A DNA stretch of 64,000 bases from Octopus sinensis. Lineage: Eukaryota. The translations under genes were made by a program, and so were the position numbers. The notes under the pieces are model-generated. The model did no database searches, was not told the origin of the DNA, and was given only the letters and a program-made list of their open reading frames with translations. Below are positions 1 to 64,000 of the stretch, piece by piece (within the stretch, counting starts at the first letter, position 1; each line of letters starts with the position of its first letter). The stretch covers positions 26,474,001-26,538,000 of the forward strand of contig NC_043000.1 in assembly GCF_006345805.1 (NCBI RefSeq). Reading direction: 5' to 3'.

Positions 1-54
1 GAGGTATTACTGTATATCGGAATGGTCAAAATATCGCGTCACAATCATGTGGCT

Positions 55-195
55 CGAGTTCAGATTCCGTCGACGTCGACTTTGCTTTTCATCCTCCCGG
101 GGTCATTAAACTGGGTACCAGTGGAACACTGGGGGTCGATATAATCGACTAGAACCCTCCCCACAAATTTCAGGTCTTGTGCCTTTAAAAGAGTT
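55..195 (+). mobile_element. SINE-A partial copy (core + tail B) followed by (TTA)n
   Basis: Matches the core repeated throughout the window (gagttca..gtcgactttgc..ttcatcct..ggggtcgat..aatcgact..cttgtgcct). Confidence 0.8.
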
Positions 196-203
196 ATTAT
201 TAC

Positions 204-285
<82 letters not shown>

Positions 286-489
286 GTCATGCACATTGGG
301 GCAGAGTTACCCGACAGCTGTGAGCGGAAGAGGATAGACGGAAACTAGTGCAATCTCACTGGGTAGGGGTGGGGTTGCTTTTGTACCCTATTCAGCGCCG
401 CGATCTTATTCCGCTGTGTTACCTCGGTGCCACTTGCTAAATTAAGAGAATGTTTTATACATCTTTCGAGGAGTATATCAACATCATGA

Positions 490-641
490 CTGGAGCTGTG
501 TGATAAGTTAGTTTCCCTACCACATGGTTCTGGGTTCAGTCCCACCGCATGGCACCTTGAGTAAGTGTCTTCTACTATAGCCTCGGGCAGGCTGGCTTTG
601 TGACCGTTTTTGGGGGACGGAAACTGAAAGAAGCCCGTCGC

Positions 642-693
<52 letters not shown>

Positions 694-950
694 TTGTATG
701 TGTGTGTGCGCGTGTGTATGCCTTTCTGTTTGTGTTTGTACCTTCACAACCGCTTGACTACCGGTGTTAGTGTGTTTTCGTCCCTGTAACTTAGGGTTCG
801 GTAAAAGAGACCGATCGAATAAATACTGCGCTTTAAAAGTATAAAAAGGAAAAGAAAAGTACTAGGGTCAATTGGTTTGACTAAAATATAATGCTTCGAG
901 GGGGTGCTCCAGCATGACCGCAGTCTAATAACTAAAGCAAATAAAAAGAG
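490..950 (+). mobile_element. SINE-B (tRNA-like head, internal (TA)/(TG) microsatellite, conserved 3' half)
   Basis: ccacatggttctgggttcagtccc..ggcaccttg..gaaactgaaagaagcccgtcg-[microsatellite]-..gtgctccagcatg.ccgcagtc. Homologous copies at 1492, 29095, 43460, 44575, 49375 and 62107. Confidence 0.8.
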
Positions 951-1228
951 GACAACAAAGAAGCTATATATGTGTGTGTGTGTGTGTGTGTGTATACGAA
1001 TGTATGTATAATGCCGGTAGAGTCGCCTGGTTAAAAAAACTCGTTTCTTAATCACGCGGTGCCCGACCTGATCGTGTTGCACAACAATTTTCGACAAGTG
1101 CCTCCAACAGTAAGTATGAAGGTTCTGTTTGGAATTTAGTAAACGGCAACTAAATGGAATCCTTCATGAATGCACACGCACACACGCACACACACACACA
1201 AACACACCACACACACACATACTATGTG

Positions 1229-1270
<42 letters not shown>

Positions 1271-1271
<1 letters not shown>

Positions 1272-1443
1272 GTGTTTCTTTATTAGCCACACAGGGCTGC
1301 ACACAGACGGGACAGATTACAAAGTAGAGCTTTTCTTTATGGAGAGAATAAGAAAAGGGAGTAGGTTTTCGATCAAAAGGGATCGTAAAAGGGAAAGAAA
1401 ATAAAAAGTAAAAAAAAAACGATCAATAGGGATCGTGTATCAT
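1271..1443 (-). mobile_element. Orphan 3' end of the Tx1-type LINE within (TA)n
   Basis: Reverse complement reads ..aaagaaaagctctactttgtaatctgtcccgtctgtgtgcagccctgtgtggctaataaagaaacaca, near-identical to 24765-24831, and includes both GATC stem-loops. Confidence 0.85.
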
Positions 1444-1491
1444 ATATATATATATGTACATATACATAACTCCCTCCACGTTCATTGCCTC

Positions 1492-1773
1492 AGGCTGACC
1501 TTGTGGTTGGATTTGGTAGACAGAAACTGAAAGAAGCCCTTTGTGTGTGTGTGGTGTGTTTCTCCGTGTGTGTGTTTTCTCCGACCACCATTTGACAACT
1601 GGTGTTGGTGTGTTTACGTCCCTATAACTTAGTGGTTCGGGGGTAAAAAAACAGATAGAATATGTACCAGGCTTTAAAAAAAATCCTGGGGTCAATTCTT
1701 TCGACTAAAAATTCTTCGAGACGATGCCCCAGCATGGCCACAATCTAATAACTGAAACAAGTAAAGGATAAAA
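1492..1773 (+). mobile_element. SINE-B, 5'-truncated
   Basis: ggatttggtagacagaaactgaaagaagccc..cagcatggccacaatc..actgaaacaagtaaag. Confidence 0.75.
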
Positions 1774-2342
1774 GCTAATATATATATATATGCATGTATG
1801 TATAACAATTACTTATACACCATGTATATCTTCTATAGTTATATTGTATAGTTATGTAGCTGATAATTAGTAGCGTGGCAGGTAGAGCCCAGCGGTTTGG
1901 CCGGGCTGACACTTTTGGTTCTGCTGTATAAGCTTTTTTAAAATTGAGGGCTCGAAAGGGGTTGCAGAATTGAGGGTTGCCTCGAGTAGCACACACTCTA
2001 GCTACGTCACTGCTTACGACCGAGAGAAAGGAGTAAATTAAAGGGGAGTGAAGGTTTCATAAAGAGTAATTATGAATTCGTTGTACAATTCCACTGCATC
2101 TTGTTTCAACGTGATTCCTGACAAACCGACGACGGAGTCTCTATGTGGTCTGTTGGCAAGCTAGAAACCGCAGCTAAATCTCTTTCAACCACAACCGACT
2201 GTTTTAAAACTGAAAGCCTCAGCAACAGAATGTAGCCGAAGAGATTGTAAACGGCGGTACTTCCAAGCCTGGAAAACATTGGCTTTAAATTTTCGCACAC
2301 GACCAGCAGGTTTGAATGGGGATGGGGGTGGGGCGGGGGGGG

Positions 2343-2698
2343 GGGGGTAATCGATCACAACGACGCAGTATTCAATTGGTACTTATTTTATCGACCCCGA
2401 AAAGATGAAAGGCAAAATCGACCTCGTCGGAATTAGAACTCTGAACGTAAAGACAGGCGAAATACCTATTTCATTACTGCCCACAAAGGGCTACACACAG
2501 AGGGGACAAACAAGGACAGACAAACGGATTAAGTCGATTACATCGACCCCAGTGCGTAATTGGTACTTAATTTATCGACGCCGAAAGGATGAAAAGCAAA
2601 GTCGACCTCGGCGGAATTAGAACTCAGAACGTAAGGATAGACAAAATACCGCCAAGCATTTTGCCCGGCGTGCTATCGTTTCTGCCAGCTCGCCGCCT
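2343..2698 (-). mobile_element. SINE-A dimer (head + unit with tail A + unit)
   Basis: Head ggcggcgagctggcagaaacgatagc on the minus strand; unit junction gaaatag|gtatttcg at 2466/2465. Confidence 0.85.
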
Positions 2699-3112
2699 TA
2701 AACCTAGAAAATACTAGCTTATAGGTTTTCTCTATTCGGGGCAGTCCTTGGGCTAAAAGAATAATCATACACGCACCGAGCGCAAGTGCGCACATCCATA
2801 TATATTATGTATGTATGTACATGTTGTCTGTATGCGTGTGTTTCAGTGCGTAATATTGATCGCCGTAAGATAATGTCCCGGTTCGGCAAATCAGCAATCA
2901 GCGTTCGAACATTGCTGTAGGACATTTTCATTAAGACTTTTTTTTTTTTTTATCAAAAACAGAAAAAACAAAAATATGAATGCCACGCATTCTATTTCAC
3001 ACGAAGATGTACTTTATGTGAAAGTTGCCCGTGGATAGAATATCTGTGACCAGGAAAGCTCAGCCAGTTCATTGTCTTAGCATTAAGTGGATGGGATAAA
3101 TCGCCCGCGCAC

Positions 3113-3150
<38 letters not shown>

Positions 3151-3453
3151 TATTATAATATATATATATATATACATGTACTATATCACAAATGGGACAA
3201 GACGCACACAACTCATCCGAAACGACGATACAAACACGGACGGGTCATTCGAAGCCTTTAATCTTCATGTCAAGAACCGGATCATCTTCGCAATTTCGGC
3301 TGATTAATCTTAAGATTGCTCCAATCTGGCCAGCCCCAAGCAAAAACTAGCTAAGAGCATTAGATTCCTTGGAAAAAAGCTTCGAATGTATACGAAACAA
3401 GGACGGAAAAACAGACGATGTTACATATATATATATACATACATATAATAGTA

Positions 3454-3504
<51 letters not shown>

Positions 3505-3913
3505 TAATAATAATAATAATAATAATAAATGTGTGTGTGTATTGCTATCATTGTCATGTTTCTGGCGATTAGATTTTAAATTTCTTTTTAAGTACTTTCA
3601 GAAGAAACAGTCTGTGTTCAGTTGAATTGAGATATGCACTGCGAAGCATGTCTAGGCAGCATATACACACGCACACACACACACACACACTCGAATAATA
3701 CTAACACACACATAGAGACGCACGCACGCACACTTACATAGACACGCGTGCGCGCACAAACATATAGATACGCGTGCACGCACACACACACTCACACTCA
3801 GGTAGCCTGTGTCATTTTTTTTTTACAGATCTCTGAACTCATATACATAAATCAATATGTGTGCACATATATGTGTATATACGTACATATATACATACAT
3901 AGATACATACAAT

Positions 3914-4006
<93 letters not shown>

Positions 4007-4597
4007 GGATAGATATGTTCCTCGCCATCCAACAACTGTTGACAACGCTTGCGGAAAGAAAATAGCCAAACAAAAAAACAAGACAATTCTTTGTTCGGAA
4101 AGCTTGTTGGAAAATCGTTATAAATAATTAGTAGCGCTGACACCTTGCACGTACGCACGCACACACATGCACACACATACACAAACGCATACATATATAC
4201 AGGCGTGCATTCATGTATTCACACAAAGCGAAACATGTAGATACATGCAAATACAGGGAGATTAACACAGTATTTAGAACAGGCGTGTTGAGGGCTCGAA
4301 TCGACATATCATCTATCGCTCTTCTCTCTCTCTCCCTTTCTCTTCTATTTTCTTTTCTTTCTCTTTGTCTCTTTTTCGTTTACTATCATCCTTTCTCTTT
4401 CATATCCTCTCTTCTTCTTTCCTCCTCCTCCTCTCTCTCTCACCGACTTTCTCCTTTGCTCTCTCTTTTTCTGTTTTTCAAGTTTTTTTTCCTTTGTATT
4501 CTAGATAAATGCATGCATAGATTCACGCCGCCCGTATGCACCACACAGGACACACACATAAACACACTTGCAAACGCACATATGAATACATGCATGC

Positions 4598-4631
<34 letters not shown>

Positions 4632-4636
4632 CCCAC

Positions 4637-4682
<46 letters not shown>

Positions 4683-4826
4683 ATATTTTTTTTTTTTCCG
4701 GGAAGGCTGCCGCTGTTCTCTTTTGAGAGACTTAGTTATTTTAAATATTTCTATTATATATAATATATATACATACCTATATATATATAATATATACATA
4801 TATAATATATATATATATATATAATA

Positions 4827-4870
<44 letters not shown>

Positions 4871-5167
4871 TTATAAATACATGAAGTCAGTCCATATAAT
4901 TCAATAGTTTCTGCAAAACCCACGTGGGGATTTTCGGAAGCTTTGAACGATGATGTAAACGACCGCATATAAAAATATACATACACAGACTCAAATGTGT
5001 GTGTGCGTGCGTGCGCGTTTGTGTGTATGGGCTTGCGTCTCTTTGTGTTTGTAGGTGTGTGTGTATATTATATATATATATATATATATCTATATATATA
5101 TATAAACACATACGCACACACACTGTATTTGTCCATATATACGCAGCTATCTTTCATTCACTTCTTC

Positions 5168-5262
<95 letters not shown>

Positions 5263-5400
5263 TATACATATATATATATATACATATATATAATAATATA
5301 TGTATACAATACATATATATATATATATATATATAACATCATATATATATCTACTATATAAAGATGCATATATATATATATACATGTACATACATACATG

Positions 5401-5431
<31 letters not shown>

Positions 5432-6071
5432 GCATATGCATGTGCATTCTCATATATGCACATATACACGTACATACATGCATAAGCCACCAAGTCATGC
5501 ATATTTGCATTTACGCGCTCACACTGATGCATGCATACATACATACATACATACATACATACATACATAAATTCATACATGCATACATACATACAAACAC
5601 GCTCGTGCACCGATACAACACACACACATATTCTCACACATACACACACACGCTCACCACACATGCACGCACAAAGGCCCACATGTAGCATTCACCGACA
5701 CGAACAGTGCACAGTGCACACATGCATTTGTAAAGTGCATATTTTCTGCCTTTCAAGAGCGACAGTGACGATAAAAACACAGAAATCGAAACGTAACTAA
5801 CCTCTCTCGCTCGCTCTCTCTCCCTCTCTCCCTCTTTCGCTCTCCTAGCTGCAAGTCAGTCCAAGCATTGTGGTGGAAGCGGCTATAATGTCGGGAGCGC
5901 TGGTTCTAGCAGTAGCACTATCTGCACCGTCAGCAGCAATAATAATAGTAGCCTCTACAACACCAGCAGCAGCAGCAGCAGTAGAAACACCAACAGCAGC
6001 AGCAGCAGCGGCGGGTAGCAGCAGTAAGATTTTTCGCAATCAGCAACAACAACAGCAGCATCAACCAGTAA

Positions 6072-6107
<36 letters not shown>

Positions 6108-6320
6108 CAGTAGCAGCAGCAGCAGTAGCAGCGGTGATTAGTGCTATCTGGGCTGCCCTTTACGAACTGAAGCAATGGGGGCGAGGTTGGTGCTGCTTGT
6201 AGCGTTGGTGTTGGTTGATTTGGTGTTGTTGTTGTTGTTGTTGATGGTGGTGGTGGTAGTGGTTGCAGCGTGTGTAGGCGTTAGAGCGACAATGCGTGGT
6301 GGTGTGGTTTGCACGTGAAC

Positions 6321-6351
<31 letters not shown>

Positions 6352-6434
6352 CACATATATGCATATATATGTATGCACATATTTAAGTATTTATATATGT
6401 ATATACGCACATATATATACACCTACATACACAG

Positions 6435-6471
<37 letters not shown>

Positions 6472-6753
6472 CATAAATGCATACATATATACATCTATAC
6501 ACAAACATATATATGTGTGTGTTTGTGCATATATATATATATATCTATATCTATATATCAACATATGTACACACACATATATGTATGTATACATACATGC
6601 AGACATACATACATATATTATATTTATATATATATATATATATATATAATAAACATATATATACATATATATGTGCGTATGTGTGAGTGTGTTTGAGTGT
6701 TTGTCCGCTCTTAAAATCGAATACAGAAACTGAAAGACAGTGTGTGGCCGCAT

Positions 6754-6996
6754 TATAAAAGAAATGAAAATTCTGTTTTCAAAGCGGCGCACCGGAGTTT
6801 CCAACGAAGCTTTTCCATTCTGCTTTAGTTTCTTCTTTTCTCTTCAACTTGCAACTTCTATTCCCTCTTACTCCCCCCCTCTCTCTCTCTCTCTCGCTCG
6901 CACACCTTCCTCTTTCTTTCTATATATCTTTTATTATTTAATTGTTTCGGCTGTTGTACTGCGGCTATGCTGGGACGCCACCCCTGAAAAGTAAGA
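6754..6996 (+). promoter_or_regulatory. Possible TATA promoter and non-coding first exon
   Basis: TATAAAAG at 6754-6761, CpG-rich gcggcgcaccgg about 30 nt downstream, donor-like gaaaa|gtaaga at 6990/6991. Motif evidence only. Confidence 0.25.
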
Positions 6997-7128
6997 AGTT
7001 ACCATGCTGGGAAGCGAACTCTGACCATCCGGTGGGGAAGCCCAGAATCCACACATCACACACACACACACACACAGCCCATAACGAGAATCCATTTATA
7101 ATTATCAAGTATTGAAACTTCCTATTCC

Positions 7129-7171
<43 letters not shown>

Positions 7172-7457
7172 TAATGATGATGAAAATGATAATGATAATG
7201 ATAATAATGATAATGATTGTTTCTGCTATAGACAAATGGCATGAAATTTGTCCGGTGGAGGCTGGTCGATTACTTCGACACTAGTTTTCAATTGGTAATT
7301 TTTTTTATAATCCCCCGACAGTATGAAAAGCAAAGTTGACTTCGATGAAATTTGAACTCATAACGTTAAAGACGGCAACTCCCCCCCCCCCGCCAAAAAA
7401 AAAAACGTTGCTAAACATTTTGTCCGGTGCGGTAACAATTCTTTCTGGTCGTCGCCT

Positions 7458-7490
<33 letters not shown>

Positions 7491-7907
7491 GATAACAACA
7501 ACATGTGTGTGTGTGCTATGTTAATACAACTAAGGTGACAGATTCGTGCGTTTGTGTATGTTTTCCTGTCCCACCCTTACATTCTATGCTGTTGTTTCTA
7601 TTACCGCGCACTTTACTTTCACTTTCAGTTCTCCGTTAGGTTTTTTTCCGCCTACTTTCTTACCTTTCAAAATTTCCCATCTACAGTCTTCCTGCATCGC
7701 TATTTCAAATCCCTTCCCATTTATTTTTCAATTTCACAGCATTATCTACTTTTAATTTCCACTAGTCTCTCTCTAACGACATCACTAAAATATATCTACA
7801 TCACTTTTAGATGTCTTCGCATTACCATCCCTCCTCATTCCTCATTGTTTTCTGTATATCTTTCTCTTGTTGTTTCCTTCACTCCTATCTATCTATCTAT
7901 CTATCTC

Positions 7908-7984
<77 letters not shown>

Positions 7985-8437
7985 ATACCTATCGTTTCTT
8001 TCGTAGTTATACTCCCGTGCATATTTAAGCATTTACTAAGTACCATATACGCGTGCACAAATGTAAATATATGCGTTGAAAAATACACATATATCAATAC
8101 GATCTTATACTCGCGCGTTCACAAGCTCACTTACACGTATATACTTGCACGTTTCCGTTTTCTTAACAAAAATACAACACAAAATTCTTCATAAATTTCT
8201 GCAGAATAGTCGATGCACAAATGCAAAGCGAACAACACAAGCGTATTACTATTAGTGCTTGTTTTTATGTCGAGTTATAAACTAAATTCACATTAAACTG
8301 AAGAATTACTCAATATCCTTTATAGAGTACATGTAGAAGAGTGGCAGTGATTTCGAAGCTTCGGACTGCTAGCTTTCGTCCGATGAAGACTTGCGGGCCG
8401 AAACTTGGAAGTCACTGTCAACTCTCTTGCGAAAGTC

Positions 8438-8527
<90 letters not shown>

Positions 8528-8587
8528 TTGTATAAAGTATGTACAAAGACTAAACCCAATCTTTTTTGAAGTAAGAAGCGATATATT

Positions 8588-8717
8588 TTTTCTACTCTAG
8601 GCACAAGGCTCGAAATTTTTGGGGAGGTGGCCAGTCAATTAGATCGACTCCAGTACGCAACTGGTACTTAATTTATCGTCCCCGAAAGGATGAAAGGCAA
8701 AGTCGACCTCGGCGGAA
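8588..8717 (-). mobile_element. 5'-truncated SINE-A with 16-bp target-site duplication
   Basis: taagaagcgatatatt at 8572-8587 and 8718-8733 flanks the SINE-A core + tail B. Confidence 0.9.
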
Positions 8718-9908
8718 TAAGAAGCGATATATTAATCTATCTATAATAAAACAAAGACTCAAGTGATGAAGTCGGAATATTTGAAAGAAATACAGTATCG
8801 TTTTTGGGTTCAATTTAGAAGAATAAATATAACAGAAAAGATAAAAAAAACTTTAACGAATTTGAAGATAGAACAGTCAGACTAAGAATCCTGGACGAAT
8901 GGATGTGGGGAGAGGTATCTAGATAATCCTATCTCATATCTGTAATTTTTTAAAATCCACTCCTCCCCGCTTACTCGTTTTGTGGCTGACATATTTTTAT
9001 ATATTTAATCTCGTCGACAGGCAAGTGGTGGGCAGTAAAAATATAACCAAGCGTTAAGAAAAGGCTCACCACCCACACAAAACACGCACACATGTATGCG
9101 CACACGCATACACATATGCATTCATAAACACATATAGCTACAAGAAACACGAACAGAGATACGCAGATATAGATATGAGGTGCGCTGGGACTGTGAACAT
9201 ACGAAGTAGAAGCCCAGCCCGGTCGTTGTCCTGCCTGATATAACGACCAAATCTCCGTCAAATCACGCATTTAGAGTCTTACAGAGTGAAGGACATATTA
9301 AACGCTTTTAGTGCAGCATATCCATGTCAAGACATGTTGGTCGTGGCTGGAATGTCTTTCATTATAATTCTACACGGAACTGCTTGCCGATGCTAAAATC
9401 GTCGCAAATAATCGAACGTACGTTCACACACACACACACACACACACACACCACACACACATGCACACACGCACACACACACGCGCGCGCGCACACACAC
9501 ACACACACATACACACACACACACATTCTATTATCGGTCTCAGCCAGAGTCTGTCGCCAAGCTGGCGTAACGTAAATACATTACTTATGTGTGTGTGCGT
9601 GTGTATGTATGTATGTGTGTATGTATGTATGTTTGCATGTGCGTGTGTGTGTATATATGCATGTATATGCGTGATATATATGTAAAAATATGTGTATATA
9701 TATTCGTATATAAATATGCATATATACATATATATGTATATATATGCATATCTATCATTCTATCTATCTGTCTGTATAAGGAAGGAAAGAAAAGAGATAG
9801 ATAGATATATAGATAGAAAAAGAGAGAAAGAGAGAGAGAGAGTGAGAGGGAACGAGAGAGAGAGAGAAAGAGAGGGATAAAGAATCGATCCCAAATCAGG
9901 GAGTGCAC

Positions 9909-10049
9909 CTGTTGTTGCTGTCCAATGCGTAGAACGAGTTGTTAGATCCGAAGCCCCCATGTCCTGCTGTCGTGCGGTAGCGCTGTGTGCAGCTGTAATG
10001 ATAGGGCGAGCCGCTGAGACGGATGATGTGGGAAGCGGCCCCCGGTGCA
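9909..10049 (-). other. Candidate 141-bp internal (or terminal) exon of an unidentified gene
   Basis: Non-repetitive GC-rich island; acceptor-like ctccattgtctcag| at 10050; two stop-free frames; weak donor aacag|gtgcac. No recognisable homology. Confidence 0.25.
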
Positions 10050-10418
10050 CTGAGACAATGGAGATTCAACGTACACAAAGAAACACCAGCCTTTTTATGA
10101 ACACATCATGAGTAATGGTGTTGTTGTTGTTGTTGTTTTTATTGTTGAATACTTCGTCTATACTACAAGCGTGTGTGTCTGTGTGCGTGTATACCAACAC
10201 GCAGGCACACATTTCGTACATGTGATGAAGATCATATTTGCCAAGTGTGTGTGTGTATGCATGTATGTGTGTATGTATGTGTGCATGTATATATGTATGT
10301 ATGTGCGTATGTATCTTGACACACACACACATACACACATATAACACACACGCACATAATTGCCTAGCTATATTTCTTTATATATCAAATATGCGCGCGT
10401 GTGTGCTTTCGTGCGTTA

Positions 10419-10477
<59 letters not shown>

Positions 10478-10613
10478 TAATACAGACGAGTAGTCATGAT
10501 GGGTATACTGGACTTCGTAAATTTTACTTTGAAGGCATGCACTGCTCTCTCACACAATAATAATGATGATGATGATAATAATAATAATGATAATAATAAT
10601 AATAATAATAATG

Positions 10614-10687
<74 letters not shown>

Positions 10688-10698
10688 AATTACCATTA

Positions 10699-11310
10699 AG
10701 GCAGTGAACTGGCAGAATAGTTAGCACGCTGGTCGGAATGCTTAGCGGTATTTCGCCTGTCGCTACGTTCTGAGTTCAAACTCTGCCGAGGTCGACTTTG
10801 CCATTCGTTCTCTCGGGAGTTAAATAAATTAAGTACCAGTTGAACTCTGGGGTCGATGCAATCGATTCATCCCCACCTCCCTCAAGCTAACCCTTTTGTG
10901 GAAAAAAAATTGAAATAATAATAATAATAATAATAATAAGTAAGGCGGCCCGCTGGCAGAATCGTTAGCACGCCGGAGGAAATGCTTGGCAGTATTTCGT
11001 CTATCTTTATGTTCTGAGTTCAAACTCCGCCGAGGTCGACTTTGCCTTTCGTCCTTTCAGGGGTTGATAAATTAAGTACCATTTACGTACTGGAGTCGAT
11101 CTAATCGACAGGCCTACATCCCCAAAATTTCAGGCCTTGTGCCTAGAGTAGAAAAGATTATTTATTAAGGCGGCGAGCTGGCAGAATTGGTAGCACGCGG
11201 GGTAAAAATACTTAGCGGCATTTCGTCTGTCTTGAGGTTCTGGGTTCAAATTCCGCCGCGGTAGACTTTGGTATTAATCCTTTCGCTGTCGATTATATAA
11301 ATACATGTTG
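10699..11310 (+). mobile_element. Three head-to-tail SINE-A copies
   Basis: Heads at ~10699, 10944 and 11169 with A-box-like TGGCAGAAT and B-box-like GAGTTCAAA, separated by A/T-rich or (AAT)n spacers. Confidence 0.85.
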
Positions 11311-11313
11311 ACT

Positions 11314-11569
11314 CGTGGAGGCGCAATGGTGATCCCTGCTGTACTCTTTCACCACAACTTTCTCTCTCACTCTTACTTCCTGTTTCTGTTGTACCTGTAT
11401 TTCAAGGGGCCGGCCTTGTCACTCTCTGTGTCACATCCCCGAGAATTACGTTAAGGGTACACGTGTCTGTGGAGTGCTCAGCCACTTACACGTTAATTTC
11501 ACGAGCAGGCTGTTCCGTTGATCGGATCAACCGGAACCCTCGTCGTCGTAACCGACGGAGTGCTTCCAC
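11314..11569 (+). mobile_element. SINE-C head + G tail, internally deleted, nested in SINE-A, 11-bp TSD
   Basis: acatgttgact at 11303-11313 and 11570-11580; SINE-A-like sequence resumes after the second copy. Confidence 0.85.
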
Positions 11570-11803
11570 ACATGTTGACTACCAGGGATGACTTAATCGA
11601 CTTTGCCTCCATCACTGCCCTTATGGCAAACTTTGAAAATACAACAACAACAACAACAACAATTCCGTGTTAATAACTAGGTTGGGTTCCTTTTTTTTTT
11701 AATTTTGCATGTTTAATAGTCTCTTATAAGTACATACATACACACACATCCATTTACAAATATAAAACAGCGCACGCTTTTCTTTGAACATATAACACAC
11801 TTA

Positions 11804-11835
<32 letters not shown>

Positions 11836-13099
11836 GATGCGCATGCACATAGACGTAGAAACATACACTTACACACACACACGCGCACGCATATACATAA
11901 ATGGACATAAGAACGTGTGGGCATTTATACATTGGCAAGCACGCATACACAGATGCACTCACATACATTCACAGACACATACACACATGCACGCACATAG
12001 ACACACAAACACGCACACAAACACTCAGAGACACACACACACATGCATACACACACACACAGACACGCAGAATCACCCATACACACAGACACACACACAA
12101 ACACACATGCACACACATACACAGATGTACTCACATACATTCTCAGACACACGCACACAAAAACATTCACAGACACACACACAGACACACACACAGACAC
12201 ACACACACAAACAAACACTCAGACACACACACACACACACACACAGAATCCCCCACATACAGACACACAGACACACACACAGACAGTACACACACATAGA
12301 CAAACACTCAGGCACACACATGCTTACACACACACACACAGAGAATCCCCCACATATAGACACACACACAGACAGACAGACAGACACACACACACACAGA
12401 CACATGCATACACACGCACAGACACACAGACCCCACCACGTAATAAACTTCCTGAATTCGTGGAAATTCCTAATCGTGTGCATCGTCAACAGTTATTTCT
12501 ATATCTGTGTGTGTGTGTGTGGTGTGTGTGTGTGTGGTGTGTGTGTGTGTGTGCATACACGCCTGTACATGTGTGCGAGTAAGTGTGTGCGCGGCTATGT
12601 ATGCCTGCCAGACGTGTGTACGTGTGTGTCTGTGTGCGCGCGACCGCGTCCATTAGAACGCATGTGTCACCATCTGTACGTGTGTGTGTGTGTGTGCCTG
12701 TGTGCCTGTGTGTGTGTGTGTCTATTGGGAAGGGAAAAATTGAATTCATGCTTCAATACGTAAAACACTCTTCCTGCTCAAATTTGTACGAGATAAACAA
12801 ACAAGCAGCATTATACTGCAGTATTTTTCACAAACGCAGTTTACTGCGTGCACACGTCACGGTCGACATATTCATGAGTATAAGATCTCTCTCGTTCCCC
12901 TCCACCACCACCACCACCACCTCACACACACACAGAGGAAGACATATTAATGTGTTGCATATATTAGAACACACATACACACACACACACACACATACAT
13001 GTACAGAGTGCGAAGAACAAAGAGGAATTTTATAAAAAACCAGTTAATGTGTGTGTGTGTGTGCGTTGCACAAATGCCGAGCGACCAACTCAAGGGCAA

Positions 13100-13130
13100 C
13101 ACGTGGCTGCTGACGTCACGTTTGGGCGGG
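13100..13130. promoter_or_regulatory. E-box + full CRE + GC-box cluster
   Basis: CACGTG 13100-13105, TGACGTCA 13111-13118 and GGGCGG 13124-13129 in unique sequence. Confidence 0.4.
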
Positions 13131-13265
13131 TAGTTTGCTTGTGCGTTAGAAATATTTCTTAAGCGTCGGAACGTTGGTTATAGAGAATAATACAGAGAGA
13201 AGATATACAAAGTGCATGTGTATGAGCGTTTTAACAGCTGCGGGTGTGTATAATACACATACACA

Positions 13266-13341
<76 letters not shown>

Positions 13342-13364
13342 TGTTCCTTCTCGAGCCATGCCTG

Positions 13365-13608
13365 GCTCATAAGGGCCGGTTTCCCGGTTTCCTTGGCGTA
13401 TAGGTTCCCCACCTGGACGGGACGCTGGTCCGTTACAGGAGGAAAGAGTGAGAGAAAGTTGTGGCGAAAGAGTCAACAGAAGTTCGCCATTACCTTTTGC
13501 CGGAGCCGCGTGGAACTTAGCTGTTTCGCTCATAAATACACACATCGCCCGGTCTGAGATTCGAACCCGAGAGTCCGCTGCTCTAACCACTAGGTCACAT
13601 GTCTCCAC
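13365..13608 (-). mobile_element. SINE-C head + E tail
   Basis: Minus strand: gtggagac..agtggttagagcagcggactc..gttcgaatc..ctctcactctttcctc|ctgtaacggaccagcgtcccgtccagg..ggaaaccgg. Confidence 0.75.
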
Positions 13609-13765
13609 ATCTATACATATATATATAAATATATAATATAAGACAATCAGTTAGTTGCCATAATAATACTCAGAGTTTCAGATGCCCGAGCTAAAGGCTA
13701 CTAACTGATTGTCCTGTATTATATATTTATAGATGAATTCCTCTATTTATTTAACATTCATTCTT

Positions 13766-13833
<68 letters not shown>

Positions 13834-14099
13834 CCTACCTACCTACCTACCTACCTACCTACCTACCTATCTAAGCGAATAGTGATGTAGGAAGTCGTTT
13901 GCGGTACTAAAGCGATGCTTTATTGTATCTACCTGCAAGGGATTTAAAACAACAAAGTTGACATCAGAGGGATCTGAACTTAGATTGCTAAAAACTCCCA
14001 AAGAACTACCGCAAGACATTCTTTTTGACAGTTCAACTATTCTGAACAATTCATACATGCATGTCTCTCTGTCTGTCTTTCTGTATGCATGTATGTAAG

Positions 14100-14367
14100 A
14101 ATTTGAACTCAGAACGGAAAGACAGATGAAATACATATTTCTTTACTACCCACTAGGGGCTAAACACAGAGAGGACAAACAAGGACAGACAAACGGATTA
14201 AGTCGATTATATTGACCCCAGTGCGTAACTGGTACTTAATTTATCGACCCCGAAAGGATGAAAGGCAAAGCCGACCTCGGCGGAATTTGAACTCAGAACG
14301 TAACGGCAGACGAAATACGGCTACGCATTTCGCCCGACGTGCTAACGTTTCTGCCAGCTCGCCGCAT
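14100..14367 (-). mobile_element. SINE-A, head + unit + start of a second unit
   Basis: Tail A followed by gtatttcatctgtc..gagttcaaat; junction at 14135/14134. Confidence 0.85.
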
Positions 14368-14494
14368 CCAGCTTGCTGATAATAATAATAATAAAGAAAC
14401 GAAGTAAACTTAAATAGCTAAGGCCAAATACACCAGCTGCTTGTCAACGGAAATCTCAGTGCACAAAGAATATCTATACACGTATATGTATGGT

Positions 14495-14730
14495 GAATGC
14501 ACGTGGCCTAATGGTTAGGGTAACGCATTCGCGATCGTCAGATCATGGGATCGATCGCCGTTCTTAAGCAAAACATTATTTTCCCCTTGTTCTAGTCTAA
14601 TCAGCTGTAAACGGATAACCTCGTGACGGAAATAGCCTTCCGATCAGGAGAAATGTTGGCCTGATTGCCCAACCAGCGGCGTGGCGTAATTCGAAAGCTA
14701 AAACAATGTAAATCGCACTGTGATTAGCAA
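14495..14730 (+). mobile_element. SINE-D-type head/core + F tail, diverged
   Basis: Homologous to 44237-44545. Confidence 0.6.
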
Positions 14731-15772
14731 TGTATAACGATATTCAATAGTTTGGTCGATCCCGTGATACTATGATATACATATGAAATATAATACAATA
14801 TTAAAGAAGAAGAAGAAGAAGAAGAAGAAGAAGAGAAGAAGAAGAAGAAGAAGAAGAAGAAGAAGAAAGAAGAAGAAGAAGAAGGAAAAACTGTAACATC
14901 ACCTGCGGCATCCGTACGCGGCCTCTGCTGCAAACTGTACTGCCGATAGTAATCTCTGCACCAGAGTGACATCCCAACTTAAACCTTCCACATTAATAGG
15001 CTTAACCTAAATTCTACGCAGCTTGTCACCAAATTCTGCTCGCAATGTATCGGTCAACGCCTGGCTACTATGGAAGACTGGTTGCTCAAAGGTGTAAGCA
15101 ATATGATTGAACAGGAAACAATGCAGTTTTAAAGCGAACTTCTTCACCACGTATCCAAGCTTGCGGCTTCATATATAACACATATTGCCCACCCCATGAT
15201 ATATATTCTTGGCAAGAGGTTATATCTGAGATGGCGCATTGAGAAATGTAATTTCAGATTTTGTTTCGAGTTATAATGTATCATTCTTTTGGCACGCTTT
15301 TTAATTATTCTTCAATTAAATATTTTTATTTTTAGATATTGGTATAAAAGTCTCCGGTGACACCTCTGATCTCTGAACTCCCTCCCCTCTGTGTGTATGT
15401 GTGTATGTATATATATATATATATGCGTATGTGTATGTGTGTGTGTGTCCAAGCATGCGTGTATTTGTAATCTAATTTAGACTGACATGTTTTAAGTTAT
15501 TTTAAGCAAATTAAATTTAAATCTTACTCTCTCGTTGGTATATGTCATTTGTGAGTGTTTGTGCGCGCGCATATATTTCGCCGGGAGACTTCATCCAAAC
15601 CAGTGTGGGTTCGCTTGTTACGTATGAAACGCAAATCTAATGCGCTGTAGGAGTTATTCTCCTGCGTAACCCGACGCCATCTTCGATCAATATCGCCAAC
15701 TTGCTTAACAACTGGTTAGCGATGAGCGATGGTTCTGTAATTGAATTATTTTACTAGAATATATTTTACTAC

Positions 15773-16089
15773 TACGTGGAGGCGCAATGGTCCAGTGGTT
15801 AGGGCAGCGGACTCGCAGTTGTAGGATCGTGGTTTCGATTCCCAGACCGGGCGTTGTGAGTGTTTATTGAGCGAAAACACATAAAGCTCCACGCGGCTCC
15901 GGCAGGGGGTGGTGGTGGCGATCTCTGCAGTACTCTTTCGCCACAACTTTCTCTCACTCTTTCTTCTGTTGGCCTGCTCGCTTAGCCAGCGGAGTGGCGT
16001 CATTTGAGGGCTAAAACAATGCGAAGCGCATTGTGACCAGCGATGTGTAGTAACATCTGATAGCCTGGTCGGTCACAGTGTTCACGGTG
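15773..16089 (+). mobile_element. SINE-C head + F tail with 10-bp TSD
   Basis: tRNA-like head cgtggaggcgcaatggtccagtggttagggcagcggactcg..gtttcgattccc; atattttact at 15761-15770 and 16090-16099. Confidence 0.85.
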
Positions 16090-16791
16090 ATATTTTACTG
16101 TATATATTGGTTACATATTCACCGCCAGTAGTTTGAATAGATTCCATATTATAAAAATAAAAGAAGAAACACACACACTTTCAAATGTTATTAAAAGCAC
16201 TCAGCTTACTGGATCATTGTATTGCCGTTTACTTCAGTTTATTCACTTTTTATATCGCTAACTTAAATATTGTGCTTGAGTGCAACCGATGAGATATGTC
16301 CATATCGATAATAGAAAATGAGGCTTCTACCAATGATGGACAAAATATATAAAAATACTGTGCAGGCTCTGTCATTGGTGAAGGAATATGGCTTCATTAC
16401 ATGTACCATGCTTTCGCCAATCCTTTTAGAAGCCTGTATAGTTGTGAGCAAGTCCACCTTAATCCAGCTGATCATTTAGGACGTGATAGCTAGAGAAAGA
16501 GGGGGAGGGGACTGAGAGATAGAGATAGAGATAGAGAGGGAAAGAGAGGGAGAGAGAGAGCGAGAGAGAGAGAGAAGTAAGGATTGTACTAACATCTAGT
16601 TAGTGCTTATTGCAGTGGAATTGAATCTAAAAATGTGAAATGATGAAATGAATTAACTTGCTTTTAGATGAAGAGTGACACCAAGGCCAGGAATTGAAAT
16701 CACGACCTTACGGTCATGAGACGAATACTCGTAACCACTAAGGTAGGCCAGGTGCTTTCAAAAAGGAAAAAAGCAAAACAAAGCAAAACAT

Positions 16792-16985
16792 AGTAAAGAA
16801 ATAGGTATTTCGTCTGTCGTTACGTTTTGAGTTCAAATTCCGCCGAGGTCGACTTTGTCTTTCATCCTTCCGGGGTCGATTAAATAAGTACCATTTACGC
16901 ACTGGCGTCGATCTAATTGACTTAATCCCTTTTTCTGTCCTTGTTTGTCTCCTCTATGTTCAGACCCGTGGGCAATAAAGATATA
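16792..16985 (+). mobile_element. SINE-A internal unit preceded by only ~13 nt of an upstream tail A
   Basis: agtaaagaaatag|gtatttcgtctgtc at 16804/16805; no head present. Confidence 0.8.
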
Positions 16986-17442
16986 AATATTTAATTTTAC
17001 TTGCAATAGCCAGTTCTTTTAGTCAAACTATCGTATCTCCAGTTGCTTCAGATGCCATGATATGAAAATGATCAAAGTGTAGTACAACGGTTGAGCATTT
17101 TTCACATACGACAGTTTCGCAAACATATTTCTGACTGAAAATATCGTACATGCATGGAGTTACGATTTTATGCACCCAACAAAGTATTATTGTTAAGCTG
17201 AAACTGTTGCTAATGTAAAAAGGAATGGAATGGTGAAACTATTTTTTTCTGTTTTCTGAAAAAGCAACGTTTTGCACTTACGACACTTTCGCATAATAGC
17301 AACGATTATATATATACATTTAAAATAATAAAGATGAAAAATTGAATATTAATTTGATTAATATCAATTTAAAACCAATGGCCTAGCATATAGAAAAATC
17401 TGAAGTTTCAGAAAAATTATATTACATACATACATAAATATA

Positions 17443-17475
<33 letters not shown>

Positions 17476-17478
17476 GTA

Positions 17479-17516
<38 letters not shown>

Positions 17517-18241
17517 TGTATTTTCTTTACTGTATCTCTATATTATTACTTGTAAGTCCACATACATACATACATGTTTATAATTGTGCCAATATGGAGT
17601 CAGCTGAAATAGGGCAGCTTATAAGCACCATATAACTGGGTCTCATTATGTTTTTAAGCCACCGCCCCACACTATGGGATAATATTTCTTGATAGAACCG
17701 GATTATAACGTTCTTCAGGTCCGGCACATCTAACATTTGTTTGTAACATCTGTTGAAATAACTGAATGTATTCTAGTTCGTTCTGTTTTAATTCCAGAAT
17801 CACATTTGTAGACGGAGCTTTAGTCTGAACCTCCTGCCTAACTGTATTCCTTTATTCCTCTATTCCTCATAAACCGTTCTCCGTTGACAAGCATTAATCC
17901 GTTAGTAGGACTTGCTGTTTTTCTAATCCCCTCTTTCGCAGTTATATATCACATCTGTTGATAGGGAGCAAGTAATATTTTTAAGCCTTTCACTGTCAGC
18001 TGAAGATCACATCTATTGGTAGGAGCGTGAGCTTTAAGTCCATCCCCGGTAATTATACATCACATTCGTTGACAGAGATGAAGAGGCATTTAAGCCTCTC
18101 TTCGTCAGCTATTCATCATGTCTGTTGCTATCAGTAGAATATGTTTGCATGACATGAAAAACGGCAGGAATGCACTAACATGCAGAGGTGCATCATAATC
18201 ATTCCCTCCCCTTTTCTTTGTTGAATATTTTACAATGTAAA

Positions 18242-18975
18242 GGCGGCAAGCTGGCAGAAACGTTAGCACGCCGGGCGAAATGCTTAGCGGTATTTCGTCT
18301 GCCGCTGCGTTCTGAGTTCAAATTCCGCCGAGGTCGACTTTGCCTTTCATCTTTCGTGGTTGATTAAATAAGTACCAGTTATGCACTGGGGTCGATATAA
18401 TCAACTTAATCCGTTTGTCTGTCCTTGTTGTCCCCGCTGCGTTTAGCCCCTTGTGGGTTGTAAAGAAACGTCTGTCTTTACGTTCTGAGTTCAAACTCCA
18501 CCGAGGTCGACTTTGCCTTTCATCCTTTCGGGGTCGATAAATTAAGTACCAGTTACGCACTGGGGTCAATGTAATCGACTTAATACCTATGTCTGTCCTT
18601 GTTTGTCCCCTCTATGGTTAGCCCATTGTGGGTAATAAAGAAATAGGTATTTCGTCTGTCTTAACGTTCTGAGTTCAAATTCCGCCGAGGTCGACTTTGC
18701 CTTTCATCCTTTCGGGGTCGATAAATAAAGTACCAGTTACACCTTGAGGTCGATGTAATCGACTTAATCCGTTTGTCTGTCCTTGTTCATCCCCTCTATG
18801 TTTAGCCCCTTGTGGGTAGTAAAGAAATAGGTATTCCGTCTGTCTTTATGTTCTGAGTTCAAACACCGCCGAGGTCGACTTTGCCTTTCATCCTTTCGGG
18901 GTCGATAAATTAAGTACCAATGGCGTACTGGGGTCGATCAAATCGACCGGCCCCTTCCCCCAAAATTTCGGAAAA
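18242..18975 (+). mobile_element. SINE-A tetramer flanked by one 17-bp TSD
   Basis: gaatattttacaatgta at 18223-18239 and 18976-18992; unit junctions at 18469, 18647 and 18831. Confidence 0.92.
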
Positions 18976-19324
18976 GAATATTTTACAATGTATACAACTT
19001 CAAAATATTGGCTCTTTCTTCAAATCAATGCACAGAACAACTCAAGCAAATTTATTCATTGAATGCATTCATTTGCACGCGCTGTATATCAAAATTACCA
19101 TATAGATGTAATAATCCATACATCTATTTAAAGTATTATGAAAGTCAATATATGAACCTTAGCTATAAGTGAATAGATCTTCACCGAAATCTCTTTGGTT
19201 ATATTTTAGTGTGTTTAACAAAAACAGTGTAATGTCATGAACTGATTAAGAGTTCGTACATCTTTGATGTTCTTTCGACCTCCGTATTAGTCCACAATGT
19301 AGCGTTTTATATTTTCAGTAAAAG

Positions 19325-19665
19325 GGTAAAGAACCCCTTCGGTCATGATGACCATGAGAATGCCACTAGAAAGTTACCCCATAAGGCACAAGTCCGGGCG
19401 AGGTTGTTCACGGAAGACCAGTAGTTTCCAGTGCATACCAGCCTCCCCTCTCCACGCCACTAATGTTGTCCAAGGGTAAGGTAAAGGCCGATACAGCTTG
19501 GCACCAGTGACGTCGCAACTCATTTCAACAGCTGAGTGAACTGGAGCAACGTGAAATAAAGTGTCCTGCTCAAGTGCGCAACGCACAGCCCGATCCGGGA
19601 ATCGAACTCACTACCTCATGATTGTGAGCCCGACGCTCTAACCACTGATCCATGCCCCTTCACAT
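19325..19665 (-). mobile_element. SINE-D (tRNA-like head gtgaagg..agtggttagagcgtcg, D tail)
   Basis: Near-identical copies at 20585-20920, 33130-33440 and 63135-63400. Confidence 0.85.
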
Positions 19666-19689
19666 ATTTTCGGTAATTACTCAAGAACG

Positions 19690-20000
19690 TCCTGTATCGG
19701 ACACACGCTAGCCTCTCAACCATTGGTATACTGTCTCTTCTCTCTGTCTTTTTTTTATTGCTACTATATTGGCATCCGTTCCTCCGACAGGTCTCGTACC
19801 TCCAGTACTCAACACCTCGATCCACGTGGCTTTCAACCACTCATAACTCTCGTCTCGTCTAATCCCACACTCACCATTATACCCACTGCTTTCTCCCCAG
19901 AACATCGTCCCTCTGGAATCTCCTCCTCACTCATGTCTTGAAGCAGACTATGAATGACAGTTCACCAGTCTCCAGTTCATTCCTCCAGACATAGAACCCC
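19690..20000 (-). pseudogene. Heavily decayed L1/Tx1-like ORF2 C-terminus
   Basis: Minus frame gives TVIHSLLQ..AVGIMVSVG..TRVMSG, resembling the ETxxHxLxxC knuckle and downstream helix of the 23148 ORF; many stops. Confidence 0.35.
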
Positions 20001-20475
20001 CCCCCCCGGAAAATTACTTATGACTGAATCAATGTAAATTACAGAGGTAAGACCCGAGGTTGCTAATTGTCGTTACATTGTCACCGACTTCTGGTTAAAT
20101 TATCAATGGTTGATGTCTATTAATATTCTATCTTGTTCTGAGTCTATGGCCATAAAACTTAACTTTTCATAGCATAGTCTACCTGGTTGTAAATATGTTT
20201 TAAGCTGAGGATCTTTTGTCGTTGTCATGTAGAAGCAGATGAAACTTGAACAATGAAACATACTTAAAAGGGTTCAAGCACTGAGCATCTCATTATATGC
20301 ATTCCTCACCATTTTTTAAGGCATTGGGGATACATTTTATCGAGGAATTTTGCTGCTATTTCTGGCGGATCAAGCGACCGTGTTGAGACTCCTATCACCG
20401 TAGGCAATGTTAGCCTGTTTTAGCTTGCAAGTCTGAATTGAAATTCTCTCATGATCTAAATCTTAACAATATACC

Positions 20476-20506
<31 letters not shown>

Positions 20507-20584
20507 GGTCCCGGGTTGAGTCGGGGTTAACCACAGTAAATAAGGTACTCAATACATAGCAGAGTAAATTAATTTATTATGTAG

Positions 20585-20920
20585 AGGAAACACCTTCGGT
20601 CATGAATGACCATGGAATTGCACCTAGAAAGTTACCCTCCGAGGCACAAGTCAGGGCAAGATTGTGTGTGGAAGGCAAGCTGTCGCCCATGCATACCAGC
20701 CTCCCTTCTGCACATCACTGATGTTATCCAAGGGAAAGGCAAAGGCCGATACAGCTTGGCACCAGTGATGTCGCAACTCATTTCTATAGCTGACTTAACT
20801 GGAGCAACGTGAAATAAAGTGTCTTACTCAGGAACACAGCGCACAGCCCGGTCCGGGAATCGAAGTGACAACCTCACGATCGTAAGCTCGACGCTCTAAC
20901 CACTGAGCCAATCGCCTTCA
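20585..20920 (-). mobile_element. SINE-D
   Basis: Homologous to 19325-19665. Confidence 0.85.
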
Positions 20921-20951
20921 CACACACACACACACATACACACACACACAC

Positions 20952-21011
<60 letters not shown>

Positions 21012-22210
21012 CACACACACAATCCATTATATATAAAGAACAGTTCATCAACTGCATAGGCTTGTTCAGGCTATATCACAGATGTATATCGCATTTTTAA
21101 AACTACATATCATTTAAATTATGTCGCAGTTTTACGAGCGATCCTACTCAGCTAGAGAAATTGAGACACATCTCAGTGCTTTGATACGGATGTTAGCAAA
21201 TAGCAGACTTGGGCTATGGAAGAACTTGCACTCAAAACTTGTAGATCTAAGAGCAATCCTGTCTTCCCATTGCTTGTGGGACGATTACACGCAAAATGTC
21301 CAACAGACTTCCATTGCCCACGGGAACACTAATACAGTATAACAGGTATAGGCTTTTTCTCAGAGTCAATGTGGCTTATGATGTAGTTCATTGTACGAAT
21401 ATACGTAACGGAAATCTGATGAACGCCTTATAATCTCAGATACTTGCTGCCCAAACTATTCGTTGATAGATTCAAGACAAGTCAATGAATGATAAGCAAA
21501 TACGTTATCGATCTTTCATAAATGAAAGGCATAGCAGACGTGAAAATGAATTGAATTCAGGACAACAAAGCACCGAACTATATAAAACATACAGATTATC
21601 TCGCTGGCAGCAGACGACACTGATTTCACTGATTAATGTTTCCCATAGATAATATATCCACCATTCATGTTTTAGTTTCGTATTTTCTTTCTATATTTCT
21701 GTCCTTCTGCTTCAATCTCTCTCTCTCTCTATCTGTTCTCTTCTGCTTTTATTTCCATCTTTTCTCTTTTCCTTTCTCTTCTTCTCTTTCTGCCACTTAC
21801 TCTATCACTCAAATTTTCTCTGTCCATGCACATATAAGATATAATACGATTATCAGTGCTCCGTTAATCCATCTTTGACACTAAAGACGCAACAGTAAAT
21901 TTCTCCATTGGACAATTCACCAAGCAGATTGCACAATTTTTTTATTGTTTGTACGATTTGTTTCCAGCTTATTCTGTGTCTGTCAGATTACATATCCATC
22001 TCTCTAATGACCTACACAACACTAGGTTTATGTTGAAGTAAAGACAAAGACGTACGTCTCACTAAAGTTCGTTTCTAATAAAGATCTACCTCGAGCTTAA
22101 AAAGAACCATTTCTCTATCAAGATTATGAGTTTTTAAAGGAGACATCTTGATTAAAACTCTGCATCGTTAAACAAAAACATTTATGAACAAAAACCGTTT
22201 ATAAACATGA

Positions 22211-22478
<268 letters not shown>

Positions 22479-22484
22479 ATAATA

Positions 22485-22552
<68 letters not shown>

Positions 22553-22569
22553 CATCTATCTATCTATCT

Positions 22570-24416
22570 GTGCTAGCCAAGAGGTTGGCGCTTGTCATCG
22601 AGAAACTGGTCGACAAGGCGCAAACATGCGCCGTGCCAGGCCGGACCATCCATGACAACCTCCATCTGATGCGCTACATCATAGACAGGGTAGTTAACGA
22701 ACCTGGCATGGGTGGGGCCCTGATCAACTTGGATCAATCGAAAGCCTTTGATAGGGTAGACCATCGATACTTGGAGGCAGTCCTGAGAGCGGCTGGTTTC
22801 GGTCCCGTCTTCCGCGGCTGGATAGCTGCCTTGTACAGAGGCATCCGTTCGGTAATTCGCGTAAATGGACATCTATATCGAGACCTTTCGACATTGCACG
22901 TTCGGTTCCGTCAGGGATGCCCCCTCTCGGCGCTTCTATACGTATTGACTCTTGAGCCACTACTGCGGAAGCTGGCGACTCTAAGGGGCATCCCGCGAGA
23001 AATGGGATGCGGGACGAGCGTGTCTGCATACGCGGACGACGTCACCGTCATAGTGTCTAGCCACGAGCACATCGAGCTGGTCGGCGAGACACTGAAAAAC
23101 TACGAAGCGGTGACAGGAGCGAAAATCAACCGGGAAAAGTCAGTGGCTTGCGACTAGGCCCTGGAGAAGCAAGCCCATGCCGTCCACCAGCGCCTCCGTC
23201 GTGGGACGCTGGACCGACGGCCCGGTTGAGTTGCTCGGGGTCTGGTTCGGTTCCGGACCTCCAAGTGGAGAAGAACTGGAACGAGATAACGAGTAGGGTG
23301 GTCACTCTCGCCCGGCAATGGGCCGAGAGGAAACTGTCCCTAAAAGGTCGAGCGGAGGTGGCGAACACGTACATCGCGTCCGTCATCTACTACCGCCTGA
23401 CCGTCGTACCTTGTCCCGACCCTACCATCACCAAACTACAACGCATCCTCTTTCGCTTCTTGTGGAAAGGATGCGTCCCGATGGTCAGGCGATCCATTTG
23501 CTGTCAACACCCGTTAAAAGGAGGGCTGGGCATGCCGTGGTTGATGATGCGCAGACACGCGCTGAGACTGCGACATCTCTGGCTCTATGTAGACGACGGT
23601 GAACAGGTGTGGTCGCCGTTTGTGAGGCACGCTTTCCCGCAGCTCGTCTCCATGACCGAACTGCAGTCGTGGATCAAAAAGAGGCCGAGGAAGGGCGAAT
23701 GGCACCGCGAGTGTCGCGTTGCTCTCAAGCAACTCTGCCGTCCTGGGTCGACCTTAAGTGACTTCAACACAACCAAAGCATTCTATAGGGGTTTAGTGGA
23801 GGGGAGGTACGACGACGAGCTCGGGGCGAACCTGGACGTCGACGAGGAGTACCTGACCCGCCTGTTCGGGACGACTTTCGGGCCAGGGCCCATGGACAAC
23901 TTCCAGAGATCCCTGGCCTGGCAGTGCTACCGAGAAGCGCTACCCGTTCGGGATAAGCTCTACAGACACGGCTCGAGAAACACGGGGCCGACCTGCCCGA
24001 GATGCGGTCAGAGCGACGAAACGTTCTTTCTGCACGCACTCGTTCAGTGTCCAACAATTTCCGACCTGTGGGCTTGTGTCGAACAACTGCTGTCACGTGT
24101 GGGACGAGTCGGTTTATCAGCTGAGTCTATCGTCAATATTGTCACGCCTCCTTCCTTCAAACGGGAAGGAAGAGCTATTTTCATCATCCTTGTGGCTATG
24201 GCGAAAGAATGTATCTGGTGGACGCGTCTGAAAGGATTGGAGACAAACACTTTCCTCTCTGGTCAATCTCTCATCAACTTCTTCAAGTACCACTTGAAAA
24301 GGAAAGTGAGAGTAGAGAGGCAAGTTTTGTCTAGCGAATGTTTTAAAAAAAGATGGGTGGATGTAGCAAGAATGGCACGTATGAATGACGAAGCCACCTT
24401 GAGCATAGTCCTATGA
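22570..24416 (+). pseudogene. ORF2 remnant (reverse transcriptase + C-terminal CCHC knuckle), frameshifted
   Basis: Motifs LDQSKAFDRVDH, RQGCPLS, YADD, KINREKS and CPRCGQSDETFFLHALVQC; small indels near 22876-22908 and 23146-23252. Confidence 0.9.
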
Positions 24417-24708
24417 ACCCAGAAATCGAAAACAGAGAGTTGCTTATTTGCAAAAAAAAAAAAAAAGAAATATAAAATGTGACTTCATTGACCGAGGTTA
24501 CCGTGGTCTTTTCCGTAGGCTTTTCTTTCCACAGGTAAACCTCACCTGTCCTCCCCTTTACACTTCATATTGACATTTCTGTGATAACGATCCCTATTGA
24601 TCAATTTTTTTTCCTCTCCCCCTTTTTTTTTAATTTTTTTAACCCCCCCCCTTTTTTTTGTCCTCTTTCTCTCCTTTTACGATCCCTTTTGATCGAAACT
24701 CTCCCCTT

Positions 24709-24760
<52 letters not shown>

Positions 24761-24832
24761 CTTCAAAAGAAAAGCTCTACCTTGTAATTTGTTCTATCTG
24801 TGTGCAGCCCTGTGTGGCTAATAAAGAAACAT
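22570..24832 (+). mobile_element. 5'-truncated L1/Tx1-type non-LTR retrotransposon inserted in (TCTA)n
   Basis: RT-encoding ORF2 remnant, ~415-nt 3' UTR with internal poly-T, ending AATAAAGAAACA directly on TCTA repeats; 5' end also abuts TCTA repeats. Confidence 0.93.
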
Positions 24833-24876
24833 ATCTATCTATCTATCTATCTATCTACCTATCTATCTATCCATCC

Positions 24877-24916
<40 letters not shown>

Positions 24917-24957
24917 GTCTATCTATCTATCTATCTATCTATTTATCTATCTATCCG

Positions 24958-25706
24958 TCGACACACCTACATGCCTATATATGTCTATACAAATACATCT
25001 GGTGATGTGGATATGAGCAAAGCCCACAAAACTTTAGCGTAGAACTGAGTGGAATTGTTAATAAATACGAGTAACTCCGACCTGATGCGCCCAATGTTTT
25101 CTTTCGTTTCTTCACTTAGTCGCATATGTATGGATGTCTCTTCTATTTTTTCAATTATTATAAATCTTCCACTGAGGAGGGAGCCGGTGTCCAACAAAGA
25201 TATAAGGCTCCATCTTTGGGATGTAGTTAATAGAGACAAATTCACATTTGGAACTTGAGAAAACTCTTGCATATTTTTATTCTTCCACTCACAGATCGAA
25301 CATGTAAACTACGAATTAGCCGGTCGATTTCTCTTTCTGAAAATCCCAGTTTACCCAGATTCTCCTTTAAGCATTTAGTAACAAAATCTAGTGCTCCAAT
25401 TATTATTGGTATGAATAGGAATTCATTGTCTGAATATAGAAGCTGGAGATTTCGAAGCAGCTGTACATAGATATCCTCTTTTTATTTGATTTTCAAAGAG
25501 ATATTTATATCTGCAGGGCAACTGACCTCTATGATGGTACATACCTTTGCCCCTCTGTCCCAAACAACAATAACTGGCCTGTTATGCTAACATTTGACAG
25601 AAGTTTTGATGGGAATATTCCACCAGTATTCCTTGAGTTGGTGTTTATGAATGTATTCCATAACAGAAAGATTTTCTAAGTTTATTTCAGGATAGTCTTT
25701 TTTGCG
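24958..25706 (-). pseudogene. 3' end of an RLE-clade (R2/R4/NeSL-like) non-LTR retrotransposon
   Basis: Minus frame reads WWNIPIKTSVKC*HNRPVIVVWDRGAKVCTIIEVSCPADINISLKIK*KEDIY..FIPIIIGALDFV..SVSGRIKICKSFLKFQM* (terminal stop 25242-25244), a decayed PD-(D/E)xK-type endonuclease region. Confidence 0.85.
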
Positions 25707-25809
25707 TATGTATGCATGCATGTATGTATGTATGTGTATGTATGTATGTATGTATGTATGTATGTATGTATGTATGTATGTATGTATGTATGAATGCATA
25801 TGTACATAA

Positions 25810-26130
25810 TGAAGGCACGTGTTTTAGTGGTTAGAATAATAGTCTCACGATCGCAGGGTCGTGAGTTCGATTCCTGGCGAATGTGTTGTGTCAAGACACT
25901 TAATTTCAAGTTGCTCTAGCCCACACAGCTGGTAAAAATGTGCGGTATCTGTATTTCAAAGGAACCGGCCTTGTCACATTTTGTGTCACGCTGAATCTCC
26001 CCGAGAACTTTATTAAAGGTACGCGTGTCTGTGGAGGGACCAGCCACTTGCACGTTAATTTTACGAGCTGACTCTTCCTTTGATCAGATCGACTGGAATA
26101 CTCGTCCTCGTAACCATCAGAGTGCCAGGA
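25810..26130 (+). mobile_element. SINE-D head + G tail, diverged
   Basis: Homologous to 39625-39950 (reverse) and to the G tail at 11395-11565. Confidence 0.75.
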
Positions 26131-26439
26131 TATATATTTATATATATGTGTGTTAGTGAGTAACAAAGAGGTACAAGTGTCAATTCATTACGGCCGTTTC
26201 TAGTGACTCCTTTAATTGATTAATGATAACATTACATCATTGCAAAGAAACCGTTTTCGTTAGATGAATTCATGCTCTTCAAACATAAAGGATAGTTCAA
26301 CTTATTTAACATAGTTTACAAATTCACGGAGCAAAAATATTTACATTGATCCTGCTACAATTCAGTTGGTAGAATGGACTTAACAGAATACTGTATATTT
26401 GGTCAGAACAAAGAAGAATTTGGGGATTATTGGAGTTCA

Positions 26440-26705
26440 TAGCAGGGGGTGGAGATAATTGACCCAAGTGACCCAGTTATGCTTGTGTGTGCGTGTGTGT
26501 GTATATAAATATGATAGATTGTTAGCCACTACACACATTTTTTCTCTCTCCTTGTTTCTCTCCTTGTTTTTTCTGTGTCCCTTTCTGTAGAAGAGCGTAG
26601 GCTCGAAACGTAAAAGACTTTTTCTATTCCTGAGCGTTATACTAATACATCTGTTTGTTTTGTACACCACCTGTCTTCGTCTTTTGTTTTTTTTTCGTAA
26701 ACTCT
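26440..26705 (+). mobile_element. Repeat with Penelope-like terminal motif
   Basis: ctgtagaagagcgtaggctcgaaacgt at 26585-26611; second copy on the minus strand at 63935-64000. Confidence 0.4.
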
Positions 26706-27319
26706 CTCTCTCTATATATATGTACTTACATACACTAACACTGCGCCTGTATATCTTGTTTAATGCCGGAGAAAACCTATCACTTGCTGTACGTAAAGAG
26801 AATATGCTTGAGCAAGGAAAGGTGATCATCAAAACTAAATGGTGAGTTGGCTTTAGTTCGGGTCCCTATCATTTACGCTCAAATTGTCTAGCTGAGTAAA
26901 TAAATATATTATCACCGAACAAATATCTCTATTGACATCAAATATATCGATGATTGACTTAATTCCTGTCAACATTTGAAGTGCAATCAATGGGATTTCG
27001 GCGTCACATTCATTCTCATCTTCGCTTCATTTTAACCACTGTTACAGATCCTGTGAGAATGTATCTAATCTGCCCCTGAAAACATCGAATCTATAGATTT
27101 AGATAAACTGTGTCAGCTGGAAATAATTTTCTTTGTTATACGATTATCGATGACACACAAGTAACAGGGGTAACGACAAGATATATCTCAGATGATAACA
27201 TACGTACGAACATTCATTCATACATATATATACTCAAACATGTACACACACATACACATACACATTCATACATATGAATATTCATTCATACATGTTTACA
27301 TGCATACATGCATACATAT

Positions 27320-27382
<63 letters not shown>

Positions 27383-27389
27383 TATATCT

Positions 27390-27690
27390 CGCGTGACCTA
27401 TCAGGCTATCAGATGTTGCTACACATCGCTGGTCACAATGCGCTTCGCATTGTTTTAGCTTTCAAATGACGCCACCCCGCTGGCTAAGCGAGTAGGCCTA
27501 TAGAATAAAGAGTGAGAGAACGTTGTGGCGAAAGAGTATAGCAGGGATCGCCACCACCCCCTGCCGGAGCCTCGTTGAGCTTTAGGTCTTTTTGCTCAAT
27601 AAACACTCACAACGCCCGGTCTAGGAATCGAAACCGCGATCTTACGACCGCGAGTCCACTGCCCCAACTATTGGGCCATTGCGCCTCAAT
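27390..27690 (-). mobile_element. SINE-C head + F tail
   Basis: Reverse complement of the 15773-16089 family. Confidence 0.85.
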
Positions 27691-27703
27691 ACACACACAC
27701 ATA

Positions 27704-27747
<44 letters not shown>

Positions 27748-28136
27748 TGAAATCGAGTAAATGTAGGAATATGTATATTTAAATACTGGACTAGATCTCC
27801 TGCACATAACTTCCATTTCACATTTTTTTTTTGTTGTAGTAATTTTGTGTTTCTGTTTCAGAATTGCTAATTCCGAGAAAGAGACAAAAGTGGTAAATTT
27901 CTGCAAGGAATATAACTCAGCATTTGAACTTATGTTTAACTGCTACATACCATATCGCAGAAAGTAAGGAAACGAAATATACATATTGCATTTTGATAAC
28001 AGAATTGTTGAATTATTTAGATACCAAAGACGAGTCGCTATGGGGTTTTGAGCATGGAAGACAAATTAATATAAGTTTTAATGAGATATCGCTTTAGATA
28101 GACAGACAGATTGACAGACAGATAGATAGACAGATG

Positions 28137-28167
<31 letters not shown>

Positions 28168-28176
28168 TATATATAT

Positions 28177-28223
<47 letters not shown>

Positions 28224-28976
28224 TAGTAAATGGAAGAGAGGAGGAAGGAGAGAGGGAGGAAGAAAAATGACAGGTAGAAAGAGGGAAGAAGGAGAGACAG
28301 AGAGTGAGAGATCAGGGAGGATGAAGAGAGAGAAAGAGGAGGAAGAAAGAGAAATAGAGGATGAGAGAAACACAGAGAGGGGAGGAGAGCGGCAGGAGGG
28401 AGAAAGAGAGCGACATAGAGGGATGTAGAGAGCAACGTAGAGAGGGGGTGACAGCGGCAAAGAGGGAGGGAACGGCAGGGAGGGAGGGAGGGAGCTGCAG
28501 AAAGGTGTTAAGAGATAAGGACAGAGAAGGTAAAAAAAAAAAAAAGAAACTGTGCGCGTGTATGTGTTGTACGAGTGAGACATAGAGAATGCTGCACGTG
28601 CATATGTATATATTTACATTCATGAATAAACAAATTCACACATGAGCGCATGGAAAATGTTTTGCTTGTAAACAAATTGATTAATCGGCATCTTTTTCGC
28701 TAAAGTACATTTCGATGGGCACGTGTAAATATTTATATACACATCCATACATATATACATCCATACGTACATAAACACATACATACGTGTATATAAATAT
28801 ATGCATATGTGTGTATGTATATATATATATATATATAAATATATATGCTTATGCATAAAAACTTATACAAATATATATACTTGCACACAATCATATGCGC
28901 GTATTTATATACGTATACTTATGTACATATTTGCGTGTATGTATATATCCCTACTTATATACATATACATGTACAT

Positions 28977-29022
<46 letters not shown>

Positions 29023-29023
29023 G

Positions 29024-29092
<69 letters not shown>

Positions 29093-29094
29093 TC

Positions 29095-29301
29095 TTTGAC
29101 TTGTTTCAGTCAGTTCACTGCAGCCATGTGGAGCACCGCCTTTAGTCATGCAAATCGACCCCAGGACTTATTCTTTGTAAGCCTAGTACTTATTCTATCG
29201 GTTTCTTTTGCCGAACCGCTACGTTACGGGGACGTAGACACACCAGCATCGGTTGCAAAGCGATATTGGGCGGACACACACAGACACACAGACATATGCA
29301 C

Positions 29302-29367
<66 letters not shown>

Positions 29368-29543
29368 GCACACACATATACGACGGGCTTCTTTCAGATA
29401 CCATCTACAAATCCACTCACAAGGCTTTGGACGGCCCGAGGCTATTGTAGAAGACACTTGCCCAAGGTGCTATGCAGTGGGATTGAACTCTAAACCATGT
29501 GGTTGGTAAGCAAGCTACACACCACACGGCCACTCCTACGCCT
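29095..29543 (-). mobile_element. SINE-B, full length
   Basis: Both halves plus internal (CA)/(CAGA) microsatellite. Confidence 0.85.
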
Positions 29544-29769
29544 ATATACATTTATCTTATATACACACACATGTGTGTAGACCTATAGAAACTTAGATAT
29601 GTTTCGACCAAAAATTGGTCCAAGCCATGTCTAACTTAATAGCACCACCTGATAGGATTATCTAAATCCTTTTCAAGTCAAGTTTTGTTTATGATCCATT
29701 CGAGTAGTGAGTTCTTGAAAATATATGCTTTTGCTTTTAATACTACTATCATTTTCCTTCTCTCTGCTT

Positions 29770-30700
29770 TTGGTTTCTGGTGTGGATGAAAACGATTTGG
29801 ATCGCCTTCAACCATGTGCGATTCTTACCGTGGCACAAATTCCTTTGGGATATTACTGGAAAAGAAAAAAGTTCAGCTTTTTCTTGCACACAATTCTCTT
29901 ATGTGGGTTTGCTAACACAATGAAGTGTTGTGGGGTTTTGAACTCTAAGCGGTAACGGGTTCTAACTCCAGATTGAGAAGGTTGGGTCTGAAGGAAATTG
30001 CTAGTCATGCGCCATCATTTCAAATCTATAATTACCAAATGACAACTTAGACCAGTTCCATATGATAAGGGAGGTAATCTTAAAAGTGAAGCATTCTCCA
30101 AAGTTAACATGCCATTAAAAAAAATGACAGACTTTTGGAGCGTCATCAGCATAACAGTTGTCTTAACATTTTCATTCAGCCTCTCTCAACAGGTCGTCCA
30201 TTACTTTGAGGCAATCTTCTTGGTATAACTGCGGAGGAATACCTCATGTCCCACAATAATTTCGTGACTGTGTGACGACGATAATGGAAAGCAATAGTCC
30301 CGATGGCTTATAACAAATGTTCTCTCCAACCAAGACCAATGTCTTCCTGTATTCTTTTGCTTCGAATGATCTCAAAATCCAGCCGACCATCCGTTTGCAC
30401 CTCTCAGTTATACGCCCGTGGGGCGATGTACTATTACTCATTGATTGCTGTGTGACCCACTGATTACGACTCTGTGGCCCCAAACACTCCAGGTCTTGTG
30501 TTTTCCGATTGTGATGCGTTAATGAACTACCAGTGTAGCGCTTAAGTTTTCGAGCATCTAACTCCTGGTTGGTTTCTGCAGCCCACTTGTGCATGGTAAT
30601 TAAGTGTCGCTGCAGGATTGTGATATCATCAAGACAGGCTTGTGATACCTTTTTATCGTTAGTGCAGCTGTGAGAGCATTTTTCTGTATGATAAATAATG
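29770..30700 (-). pseudogene. Decayed CR1-group LINE reverse transcriptase C-terminus
   Basis: DDITILQRHL..HKWAAETNQEL, CKRMVGWILRSF, DYC, YTKKIAS..ERL motifs typical of CR1/L2-group RT; frameshifts and stops. Confidence 0.75.
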
Positions 30701-30984
30701 GCGTGTGCGAGCAATCCGCCTCAAGCAGTAGTTGCCAGCCAGCCACCCACCTACAAATGATCACGACCAGAACATGTGTGATAATATGTCTGCTCAGTCA
30801 GAGCTGACCTGACACTAAACAACAAGAGTAATTCTCAGTCTTATGGACTGCTTCATCTAGACGGCTCCATCTAGTCCCCTACTTTGGGGATTCTGCTTGG
30901 AATTAATGTCTTCTGTGAGAGAGTGCCGCTGGCTGCAGACACCTGACGCCTACCTTTTAAAAAACATAATACATACACTCATAA

Positions 30985-31019
<35 letters not shown>

Positions 31020-31810
31020 AAATATCTCACAACACACGCACACATATACGTACATAATACATACAAACAAACATACATTTATACATACATACACACATAC
31101 ATACATACATACATACATACATACATACATACATACACACACATACATTCATACATACATACATACATACATACATACGTACATACATACATACATACAT
31201 ACATACATACATACATACATACATACATACATACATACATACATACATGTGTGAGTGTTTACACACACGTGTGTTATCGTAAAATCACAACTGTTTGAGT
31301 TTAAGCTTCTTTCTTACGGATTGTTCATATTTTCCTATTAGCCTTTTATATTTAGCTTGGAACATTATTCTTCCTATATCTATCTATTAATCCATTTATG
31401 TTTCTAGGTCTTCTGCTCCTCATCGTCACGACAGAATGTGAGTATTTAAAAAAGAAATAGCTATTATACAGTCGTGTCTTTAATATAACGTCTGACAGAA
31501 AAAAAATGGCTCCCTATTTGCACATACTCAAATGCATACATACATACATACCTACATATTTACATATATACCTGTACATATACACATACATATATTTATG
31601 TACATGCATAGGAATACACACGCATACATGTTCTGTCCCGACAATCAAATAGAATATGGAATTCGATAAGTATAAGTAAATATCTTGCGGCAACTATAAT
31701 TGAATGTGTCAAAAACAATAATCAACCGTCCTGTTGTACGATATAAATACATCGTCTAAGCGGTTTTTAATACCTTGTCCATCAAAATGTGCTCTATCTA
31801 TCCATCCATA

Positions 31811-31891
<81 letters not shown>

Positions 31892-31905
31892 CTGCGTATA
31901 TATAT

Positions 31906-31954
<49 letters not shown>

Positions 31955-32839
31955 TTGTATGTATGTATATAATGTATATCATTATTAATATTGGAGTTTC
32001 AGTTTCCTTTATAATGGTCTTAACAATGCATCTTCTTCAGATAAGTAGTTGTACTTCTAAGTGAGAATACAGTGGAATATAGATAAGCCGTTTTCACTGT
32101 TCCTGTTTCGAATCCTGGCCGGACCACTTTTATCTCATCTATTCTACTAATGCCCTAAGGAAAGTAATGCATAATTATTTCTCATTTACTCTTTCTCGCT
32201 TTCCCCAGCAAAACTTCTGACTTTGTAAGGTTCACAGTGCTCAACAAAAGCATTGAGTTCAGTCACCTCTCAGTCTGACCTCTCTTGGCCACAATTTATA
32301 AACATTAATATCCCTATTTCATTAGTGTTTAGAACATTATTGTTGATGCCGAACCTCGCAGAGTTTTATCCCGCCATTGACGAATTATTACATCATATAA
32401 ACAAACTATTTTAACCATAACCGAAAATTTCGCAGGTCTTTGCCGTAAAATATTCCACAGCTTGTTCTAAAACAATGCACTCTTTGTTGTGGCGTATACT
32501 TTATAGTTGCTTCTTATTTTGGAGCAGGGTACTAGTGGATTGATTTCCAATTTGTGACAAGCACAGGCATTATATCACAGGCAAGAGCTCCGCTTCTGGC
32601 AAGGAATATGCAATTATTGAATGTTTGACGTCGTTTATCAAACACTGAAATATATAAAGCTCAAGTGTCTTGATGAAGTGTCATGTTAAATGTCAAGTAA
32701 TTCTCAGTATAACACGGCCGATACAAAACTGCCATATAACATTACCTTAATAACACTGTGAGTATAAAACCTTTGCCAGTATAATAGTCTAAGTATAATG
32801 TAACATCCCCAAAACAACATTACGTATTATTTTAAGTTT

Positions 32840-33045
32840 TGGCATAGGGCAAGCAATGTTTAGGAGTTGGGGTAAGTGGATTACATCGAACCCAGTGTTC
32901 AACTGGTACGTATTTTATTGAACTCGAAAGGATAAAAGGTAAAGTCAACGTTGGCGGAATTTGAACTCAGAACGTAAAGGCAAACAGAATGTCGCTAAGT
33001 ATTTTGTCCGGCGTGCTAACGGTTCTTCCAGCACGCCGTCTTTCA
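32840..33045 (-). mobile_element. SINE-A monomer
   Basis: Head, core and degenerate tail B. Confidence 0.8.
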
Positions 33046-33129
33046 ACTGTAGGGATTAAACTGTCAAGCATAATACTGCCAGAATAATGCTATGGGTTCA
33101 GCACTATCAGAATAAGTATGTCGTAGTAT

Positions 33130-33440
33130 ATTGAGACCCCCTACGGTCATGACTGACCGTGTGATTGCACCTAGAAAGTTACCCTCCCAGGTACAAGTCC
33201 GGCAAGGTTGTTTATTGAAGACCAGCAGTCGCCCATGCATACCGGCCTCCCCTCTCACACCACTGATGTTATCCAAGGGAGAGGCAACAGCAGATACATT
33301 TCTACAGCTGAGTGAACTGGAGCAACGTGAAATAAAGTGTCTTGCTCAAGAACACCACACGCAGCCCGGTCCGGGATTGGAACTCACAACCTCACGATCG
33401 TAAGCTCGACGTTCTAATCACTGAGGCATGAACCTTCACA
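33130..33440 (-). mobile_element. SINE-D
   Basis: Homologous to 19325-19665. Confidence 0.85.
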
Positions 33441-34034
33441 TAGTATAATATTTTATGTATAACATAGTCAGTATAGCAATGTAGATATAACACTGCAAGT
33501 ATAACACAGAGTATAACACTCTAAATACAGCACAATTTGAACAATTCTATAACAGGTATCGATTTTGCGTCGGCTTTCTATTATATATCCGTTCGCAGCC
33601 TGAAGCATTACGATACTTGTGGGACTTCCAAGGGATCAATCGTTTCTATCCTGTCGTCAGTAATAGTCTGTGTGTTTAGTAAAAGCTTTTAACTATGTTT
33701 AAGACTGTCCAAACATGGCCAGTACGTCACGATGGTTTCATATCACTGACGTATATTTCGTAAACTTATATATTAAATTGAAGTCATCGTATGGGGTACT
33801 ACAGAAGAAAAATTTTAATAGTAGTATTGTCTCTCAAGACACCCAAAACTTTTTGTTCTAACCATTCTTGTAAAAATTATGGAAAAACAATCAATCAATT
33901 AAACAATTGATCGATATAGTCTGTTTCTAGATATGTAACAGAAGTTGTACTGATATGGAGAAACATCGGACATTATGCCGCCACTCAGTACTTCTATCTG
34001 ATGTGAAGGCATCGCCATAGACAACCAGTGACAT

Positions 34035-34087
<53 letters not shown>

Positions 34088-34347
34088 TAATAATAATAAT
34101 AATAATAATAATATATAGATAGATAGATATATATATAGATAGATAGATAGATAAGTGCTTGGGTGTTGAGTGTCTTTCACAATAGTTAACATCAAAGTAC
34201 CAAACCTTATAGGTTGAGGAAAGGGACCCTGTGAGACCCTCTAACAACAGGTTGCTGTCCGCTCTCACAGAATCAAGGAGAGCAAGACCGAGGGCTTTGA
34301 GAAGTAAAACAACAATAACAACAGTAATAATAATAATAATAATAATA

Positions 34348-34381
<34 letters not shown>

Positions 34382-34417
34382 TAATGATAATAATAATGAA
34401 GATGATAATGATAATAA

Positions 34418-35250
34418 TTTCATTTATTTGTCACAAGGGCGAAGGATGATGGGAACAATACAAAGACAGACAGAATATTGGGGTTTAGATATAATGAGAT
34501 GATAAAAAAATGTATACACGGTATACACTGAAAAACAAGGGACATATGTATAGCATACAATGGTTAAAAAAATGTCGGGGAGGATGATAGAGATGTGGCC
34601 CTCCTGATACTGGAAGGCCTCTAGGCATAATCGAGGAACCCTGCTATCCTAGATGTTCCTGAAACTCCAAGAGCAAGTACCCTCTTCAATTCATTCTCTC
34701 TGACTCAGACGTCTACCCTTGCCATTTTCGCTACTTTCACCTACTTTTCCATAGACTCACCCGAGGACAGCATCTCCCTCTCCACTCTAAATTTCCTTTC
34801 CAATTGGAACTTAAAGAAGTCAATGAGAGCTCTACCAAAGAGGACTGTATCTGTTCTCATGCCTTTCAGCCTTGTCCACCAAACAACCTCTTTCGCCACA
34901 GCCACCAGGCGAAGGAAAACTGCTTTGCCTGCCCGATTGAAGGTGGGCGGCGGGGCGATCATCACTGCATACTCAGCCGACAGACAGATCCGTCCCATAC
35001 GTGACAGTAGCTGTTCGACATAACGCTACAAGTCAACAATGCTCGGACACTGAACGAGGGTGTGCAGAACGGTTTCGTCACTCAGCGCGCACCTCAAACG
35101 AGCCCGTCTGACAGCACATCCATGCCCACCACCCGGTAGCACTGCCAGGCCAAAGACATCTGGAAATTATCCATGATAGTTCCCGACCGGAAAGTTCACC
35201 GGAACAGACTAGTCAGTCCGCTCTCGTCGGCGCCAATAGTCTCCCCGAGA
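34418..35250 (-). mobile_element. Diverged sister Tx1-type LINE 3' fragment
   Basis: MDNFQMSLAWQCYR, SDETVLHTLVQCP and AKEVVWWTRLKG align to the 23148 ORF; different 3' UTR ending gcccttgtgacaaataaatgaaa on (TTA)n. Confidence 0.85.
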
Positions 35251-35264
35251 CTTCTCTGCTACTT

Positions 35265-35465
35265 CTTTTTCTATTATAGGCACAAAGCTTGAAAGTTTGG
35301 GTGGAAGAATACTGGTCGATTACAACAGCCCCAGTGCTCAACCGGGTACTTATGTTATCAACTCCGAAAGGCTGAAAGACAAAAATCAACCTCGACGGAA
35401 TTTGAACTCAGAACGTAAAGACAGACAAAATACCGACGAGCATTTCGTCCAGCATACTAACGGAA
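35265..35465 (-). mobile_element. SINE-A monomer next to long (TAA)n
   Basis: Core and tail B recognisable. Confidence 0.75.
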
Positions 35466-35485
35466 TAATAATAATAATAATAATG

Positions 35486-35570
<85 letters not shown>

Positions 35571-35601
35571 TAATAATAATAATAATAATATAATAATGAT
35601 G

Positions 35602-35668
<67 letters not shown>

Positions 35669-35703
35669 TGATAATAATGATGATAATAATAATAATAATA
35701 ATA

Positions 35704-35740
<37 letters not shown>

Positions 35741-36240
35741 GGAAGCAGAAGATGAAAAAAACACAAAATGTTTAAATATTTGTAGTTCAACTTCAAATAT
35801 GTTTCCCAAAGGAACATGCTATGCAGGTACTTGCTTGGCTACGAGAAGCGAGAGAGAGAGTTAACCAGTGTGTACAAACGTATGTAACATATGATTGCAT
35901 ATAGGCTTGCACACAAAACACAGATTCCGTGTTGTTATCCCGTGATAAGTTTAGGTCTTACTGCTAATATCGTATTGCCCATTATGTACTTTTATACATT
36001 AAAATTTTTCAAGTTTCAACGACATCGTACGTTGGAGATATTATGATAATGAACTGAGAGAAGAGTAGGAGGAGCGAAAGAAAGAGGTGGAGAAAGAGGC
36101 AGACAACTTTCTCCTGTTGTAGTTGTTCCTGCTATGGTTGTAGTTCTCACAAACTGGGCAAGTACTAAAAGCAACAAATGGAGATATAAAAACCACGCCC
36201 ACAAGCCAACCCCAAACATATACACAATCAGATATTTGCC

Positions 36241-36322
<82 letters not shown>

Positions 36323-36624
36323 AATACAAACACATACATTAATAGCAACTAACACAGTTGGAAGTTTAGGAGGTTAAGCTTTCAAAATATCGATGTTTTC
36401 AAATTTTGTGAACGAAAAGAAAAAAAAACGAAAAGAAAAGAAATCTAGTAATGCACGGAGAAATTTCGTAAAATTATCTGATTCGCTCCGTGTGAGTAGT
36501 AACCGGGATTAAGGGTACAAAAAAGTGCGGGGAAAGAGCAAACGTCGCGCTCTGGTCGAATCCATTTTGTTCACCTTCTTCGTGGGCACCACCAGAATCT
36601 ACAGGTGTGCCGCGTAAAGAATGT

Positions 36625-36856
36625 AATACCTATTTCTTTACTTCCCACAAGGGGCTAAACACAGAGGGGACAAACAAGGACAGACAAACGGATTAAGTCG
36701 ATTATATCGACCCCAGTGCGTAACTGGTACTTAATTTATCGACCCCGAAAGGATGAAAGGCAAAGTCGACCTCGGCGGAATTTGAACTCAGAACGTAACG
36801 GCAGACGAAATACGGCTACGCATTTCGCCCGGCGTGCTAACGCTTCTGCCAGCTCG
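36625..36856 (-). mobile_element. SINE-A with tail A ending 5 nt into the next unit
   Basis: Minus strand ends gtaaagaaatag|gtatt and then unrelated sequence. Confidence 0.88.
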
Positions 36857-38399
36857 CTTCTTTCCAGTCCGATCACGGCTAATCTTAGACTACACAACAA
36901 CAAAAACAACGATAGCAACTACAACTGACTTATTTTATTAACCTTTTGATATATCAATACTAAATGCCTGTAGTTGATGGGTTTGGCACCAATCTAATTT
37001 TTGCATTGAAGTAAAAACAAAAAATAAAAAAAATAGTTAGAAAATCTCCAGACTTCTTTTATATTTATCTGAGTGATTTCACTGTCCCAGAAAGAAGAAT
37101 AATTATAAGAAATGTAGCCGACTTCAGGGTTAAGATAAGTTTCTACTATGTTGAAGTTTGATCTCAACTTCAATCTTGTCCCATCGAGAAAACGGTGTAA
37201 GTCGCAAGAAGGAGCATTGCTAATGGAGGAATATTGAGCTGATATGGTGGAGTAAAAATCTCCAAACATTTCCGTTGTATAAATATCTAATTGGTCACAC
37301 GGAATATATTTGCGTTCTGTGCCTGTTAACCGTTTCTAATAATGGCACCGGACAGGAAATTTTAATGGTGGAGATGTTAATTAATCACCGGTCTCTTTTG
37401 TTTGGTCGATATTTTATTTTATTGACCTTGGAGGAATGAAAAACGAAGATGACTCGCACGGGATTTGAACTTAGAAGGTAAACAGCAGGAAAAAAATATC
37501 GCAAAGTATTTTGTCTGAGTCTAACGATTTTACTAAGCTAACAGACTTTTAATTATCGATCCAAATTTAGGCACAAGGCAGGCAGATTTAGGGAAAGTGG
37601 GGTAAGCCGATTACATCGATCCCCAGTATTTAACTGGTACATTTTTTTCATCGACACCGAACGGATGAAAGTCAAAGTCGGCGTCGGTGGAATTTGAGCT
37701 CACAACATATAAGGAGCCGGAAGAAAGGCCACTCTGTCTTCCGATGCGCTAACGATTCTGCCAGCCCACCACCTTAATATGAGAGACAGAACCGATAAAA
37801 CTGAAATCATTTGTCTGACAAATACTTAATTTTTCTATCCCAGAAGGATTTAAGCAAAGTCGGGGCTGGCAAAATTTGAACTCAGAAAATTAAGGTGTTC
37901 ACTTTGCCGATAATACCTTCTAAAGAAAAAGAAAATATAGCTACTTATTGTGGATGTCTAAGCTTCAACATATCCAAACAGGCAGCAGATACTTTAGTAT
38001 GAATAATGAGAGGACGGTTTTTGACAATGGCGGAGCTTGCGTGTGTTGCTCGGAGCAGCAGTTAAATTTGTCGCCCCCGGGCCCCCTAGCCTATACAGCC
38101 TTATATACAGCCACTATAAAAGCGTTGCCCGGGGCGATCGACCCCTCGCCTAGCTACTATCAAAAACCAGTAGCTACGCAGCTGGGTTTTGATAGTCGTT
38201 AGTACGCGAAGATGTTAGACTCTCTGGTAAAAACGTGAATCGGACGAATATGTACGTGTGCGTATGAGAGTCCGCGTGTGTGGAGGTGTGCGTCCGGTTA
38301 CAAGAGTCCGCGTGTGTGAAGGTGTGTGTTCAGTTACAAACACACACACACACTAAAATGAGTACAAAAATTATTCTCGTGGTGGATTTGTGAGTGTAA

Positions 38400-38652
38400 G
38401 TCAGTAAAGTTCCTTTCCGAGTCATATAAACTCATAGAGCTAGTTTCCCGGTTTCCATGGTGAATGTATTGCCCACCTGGACAAGACGCCGATCCGTCGC
38501 AGGAAAACTTATTTTCACCAGTTGAATGGACCGGAGTAACGTGAAATGAAGTGTGTTGTTCAAGGACACTACTCGTCGCCAGGTCTAAGAATCGAAACCA
38601 CAATCTTTCGATCATGAGACCAACAGCCTAACCTCTAAGCTACATGCCTCCA
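38400..38652 (-). mobile_element. SINE-D core + E tail
   Basis: cttcatttcacgttactccggtccattcaactgg..cctgcgacggatcggcgtcttgtccagg..ggaaaccggg. Confidence 0.7.
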
Positions 38653-38937
38653 TGCTTTGTGAAAGCTTTGTGAAAGTGCCATTTGAGTTAGGACATTTGC
38701 ACTGTCGAAGAATCAGCAAAGGAGCCCCTTTACCGTCGCTTGTATTGCTAGAAATAGCAGCCCAGCCAAATTACCCTTATATAAACACTAATATGTTACA
38801 AACACATATCGGATAATGATTGAAAAAATAAAATTGAATTAAAAGTCGAGATCGTGGCAGTTGAACCATAAGTCATCTCGATCAGAACTTTAGCAACAAC
38901 AGCAACAATAACAACAACGACAGCAACGACATAAGCT

Positions 38938-39490
38938 GTCAATGGATTCTCAACCGGGGTCCATATGTTCATATGGCCCCTGAGAGTCTATATATAATTT
39001 TTGGGAGTCCACGCAACAAAATAGGGAATTAGGGATTCACAATAATATCTTAAGGATCCCTGAAAAAAAGTTTCTTTTGTTGTAGGTATTGGTATGTATT
39101 GCAAAAAACAACCAGGTTCCCATTAAGCAAAATAAGTATCTGCTTAGGGCAGTGGTTCTCAACAAAGATCCATATGGTCCCCGGGGGCTCCATACAAGAT
39201 TTTTGGGGGTCCACGCAACAAAATAGTGAATTAGGGATTCGCAATAGTATCTTATGGGTCCCTGAAAAAAATTTGCTTTAGATGTATGCATTGGTATGTC
39301 TTGCGAGTAATGACCAAGTTTCTTTCTCTAACATTTTACACTGTTCAACCTACACAAATTAATGTGTGGAAAACAAAATAGGAATTTTGAAAGAAGTTTC
39401 TATAAAACTAGTTTTTAAGCATCGAATGGCTATGGGGGTCCACCAGAATAAAACAGTGATCAAAGCGGTCCATAGATAAAAATTGGTTTA
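38938..39490. mobile_element. hAT (Charlie-like) non-autonomous element, two tandem partial copies
   Basis: CAGTGGTTCTCAAC terminus at 39150 and a degenerate one at ~38940; shared gtccacgcaacaaaatag.gaattagggattc block at ~39007 and ~39209; right TIR degenerate. Confidence 0.55.
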
Positions 39491-39624
39491 CAGTCTGTTG
39501 CAAGCATTCGGAAGGTAACTCCTTCTTTTGCTCCTGTTTTGTCTTAAAGGATTTGAAAACGGCTCAAGGGCGCTGCCTCTTGCTTCTCTGTCTATCTGAG
39601 TATTCCATCGGGGAAAATATTTAG

Positions 39625-39950
39625 GAGCACTCCGTCGGTTACGACGACGACAGTCCCAGCTGATACGATTAACGGAACAGCCTGCTCGTGAAATTAACGT
39701 GCAAGTGACTGAGCGATCCACAGACACGTGTACCCCTAACGTAGTTCTCAGGGAGATTCAGCGTGACACAGAGTGTGACAAGGCCGGTCTTTGAAATACA
39801 GGTGCAACTCATTTTTGTCAGCTGAGTGGACTGGAGCAACGTGAAATAAAATGCCTTGCTCAATGACACAACGCGTCGCCGGGAATCGAACTTATGACCT
39901 TACAATCGCGAGCCGAATGCCCTACCCACTAAACCACGCGCCTTCACTAG
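39625..39950 (-). mobile_element. SINE-D head + G tail
   Basis: gtgaaggcgcgtggtttagtgg..ctcagctgacaaaaatgagttgc|acctgtatttcaaag..gacggagtgc. Confidence 0.85.
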
Positions 39951-40489
39951 GGAAAATATACATCAGAATAAGACAAATTAGAAATAACAAAAATACTGAA
40001 CAAAAACAAACAAACCGGCAAAACTAATCAAAATGCTTGACAATTTGGTTTCGACTCTGAAATGTACCGGCGGCTATTTTATTTAATTTAATGCTGTCTA
40101 TACTCTTGAGAAAGGCATGAACATCACATATCCCGTTTATATGCATTCCATGCCATAAAAAGGTATAATTAGGCTTCTTGACAGCAAGAAACCTTACATG
40201 TACGTTTTGTATCCATCGTGTTAGATCCTGTGACAGAATCATAGCAAGTTACATCTGGAAATGGCGGATATATTAAAAGACACACACACAAACACTAAAG
40301 AAAAATAAACAAGAAAAAATGAAAATAAAATAAAGAAAACAAACAAATAAACGTAATATAGTAAAAACAGACAAAAAAGAAAAAAAGAAAAATGGAATAC
40401 GTTTATAACACAGTACGGATTCTGTTCCATGACAGGTGCCACACGTATAAGGTTGTGTTTGAATGACAATAATATATGATGTTAGTAGA

Positions 40490-41089
40490 GGAGGAGGAGG
40501 AGGTGGAGGAGGAAAGAGTGATTGTTAGAATAGAGGGTGGAGAGGGGAATAGGAGGGAAGGAGGAAGAGGAGAGAGATAGAAAGTGTGGAATAAGTTGCA
40601 GAGAGGAGGGGAGAAATAGGTGAAGGAGGAGGTAAAGATAATGAGAATAAGGATGATGAGAGTAAAATTAATATAAAGAAGAGAGAGAGGGAGAGAGGGA
40701 GAGATGGGAGAGAAGAAATAGAGAGATAAATAGTTAGAGAGTGGGAGAGAGGGAGAGAGGGAGGGTAGAGAATAGTCGAGTGATGAGTGATAAAGTGGGT
40801 TGGAAAAGGAGATAATGTAATGAGGGAATTAATATAAAGAGAGAGAGAGAGAGAGAGACAGAGAGAGACAAAGAAAGGTGGAGAGAGAGAGAGAAATGGA
40901 AAGAGAGGTAGAAAGAATGGAAGGAAGAGAGAGAGAGAGAGAGAGAGTTGTGTGTGTGGGGGGAGGGGAGAGATATGATGAGAGTGAATTAGGTAGCAGG
41001 GCAAGAAGATTATTTAATATAGCTTGGAGAAAAAACGAAGAGAAAGTAGGAGAGTAACAGTATGAATGAGATAGATAGATACATAGAAA

Positions 41090-41131
<42 letters not shown>

Positions 41132-41280
41132 GTGTGTGTCGGTGTGTATGTGTGAGATAGCAAGAAAAATGTAGATGGATAAAGAGAATGTGTATGCTAT
41201 GTGATAGTAATAGACAGAGAGTGAGAGAGGAAGAGGGGAGAAAGAAAGTAAGAAAGAATAAATGTGACATAAAACGAAGT
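40490..41280. repeat. Long purine-rich (GA/GGA) low-complexity tract
   Basis: About 800 bp strongly purine-biased; similar tract at 28170-28530. Confidence 0.8.
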
Positions 41281-41442
41281 GTAGAGGTAGTAAGAGTAGA
41301 CAGATACAGGTATGGCTAGCTAGCTAGTTTGGTAGCTAGCTAGTTAGATAGATAGCTAGATAGATAGCTAGATAGCTAGATAGATAGCTAGCTAGCTAGA
41401 TAGATATATAGATAGAGATAGAGAGAGCCAAATTGGTGGATG

Positions 41443-41495
<53 letters not shown>

Positions 41496-41513
41496 TTAGA
41501 TAGATAGATAGAT

Positions 41514-41617
41514 AAGTTTCTTTATTGGCCACACAGGGCTGCACACAGATGGGACAAGTTACAAGGTAGAGCTTTTCTTTTGGGGGATGAAAAAAACAAA
41601 AAACAAGAGAAAAAAAA
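41514..41617 (-). mobile_element. Orphan 3' end of the Tx1-type LINE within (TCCA)/(TCTA) repeats
   Basis: Reverse complement reads aaaagaaaagctctaccttgtaacttgtcccatctgtgtgcagccctgtgtggccaataaagaaac, then TCTA repeats. Confidence 0.9.
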
Positions 41618-41745
41618 TGGATGGATGGATGGATGGATGGATGGATGGATGGATAGATAGATAGATAGACAAACAGGCACACAGACAGATAGATAGATTG
41701 ATAAGATAGATAACTAAATAAATGGATGGATGGATGGATGGATGA

Positions 41746-41793
<48 letters not shown>

Positions 41794-42032
41794 TCAAATG
41801 GGTGGATGGATAGATTGATATGGTTAAGTATATGAGAATAGAAGACGGAGAGAAAAAGAAGTGTTCGAAGAAAGAGAGTAAGCAGGGAAACGTTCTATGA
41901 AGGAAAGATGAAGGAAGGAATGAAAGAACGTGAGAGAGAAGAAGGAATATTGTGGGAAGACTACGGCGAAGGAAAAGAGAGAATTAGTTTGATAAAGAAC
42001 GATAAACAGATAGATACAGAGAGAGATATATG

Positions 42033-42118
<86 letters not shown>

Positions 42119-42201
42119 CAAACAGACACACAGACAGATAGATAGATAGATTGATAAGATAGATAACTAAACGAATGGATGGATGGATGGATGGATGGAT
42201 G

Positions 42202-42255
<54 letters not shown>

Positions 42256-42618
42256 GTGAATGAGAGAGAGAGAGAATAGAGTGGAGCAGATGGGAAATAA
42301 ACAGGTAAGTGAAAGAAATAAGAGAAGGTAAAAAAAACTGGAGAACAAAACACATAGCTTGAGGATAATATTTAAGGAAAATAAATCCTCTATAGTTGAT
42401 AAAAATACACAGGAGTACTAAAGTTAAGTAACGGAAGCAAAATATATTTTCTAAAACCACATAAATAGTCTATATATACGATTTTTATAATTCTTCAAGT
42501 GGGACTCTGAAAACAAAGAACTTGCCTAAGCAGACGACAGTTATATTTTAGGCTTTTGCAAACAAATATAATGAAAAAAAAAAATAGTGAGTGTGTGTGT
42601 GTGTGTGCGTGTGTGTGC

Positions 42619-42671
<53 letters not shown>

Positions 42672-42914
42672 AGGAAGAGAAATCTGGAACTGGGAAAAGT
42701 ACACTTATGTCTCGAAATAGCTGATTTATAAGAATAGACGTAAAGAATACGATTGAGGTATTTAATGCTCACCTAACTACCTCCACTAAAACTGTACAAG
42801 AAAACGAGGATTACAAAAAAAAAAAATAAATAAATAAACAGCAAAATAGGATAAGAAAGGGAGAAATGGAATCTTGAAGGAAGAGCCTAACAGCAACATT
42901 TCATATACATATAC

Positions 42915-42969
<55 letters not shown>

Positions 42970-43220
42970 ATATATATATATTATATATATAGATATATAT
43001 TATATATATACATATATTATATATATATATATACACATATATATATATATATATATTATATATACATATATATAATATTATACACACACATATATATGTA
43101 TATATGTATACACACATATATGTGTGTGTATACACAACACACACCTATATATATAGGTATATACATATGTATATATACGCACGCATATATATGTATATAT
43201 ATTTACACACATGCATACAT

Positions 43221-43286
<66 letters not shown>

Positions 43287-43459
43287 ATACACACACACAC
43301 ACCACACAACCCAACAAGGAGATCAAAATAATCCCCAAAAGGACTCAATACATGTGTTCCAAGATAACTGTAACTTGAATAAGTTATGTTTAAAGATTTT
43401 TTTTCCGTTTACTCAGGAATTTTCCCTTTCGCTCATTCCAATACACAAAGTCCCTCTGC

Positions 43460-43830
43460 GTACTTGTTTCAGTTACCGAATTGCGGCCATGCTAGCGCAC
43501 TGCCTGGTAGGGTTTTAGACAAATGAATCGAAGCCGGTACTTATTCTTTAATTCTGATACCTGTTCTGCCTCACCGTTGAGTTACGGGGACGTAAACACA
43601 CCAACAACGGTTCTCAAGCGGTGGTCATGGGGTACAAACACAAACACAAAAACACAAATATACATATTCATGTTTGTACAACGAGTTTCCGCACAGTTTC
43701 CAACTTACCAAATTTATTCACAGGCATTGGTCGACCCGGGGATCTAGTAGAAGACTGTAGTTCAAGGTGAGATTGAACCCGAAATTACGTGGCCGCCAAG
43801 AGAGCTTCTTAACCACACACCCACCGTTGC
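43460..43830 (-). mobile_element. SINE-B, diverged
   Basis: Homologous to 49375-49775. Confidence 0.7.
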
Positions 43831-44170
43831 ATTTATATAAAATTTATAAGTTTTTATTTCGTTATAATTTTACTTTTACATATATTTTTATACTTAATTT
43901 GCAATTTTGTGATTATATTTTGATGGTTATGAAGACTCGCAAAGGAAAGAGCTACAGCAGCGCTCAGCTGGTACTCATTTTAGCCGAGTAGACGGAAGAA
44001 ACACGAAATGAAGTTCCTTGCCCCCAAAAAACAACACGTAGCCCGCCCCAGGGCTCGAAACCGTAACCTTGTGTGACCCCTTCACCCAAATATATATCAG
44101 AAGATTAGACGCTATTTATTGTCCTAAAAGTGACATAGTACATGTGTGAGGGAGTGCGTGCGTGTGTGTT

Positions 44171-44236
<66 letters not shown>

Positions 44237-44240
<4 letters not shown>

Positions 44241-44545
44241 GGTGCCTAGGCTTAGTGGTTAGGTTGTTGCACTCTCGATCACTAGATCGTAGGTTCGATG
44301 ACCGGACCGGACAGCGTAGGAGTGGTGGGCATTATGTTCTTAAGCAAAATACTTTATTTCATGTTACTCCAGTCCACTCACCTATGAATGGGTAACCCCC
44401 GTGACGGATTAGCCTTCCGATCAGGAGGGTATGTTGGCCTGCCTGCCTAACCAGCCTGGTCGCGTCATTCGAAAGCTGAAACAATGGGAAGTGCATTGTG
44501 ACCAGCGATGTATAACAACATCTGATAGTCTGGTCGATACTGTGA
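44237..44545 (+). mobile_element. SINE-D core + E-like segment + F tail
   Basis: gtgaagg..tttatttcatgttactccagtccactca..aatgggtaacccccgtgacgga..gcattgtgaccagcgatg. Confidence 0.75.
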
Positions 44546-44574
44546 TGTGTGTGTGTGTGTGTGTGTATGCTAGT

Positions 44575-44910
44575 CATTTAATCGAACACATCGACCCCAG
44601 GACTTATTCTTTGTAAGCCTAGTACTTATTCTATCGGTCTATTTTGCCGAACCGCTAAGTTACGGGGACATAAACACACCAGCATCGGTTGTCAAGCAAT
44701 GTTGGGGTAACAAACACAGACACACAAACATATATACACACATACATATATACATACATATACATATATACGATGGGCTTCTTTCAGTTTCCGTCTACCA
44801 AATCCACTCACAAGGCTTTGGTTGGCCCGAGGCTATAGTTGAAGACACTCGTCCAAGGTGCCACGCAGTGGGACTGAACCTGGAACTATGTAGTTCGTAA
44901 GCAAGCTACT
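44575..44910 (-). mobile_element. SINE-B
   Basis: Near-identical to 49420-49770. Confidence 0.85.
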
Positions 44911-45379
44911 TATATATATATATAGGACAATGAATACTATCTCATTTTTAAGGATATATTTGTGCGCACTGGACACACAAGTCTGTGTGTTGGAATCCAG
45001 GAGCAGGCTACGGGTATCTTCCTTGAGCAAGCAACTTAATAAACTTATCTGATTTATTCATAAAATTCCAGTACTCTTCCTGTTTCTTCGATCCAGAGGC
45101 CCGAACTAAAATCTCAGAAACCATCATTTCTCCTGGTACACGATCTTAGATATCATTTTACAAGTCTTTTGTAATTTTCCAAAACGTTACAAAGGAACAA
45201 CAAGAAAAAGCCCCAGATATTTATGGGAACGCAGGTACTTAATGTCGGTACCCCAGCATGGCCACAACCCCTAGCTGAGACCAGTAAAGGTAAAATCAAA
45301 AGTAGAAGTGAAAAAATTTTTCGTAGTTTCTTTAATTCTTGCTGACCAATGATAAAAAGAAAGAAAAGAAGACTGTTTG

Positions 45380-45423
<44 letters not shown>

Positions 45424-45449
45424 CATCAGATTTTTTTTTTCCTTTTCAG

Positions 45450-45741
45450 CATAAAACAAAATTAAATACACCCGTTCTCTCGTAAATGTTGCCGTCGTAA
45501 ACACTCTCATAAAAGAACCATCATAAAACCACTGGTCGGCCTGTCTGGCAATCAACCTGTAATAAGCAACGTTATCGTTCACTAAGCAAAGTCGGATGAG
45601 TTATGGAATATTTGATGGCTTGACCACATTAGGGTGGAACGGCAACAACAGCAGCAGCAGCAGCAGTCGTAACAGCATCAGTCGTAGCAGCATTAGCAGC
45701 AGCAGTAGCAGAAGCAGATTCGAACTGAGCAAGAGTGGTTG
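45450..45741 (+). other. Candidate exon with Ser-rich short ORF start
   Basis: Strong acceptor T10-ccttttcag| at 45449; ATG 45596 opens MSYGIFDGLTTLGWNGNNSSSSSSRN..; donor-like ttg|gtaacc at 45741 and caag|gtaacc at 45841. Confidence 0.25.
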
Positions 45742-45901
45742 GTAACCCAATACGTCTGTCTCACGGTAATATCCCTTCCACGAGAGATTTCTTACCAAGA
45801 AACAAGGCCCCGAGTGGCCATAGACTTTGTTCAGCGCCAAGGTAACCCTAATCGAACATATCTCTCCTTAACGTTGTTCCAGCCATGACTAACCCATCTT
45901 A

Positions 45902-46221
45902 TCTATATATATATAAAGCTGAAGTTATCTGTGTATGGCAGGTTTGGTAGCCTTCAACTAATACCATCTCCTCTGAGACCCAGAGAGTATGATAGAAGAA
46001 GGCTTGCTCTTCCTTCTGTAGAAGGAAAAAAAAATTCAAGTCGGACCATGTTAAGACCAAAAATTATTTACATCAAAAAGGTGCTTTTTTTCTATGAAAA
46101 TCCCTATTTTTACGATTTTTTGACTGCTGTTTCGCCAAAGAGAATAACAAGCTACATAATGCGAAATTTTCGCTTTTCAAAAATTCCAATTCTAAAGGGT
46201 CGAAACAAACCCGAGCAACGC
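45902..46221 (+). mobile_element. Helitron-like non-autonomous element, 3' end incomplete
   Basis: Starts a|TCtatatatatataaagctgaag, resembling non-autonomous Helitron 5' ends; ends near aaacccgagcaacgc without a clear CTRR terminus. Confidence 0.45.
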
Positions 46222-47137
46222 TTGGTTCATAGGAAAGGAGAAACGGAATTGAGTGGCCTTGATTTATTTGTTCGTTCAGACCAGGAACGGAAATATTGCG
46301 CTTTTCGACCAGGAACCGAAATATTGCACTTTTCAATCCAATCATTTTGAGGATTGTGTAATGAAGTCAGAAATGACTGGATTGATAAACAGAGGTCCCT
46401 GATCGATGACAAATCTATCATTGTTTCACATAAGCTATAAAAAAAGGACAAAAAAACGAAACGAGAAATGTATTCTCTGTCGTTCTCAACGAGAAATATT
46501 CTGGCATTTCAATCAATTGAACTACCTACTCATTGTAGTAACGTAATCCTCATACAGAGTTTCCATGATACACTCTAACAAGGCTGACCCCTGGCCATTC
46601 TAGTTACGTGTACAATCCATCCGAGGCGCCTCCGCACAGTTTCTGTCTAGCTAATTTCACTCACAACGCTTGGTCGAACCGAACTAATGGAAAAATACAC
46701 TTGTTCAAAATATTACGTAGTAAGATCGAACCCGGGACATTATGACACCAGGACGAAATCCTTAACAACCCAGCCACGCCCACGCTGATAGTGGTACTCG
46801 TAGGAGTTTACATCACAAGCATGTATTATTAAGAATGTTGATAACATAAAGGGCGGGTAATTTAAAACCTATACTGGGACTGTTATACAGGTCAGGAGGT
46901 TTCCAATCAGATCCATGCAGCCAAATGAATCGAAACAGAATAGCACCCGATTACTCGGCAGAAATTACCCATAATGCTTTTGGCTGCAGAAAGTATAACC
47001 GAGCATCGTCCCCGTGAGTCCTTGGAGTTTGCGAAATGTCTTATCTACTCCACACACACACACACACAAGCACACACACACACACACACACGCAAACACA
47101 CACACACATACTTATATATATATATATATATATATAT

Positions 47138-47541
47138 ATTTCTTTATTGCCCATAGGAGGTTAAGAAACATAGAGGGGACCAACAAAGACAAAGCAATTA
47201 AGGCGATTACATCGACCCTAGTGCGTATCTGGTACTTATTTAATCGACCTCGGAAGGATGAAAGGCAAAGTCGCCCTCGGCGGAATTTGAACTCAGAACG
47301 TAACAGCAGACGAAATACCTATTTCTTTACTACTCACAAGGGGCTAAACACAGAAAGAACAAACAAAGACAGACAAACGGATTAAGTCGATTGTATCGAC
47401 CCCAGTATGTAACTGGTACTTAATTTATCGATCCCGAAAGGATGAAAGGCAAAGTCAACCTCGGCGGAATTTGAACTCAGAACGTAGCGGCAGACGAATT
47501 ACTGCTAAGCATTTCGCCCAGCGTGCTAGCGTTTCTGCCAG
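47138..47541 (-). mobile_element. SINE-A dimer, both units with tail A, ending on (TA)n
   Basis: Junction at 47319/47318; terminal gggcaataaagaaa abuts (TA)n. Confidence 0.88.
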
Positions 47542-47875
47542 ACTATTGGATGTTGTTACACATCGCTGGTCAAAATGCACTTAGCATGGTTATAGCTTTC
47601 GAGTGATGACATCTCGCTGGCTGGAGGGTTACTCTGTCGCGGGGTTGTCCAGTTAGAGCCGAGAAGATGGAGCATTGAAGTATATTGCTGAAGAACACAT
47701 TACGTAGCGGGTCTGAAGATCGATCTCACGATCTAGTGATCGTGAGTGCAACATCCCTAACCCCTATGTCACGCAACTTCACACACACACACACGTATAC
47801 ACACACGTATACACACACACACACATACACACACACACACATATATAATATATATATATATATCTATATATATAT

Positions 47876-47938
<63 letters not shown>

Positions 47939-48909
47939 GGAGAGAGAGAGAGAGAGAGAATGAGAGAGAGAGTCAGACAGACAGAGGAATAAGGAACAAC
48001 TTTTCCTTAAAGCGTGTTATATTTTCTTATTAATCCATAATGTTTAATTAGAAACAACATTTCTAAGTCCATTAACACTGAAAAACATTCTCGGCCTTGT
48101 CTTTAGTTGATAACACTAGCGTCCTGTCCAAGAAGGTCCGTAGAAAATCCGTAGAAAATTAAAGAAGCTTTTACTCGAAGCAATTAAAAAGCAAAAATCA
48201 ATAAATTCATAGGAGCTTACATGAAAAAAAAAAAAACTGTAAAAGTAATCGTTAAATAATTTTGAGTCCGGCAGCGATATATTTTTTCCGCTATATCATC
48301 ATTATTCCCATGATCTCGTGCTGCCAACTGCAAAACGCAGTAGCAACTCGCCCATTAACATAATTTAATTCAAACAATGACGCCGCGAGGTTTTATGGAG
48401 TTTGGGATATTATTTTTTCAAACCAAACATATTAAAGGATTGACAAGAAATATGGAAAACATTAAATTTAAAGGATCAAACTGAAACACAGTCGTTTCCA
48501 TATTAAAAAACAAAAAAATGAAAGATAAAGAAACATACATACATTTGTATCATTTGTCTGTCTGTATGTATGATTGTACGTGTGCGTGAGCGTGTGCATG
48601 TATGTGACGCGCGCGCGCGCGCGCGTGTGTGTGTAAAGCTGTATTTAAATATTGGGTCTTTTCCCCGTCATTATCGCTCTCTGGACACTCGCGGGTCCGA
48701 GGACTCATAGGGCCGGTTATCCAATTTCCATGGCGTATATAAATGGCCGAGAGCACAACATTCCCCCTGGACAAAACAGCAGTCCGTCGCAGGTTTACTC
48801 ATTAGCAACTGAATCGATTGGAGCGTGATGTTGCGACCGTATAACTACCAAACCACTCGGCCAAGTACCTTTAGATAAGTCCGTTCGTTAACGATTTATA
48901 TAATTCTGA

Positions 48910-49085
48910 TTTCAAGTTTCGGCACAAGGCCAGCAGTTTCGGGGATGGAGTAAGTAGATCACATCGACCCCCGTGCTCAACTGGTACTTATTTTATCGAC
49001 CCCGAAAGGATGAAAGCCAAAGTTGACGTCGGCGGAACGTAATGGCAGACGAAATGCCGCTAAGCATTTTGCTCGCCACCCTAAC
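48910..49085 (-). mobile_element. SINE-A monomer
   Basis: Core and tail B. Confidence 0.8.
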
Positions 49086-49374
49086 GATTTATATCATATT
49101 AATATAAACCATTGCAGCTTGTTATAAAACAGTGCTCTAATGAACCGAGAAGGACTCATTAGAATGTGAATACTCAGAGTTTCAATTTTTCTGTGGAAAT
49201 AGGAAATGATAATTAAGAGTCATTATGAAGAGTATTAATCAGCTCTTAAATAATTATCTCTTAATCAGCTCTTAATAGTACATAGAGAAAAAAGGGCGCA
49301 ACCATCTTGTGGTTTCCATCTGCAGAACGTTGTACATTCAAGTAAATGGTTTCTTCTTTTCTTCTTTTTCTTTT

Positions 49375-49775
49375 AGTTGCTTCAGTCATTTGACTGCGGC
49401 CATGCTGGAGCACCGCCTTTAGTCGAGCAAATCGACCCCAGGACTTATTCTTTATAAGCCTAGTACTTATTCTGTCGGTCTGTTTTGCCGAACTGCTAAG
49501 TTACGGAGACATAAACACACCAGCATCGGTTGTCAAGCGATGTTGGGGGCACAAACAAAGACACACACACATATACACACACATACATATATACATACAT
49601 ATACATATATACGACGAGCTTCTTTCAGTTACCGTCTACCAAATCCACTCACAAGGCTTTGGTCGGCCCGAGGCTATACTAGAAGACACTTGCCTAAGGT
49701 GCCACGCAGTGGGACTGAACCTGGAACCATGTGGTTCGTAAGCAAGCTAGTTACCACACAGCCACTTCTACGCCT
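49375..49775 (-). mobile_element. SINE-B, full length
   Basis: Both halves and internal microsatellite. Confidence 0.88.
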
Positions 49776-49799
49776 ATTTAAAGAATTATTAAAACAATT

Positions 49800-50445
49800 C
49801 TTTTCTACTCTAGGCACAAAGCCCGGAATTTTTGGGGAGGGAGCCAGTCGATTAGATCGTCTCCAGTACACAACTGGTACTTAATTTATCGACCCCGAAA
49901 GGATAAAAGGCAAAGTCGACCTCGGCAGAATTTGAACCCAGAACGTAAACACAGACGAAATACCGATAAGCATTTCGCCCGGCGTGTTAACGATTCTGCC
50001 ATCTCGCCGCCTTAATAGTAATTGCTATTATTAAGGCGGCGAGCTGGTAGAGTATTCCGCACGCTGGATGGAATGCTTAGCAGCATTTCATTCGTCTTTA
50101 CGTTCTGAGTTCAAATTCCACCGAAGTCGAATTGGCCTTTAATCCTTTTGGGGTCAATAAAATAAGTACTAGTTGAGCAGTAAAGTTAACATGATCGGTT
50201 AGTCCCCTCCCACGAAATTTCAGGCCTGTTCCTATTGTAGAGAAAAATTATTGAAGCCATGAGCTGGCAGAGTCGTTAGCACGCTGGACAAAATACTCAG
50301 CAGCATTTCACCCATCCTTACGTTGTGAGTTCAAATTCCGCCGAGGTCGACTTTGCACTTCATCCTTTTGGGATCAATGAAATAAGTACCTGTTAGCCCC
50401 ACTTCCTCCAAAATTTCAGGCCTTGTGCCTTTAGTAGAAAGGATA
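49800..50445. mobile_element. SINE-A inverted (head-to-head) pair plus a third copy
   Basis: Minus copy 49800-50011, plus copy 50035-50250, plus copy ~50258-50445. Confidence 0.88.
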
Positions 50446-51207
50446 ATTATTATTGTCCATTACAATGTCTATTGCTCAAAGGAGGGCTCTGGCTGGCTAA
50501 ATCATTTACTCGATTTAAACCCCACAGCCTGGCCCAAAGGCCAGGCTATATTATTGCAATCATTTGGACCAGTTAACCAATATGACGATAAATTTCTCCC
50601 CACCCCAAGCTCAAAGATTCCTTTAGCATTTTCCTGTTCTTCCAGAGCAAGGAAGGTACTTTCCCTCCTCTGACTAAAACATATTCAAATTAAAGCAAAA
50701 AAAAGAAAAAAAAGCAAAAAAAGAAGAAACTTCCGCTGGTAGAAAAAACCCCGAAAAATAAAAATACCCGTTTGATCCGATACCAGTATATTATTGTTAC
50801 TTTTATCGATAATAGAAGGGAAAAATTATAAAGTAGGTCCGGCCGGATTTGAACTCAGTAATTCTCTAAGTACTGGCATTCCTGTGTTCTTTCTTTTTTT
50901 CCCCCCATTAATCCTCCCATTTTCTAAAATAGAAGTGAACATGATTGGTAACTGATGTCAGGACGTTGGTAGTTCCAGGATACGGGACATGGCAACTCCC
51001 TCCCACCATTGTAAGGTTTAACATACGAAGAAGAGGAAGAAGCTAAGTGAAACAAGAAAAAGTAGCGAATACACACACGCACACACACACATATATATAT
51101 TCACATACTTATATACATACATATACACGTAATACAGCAAAATGATAGAAATAAATTTTAAAAATACTTTCAAGAAACAAGAGAAATTTAGCAAATGGTA
51201 AATGTAA

Positions 51208-51261
<54 letters not shown>

Positions 51262-52036
51262 AAGGATAAATGAGACTTACCCAAAAATTTCACTGCAAAA
51301 TTTCCAGTAAGTGGACTATGGAAATTTGACAAAATGTATTTTTTTTTTTTAGATATCTTTCACTTTTACACTGTTCATGGAAATTTTAAAGTGTTTAAAA
51401 CATTTTTTTCTTCTCTTTTGAATAATTTTTAAAACTTTTTTAAAAAAAAATATTAAATAATTTTTTTTTCTTTTTTCATTTGATATTGAAATACTCCACA
51501 AAATAGAAGGACTTTTTGCTGTTTTTGACGATCATCTGATTCGAGAGGAGAAGCTGTAAAAGCGAGGACCGGTACCGACCAAACTCAATGTTGGAATACA
51601 ACGTATTTGTAGTTATAGATCAGCTAAACGGATAGTATCAGCAGTTTTCCCGACAGCTCTTGGTGGGCCGCAACAGCTTGTTCTGTTCTGAAGTGAAAGT
51701 AGACAGAAAAGAGAAAATGAAAGTCACACGTATACACATATATGATTTAGCACGCATATGCACATATAAAGATTCATACACACACACACCCACTCATACA
51801 TACATACATACATACATATATTCCGCTAGAACACTTGCGCGCACGTCTCTGCACATTCATAAGATATTTTCAACGAAATATGAATATGCATATGTGTGAC
51901 ATATGAGCGCAAATCCAGAAACGTAATTATGTATTTATAACCGTAATGAGACGTTTGTATCTGTAGCATTAATATGTTATAACATACTAGTATATCAGTA
52001 TAACCACAAACACACACATAAATTATATTAATTATT

Positions 52037-52076
<40 letters not shown>

Positions 52077-52284
52077 TAGATAGATAGATAGATATATTGG
52101 TAGGTAGATAGATGGACAAATTGATAGATAGATAGATAGATAGATAGATAGGAAATAATTATTAATCTAGTGAATATTTCGAAGTTAACGAACAATACTG
52201 ATTGCTAACCAAACATATCTTTTTGCTTTTTTTCTCTAGTCAACTTCACCATCCCTCGCATTCTGTTAAAATTCTAAATTGAAC

Positions 52285-52315
<31 letters not shown>

Positions 52316-52654
52316 TCAGTCCTACGTTGTTTTTCTTAATTCAAATTAAAAATAAATTATGCATGTGTACGCGTATGCGTCGTGTGTGTGTGTGTGCGCA
52401 TGTGCGTGGCGTGTGTGTGTGTGTGCTTGAAGTTTTAAAATATCGAACGAGAGAAAAATACTTATAAATCATTAAAAGTTATACATACGTGTGAGTGTAT
52501 GCATGTATATATGTATATGTATGTGTGTATGTATATATACATGTATGTGTGTACGTATGTATAAATGTATGTGTGTATGTATGTAAGTATGTACGTGTAT
52601 GTATGTAAGTATGTACGTATATATATATATATATGTGTGTGGTGTGTGTGTGTG

Positions 52655-52688
<34 letters not shown>

Positions 52689-53108
52689 TGTATGTGAACC
52701 CTAATTATATAGTATTACTTAAACTTACCATAAAATGGTATTTTTTCATGCCGAATTCTACTTGGTGAAATTACTAATTACTTCTTAATTAATTAATTTC
52801 ACCCTTTGTTATTACTGATTTATGTATGTATGTATGTATGTATGTATATAGGTGTTTGTGTGTGTGTGTTTAATATTTTAGTTGTAGAATTTGTAGAGAG
52901 CCTTTCCTGAAGAAGCAAACGAGTTCACATCTTACTATGAGAAATATTTAGTGTTTTTACCGTTTCCTTTGATCCTGCTACACAGTTTTTATCCCGGGGC
53001 CAAGCTTCAATCTCCTCCGTAATTTTTTTTTAACGTGCAACAAGTCGCAGCATTGTATTTAGTGGCGTTATTGCACCACTACTCATAGAAATAATGATGA
53101 TATTCCGT

Positions 53109-53159
53109 CCACCAGAGGGCGTATACAATTGAAATATCTGTCCTAACCACTAGGGGGCG
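53109..53159 (+). promoter_or_regulatory. Two tandem CTCF-like motifs
   Basis: CCACCAGAGGGCG 53109-53121 and CCACTAGGGGGCG 53147-53159. Confidence 0.55.
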
Positions 53160-53719
53160 TATACGGTTTAACTTTGACAAATGTATCTGCTAATATTCAT
53201 CTCATGGAGTCAACAACTAACTACTAAATAAAAAAAAAAATCAAAGCTAAAACACATTTTAAAGGATAAATCTAAGGGAAAAGGTAGGACTGGTGGCGTT
53301 GGAGGTGATTTTTCACAAATACCACCTTTAGCGATTTGACGAATGACGAATCAATAGAAGGAGGCCTTGGTGTGGTCATGCGATCGATTTGCTAGAAATA
53401 GCAGTTAAATCTTCCTCAACTCACACCATACTGTCCCATGGAAAGAAACATGTTGGATAAGGTGATCCTGCGTTTTTGTATATAGCTAAAAGACGGTAAG
53501 GTCACGGCTGGAATGACTTTGATAGTAGGTCCTACACGATCGAGGCCGATCATGGACTATACAACAGCCACAACGACATCAACATTATTGGACGTATGAC
53601 GGCCCAGTGATGGGAGTCTCAATGTGGTTACGCCGTTAGCTAGCAATAGCAGCTAAACCTCCACTAAAATCATACCATACTGTTTTAAATTCAAGAGGAG
53701 TGAACCATGGTTATTGGTG

Positions 53720-53773
<54 letters not shown>

Positions 53774-54617
53774 TGATAATAAAATGATGACAATGATTAT
53801 TACAATGATGTTGATGATGACATTAATGACGACAACGACGACGACGATGACAATGATGATGATGATCAAGAGGATGACAACGATGACAGACGACGATACT
53901 GATGATGATGATGATGATGAGGGTGATGATGATGACGATGATGATATTGATGATGATGATGGTGGTGATGATGATGATGATGATGATGATGTTGATGATG
54001 ATGATGATGATGATGTTGATGATGATGATGGTGGTGGTGATGATGATGATGATGATGAGGGTGCTGGAGTTGGGATGGTTATGCTTGGAAAACCTTTGAT
54101 CATTGGTGCGCTCCGTCAAGGCTGTCCCGTCCTGGGGCTAAACCACCACAAAACAATATTAACAAGAGCAACGACAACACATGAAGATATATAGATCGAT
54201 AGCAACAAATTATTGAGAAATATATTTTTCCCACCTTTTAACTTATCTTCTTGTGTCGAACAAAATGCCTTGCGGCATTTAGTTACGGATCTTTACGTTC
54301 TGGGTTCAAATCATGAACGAGCTCAACTTCGCCTCTTATCCGTCCAGGATCGTCCGATAAAATAAAGTATCAGTCAAGTCCTGCGATCGATGTAATCGAT
54401 CGAACTCTTCCCCCTTCCCTAGGTCTTGTGCCTATGGAAGAATCAATCAAAGGCTCTATTTAGTAGGATGTCCAGCCTCCGTTCTAGCAGCGTAAAACAA
54501 AGGACACACGCACACACACACACACACACATACGCACACACACACACACATACGCACACACGCGCACAAGCGCACGCACACACGTCGACATAAATGTACG
54601 TACCCGTACATAGAAAG

Positions 54618-54648
<31 letters not shown>

Positions 54649-54710
54649 TACACACACATTAACGCACACACGTCGATATAAATGTCCGCGCCCGATAAGA
54701 AAGATACATA

Positions 54711-54741
<31 letters not shown>

Positions 54742-55059
54742 GCATATACACAGACACACACACACATATACATTGATACACACATGTACGCACGTATATA
54801 CATCAGCACACACACAAGAGTTTTATGTTGTTGTACTCACCTTGGTTAATGGCTAGGAATAATGAAAACGATTTATAGTCAGGAATGTGGTGCAAACAAC
54901 CCCGTCTTCGGTGTCCAAATAATGATTTTAATTTATACTTTTTGAAACGCACACGCACACACACGCATACACACACACATACACACGCACACACAGCCAC
55001 ACGCGCACACACACACGTAATTAGAAATGCAATAGAGCTGAGAACACACTGATGCTGAA

Positions 55060-55489
55060 TATGATAATGATGGGTGACGCTGAACAACAGTAATAACATC
55101 CATGATGATGATGGTGATGATGATGATGATGATGGTGGTAGTGGTGGTGGTGGTGGTGATGGTGGTGGTGGTGGTGATGGTGTTGGCGGTAGCGATAACA
55201 GTGATGATGAGTTGGACGATGGTGATGGTGATGATGATGATGGTGATGATGATGATGATGGTGATGGTGGTGGTAGTGGTGGTGGTGGTGGTGGTGGTAG
55301 TGATGGTGGTGGCGGTAGCGATAACAGTGGTGATGAGTTGGACGATGATGATGATGGTGATGATGATAATGATGATGATGATGACGGCTACGACGACGTT
55401 GACCGCTGTTGGTGACGATGATGATAATGATGATGATGATAATAACGATGATGATCACTACGACGGTAGTGATATTTATGATGAAGATA

Positions 55490-55558
<69 letters not shown>

Positions 55559-55632
55559 GTTGGTGGTGGTGGTGGCGATGTCTACGCGCGGGTGTTGACA
55601 CTGATTATGATGCGATGAGTTTAATGATAGTA

Positions 55633-55664
<32 letters not shown>

Positions 55665-55668
55665 GATG

Positions 55669-55700
<32 letters not shown>

Positions 55701-55747
55701 AATAACGATGATGATCACTACGACGGTATGTGATTTATGATGAAGAT

Positions 55748-55786
<39 letters not shown>

Positions 55787-55794
55787 TGATATGA

Positions 55795-55828
<34 letters not shown>

Positions 55829-55890
55829 GGTGGCGATGTCTACGCCGGTGTTGACACTGATTATGATGCCGATGATGTTAATGATAGTAA

Positions 55891-55922
<32 letters not shown>

Positions 55923-55925
55923 ATG

Positions 55926-55977
<52 letters not shown>

Positions 55978-55985
55978 CGTGGGAA
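55060..55985. repeat. Compound (GAT)/(GGT) trinucleotide array with higher-order duplication
   Basis: Unique interruptions recur at ~126-bp and ~260-bp spacing. Confidence 0.85.
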
Positions 55986-56282
55986 ACGACAGTGACGGAA
56001 AGAACTACAACGGCATCGTAAATGTAGAGTGACAATAACAACAATGACAAGCAGCGAGGTTGGGAAAAAAAGCGGCGATAAAAATAGAGGAAAGAAAGTC
56101 AGACGAAAAATTAGACGAAAAATAGAGAGAAAGAAGAAATTTTAAAAAATGAGATTAAAACAAAGCAGAAGAAAGAAAGAAAAAACAAATGAGATAAGTA
56201 AAATGATTCGTCATTGAATGAAACAACGAACGAACGAACGAATATATGACATGTGTATGTGTGTGTATCTACTTATACACAC

Positions 56283-56318
<36 letters not shown>

Positions 56319-56681
56319 ATATATATTTACAGCGAAGGACAAAGATATGTCCAAAGTGTGAGGTCGATTCAAAGTTTTTTGAAGGCGGTGCACCAGCATG
56401 GCCGCAGTGAATCAAGTGCAAGACAGATACAGATAATATATATATATATGTATATGTATATATATATATGTATATATGTATATATGTATATATGTATATA
56501 TATATGTGTATATATATCTATATATGTATATATGTATATATGTATATATATATGTGTATATATATAAATATATATATATGTGTGTGTGTATATATGTATA
56601 TATATATATCTACATATGTATATGTACATACATTACATACATACATACACACACACACCACACACCACACCACACACCACA

Positions 56682-56726
<45 letters not shown>

Positions 56727-56939
56727 TACATACATGGTGAGAGAGAGAGAGAAAGAAGAGGAGAATTTTGTCTTAACCTTTTGCGGAACATGTATAATAA
56801 TTGAAGATGATTTCAATAGTTTAAAACTCCTGTGTTTTCCTTTTTTTTTTCTTTTTTGTTATTTTTGTCTTTTCTTTTTCTTCTTGTTCCTTCTTGTTCT
56901 TCTTCTTCTGTAATTTCGTGTGATGGCTTCTTGAGTGGG

Positions 56940-57379
56940 CGAGTTAGAAGATCGGGTAGAAAGCGTAAAAAAAGAAAAACAACCCATAAAATAATAATAA
57001 TAATAATAGTCTTCGTCGGACTGTTGTTGTTGTTGTTGTTATTGTTGTTGTTGGAACGACAGAGCGAACGAGTGATTTCTAACGAACGAATTCAAACCGA
57101 CTGATTGACGGACTGATAGAACGACGACGACGACGATCACCACGACGACGACGACGACGACGACTTCGCCGATTCCGAGACGGACCGAGTGAATCGGGGC
57201 GGAGAGGTGGAAAACGATTGCTGCGCTGGTGTTTTAAAGTGCAGTAGGACATTCGATTCGTGGTTTTTCTTGTTCGAGAACAAAAAGCTTCAATGCTCTG
57301 TCATCGTATTACCAGCAGATTAGGTGTCAGCTAAGTTTGTGCAACTATTTTTCTTCCCCCACTCGACCCCCGGGTAAGG
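56940..57379 (+). promoter_or_regulatory. CpG-rich putative 5'-UTR exon / promoter region
   Basis: Dense CpG with (ACG)n and GGGGCGG; consensus-like donor cgg|gtaagg at 57373/57374; no long ORF. Confidence 0.35.
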
Positions 57380-57510
57380 AAGGAAGGGAGGAAGAAGGAA
57401 GGAGGAAGGAAGGAGAGGTTTGTTGGTGCGAATGGTAAAAGGGAATTTCGAAAACGTACAGCGCGTGTGGCGGTACGTGTCATGTGAAGTATGCAGTTGT
57501 ATATATATTA

Positions 57511-57562
<52 letters not shown>

Positions 57563-57570
57563 TTATATAT

Positions 57571-57632
<62 letters not shown>

Positions 57633-57823
57633 CAGATAGATATGTATGTATGAGAGAGAAACGGAGGAAGAGAGAGCGAGAGAGATGTCAGATAGCCAGG
57701 AGGATGTTCCTTTCGTTAAGGGCAGCGACCACGGCTACGATGAAATATTTGCATATATGTATGTATGTATAATTATATGTTTGTATGTGCGCATGCATGT
57801 GTACTTTTGTAAACGTGTGTTTC

Positions 57824-57866
<43 letters not shown>

Positions 57867-58033
57867 GTGGTGTGCGTGTCTGTTTGTGAACGTGTGTGTA
57901 AAGAGAGAATGAACGAGAGAGAGGGAATGGAAGAAAAACGACGAAGAATCAGAGAGGCATGGTGTGGGAAACAAAGATAGATATATGTGTGTATATATTA
58001 TATGTGTGTTTTGGTGTGTGTGGTATATATGTA

Positions 58034-58071
<38 letters not shown>

Positions 58072-58125
58072 TATATATAGTATATGTGTGTGTGTGGGTG
58101 TGGGTGTGTGTGTATATATGTAATT

Positions 58126-58161
<36 letters not shown>

Positions 58162-59066
58162 AGACAGTAAGAGAGTAAGGAGGAAATTTAGGAACTCTTC
58201 TCGGAAAACTTGCACTAGCAGTTCCGCTGACGATGGTTGTTCAATGCCAGGTTTTTGTTGTTCTATGGCTTTTGTTTGCTTCTGTTCTTCCTCTTTATGT
58301 CTCAACATAACAACGAGACGGAGAGCGAGTGAGAGGGAGAGGAAGAAATAGTGAGAGAGAAAGAGAGAGAGAGAGGGAGAGGGAATGAAGGAGAGAAAAT
58401 GAGAGAGGGAGGGAGGAAGGGAGGAAACAAATGATGATACAATGAAAGAAGAACGAATCGTCATGTCGTTGGAAATCCTTCCTTTCGTTTCCTCGCCCCC
58501 CCCACCACCACGCCGTCGTTCTTCTCTTCCTTCCACCTTCGTACCACGCGCGCGCGCGCGCGTGTTTGTGTGTGTGTGTGTGTTTTCTCTTGTATTTAAT
58601 CTTCTATAAATCATTAAACATCCTAGATGCCATCATTTGTTCATGTCTACATGCACCAACTAACGCACTTGTAATGATTCTACACTTTCTCTCCTCTTTT
58701 TTTTTAAACTCTCCATTTACCTCGTATTCTCTTTCTCTCTCTCACTCTCACTTTTTTCTCTCTCTGTCACACGTTTCTCTCTCTCTCTCTCACTTTTTTT
58801 CTCTCTCTCTCTTTCTGTGTCAATTTCTTACTCTATCAACCACTTCTTCGTATCCTTCTCTCTTTCTCTTTCTCTCACTTTTTTCTCTCACTCACACATT
58901 TCTTCTCTCTCTCTCTCTCTCTCTCTCGCTCTCTCTCTCTTTCTGTGTTTTTTCTTGCTCTCCTTATCAACCACCTCTTCGTATCCTATTCTTTCTTCTC
59001 TTTCTCTCTCGCTCGTTTTTTGTGTCTCTTTCTTACTCTCCTTGTCAACCACCTCTTCGTATCCTA

Positions 59067-59104
<38 letters not shown>

Positions 59105-59169
59105 CACTCTACTTATTCTCCTTTATAATCTTTCGCCGCCTATCGTAATCACCATCATGTCATAGCTAT

Positions 59170-59180
59170 CGACGCCGTTG

Positions 59181-59213
<33 letters not shown>

Positions 59214-59236
59214 CCACCACCACCACCACCACCACC

Positions 59237-59270
<34 letters not shown>

Positions 59271-59278
59271 TCATCACC

Positions 59279-59312
<34 letters not shown>

Positions 59313-59458
59313 TCATTATCATCATTATCATCATCATCATCACCACCATCATCATCACCACCATCATCATCATCACCATCACCATCATCATCACCATCAT
59401 CATCATCATCATCATCATCACCACCACCACCACCACCACCACCACCACCACCACCACC

Positions 59459-59497
<39 letters not shown>

Positions 59498-59530
59498 TTC
59501 ATCGCCGTTGCCGTCGTCATTGTCATCAAC
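59170..59530. repeat. (CAT)/(CAC) trinucleotide array
   Basis: Reverse-complement type of the arrays at 53720-54060 and 55060-55985. Confidence 0.9.
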
Positions 59531-59620
59531 TCTTTTCCTTTCTCCCTCTTCATCATATACTGTCCTAAAGCACACAGACACACACACAGACACACACACA
59601 CACTCACACATATATACATA

Positions 59621-59676
<56 letters not shown>

Positions 59677-60029
59677 GTATAGATATACACAGCGAGATAG
59701 TATAAATACATAGGTTGATAGAAAGATAATCACTCGCATGAGAGCACGTACGAGTAATTTCCATGCAACACACACACATGGACACGCAAACACCCAGATA
59801 TCATGTAAGCCGCACGCACGCATTCACAAACACACATGCAAGAAGTACACACACACACAAATTCTCCCCCCCTCTCTCTCACGCGCACACATGCACACTC
59901 ACACGCATATATATATACACGAACGGTGGTTCCCAGCTTCGTCGAAATCCCTATCATTATATCCTGTAGTCGCCTTAAGCCACATAAATATCAATAGAAA
60001 GCGTAATCACTTCTAACAGGCACAAGACA

Positions 60030-60206
60030 AGATTATATCGACACGAGTACTAGCGACCCCGAATGGAAGAAAAGGTAAAACTAACCTCGGTGCCATTTGA
60101 ACTTAGAATGGAAAGGGCCGTGACTAAAATACCATAGGGCATTTTATCCGGCACTCTAACATTATTTTCAATAATAATAATTATCATAATAATAATAATA
60201 ATAATG

Positions 60207-60260
<54 letters not shown>

Positions 60261-60508
60261 GTAATAATAATAATAATAATAATAATAGTAATAATAATAA
60301 TAATAATTCATTTCTACTCTAGGCACAAGGCCCGAAATTTTGGGGGAGGTGGCCAATCGATTAGATCGAACAAAGTACGCAACTGGTACTTAATCTATCG
60401 ACCCCGAAAGGATGAAAGGCAAAGTCGACCTCGGCGGAATTTGAACTCAGAACGTAACCGCAGGCACCACTAAGCATTTCGCCCGGTGTACTAACGTTTC
60501 TGCAGCTC

Positions 60509-60567
<59 letters not shown>

Positions 60568-61131
60568 GGCGACTACAGTACCAGTGATTGTAGGATCTCT
60601 AGGAATGATAAAAAAAGGTACAGAAACCTATTTGAAAATGATACCAGGCTTACCATCCCTACAGGAAGTGCAAAAAATCGTGTTAACTGGAAAGACTCAT
60701 GTACTGAGAAGAGCATTATCGCTGTGAAAACAACATCCATCCTGTAAATTTGTGTGTGTAATCTGGGAATGCATACAATGAGCTTCTCTGCCCTAGGTGT
60801 ACGGAAAACACACGGCGAGAAACGGAAGAAAATTTGAAGAAAGAAAAAAAATAATGATAATAAAAATAATGCTCTCTACTATAGGCACAAGGACTGAAAA
60901 ATTTTTCGGGGAGGAGACTAGTCAATTGCACTGACCCCAGTATTTCACTGGTATTTAATTTATTGACCCCCAAAAGGATGAAAGGCAAAGTCGACTTTCA
61001 GCGGAATTTGAGCTCAGAATGTAAAGACGAATGAAATGCTACAAAGCATTTTTGCTTGGTGTGCTGACGATTCAATAAGCTTACCCCCTTACTACTACTA
61101 CTACTACTACTACTACTAATACTACTACTAC

Positions 61132-61174
<43 letters not shown>

Positions 61175-61860
61175 TCTTTCTATGATAGGCGTTGGGCCTG
61201 GAATTGTAGGGAAGGTGGACTAAACGATTACATCGATTCCAGTGTTTGATTGATAGATATTTCATTGTTCCTGAAATGATGAAAGGCAAAGTTGACCTTG
61301 GGGGCATAGAAAGGGCCGTGACTAAATACCACAGAGCATTTTACCTGGCGCTCTAACGATATTTTCAATAATAATAATAATAATATTAATAATAATATTA
61401 TTAGCAATAATAATAATGCTTTCTACTATAAGAACAAGGTCTGAAATTTTGGGTAAGTACGCTACTGGTATTTAATTTATCCACTCCGAAAAGATGAAAG
61501 GAATTTGAACTCAGAACGTAGCGACAGACGAAATACCTATTTCTTTACTGCCCACAAGGGGCTAAACATAGAGGGGACAAACAAGAACAGACCAACGGAT
61601 TAAGTCGATTATATCGACCCCAGTGCGTAACTGGTACTTCTTTAATCGACCCCGAAAGGATGAAAGGTAAAGTCGACCTCGGCGGAATTTGAACTCAGAA
61701 CGTAGCGGCAGACGAAACACCGCCAAGCATTTCGCCCGGCGTGCTAACGATTCTGCCAGCTCGCTGCCTTAATAATCCTTCATACAATGGGAACAAGGCC
61801 TAGAATTTTGGGGGAGGGGATGAGTCGATTTCATCGATCTCAGTACACAACTGGTATTTA
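60030..61860 (-). mobile_element. Stack of about seven SINE-A copies or fragments separated by (TAA)n
   Basis: Copies at ~60030, 60310, 60875, 61180, 61425 (with unit junction 61537/61536) and 61775, all on the minus strand. Confidence 0.85.
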
Positions 61861-62106
61861 GATATTCAGATGTGTATTGGGGATCCATTGTTAACCACGA
61901 AATCCCTCCTCTTCGAGAGCTGTGGTCTTCTATTAATGGTAGAATATCATTAGAATTGTCTCTGCATCATGTGGGTGGGAGTTCGGTTACTATATTCAGG
62001 TTCACTGGACCCATCTAAATAGAATTCGCAAGCGTCGCATCACTAATGGTCTTACATGGCAACCGCATCTTATCGTTTTTATATTTATTCTTAATATTAT
62101 TAAGAA

Positions 62107-62499
62107 CAGGCGCGGGAGTGGCTGTGTGGTAAGTAGCTTGCTTACCACATGGTTCCTGGTCCAGTCTCACTGCGTGGCACCTTGGGCAAGTGTCTTCTAC
62201 TATAGTGTCGGGCCGTATAAAGCCTTGCGAATGGATTTGGTAGACGGAAACTAAAGGAAACCCGTCATATAAATGTATATATATATATATATGTATGTAT
62301 GTATGTATGCTCGGAATGGTCAGTGGCAAGAGAGGAAGAGGCTGACCAAGAACCCGCTGGCTTGACACCATCAAGAGTGATACCGGAATGGACATAGCCA
62401 ATCTGAAAGAAGCGGCCCAGGATAGAACTGACTGGAGGACACTGATCCAACGAGTAACCGAGAGTCGACTTTGACTGAGCCGATAGATAGATAGATATA

Positions 62500-62554
<55 letters not shown>

Positions 62555-62760
62555 ATATGTTTGTCCCCCAACATCGCTTGACAACCGATGGTGGTGTATT
62601 TACGTCCCTGTAACTTAGCAGTTGGGCAAGAAAGACCGATAGAATTAGTACTAGGCTTACAAAGAATAAGTCCTGGGATCGATTTGCTCGACTAAAGGCG
62701 GTGCTCCAGCATGGCCGCAGTCAAATGACTGAAACAAGTAAAAGTGTAAAAGAGTAAAAG
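62107..62760 (+). mobile_element. SINE-B split by an insertion in its internal microsatellite
   Basis: 5' half 62107-62270 and 3' half 62555-62760. Confidence 0.85.
62310..62484 (+). pseudogene. RTE-clade LINE 3' end with (GATA)n tail
   Basis: Translates LGMVSGKRGRG*PRTRWLDTIKSDTGMDIANLKEAAQDRTDWRTLIQRVTESR, the typical RTE ORF C-terminus. Confidence 0.8.
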
Positions 62761-63134
62761 AGATAGATAGGTAGATACTTCCATCCATCCATCATCCATC
62801 CATCCATCCAACCATCCATCCATACATACATACATCCATACATACATACAACTGTCTTTCATACAATTTCCGTCTGCCAAGTTCACTCACTAGGTTTATG
62901 GTCGAACGGGAGCCCAAGGTTTCGCATAGTGGGACAACTGGAAAATACGAGGTTGCAGAATGAGTTTCTTGACCATACAGCCATAACTGCGCCTGTATTA
63001 ATTACTATTTTATCATATCTATAATTGTTTCTTTTTGACTAAATCCTAAAAACGCCCTCACCTGCCAATACTAAATAACACAAAACATATTTGTCTGACA
63101 TTCTACTGTATTTTTTTGTATTAATCACACTGCT

Positions 63135-63400
63135 GCTGAGACCCCTTTCGGTCATGGCTGACCATGGGATTGCACCTAGAAAGTTACCCTCCCAGGCCTC
63201 TCCACGCCACCAGTGTTATCCAAGGGAAAGGCAAGGCACCTGTGACGTCGCAACTCATTTCTACAGCTGAAGGAACTAGAGCAACGTAAAATAAAGTGTA
63301 TTGCTCAAGAACACAGCACGCAGCCCGGTCCGGGATTCGAACTCACAACCTCACGATCATAAGCTCGACGCTCTAACCACTGAGTCATGCGATTTCACAT
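63135..63400 (-). mobile_element. SINE-D with internal deletions
   Basis: Homologous to 19325-19665. Confidence 0.8.
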
Positions 63401-63824
63401 TAGTCACAACACCAAGTAAAATACCATTGATTGCCGTGGGGTTTTATCAATCCAACAACGCTACGCAACGGCGATTCACAATGATGAAAGGGGAAAGGTA
63501 AACTTCAGCGAGATTTCAAACTCAAAAATAAGATCCTGGATTAAACCCTGTCATCACACCGATGTCATCTTCATCAGTTTAATTAAGTAGTGGTGTTGCA
63601 GATGATGTTGGTGATTATGACGATGAGGATGATGTACAAAAAGGCATCTTACGCCTGTGTTTGGAGTTATGTCGAACAGGTTGAAGAGCATTGGGGTAGT
63701 CTATCTACTGCAGGGCAAACGAACAAGCGAGCTGATATTTCCTTCAAAATTACCAAAAATGTACCAAAAACTCCAAATAAACAAGAGATAGATAGATAGA
63801 TAGGTAGATAGATAAATAGATAGG

Positions 63825-63897
<73 letters not shown>

Positions 63898-64000
63898 GAG
63901 GGAACAACAAAGAAGGTGTAATAGTTTGACTCTTGGGAATGGAAGAGTCTTTGACGTTTCGAACTCATGTTCTTCTACAGAGAGGAACGAGGAGAGAAAA

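What the first reader, a model, noticed from the sequence alone, without database searches (positions are those of the whole stretch)
18223..18992. SINE tetramer apparently retrotransposed as one 735-nt molecule
Seen: one tRNA-like head plus four cores (~184-bp period; three end in tail A, the last in a shortened tail B) are bracketed by a single 17-bp direct repeat. Each unit carries its own B-box but only the first has an A-box. There are many TTT runs but no TTTT until the flanking TSD. Established: TTTT terminates Pol III and a TSD brackets one insertion event. Inference: a variable-copy-number concatemeric SINE transcribed as one Pol III RNA, a design that may be undescribed.
Basis: partly seen in the sequence, partly recalled or inferred. 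Interest (0 to 1): 0.8.

Follow-up and report, generated by a model that had tools for sequence, protein, structure and literature searches.

The report
Four-unit octopus SINE, one insertion
This is a real 736-base copy of an octopus short interspersed element (SINE) whose 184-base inner module is repeated four times between one pair of target-site duplications; it is an unusually long example of a known kind of oligomeric SINE, not a new class of element.

Summary
Bases 18240-18975 (736 nt) consist of one 69-nt head, three units ending in "tail A" (173, 184 and 184 nt), and a fourth 126-nt unit with a shortened "tail B". An exact 17-bp direct repeat brackets the whole. The family's A-box-like motif occurs once, a B-box occurs four times, and there is no TTTT inside.

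New findings:
- Tail A resembles the 3' end of an (ATT)n-tailed LINE in the same window, so each unit ends in a LINE-like tail.
- Six other copies in the window also carry the module, totalling 2 units where the copy is complete. All share the same junction, and every full module is exactly 184 nt.
- Units inside this locus are not each other's closest relatives (0% bootstrap). The terminal tail-A units of two other loci cluster at 81%.

This favours mobilisation of a pre-formed multi-unit element in one event over recent in-place expansion. An old in-place duplication of units 2 and 3 is not excluded.

Transcription as one Pol III RNA is untested. "Undescribed design" is overstated: quasi-oligomeric and complex SINEs are known. 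No orthologous or additional genomic copies could be retrieved. Interest is moderate.

The parts
18223..18239 (+). 5' target-site duplication GAATATTTTACAATGTA
   Evidence: It is an exact 17/17 match to 18976-18992. It abuts the full-length 5' end AAGGCGGC, which other full-length copies share.
18240..18308 (+). Head of 69 nt. It holds the only A-box-like motif (18250-18259) and, at 18289, the GGTATTTCGTCTG segment where the repeated module starts.
   Evidence: It differs from the consensus head of the tail-A copies at 2 of 69 positions (my reading of the alignment). ARAGORN and Rfam do not call it a tRNA.
18309..18481 (+). Unit 1 (173 nt): B-box at 18314, body, then tail A with an 11-nt junction deletion.
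   Evidence: Its variant pattern at family-polymorphic alignment columns 58, 61, 90 and 133 differs from units 2 and 3.
18482..18665 (+). Unit 2 (184 nt): B-box at 18487, body, tail A, junction ...GAAATAGGTATTTCGTCTG.
18666..18849 (+). Unit 3 (184 nt): B-box at 18671, body, tail A, junction.
   Evidence: It is 89.7% identical to unit 2, no closer than to units of other loci.
18850..18975 (+). Unit 4 (126 nt): B-box at 18855, B-type 3' body, and tail B with an internal deletion of about 18 nt, ending ...TTTCGGAAAA.
   Evidence: by comparison with the monomer tails at 8611, 49823 and 60332.
18976..18992 (+). 3' target-site duplication. It contains the first TTTT downstream of the element (18981-18984).
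2278..2699 (-). Related two-unit copy 'A': head, a tail-A unit, then a B'-type unit. A probable decayed TSD lies at 2700-2712 and 2265-2277 (10/13 match).
47137..47541 (-). Related copy 'E': 5'-truncated head plus two tail-A units, ending in (TA)n(TG)n.
   Evidence: Its second unit clusters with unit C1 at 81% bootstrap.
16791..16990 (+). Related copy 'C': starts inside the tail A of an upstream unit (5'-truncated), then a junction and one terminal tail-A unit.
61440..61772 (-). Related two-unit copy 'F' (tail-A unit plus B unit), lying in a head-to-tail SINE cluster joined by (ATT)n.
14099..14365 (-). Related copy 'B': head, one tail-A unit, a junction, and the first 17 nt of a second unit.
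   Evidence: Its head subtype is shared with copy D.
36625..36857 (-). Related copy 'D': head, one tail-A unit, and the start of the next junction.
34418..35025 (-). 5'-truncated LINE copy ending in (ATT)n. Its last 55 or so nt resemble tail A, making it the candidate partner-LINE type.
   Evidence: Its ORF is 63% identical to the reverse-transcriptase/zf-RVT LINE ORF at 23148-24416. The 3' end aligned to tail A scores 34, against 15.8 +/- 2.5 for shuffles, with 0 of 2000 reaching it.

Best explanation
The locus is one copy of an octopod SINE family. The family has an A/B-box head, a conserved body, and a 3' tail resembling that of an (ATT)n-tailed LINE.

In one lineage of the family ("SINE-A") a 184-nt module has become a tandem repeat. 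The module comprises the last 20 nt of the head, the B-box, the body and the LINE-like tail A. The founding junction joins the end of tail A (...GAAATAGGTATT) to GGTATTTCGTCTG inside the head. All later copies inherit that junction and the exact 184-nt period.

Arrays of 1-3 tail-A modules exist at different loci, usually closed by an ordinary tail-B unit.

The four-unit array at 18240-18975 was most likely already multi-unit in its source RNA. At minimum it already had a distinct first unit, a later unit and the B unit. It went in by a single target-primed reverse transcription event that made the 17-bp TSD.

Shown:
- the anatomy;
- the TSD;
- the LINE-like tail;
- variable unit number between loci;
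- the units of this locus are not each other's closest relatives;
- positional clustering between two other loci.

Inferred:
- module number changes by in-register recombination or reverse-transcriptase template switching in source lineages;
- transcription starts at the head's Pol III promoter and reads through because the sequence lacks T4.
For: - There is a single exact 17-bp TSD, placed exactly at the full-length 5' end and at the family's ...GAAAA 3' end. Two monomers have the same kind of TSD: 16 bp at 8572/8718 and 13 bp at 48889/49082.
- Six further loci in the 64 kb carry the module, with the identical junction and an exact 184-nt unit length.
- Copy C starts inside the tail A of an upstream unit, as a 5'-truncated copy of a multi-unit RNA would.
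- Units C1 and E2, each the last tail-A unit of its element, cluster at 81% bootstrap, whereas E1+E2 cluster at 0%.
- Units within this locus are 83.8-89.7% identical to each other, against 81-91% between loci. They differ at 6-11 sites where both states are also present in other loci. T monophyly has 0% bootstrap support.
- Tail A matches a LINE 3' end.
- The family avoids T4: 0 of 2000 shuffles lack TTTT.
Against: - Only seven tail-A loci from one window were available, and no orthologous or allelic sequence.
- The phylogeny is star-like and most differences are private to a unit. An old in-place duplication followed by independent decay is hard to exclude, especially for units 2 and 3, which share the same states at two diagnostic sites.
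- Copy A's two units share a private B-box variant (TTCTAA), which shows that units within a locus can be related or homogenised.
- A 736-nt Pol III transcript would be longer than any SINE consensus in SINEBase, where the maximum is 662 nt.
- The last unit lacks about 18 nt of the LINE-like tail.
Confidence: 0.5

Rival explanations
1. A shorter element of two or three units inserted here and made the TSD. The array later grew in place, by unequal crossing-over or replication slippage between the 184-nt modules. The tetramer was therefore never one RNA.
For: - In-register duplication keeps both the outer TSD and the 184-nt period.
- Units 2 and 3 share the G (alignment column 90) and A (column 133) states and have the same length.
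- Most differences between units are private (13-18 per pair), as expected after long independent decay.
- The parts of the element are roughly 3-12% from consensus, so the copy may be old (my reading of the and 48 alignments).
Against: - T1+T2+T3 form a clade in 0% of bootstraps and T2+T3 in only 11%.
- Unit 1 differs from units 2 and 3 at four family-polymorphic sites.
- An exact 17/17 TSD is mildly unexpected if all of the roughly 8% divergence arose after insertion. I estimate about 2 hits expected in the 34 bp.
- Multi-unit copies with positional clustering exist at other loci.
Confidence: 0.22
2. There was one insertion event but not one RNA. The LINE reverse transcriptase began on a tail-B SINE RNA. 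It then switched template, within the shared body or at the GGTATT microhomology, onto tail-A SINE RNAs one or more times, building a chimeric array during reverse transcription.
For: - The units are as different from one another as random family members.
- There is a single TSD.
- The last unit is B-type only in its 3' half.
- Copy A ends in a different (B') subtype behind the same junction.
- GGTATT is shared by the end of tail A and the head.
- Contig L014 shows a different tail-A-to-B junction.
Against: - All seven intact junctions are identical, with no variable (ATT)n between units, and every full unit is exactly 184 nt. That points to an inherited junction rather than repeated end-to-end jumps.
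- C1 and E2 cluster at 81%.
Confidence: 0.13
3. The array was built by serial independent insertions: 5'-truncated SINEs landed one after another in the (ATT)n tail of the copy before. The outer 17-bp repeat is then the TSD of the first insertion only.
For: - The family clearly targets its own (ATT)n tails. Head-to-tail clusters lie at 10698-11304 (three copies) and 60332-61860 (five copies).
- L014 has a 5'-truncated B unit directly behind a tail A.
Against: - True neighbours in those clusters are full-length and separated by variable (ATT)n.
- Here there are three junctions, and five more at other loci, all at the same nucleotide with no spacer.
- 5' truncation points are normally variable.
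Confidence: 0.07

Closest known systems
Quasidimeric and quasi-oligomeric SINEs as defined in SINEBase (for example quasidimeric B1, and the CHRS family with a ~20-nt motif repeated more than 10 times)
   Same: An internal segment of one SINE is tandemly duplicated, and copies or subfamilies differ in repeat number.
   Different: The repeated segment here is 184 nt, nearly a whole SINE: B-box, body and LINE-like tail. It is not a short motif or a 29-nt duplication. The 736-nt copy is longer than the longest SINEBase consensus (662 nt).
Complex (dimeric or trimeric) tRNA-derived SINEs, for example the colugo t-SINE/CYN monomers, dimers and trimers (cited in PMC4758252)
   Same: Monomer-to-trimer series of head-to-tail units propagate as single retroposons.
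   Different: There each unit is a full tRNA-like monomer with its own A and B boxes. Here only the first unit has the A-box-like motif, and each unit carries a body and a LINE-like tail.
SVA-type composite retroposons with an internal VNTR (from my own knowledge)
   Same: A non-autonomous, LINE-mobilised element whose internal tandem-repeat copy number varies between copies, changing both before and after insertion.
   Different: SVA is transcribed by Pol II, polyadenylated and L1-dependent, with VNTR units of 35-50 bp. Here there is a Pol III-type head, 184-nt units and an (ATT)n-type tail.
Octopus tRNA-derived SINEs OK, OR1 and OR2 (Ohshima and Okada 1994; OR2 is listed as a CORE-SINE in PMC4758252)
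   Same: Octopod host, A/B-box head, and interspersed at high copy number (about 25 copies in 64 kb).
   Different: Similarity of this body to the CORE domain was not demonstrable.
Metazoan retrozymes (tandem 170-400-nt repeats with hammerhead ribozymes; PMC7761336, listed)
   Same: Short tandem arrays of units about 180 nt long in invertebrate genomes.
   Different: No hammerhead or other ribozyme match was found on either strand at E <= 10. The element has a TSD and a SINE head.

Membership tests
SINE (LINE-dependent, Pol III-type non-autonomous retroposon) | Short (<1 kb), interspersed, many copies | tested here: met
   About 25 copies on both strands in 64 kb. This copy is 736 nt.
SINE (LINE-dependent, Pol III-type non-autonomous retroposon) | 5' head derived from tRNA, 7SL or 5S RNA, with internal A and B boxes | tested here: inconclusive
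   The B-box-like GAGTTCAAATTCC is clear. The A-box-like GCTGGCAGAA is weak. ARAGORN at default thresholds and Rfam find no tRNA. ARAGORN calls the consensus only at an 80% threshold.
SINE (LINE-dependent, Pol III-type non-autonomous retroposon) | Flanked by target-site duplications of variable sequence | tested here: met
   A 17-bp TSD here, and 16-bp and 13-bp TSDs at two monomers.
SINE (LINE-dependent, Pol III-type non-autonomous retroposon) | 3' region shared with a partner LINE and/or a simple-repeat tail | tested here: met
   Tail A aligned to the 3' end of the (ATT)n-tailed LINE at 34418-35025 scores 34, against 15.8 +/- 2.5 for shuffles (0 of 2000 reach it). Monomers end in (ATT)n.
SINE (LINE-dependent, Pol III-type non-autonomous retroposon) | Transcribed by RNA polymerase III | not testable with these tools
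   The only evidence is indirect: the consensus and this copy avoid T4.
Quasi-oligomeric SINE (SINEBase sense) | Tandem duplication of an internal segment, with repeat number varying among copies | tested here: met
   A 184-nt module is present 2-4 times, with an identical junction, at seven loci.
Complex dimeric/trimeric SINE (t-SINE/CYN type) | Each unit is a complete small-RNA-derived monomer with its own A and B boxes | tested here: not met
   The family's A-box-like motif occurs once, and units 2-4 begin 49 nt into the head.
CORE-SINE superfamily (MIR, OR2) | Conserved ~65-nt CORE domain in the body | tested here: inconclusive
   Local alignment to a human MIR consensus recalled from memory was no better than shuffles.
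Metazoan retrozyme | A hammerhead ribozyme in each tandem unit | tested here: not met
   There was no ribozyme family among the Rfam matches at E <= 10 on either strand.
Tandem-repeat-bearing MITE or Helitron-type element (as in bivalves) | Terminal inverted repeats or Helitron ends, with short fixed-length TSDs | tested here: not met
   No terminal inverted repeat was found, only two internal imperfect pairs. The TSD is 17 bp and the 5' end is a SINE head.

The most novel reading that the evidence does not exclude
The family may propagate as heritable "trains" of variable length. A single Pol III promoter in the first unit would drive transcripts of more than 700 nt through T4-free modules. 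Each module would carry its own B-box and its own LINE-recognition tail. Reverse transcription could then start at any internal tail, giving shorter copies such as C and E that end in tail A, and could slip in register, giving longer ones. Unit number would then be an evolvable trait of the element. This would be the longest Pol III-driven SINE on record.
Probability: 0.3. Interest if true: 0.55.

Novelty: new variant of a known kind. Interest (0 to 1): 0.4.

Why it matters
SINEs make up about 11.6% of the Octopus vulgaris genome, and most of its recently active SINE families are unclassified (PMC13282606). A module that is almost a whole SINE and repeats 2-4 times would inflate and fragment automated SINE family counts. 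It would also blur age estimates and be mis-scored as tandem repeat.

If multi-unit RNAs are really made and mobilised, the family offers a natural system to study three things:
- how long a Pol III SINE transcript can be;
- whether internal LINE-like tails can prime reverse transcription;
- how reverse-transcriptase template switching changes repeat number.

If not, it is an ordinary minisatellite-like expansion inside a retroposon.

Tried and rejected
- Collecting more copies. A tail-A pattern scan of viral contigs gave 5 hits and of metagenome contigs 8 hits. All were chance matches with no SINE similarity by BLAST. A family-wide degenerate 25-mer found nothing in bacterial and archaeal genome contigs.
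- Retrieving copies through antisense ORFs. A search with the consensus antisense ORF spanning a junction found one protein, on a 543-bp metagenome contig, L014. It was useful but is a single copy.
- Orthologous or allelic locus. The nearby LINE ORF is not on record as a called gene, and no conserved host exon was evident among the ORFs. The empty-site test could therefore not be run. A paralogous empty site was sought by joining the flanks and was not found.
- CORE-domain membership: not demonstrable.
- Retrozyme or hammerhead: rejected. tRNA gene: rejected.
- Terminal-inverted-repeat element: rejected.
- Literature. No paper in the library contains these sequence strings or describes multi-unit octopus SINEs.
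- 3' ends of related LINE copies from metagenome contigs (L015-L017). They gave only weak or partial matches to the tails under strict scoring, so the LINE-tail link rests on the in-window copy.

Full report
**What is there**

The window is AT-rich (38.8% GC), full of microsatellites, and carries about 25 copies of one SINE family on both strands. A LINE ORF in the window is 97% identical over 38 residues to an Octopus bimaculoides protein and 58-60% identical to Argonauta hians proteins, so the host is an octopod.

The flagged element is as described.
- An exact 17-nt direct repeat, GAATATTTTACAATGTA, lies at 18223-18239 and 18976-18992. It encloses 736 nt.
- The 736 nt are a 69-nt head followed by units starting at 18309, 18482, 18666 and 18850, of 173, 184, 184 and 126 nt.
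- Tandem Repeats Finder gives period 184, 3.6 copies, 84% matches.
- The family's A-box-like motif occurs once and the B-box-like motif four times.
- There is no T run of 4 or more inside, despite 22 TTT runs. None of 2000 dinucleotide shuffles is free of TTTT (mean 8.9 positions).
- ARAGORN and Rfam do not recognise the head as a tRNA, so it is "tRNA-like" only loosely.

**The family**

The ordinary monomer ("B") is head + body + tail B, ending ...CAGGCCTTGTGCCTAGAGTAGAAAAGATTATT(ATT)n.
- Monomers often sit head-to-tail, joined by (ATT)n: three at 10698-11304 and five at 60332-61860. The family therefore inserts into its own tails.
- Two monomers have clear target-site duplications (TSDs) of 16 and 13 bp. 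Like the 17-bp one here, they start AT-rich immediately after ...GAAAA.
- The fourth unit of the tetramer has B-type 3' body variants. Its tail B lacks about 18 internal bases but keeps the terminal GAAAAGAAT.

**What tail A is**

Tail A aligns with the last 55 or so nt of a 5'-truncated LINE copy at 34418-35025 (minus strand), which ends in (ATT)n.
- The alignment scores 34, against 15.8 +/- 2.5 for shuffles, and 0 of 2000 shuffles reach it.
- That LINE's ORF is 63% identical to the reverse-transcriptase/zf-RVT LINE at 22570-24416.

So each 184-nt module is nearly a whole SINE: the last 20 nt of the head, the B-box, the body and a LINE-like 3' tail. The junction between modules joins the natural end of tail A (...GAAATAGGTATT) to GGTATTTCGTCTG in the head. 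The two share GGTATT.

**Other multi-unit copies**

Six more loci in the window carry tail A, and none is a clean monomer.
- A (2278-2699): tail-A unit plus a B'-type unit, with a probable decayed TSD (10/13 match).
- F (61440-61772): tail-A unit plus B unit.
- E (47137-47541): two tail-A units, with a 5'-truncated head.
- C (16791-16990): starts inside an upstream tail A, then one terminal tail-A unit.
- B (14099-14365) and D (36625-36857): one unit plus the start of a second.

Every intact junction is the same, and every full module is exactly 184 nt. True neighbouring insertions in the clusters, by contrast, are full-length and separated by variable (ATT)n. The junction therefore looks inherited from one founding event rather than re-made each time. 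That argues against serial tail insertions and against repeated end-to-end template jumps.

The one external copy recovered, L014, has a tail A followed by a B unit truncated at a different point. Such fusions do recur, but with other junctions.

**Was the tetramer one insertion of a pre-formed array?**

A single TSD is compatible with that. It is also compatible with later in-register duplication inside the element.

The results favour a pre-formed array:
- Units of this locus are 83.8%, 84.4% and 89.7% identical to each other, against 81-91% for units of different loci.
- They differ at 6-11 sites where both states also occur in other loci, the same range as between-locus pairs.
- In neighbour-joining bootstraps T1+T2+T3 group 0% of the time and T2+T3 11%.
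- C1 and E2, each the last tail-A unit of its element, group 81% of the time, whereas E1+E2 group 0%.
- Copy C is what a 5'-truncated copy of a multi-unit RNA would look like.

Together these favour arrays being propagated as arrays. At the least, unit 1 and the later units were already different when this element formed.

There are caveats.
- The tree is star-like and most differences are private to a unit.
- Units 2 and 3 share the states at both diagnostic sites, so an old in-place duplication of one of them cannot be excluded.
- Copy A's two units share a private B-box variant, so within-locus relatedness or homogenisation does occur.
- The exact TSD is only mildly informative. I estimate about two hits expected in its 34 bp if all of the roughly 8% divergence arose after insertion.

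**Pol III**

The family consensus, including the LINE-derived tail, avoids T4, which fits Pol III transcription. Other decayed copies in the window carry 17 T runs of 4 or more in 4447 nt. On that rate a clean 736 nt has P about 0.06, which is suggestive only. Nothing here shows that a 736-nt RNA exists. SINEBase's longest consensus is 662 nt.

**Comparison and novelty**

SINEBase defines quasidimeric and quasi-oligomeric SINEs, citing the CHRS motif repeated more than 10 times with variable number, and complex dimeric or trimeric SINEs. This element fits the quasi-oligomer definition.
- It is not a t-SINE-type multimer, because only one unit has the A-box-like motif.
- It is not a retrozyme, because there is no hammerhead.
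- It is not a terminal-inverted-repeat element.
- CORE-SINE membership could not be shown.

What is unusual is the size and content of the repeated module, a near-complete SINE with its own LINE-like tail, and the total length. I rate it a new variant of a known kind, of moderate interest.

The decisive tests could not be run with the collections on hand. They are a genome-wide census by unit position, orthologous or allelic loci, and RNA sizing.

Noticed in passing
window 17949-18140: Just upstream of the element lie three to four diverged tandem units of about 55-60 nt, each starting TCACAT(C/T)..GTTG (starts at 17949, 18007 and 18060). They are too diverged for Tandem Repeats Finder, and their nature is unknown.
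   Followed up: no
window 10698-11304 and 60332-61860; also 49823-50174: SINE monomers sit in same-orientation head-to-tail clusters (3 and 5 copies) joined by (ATT)n, which implies insertion into earlier copies' tails. One head-to-head inverted pair is separated by about 20 bp.
   Followed up: partly
window 18582-18590 versus 18643-18651: Unit 2 has three clustered private substitutions (AATCCGTTTG to AATACCTATG). They create a perfect 9-nt reverse complement of ATAGGTATT at its own junction (pair I2). This looks like a templated quasi-palindrome mutation rather than three point changes.
   Followed up: partly
window 18302-18311 versus 18434-18443: Unit 1's tail A carries CCGCTGCGTT, identical to the 3' end of this element's own head and found nowhere else in the window. 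It involves three clustered changes relative to the other tail-A units, which suggests short-tract conversion within the element.
   Followed up: partly
window 22570-24416 (+), 3' end to 24955; motif also at 1225-1422, 22207-22482 and 24658-25005: A LINE with reverse-transcriptase and zf-RVT domains, with a break in frame near 23150, ends in a different 3' region: a T46 run at 24711-24756 and a (TATC)n tail. The same 3'-end motif next to (TATC)n/(ATCT)n recurs at three other places, so it is a second microsatellite-tailed LINE type.
   Followed up: partly
protein P0006; locus L014: A protein annotated as coming from a Herbaspirillum metagenome-assembled genome is 62% identical to this octopod LINE ORF. 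A 543-bp ENA metagenome contig is an octopod SINE. Both are probably host DNA contaminating metagenome assemblies.
   Followed up: no
window 19374-19607, 20606-20823, 33067-33400, 63079-63267; and 13373-13633, 15749-16072: Two further interspersed repeat families are visible as recurring ORF-like strings (for example ...DTLFHVAPV.SA.EMSCD.TGAKLYRPLP..., and ...SERKLWRKS...CRSRVEL...). They were not classified.
   Followed up: no
window 2278-2340 (minus strand): The last unit of copy A has a long C-rich expansion (CCCCCCCCCCCCCGCCCCACCCCCATCCCC) where other copies have CCTCCCC. Its tail is of the older B' type, also seen at 48937-49089.
   Followed up: partly
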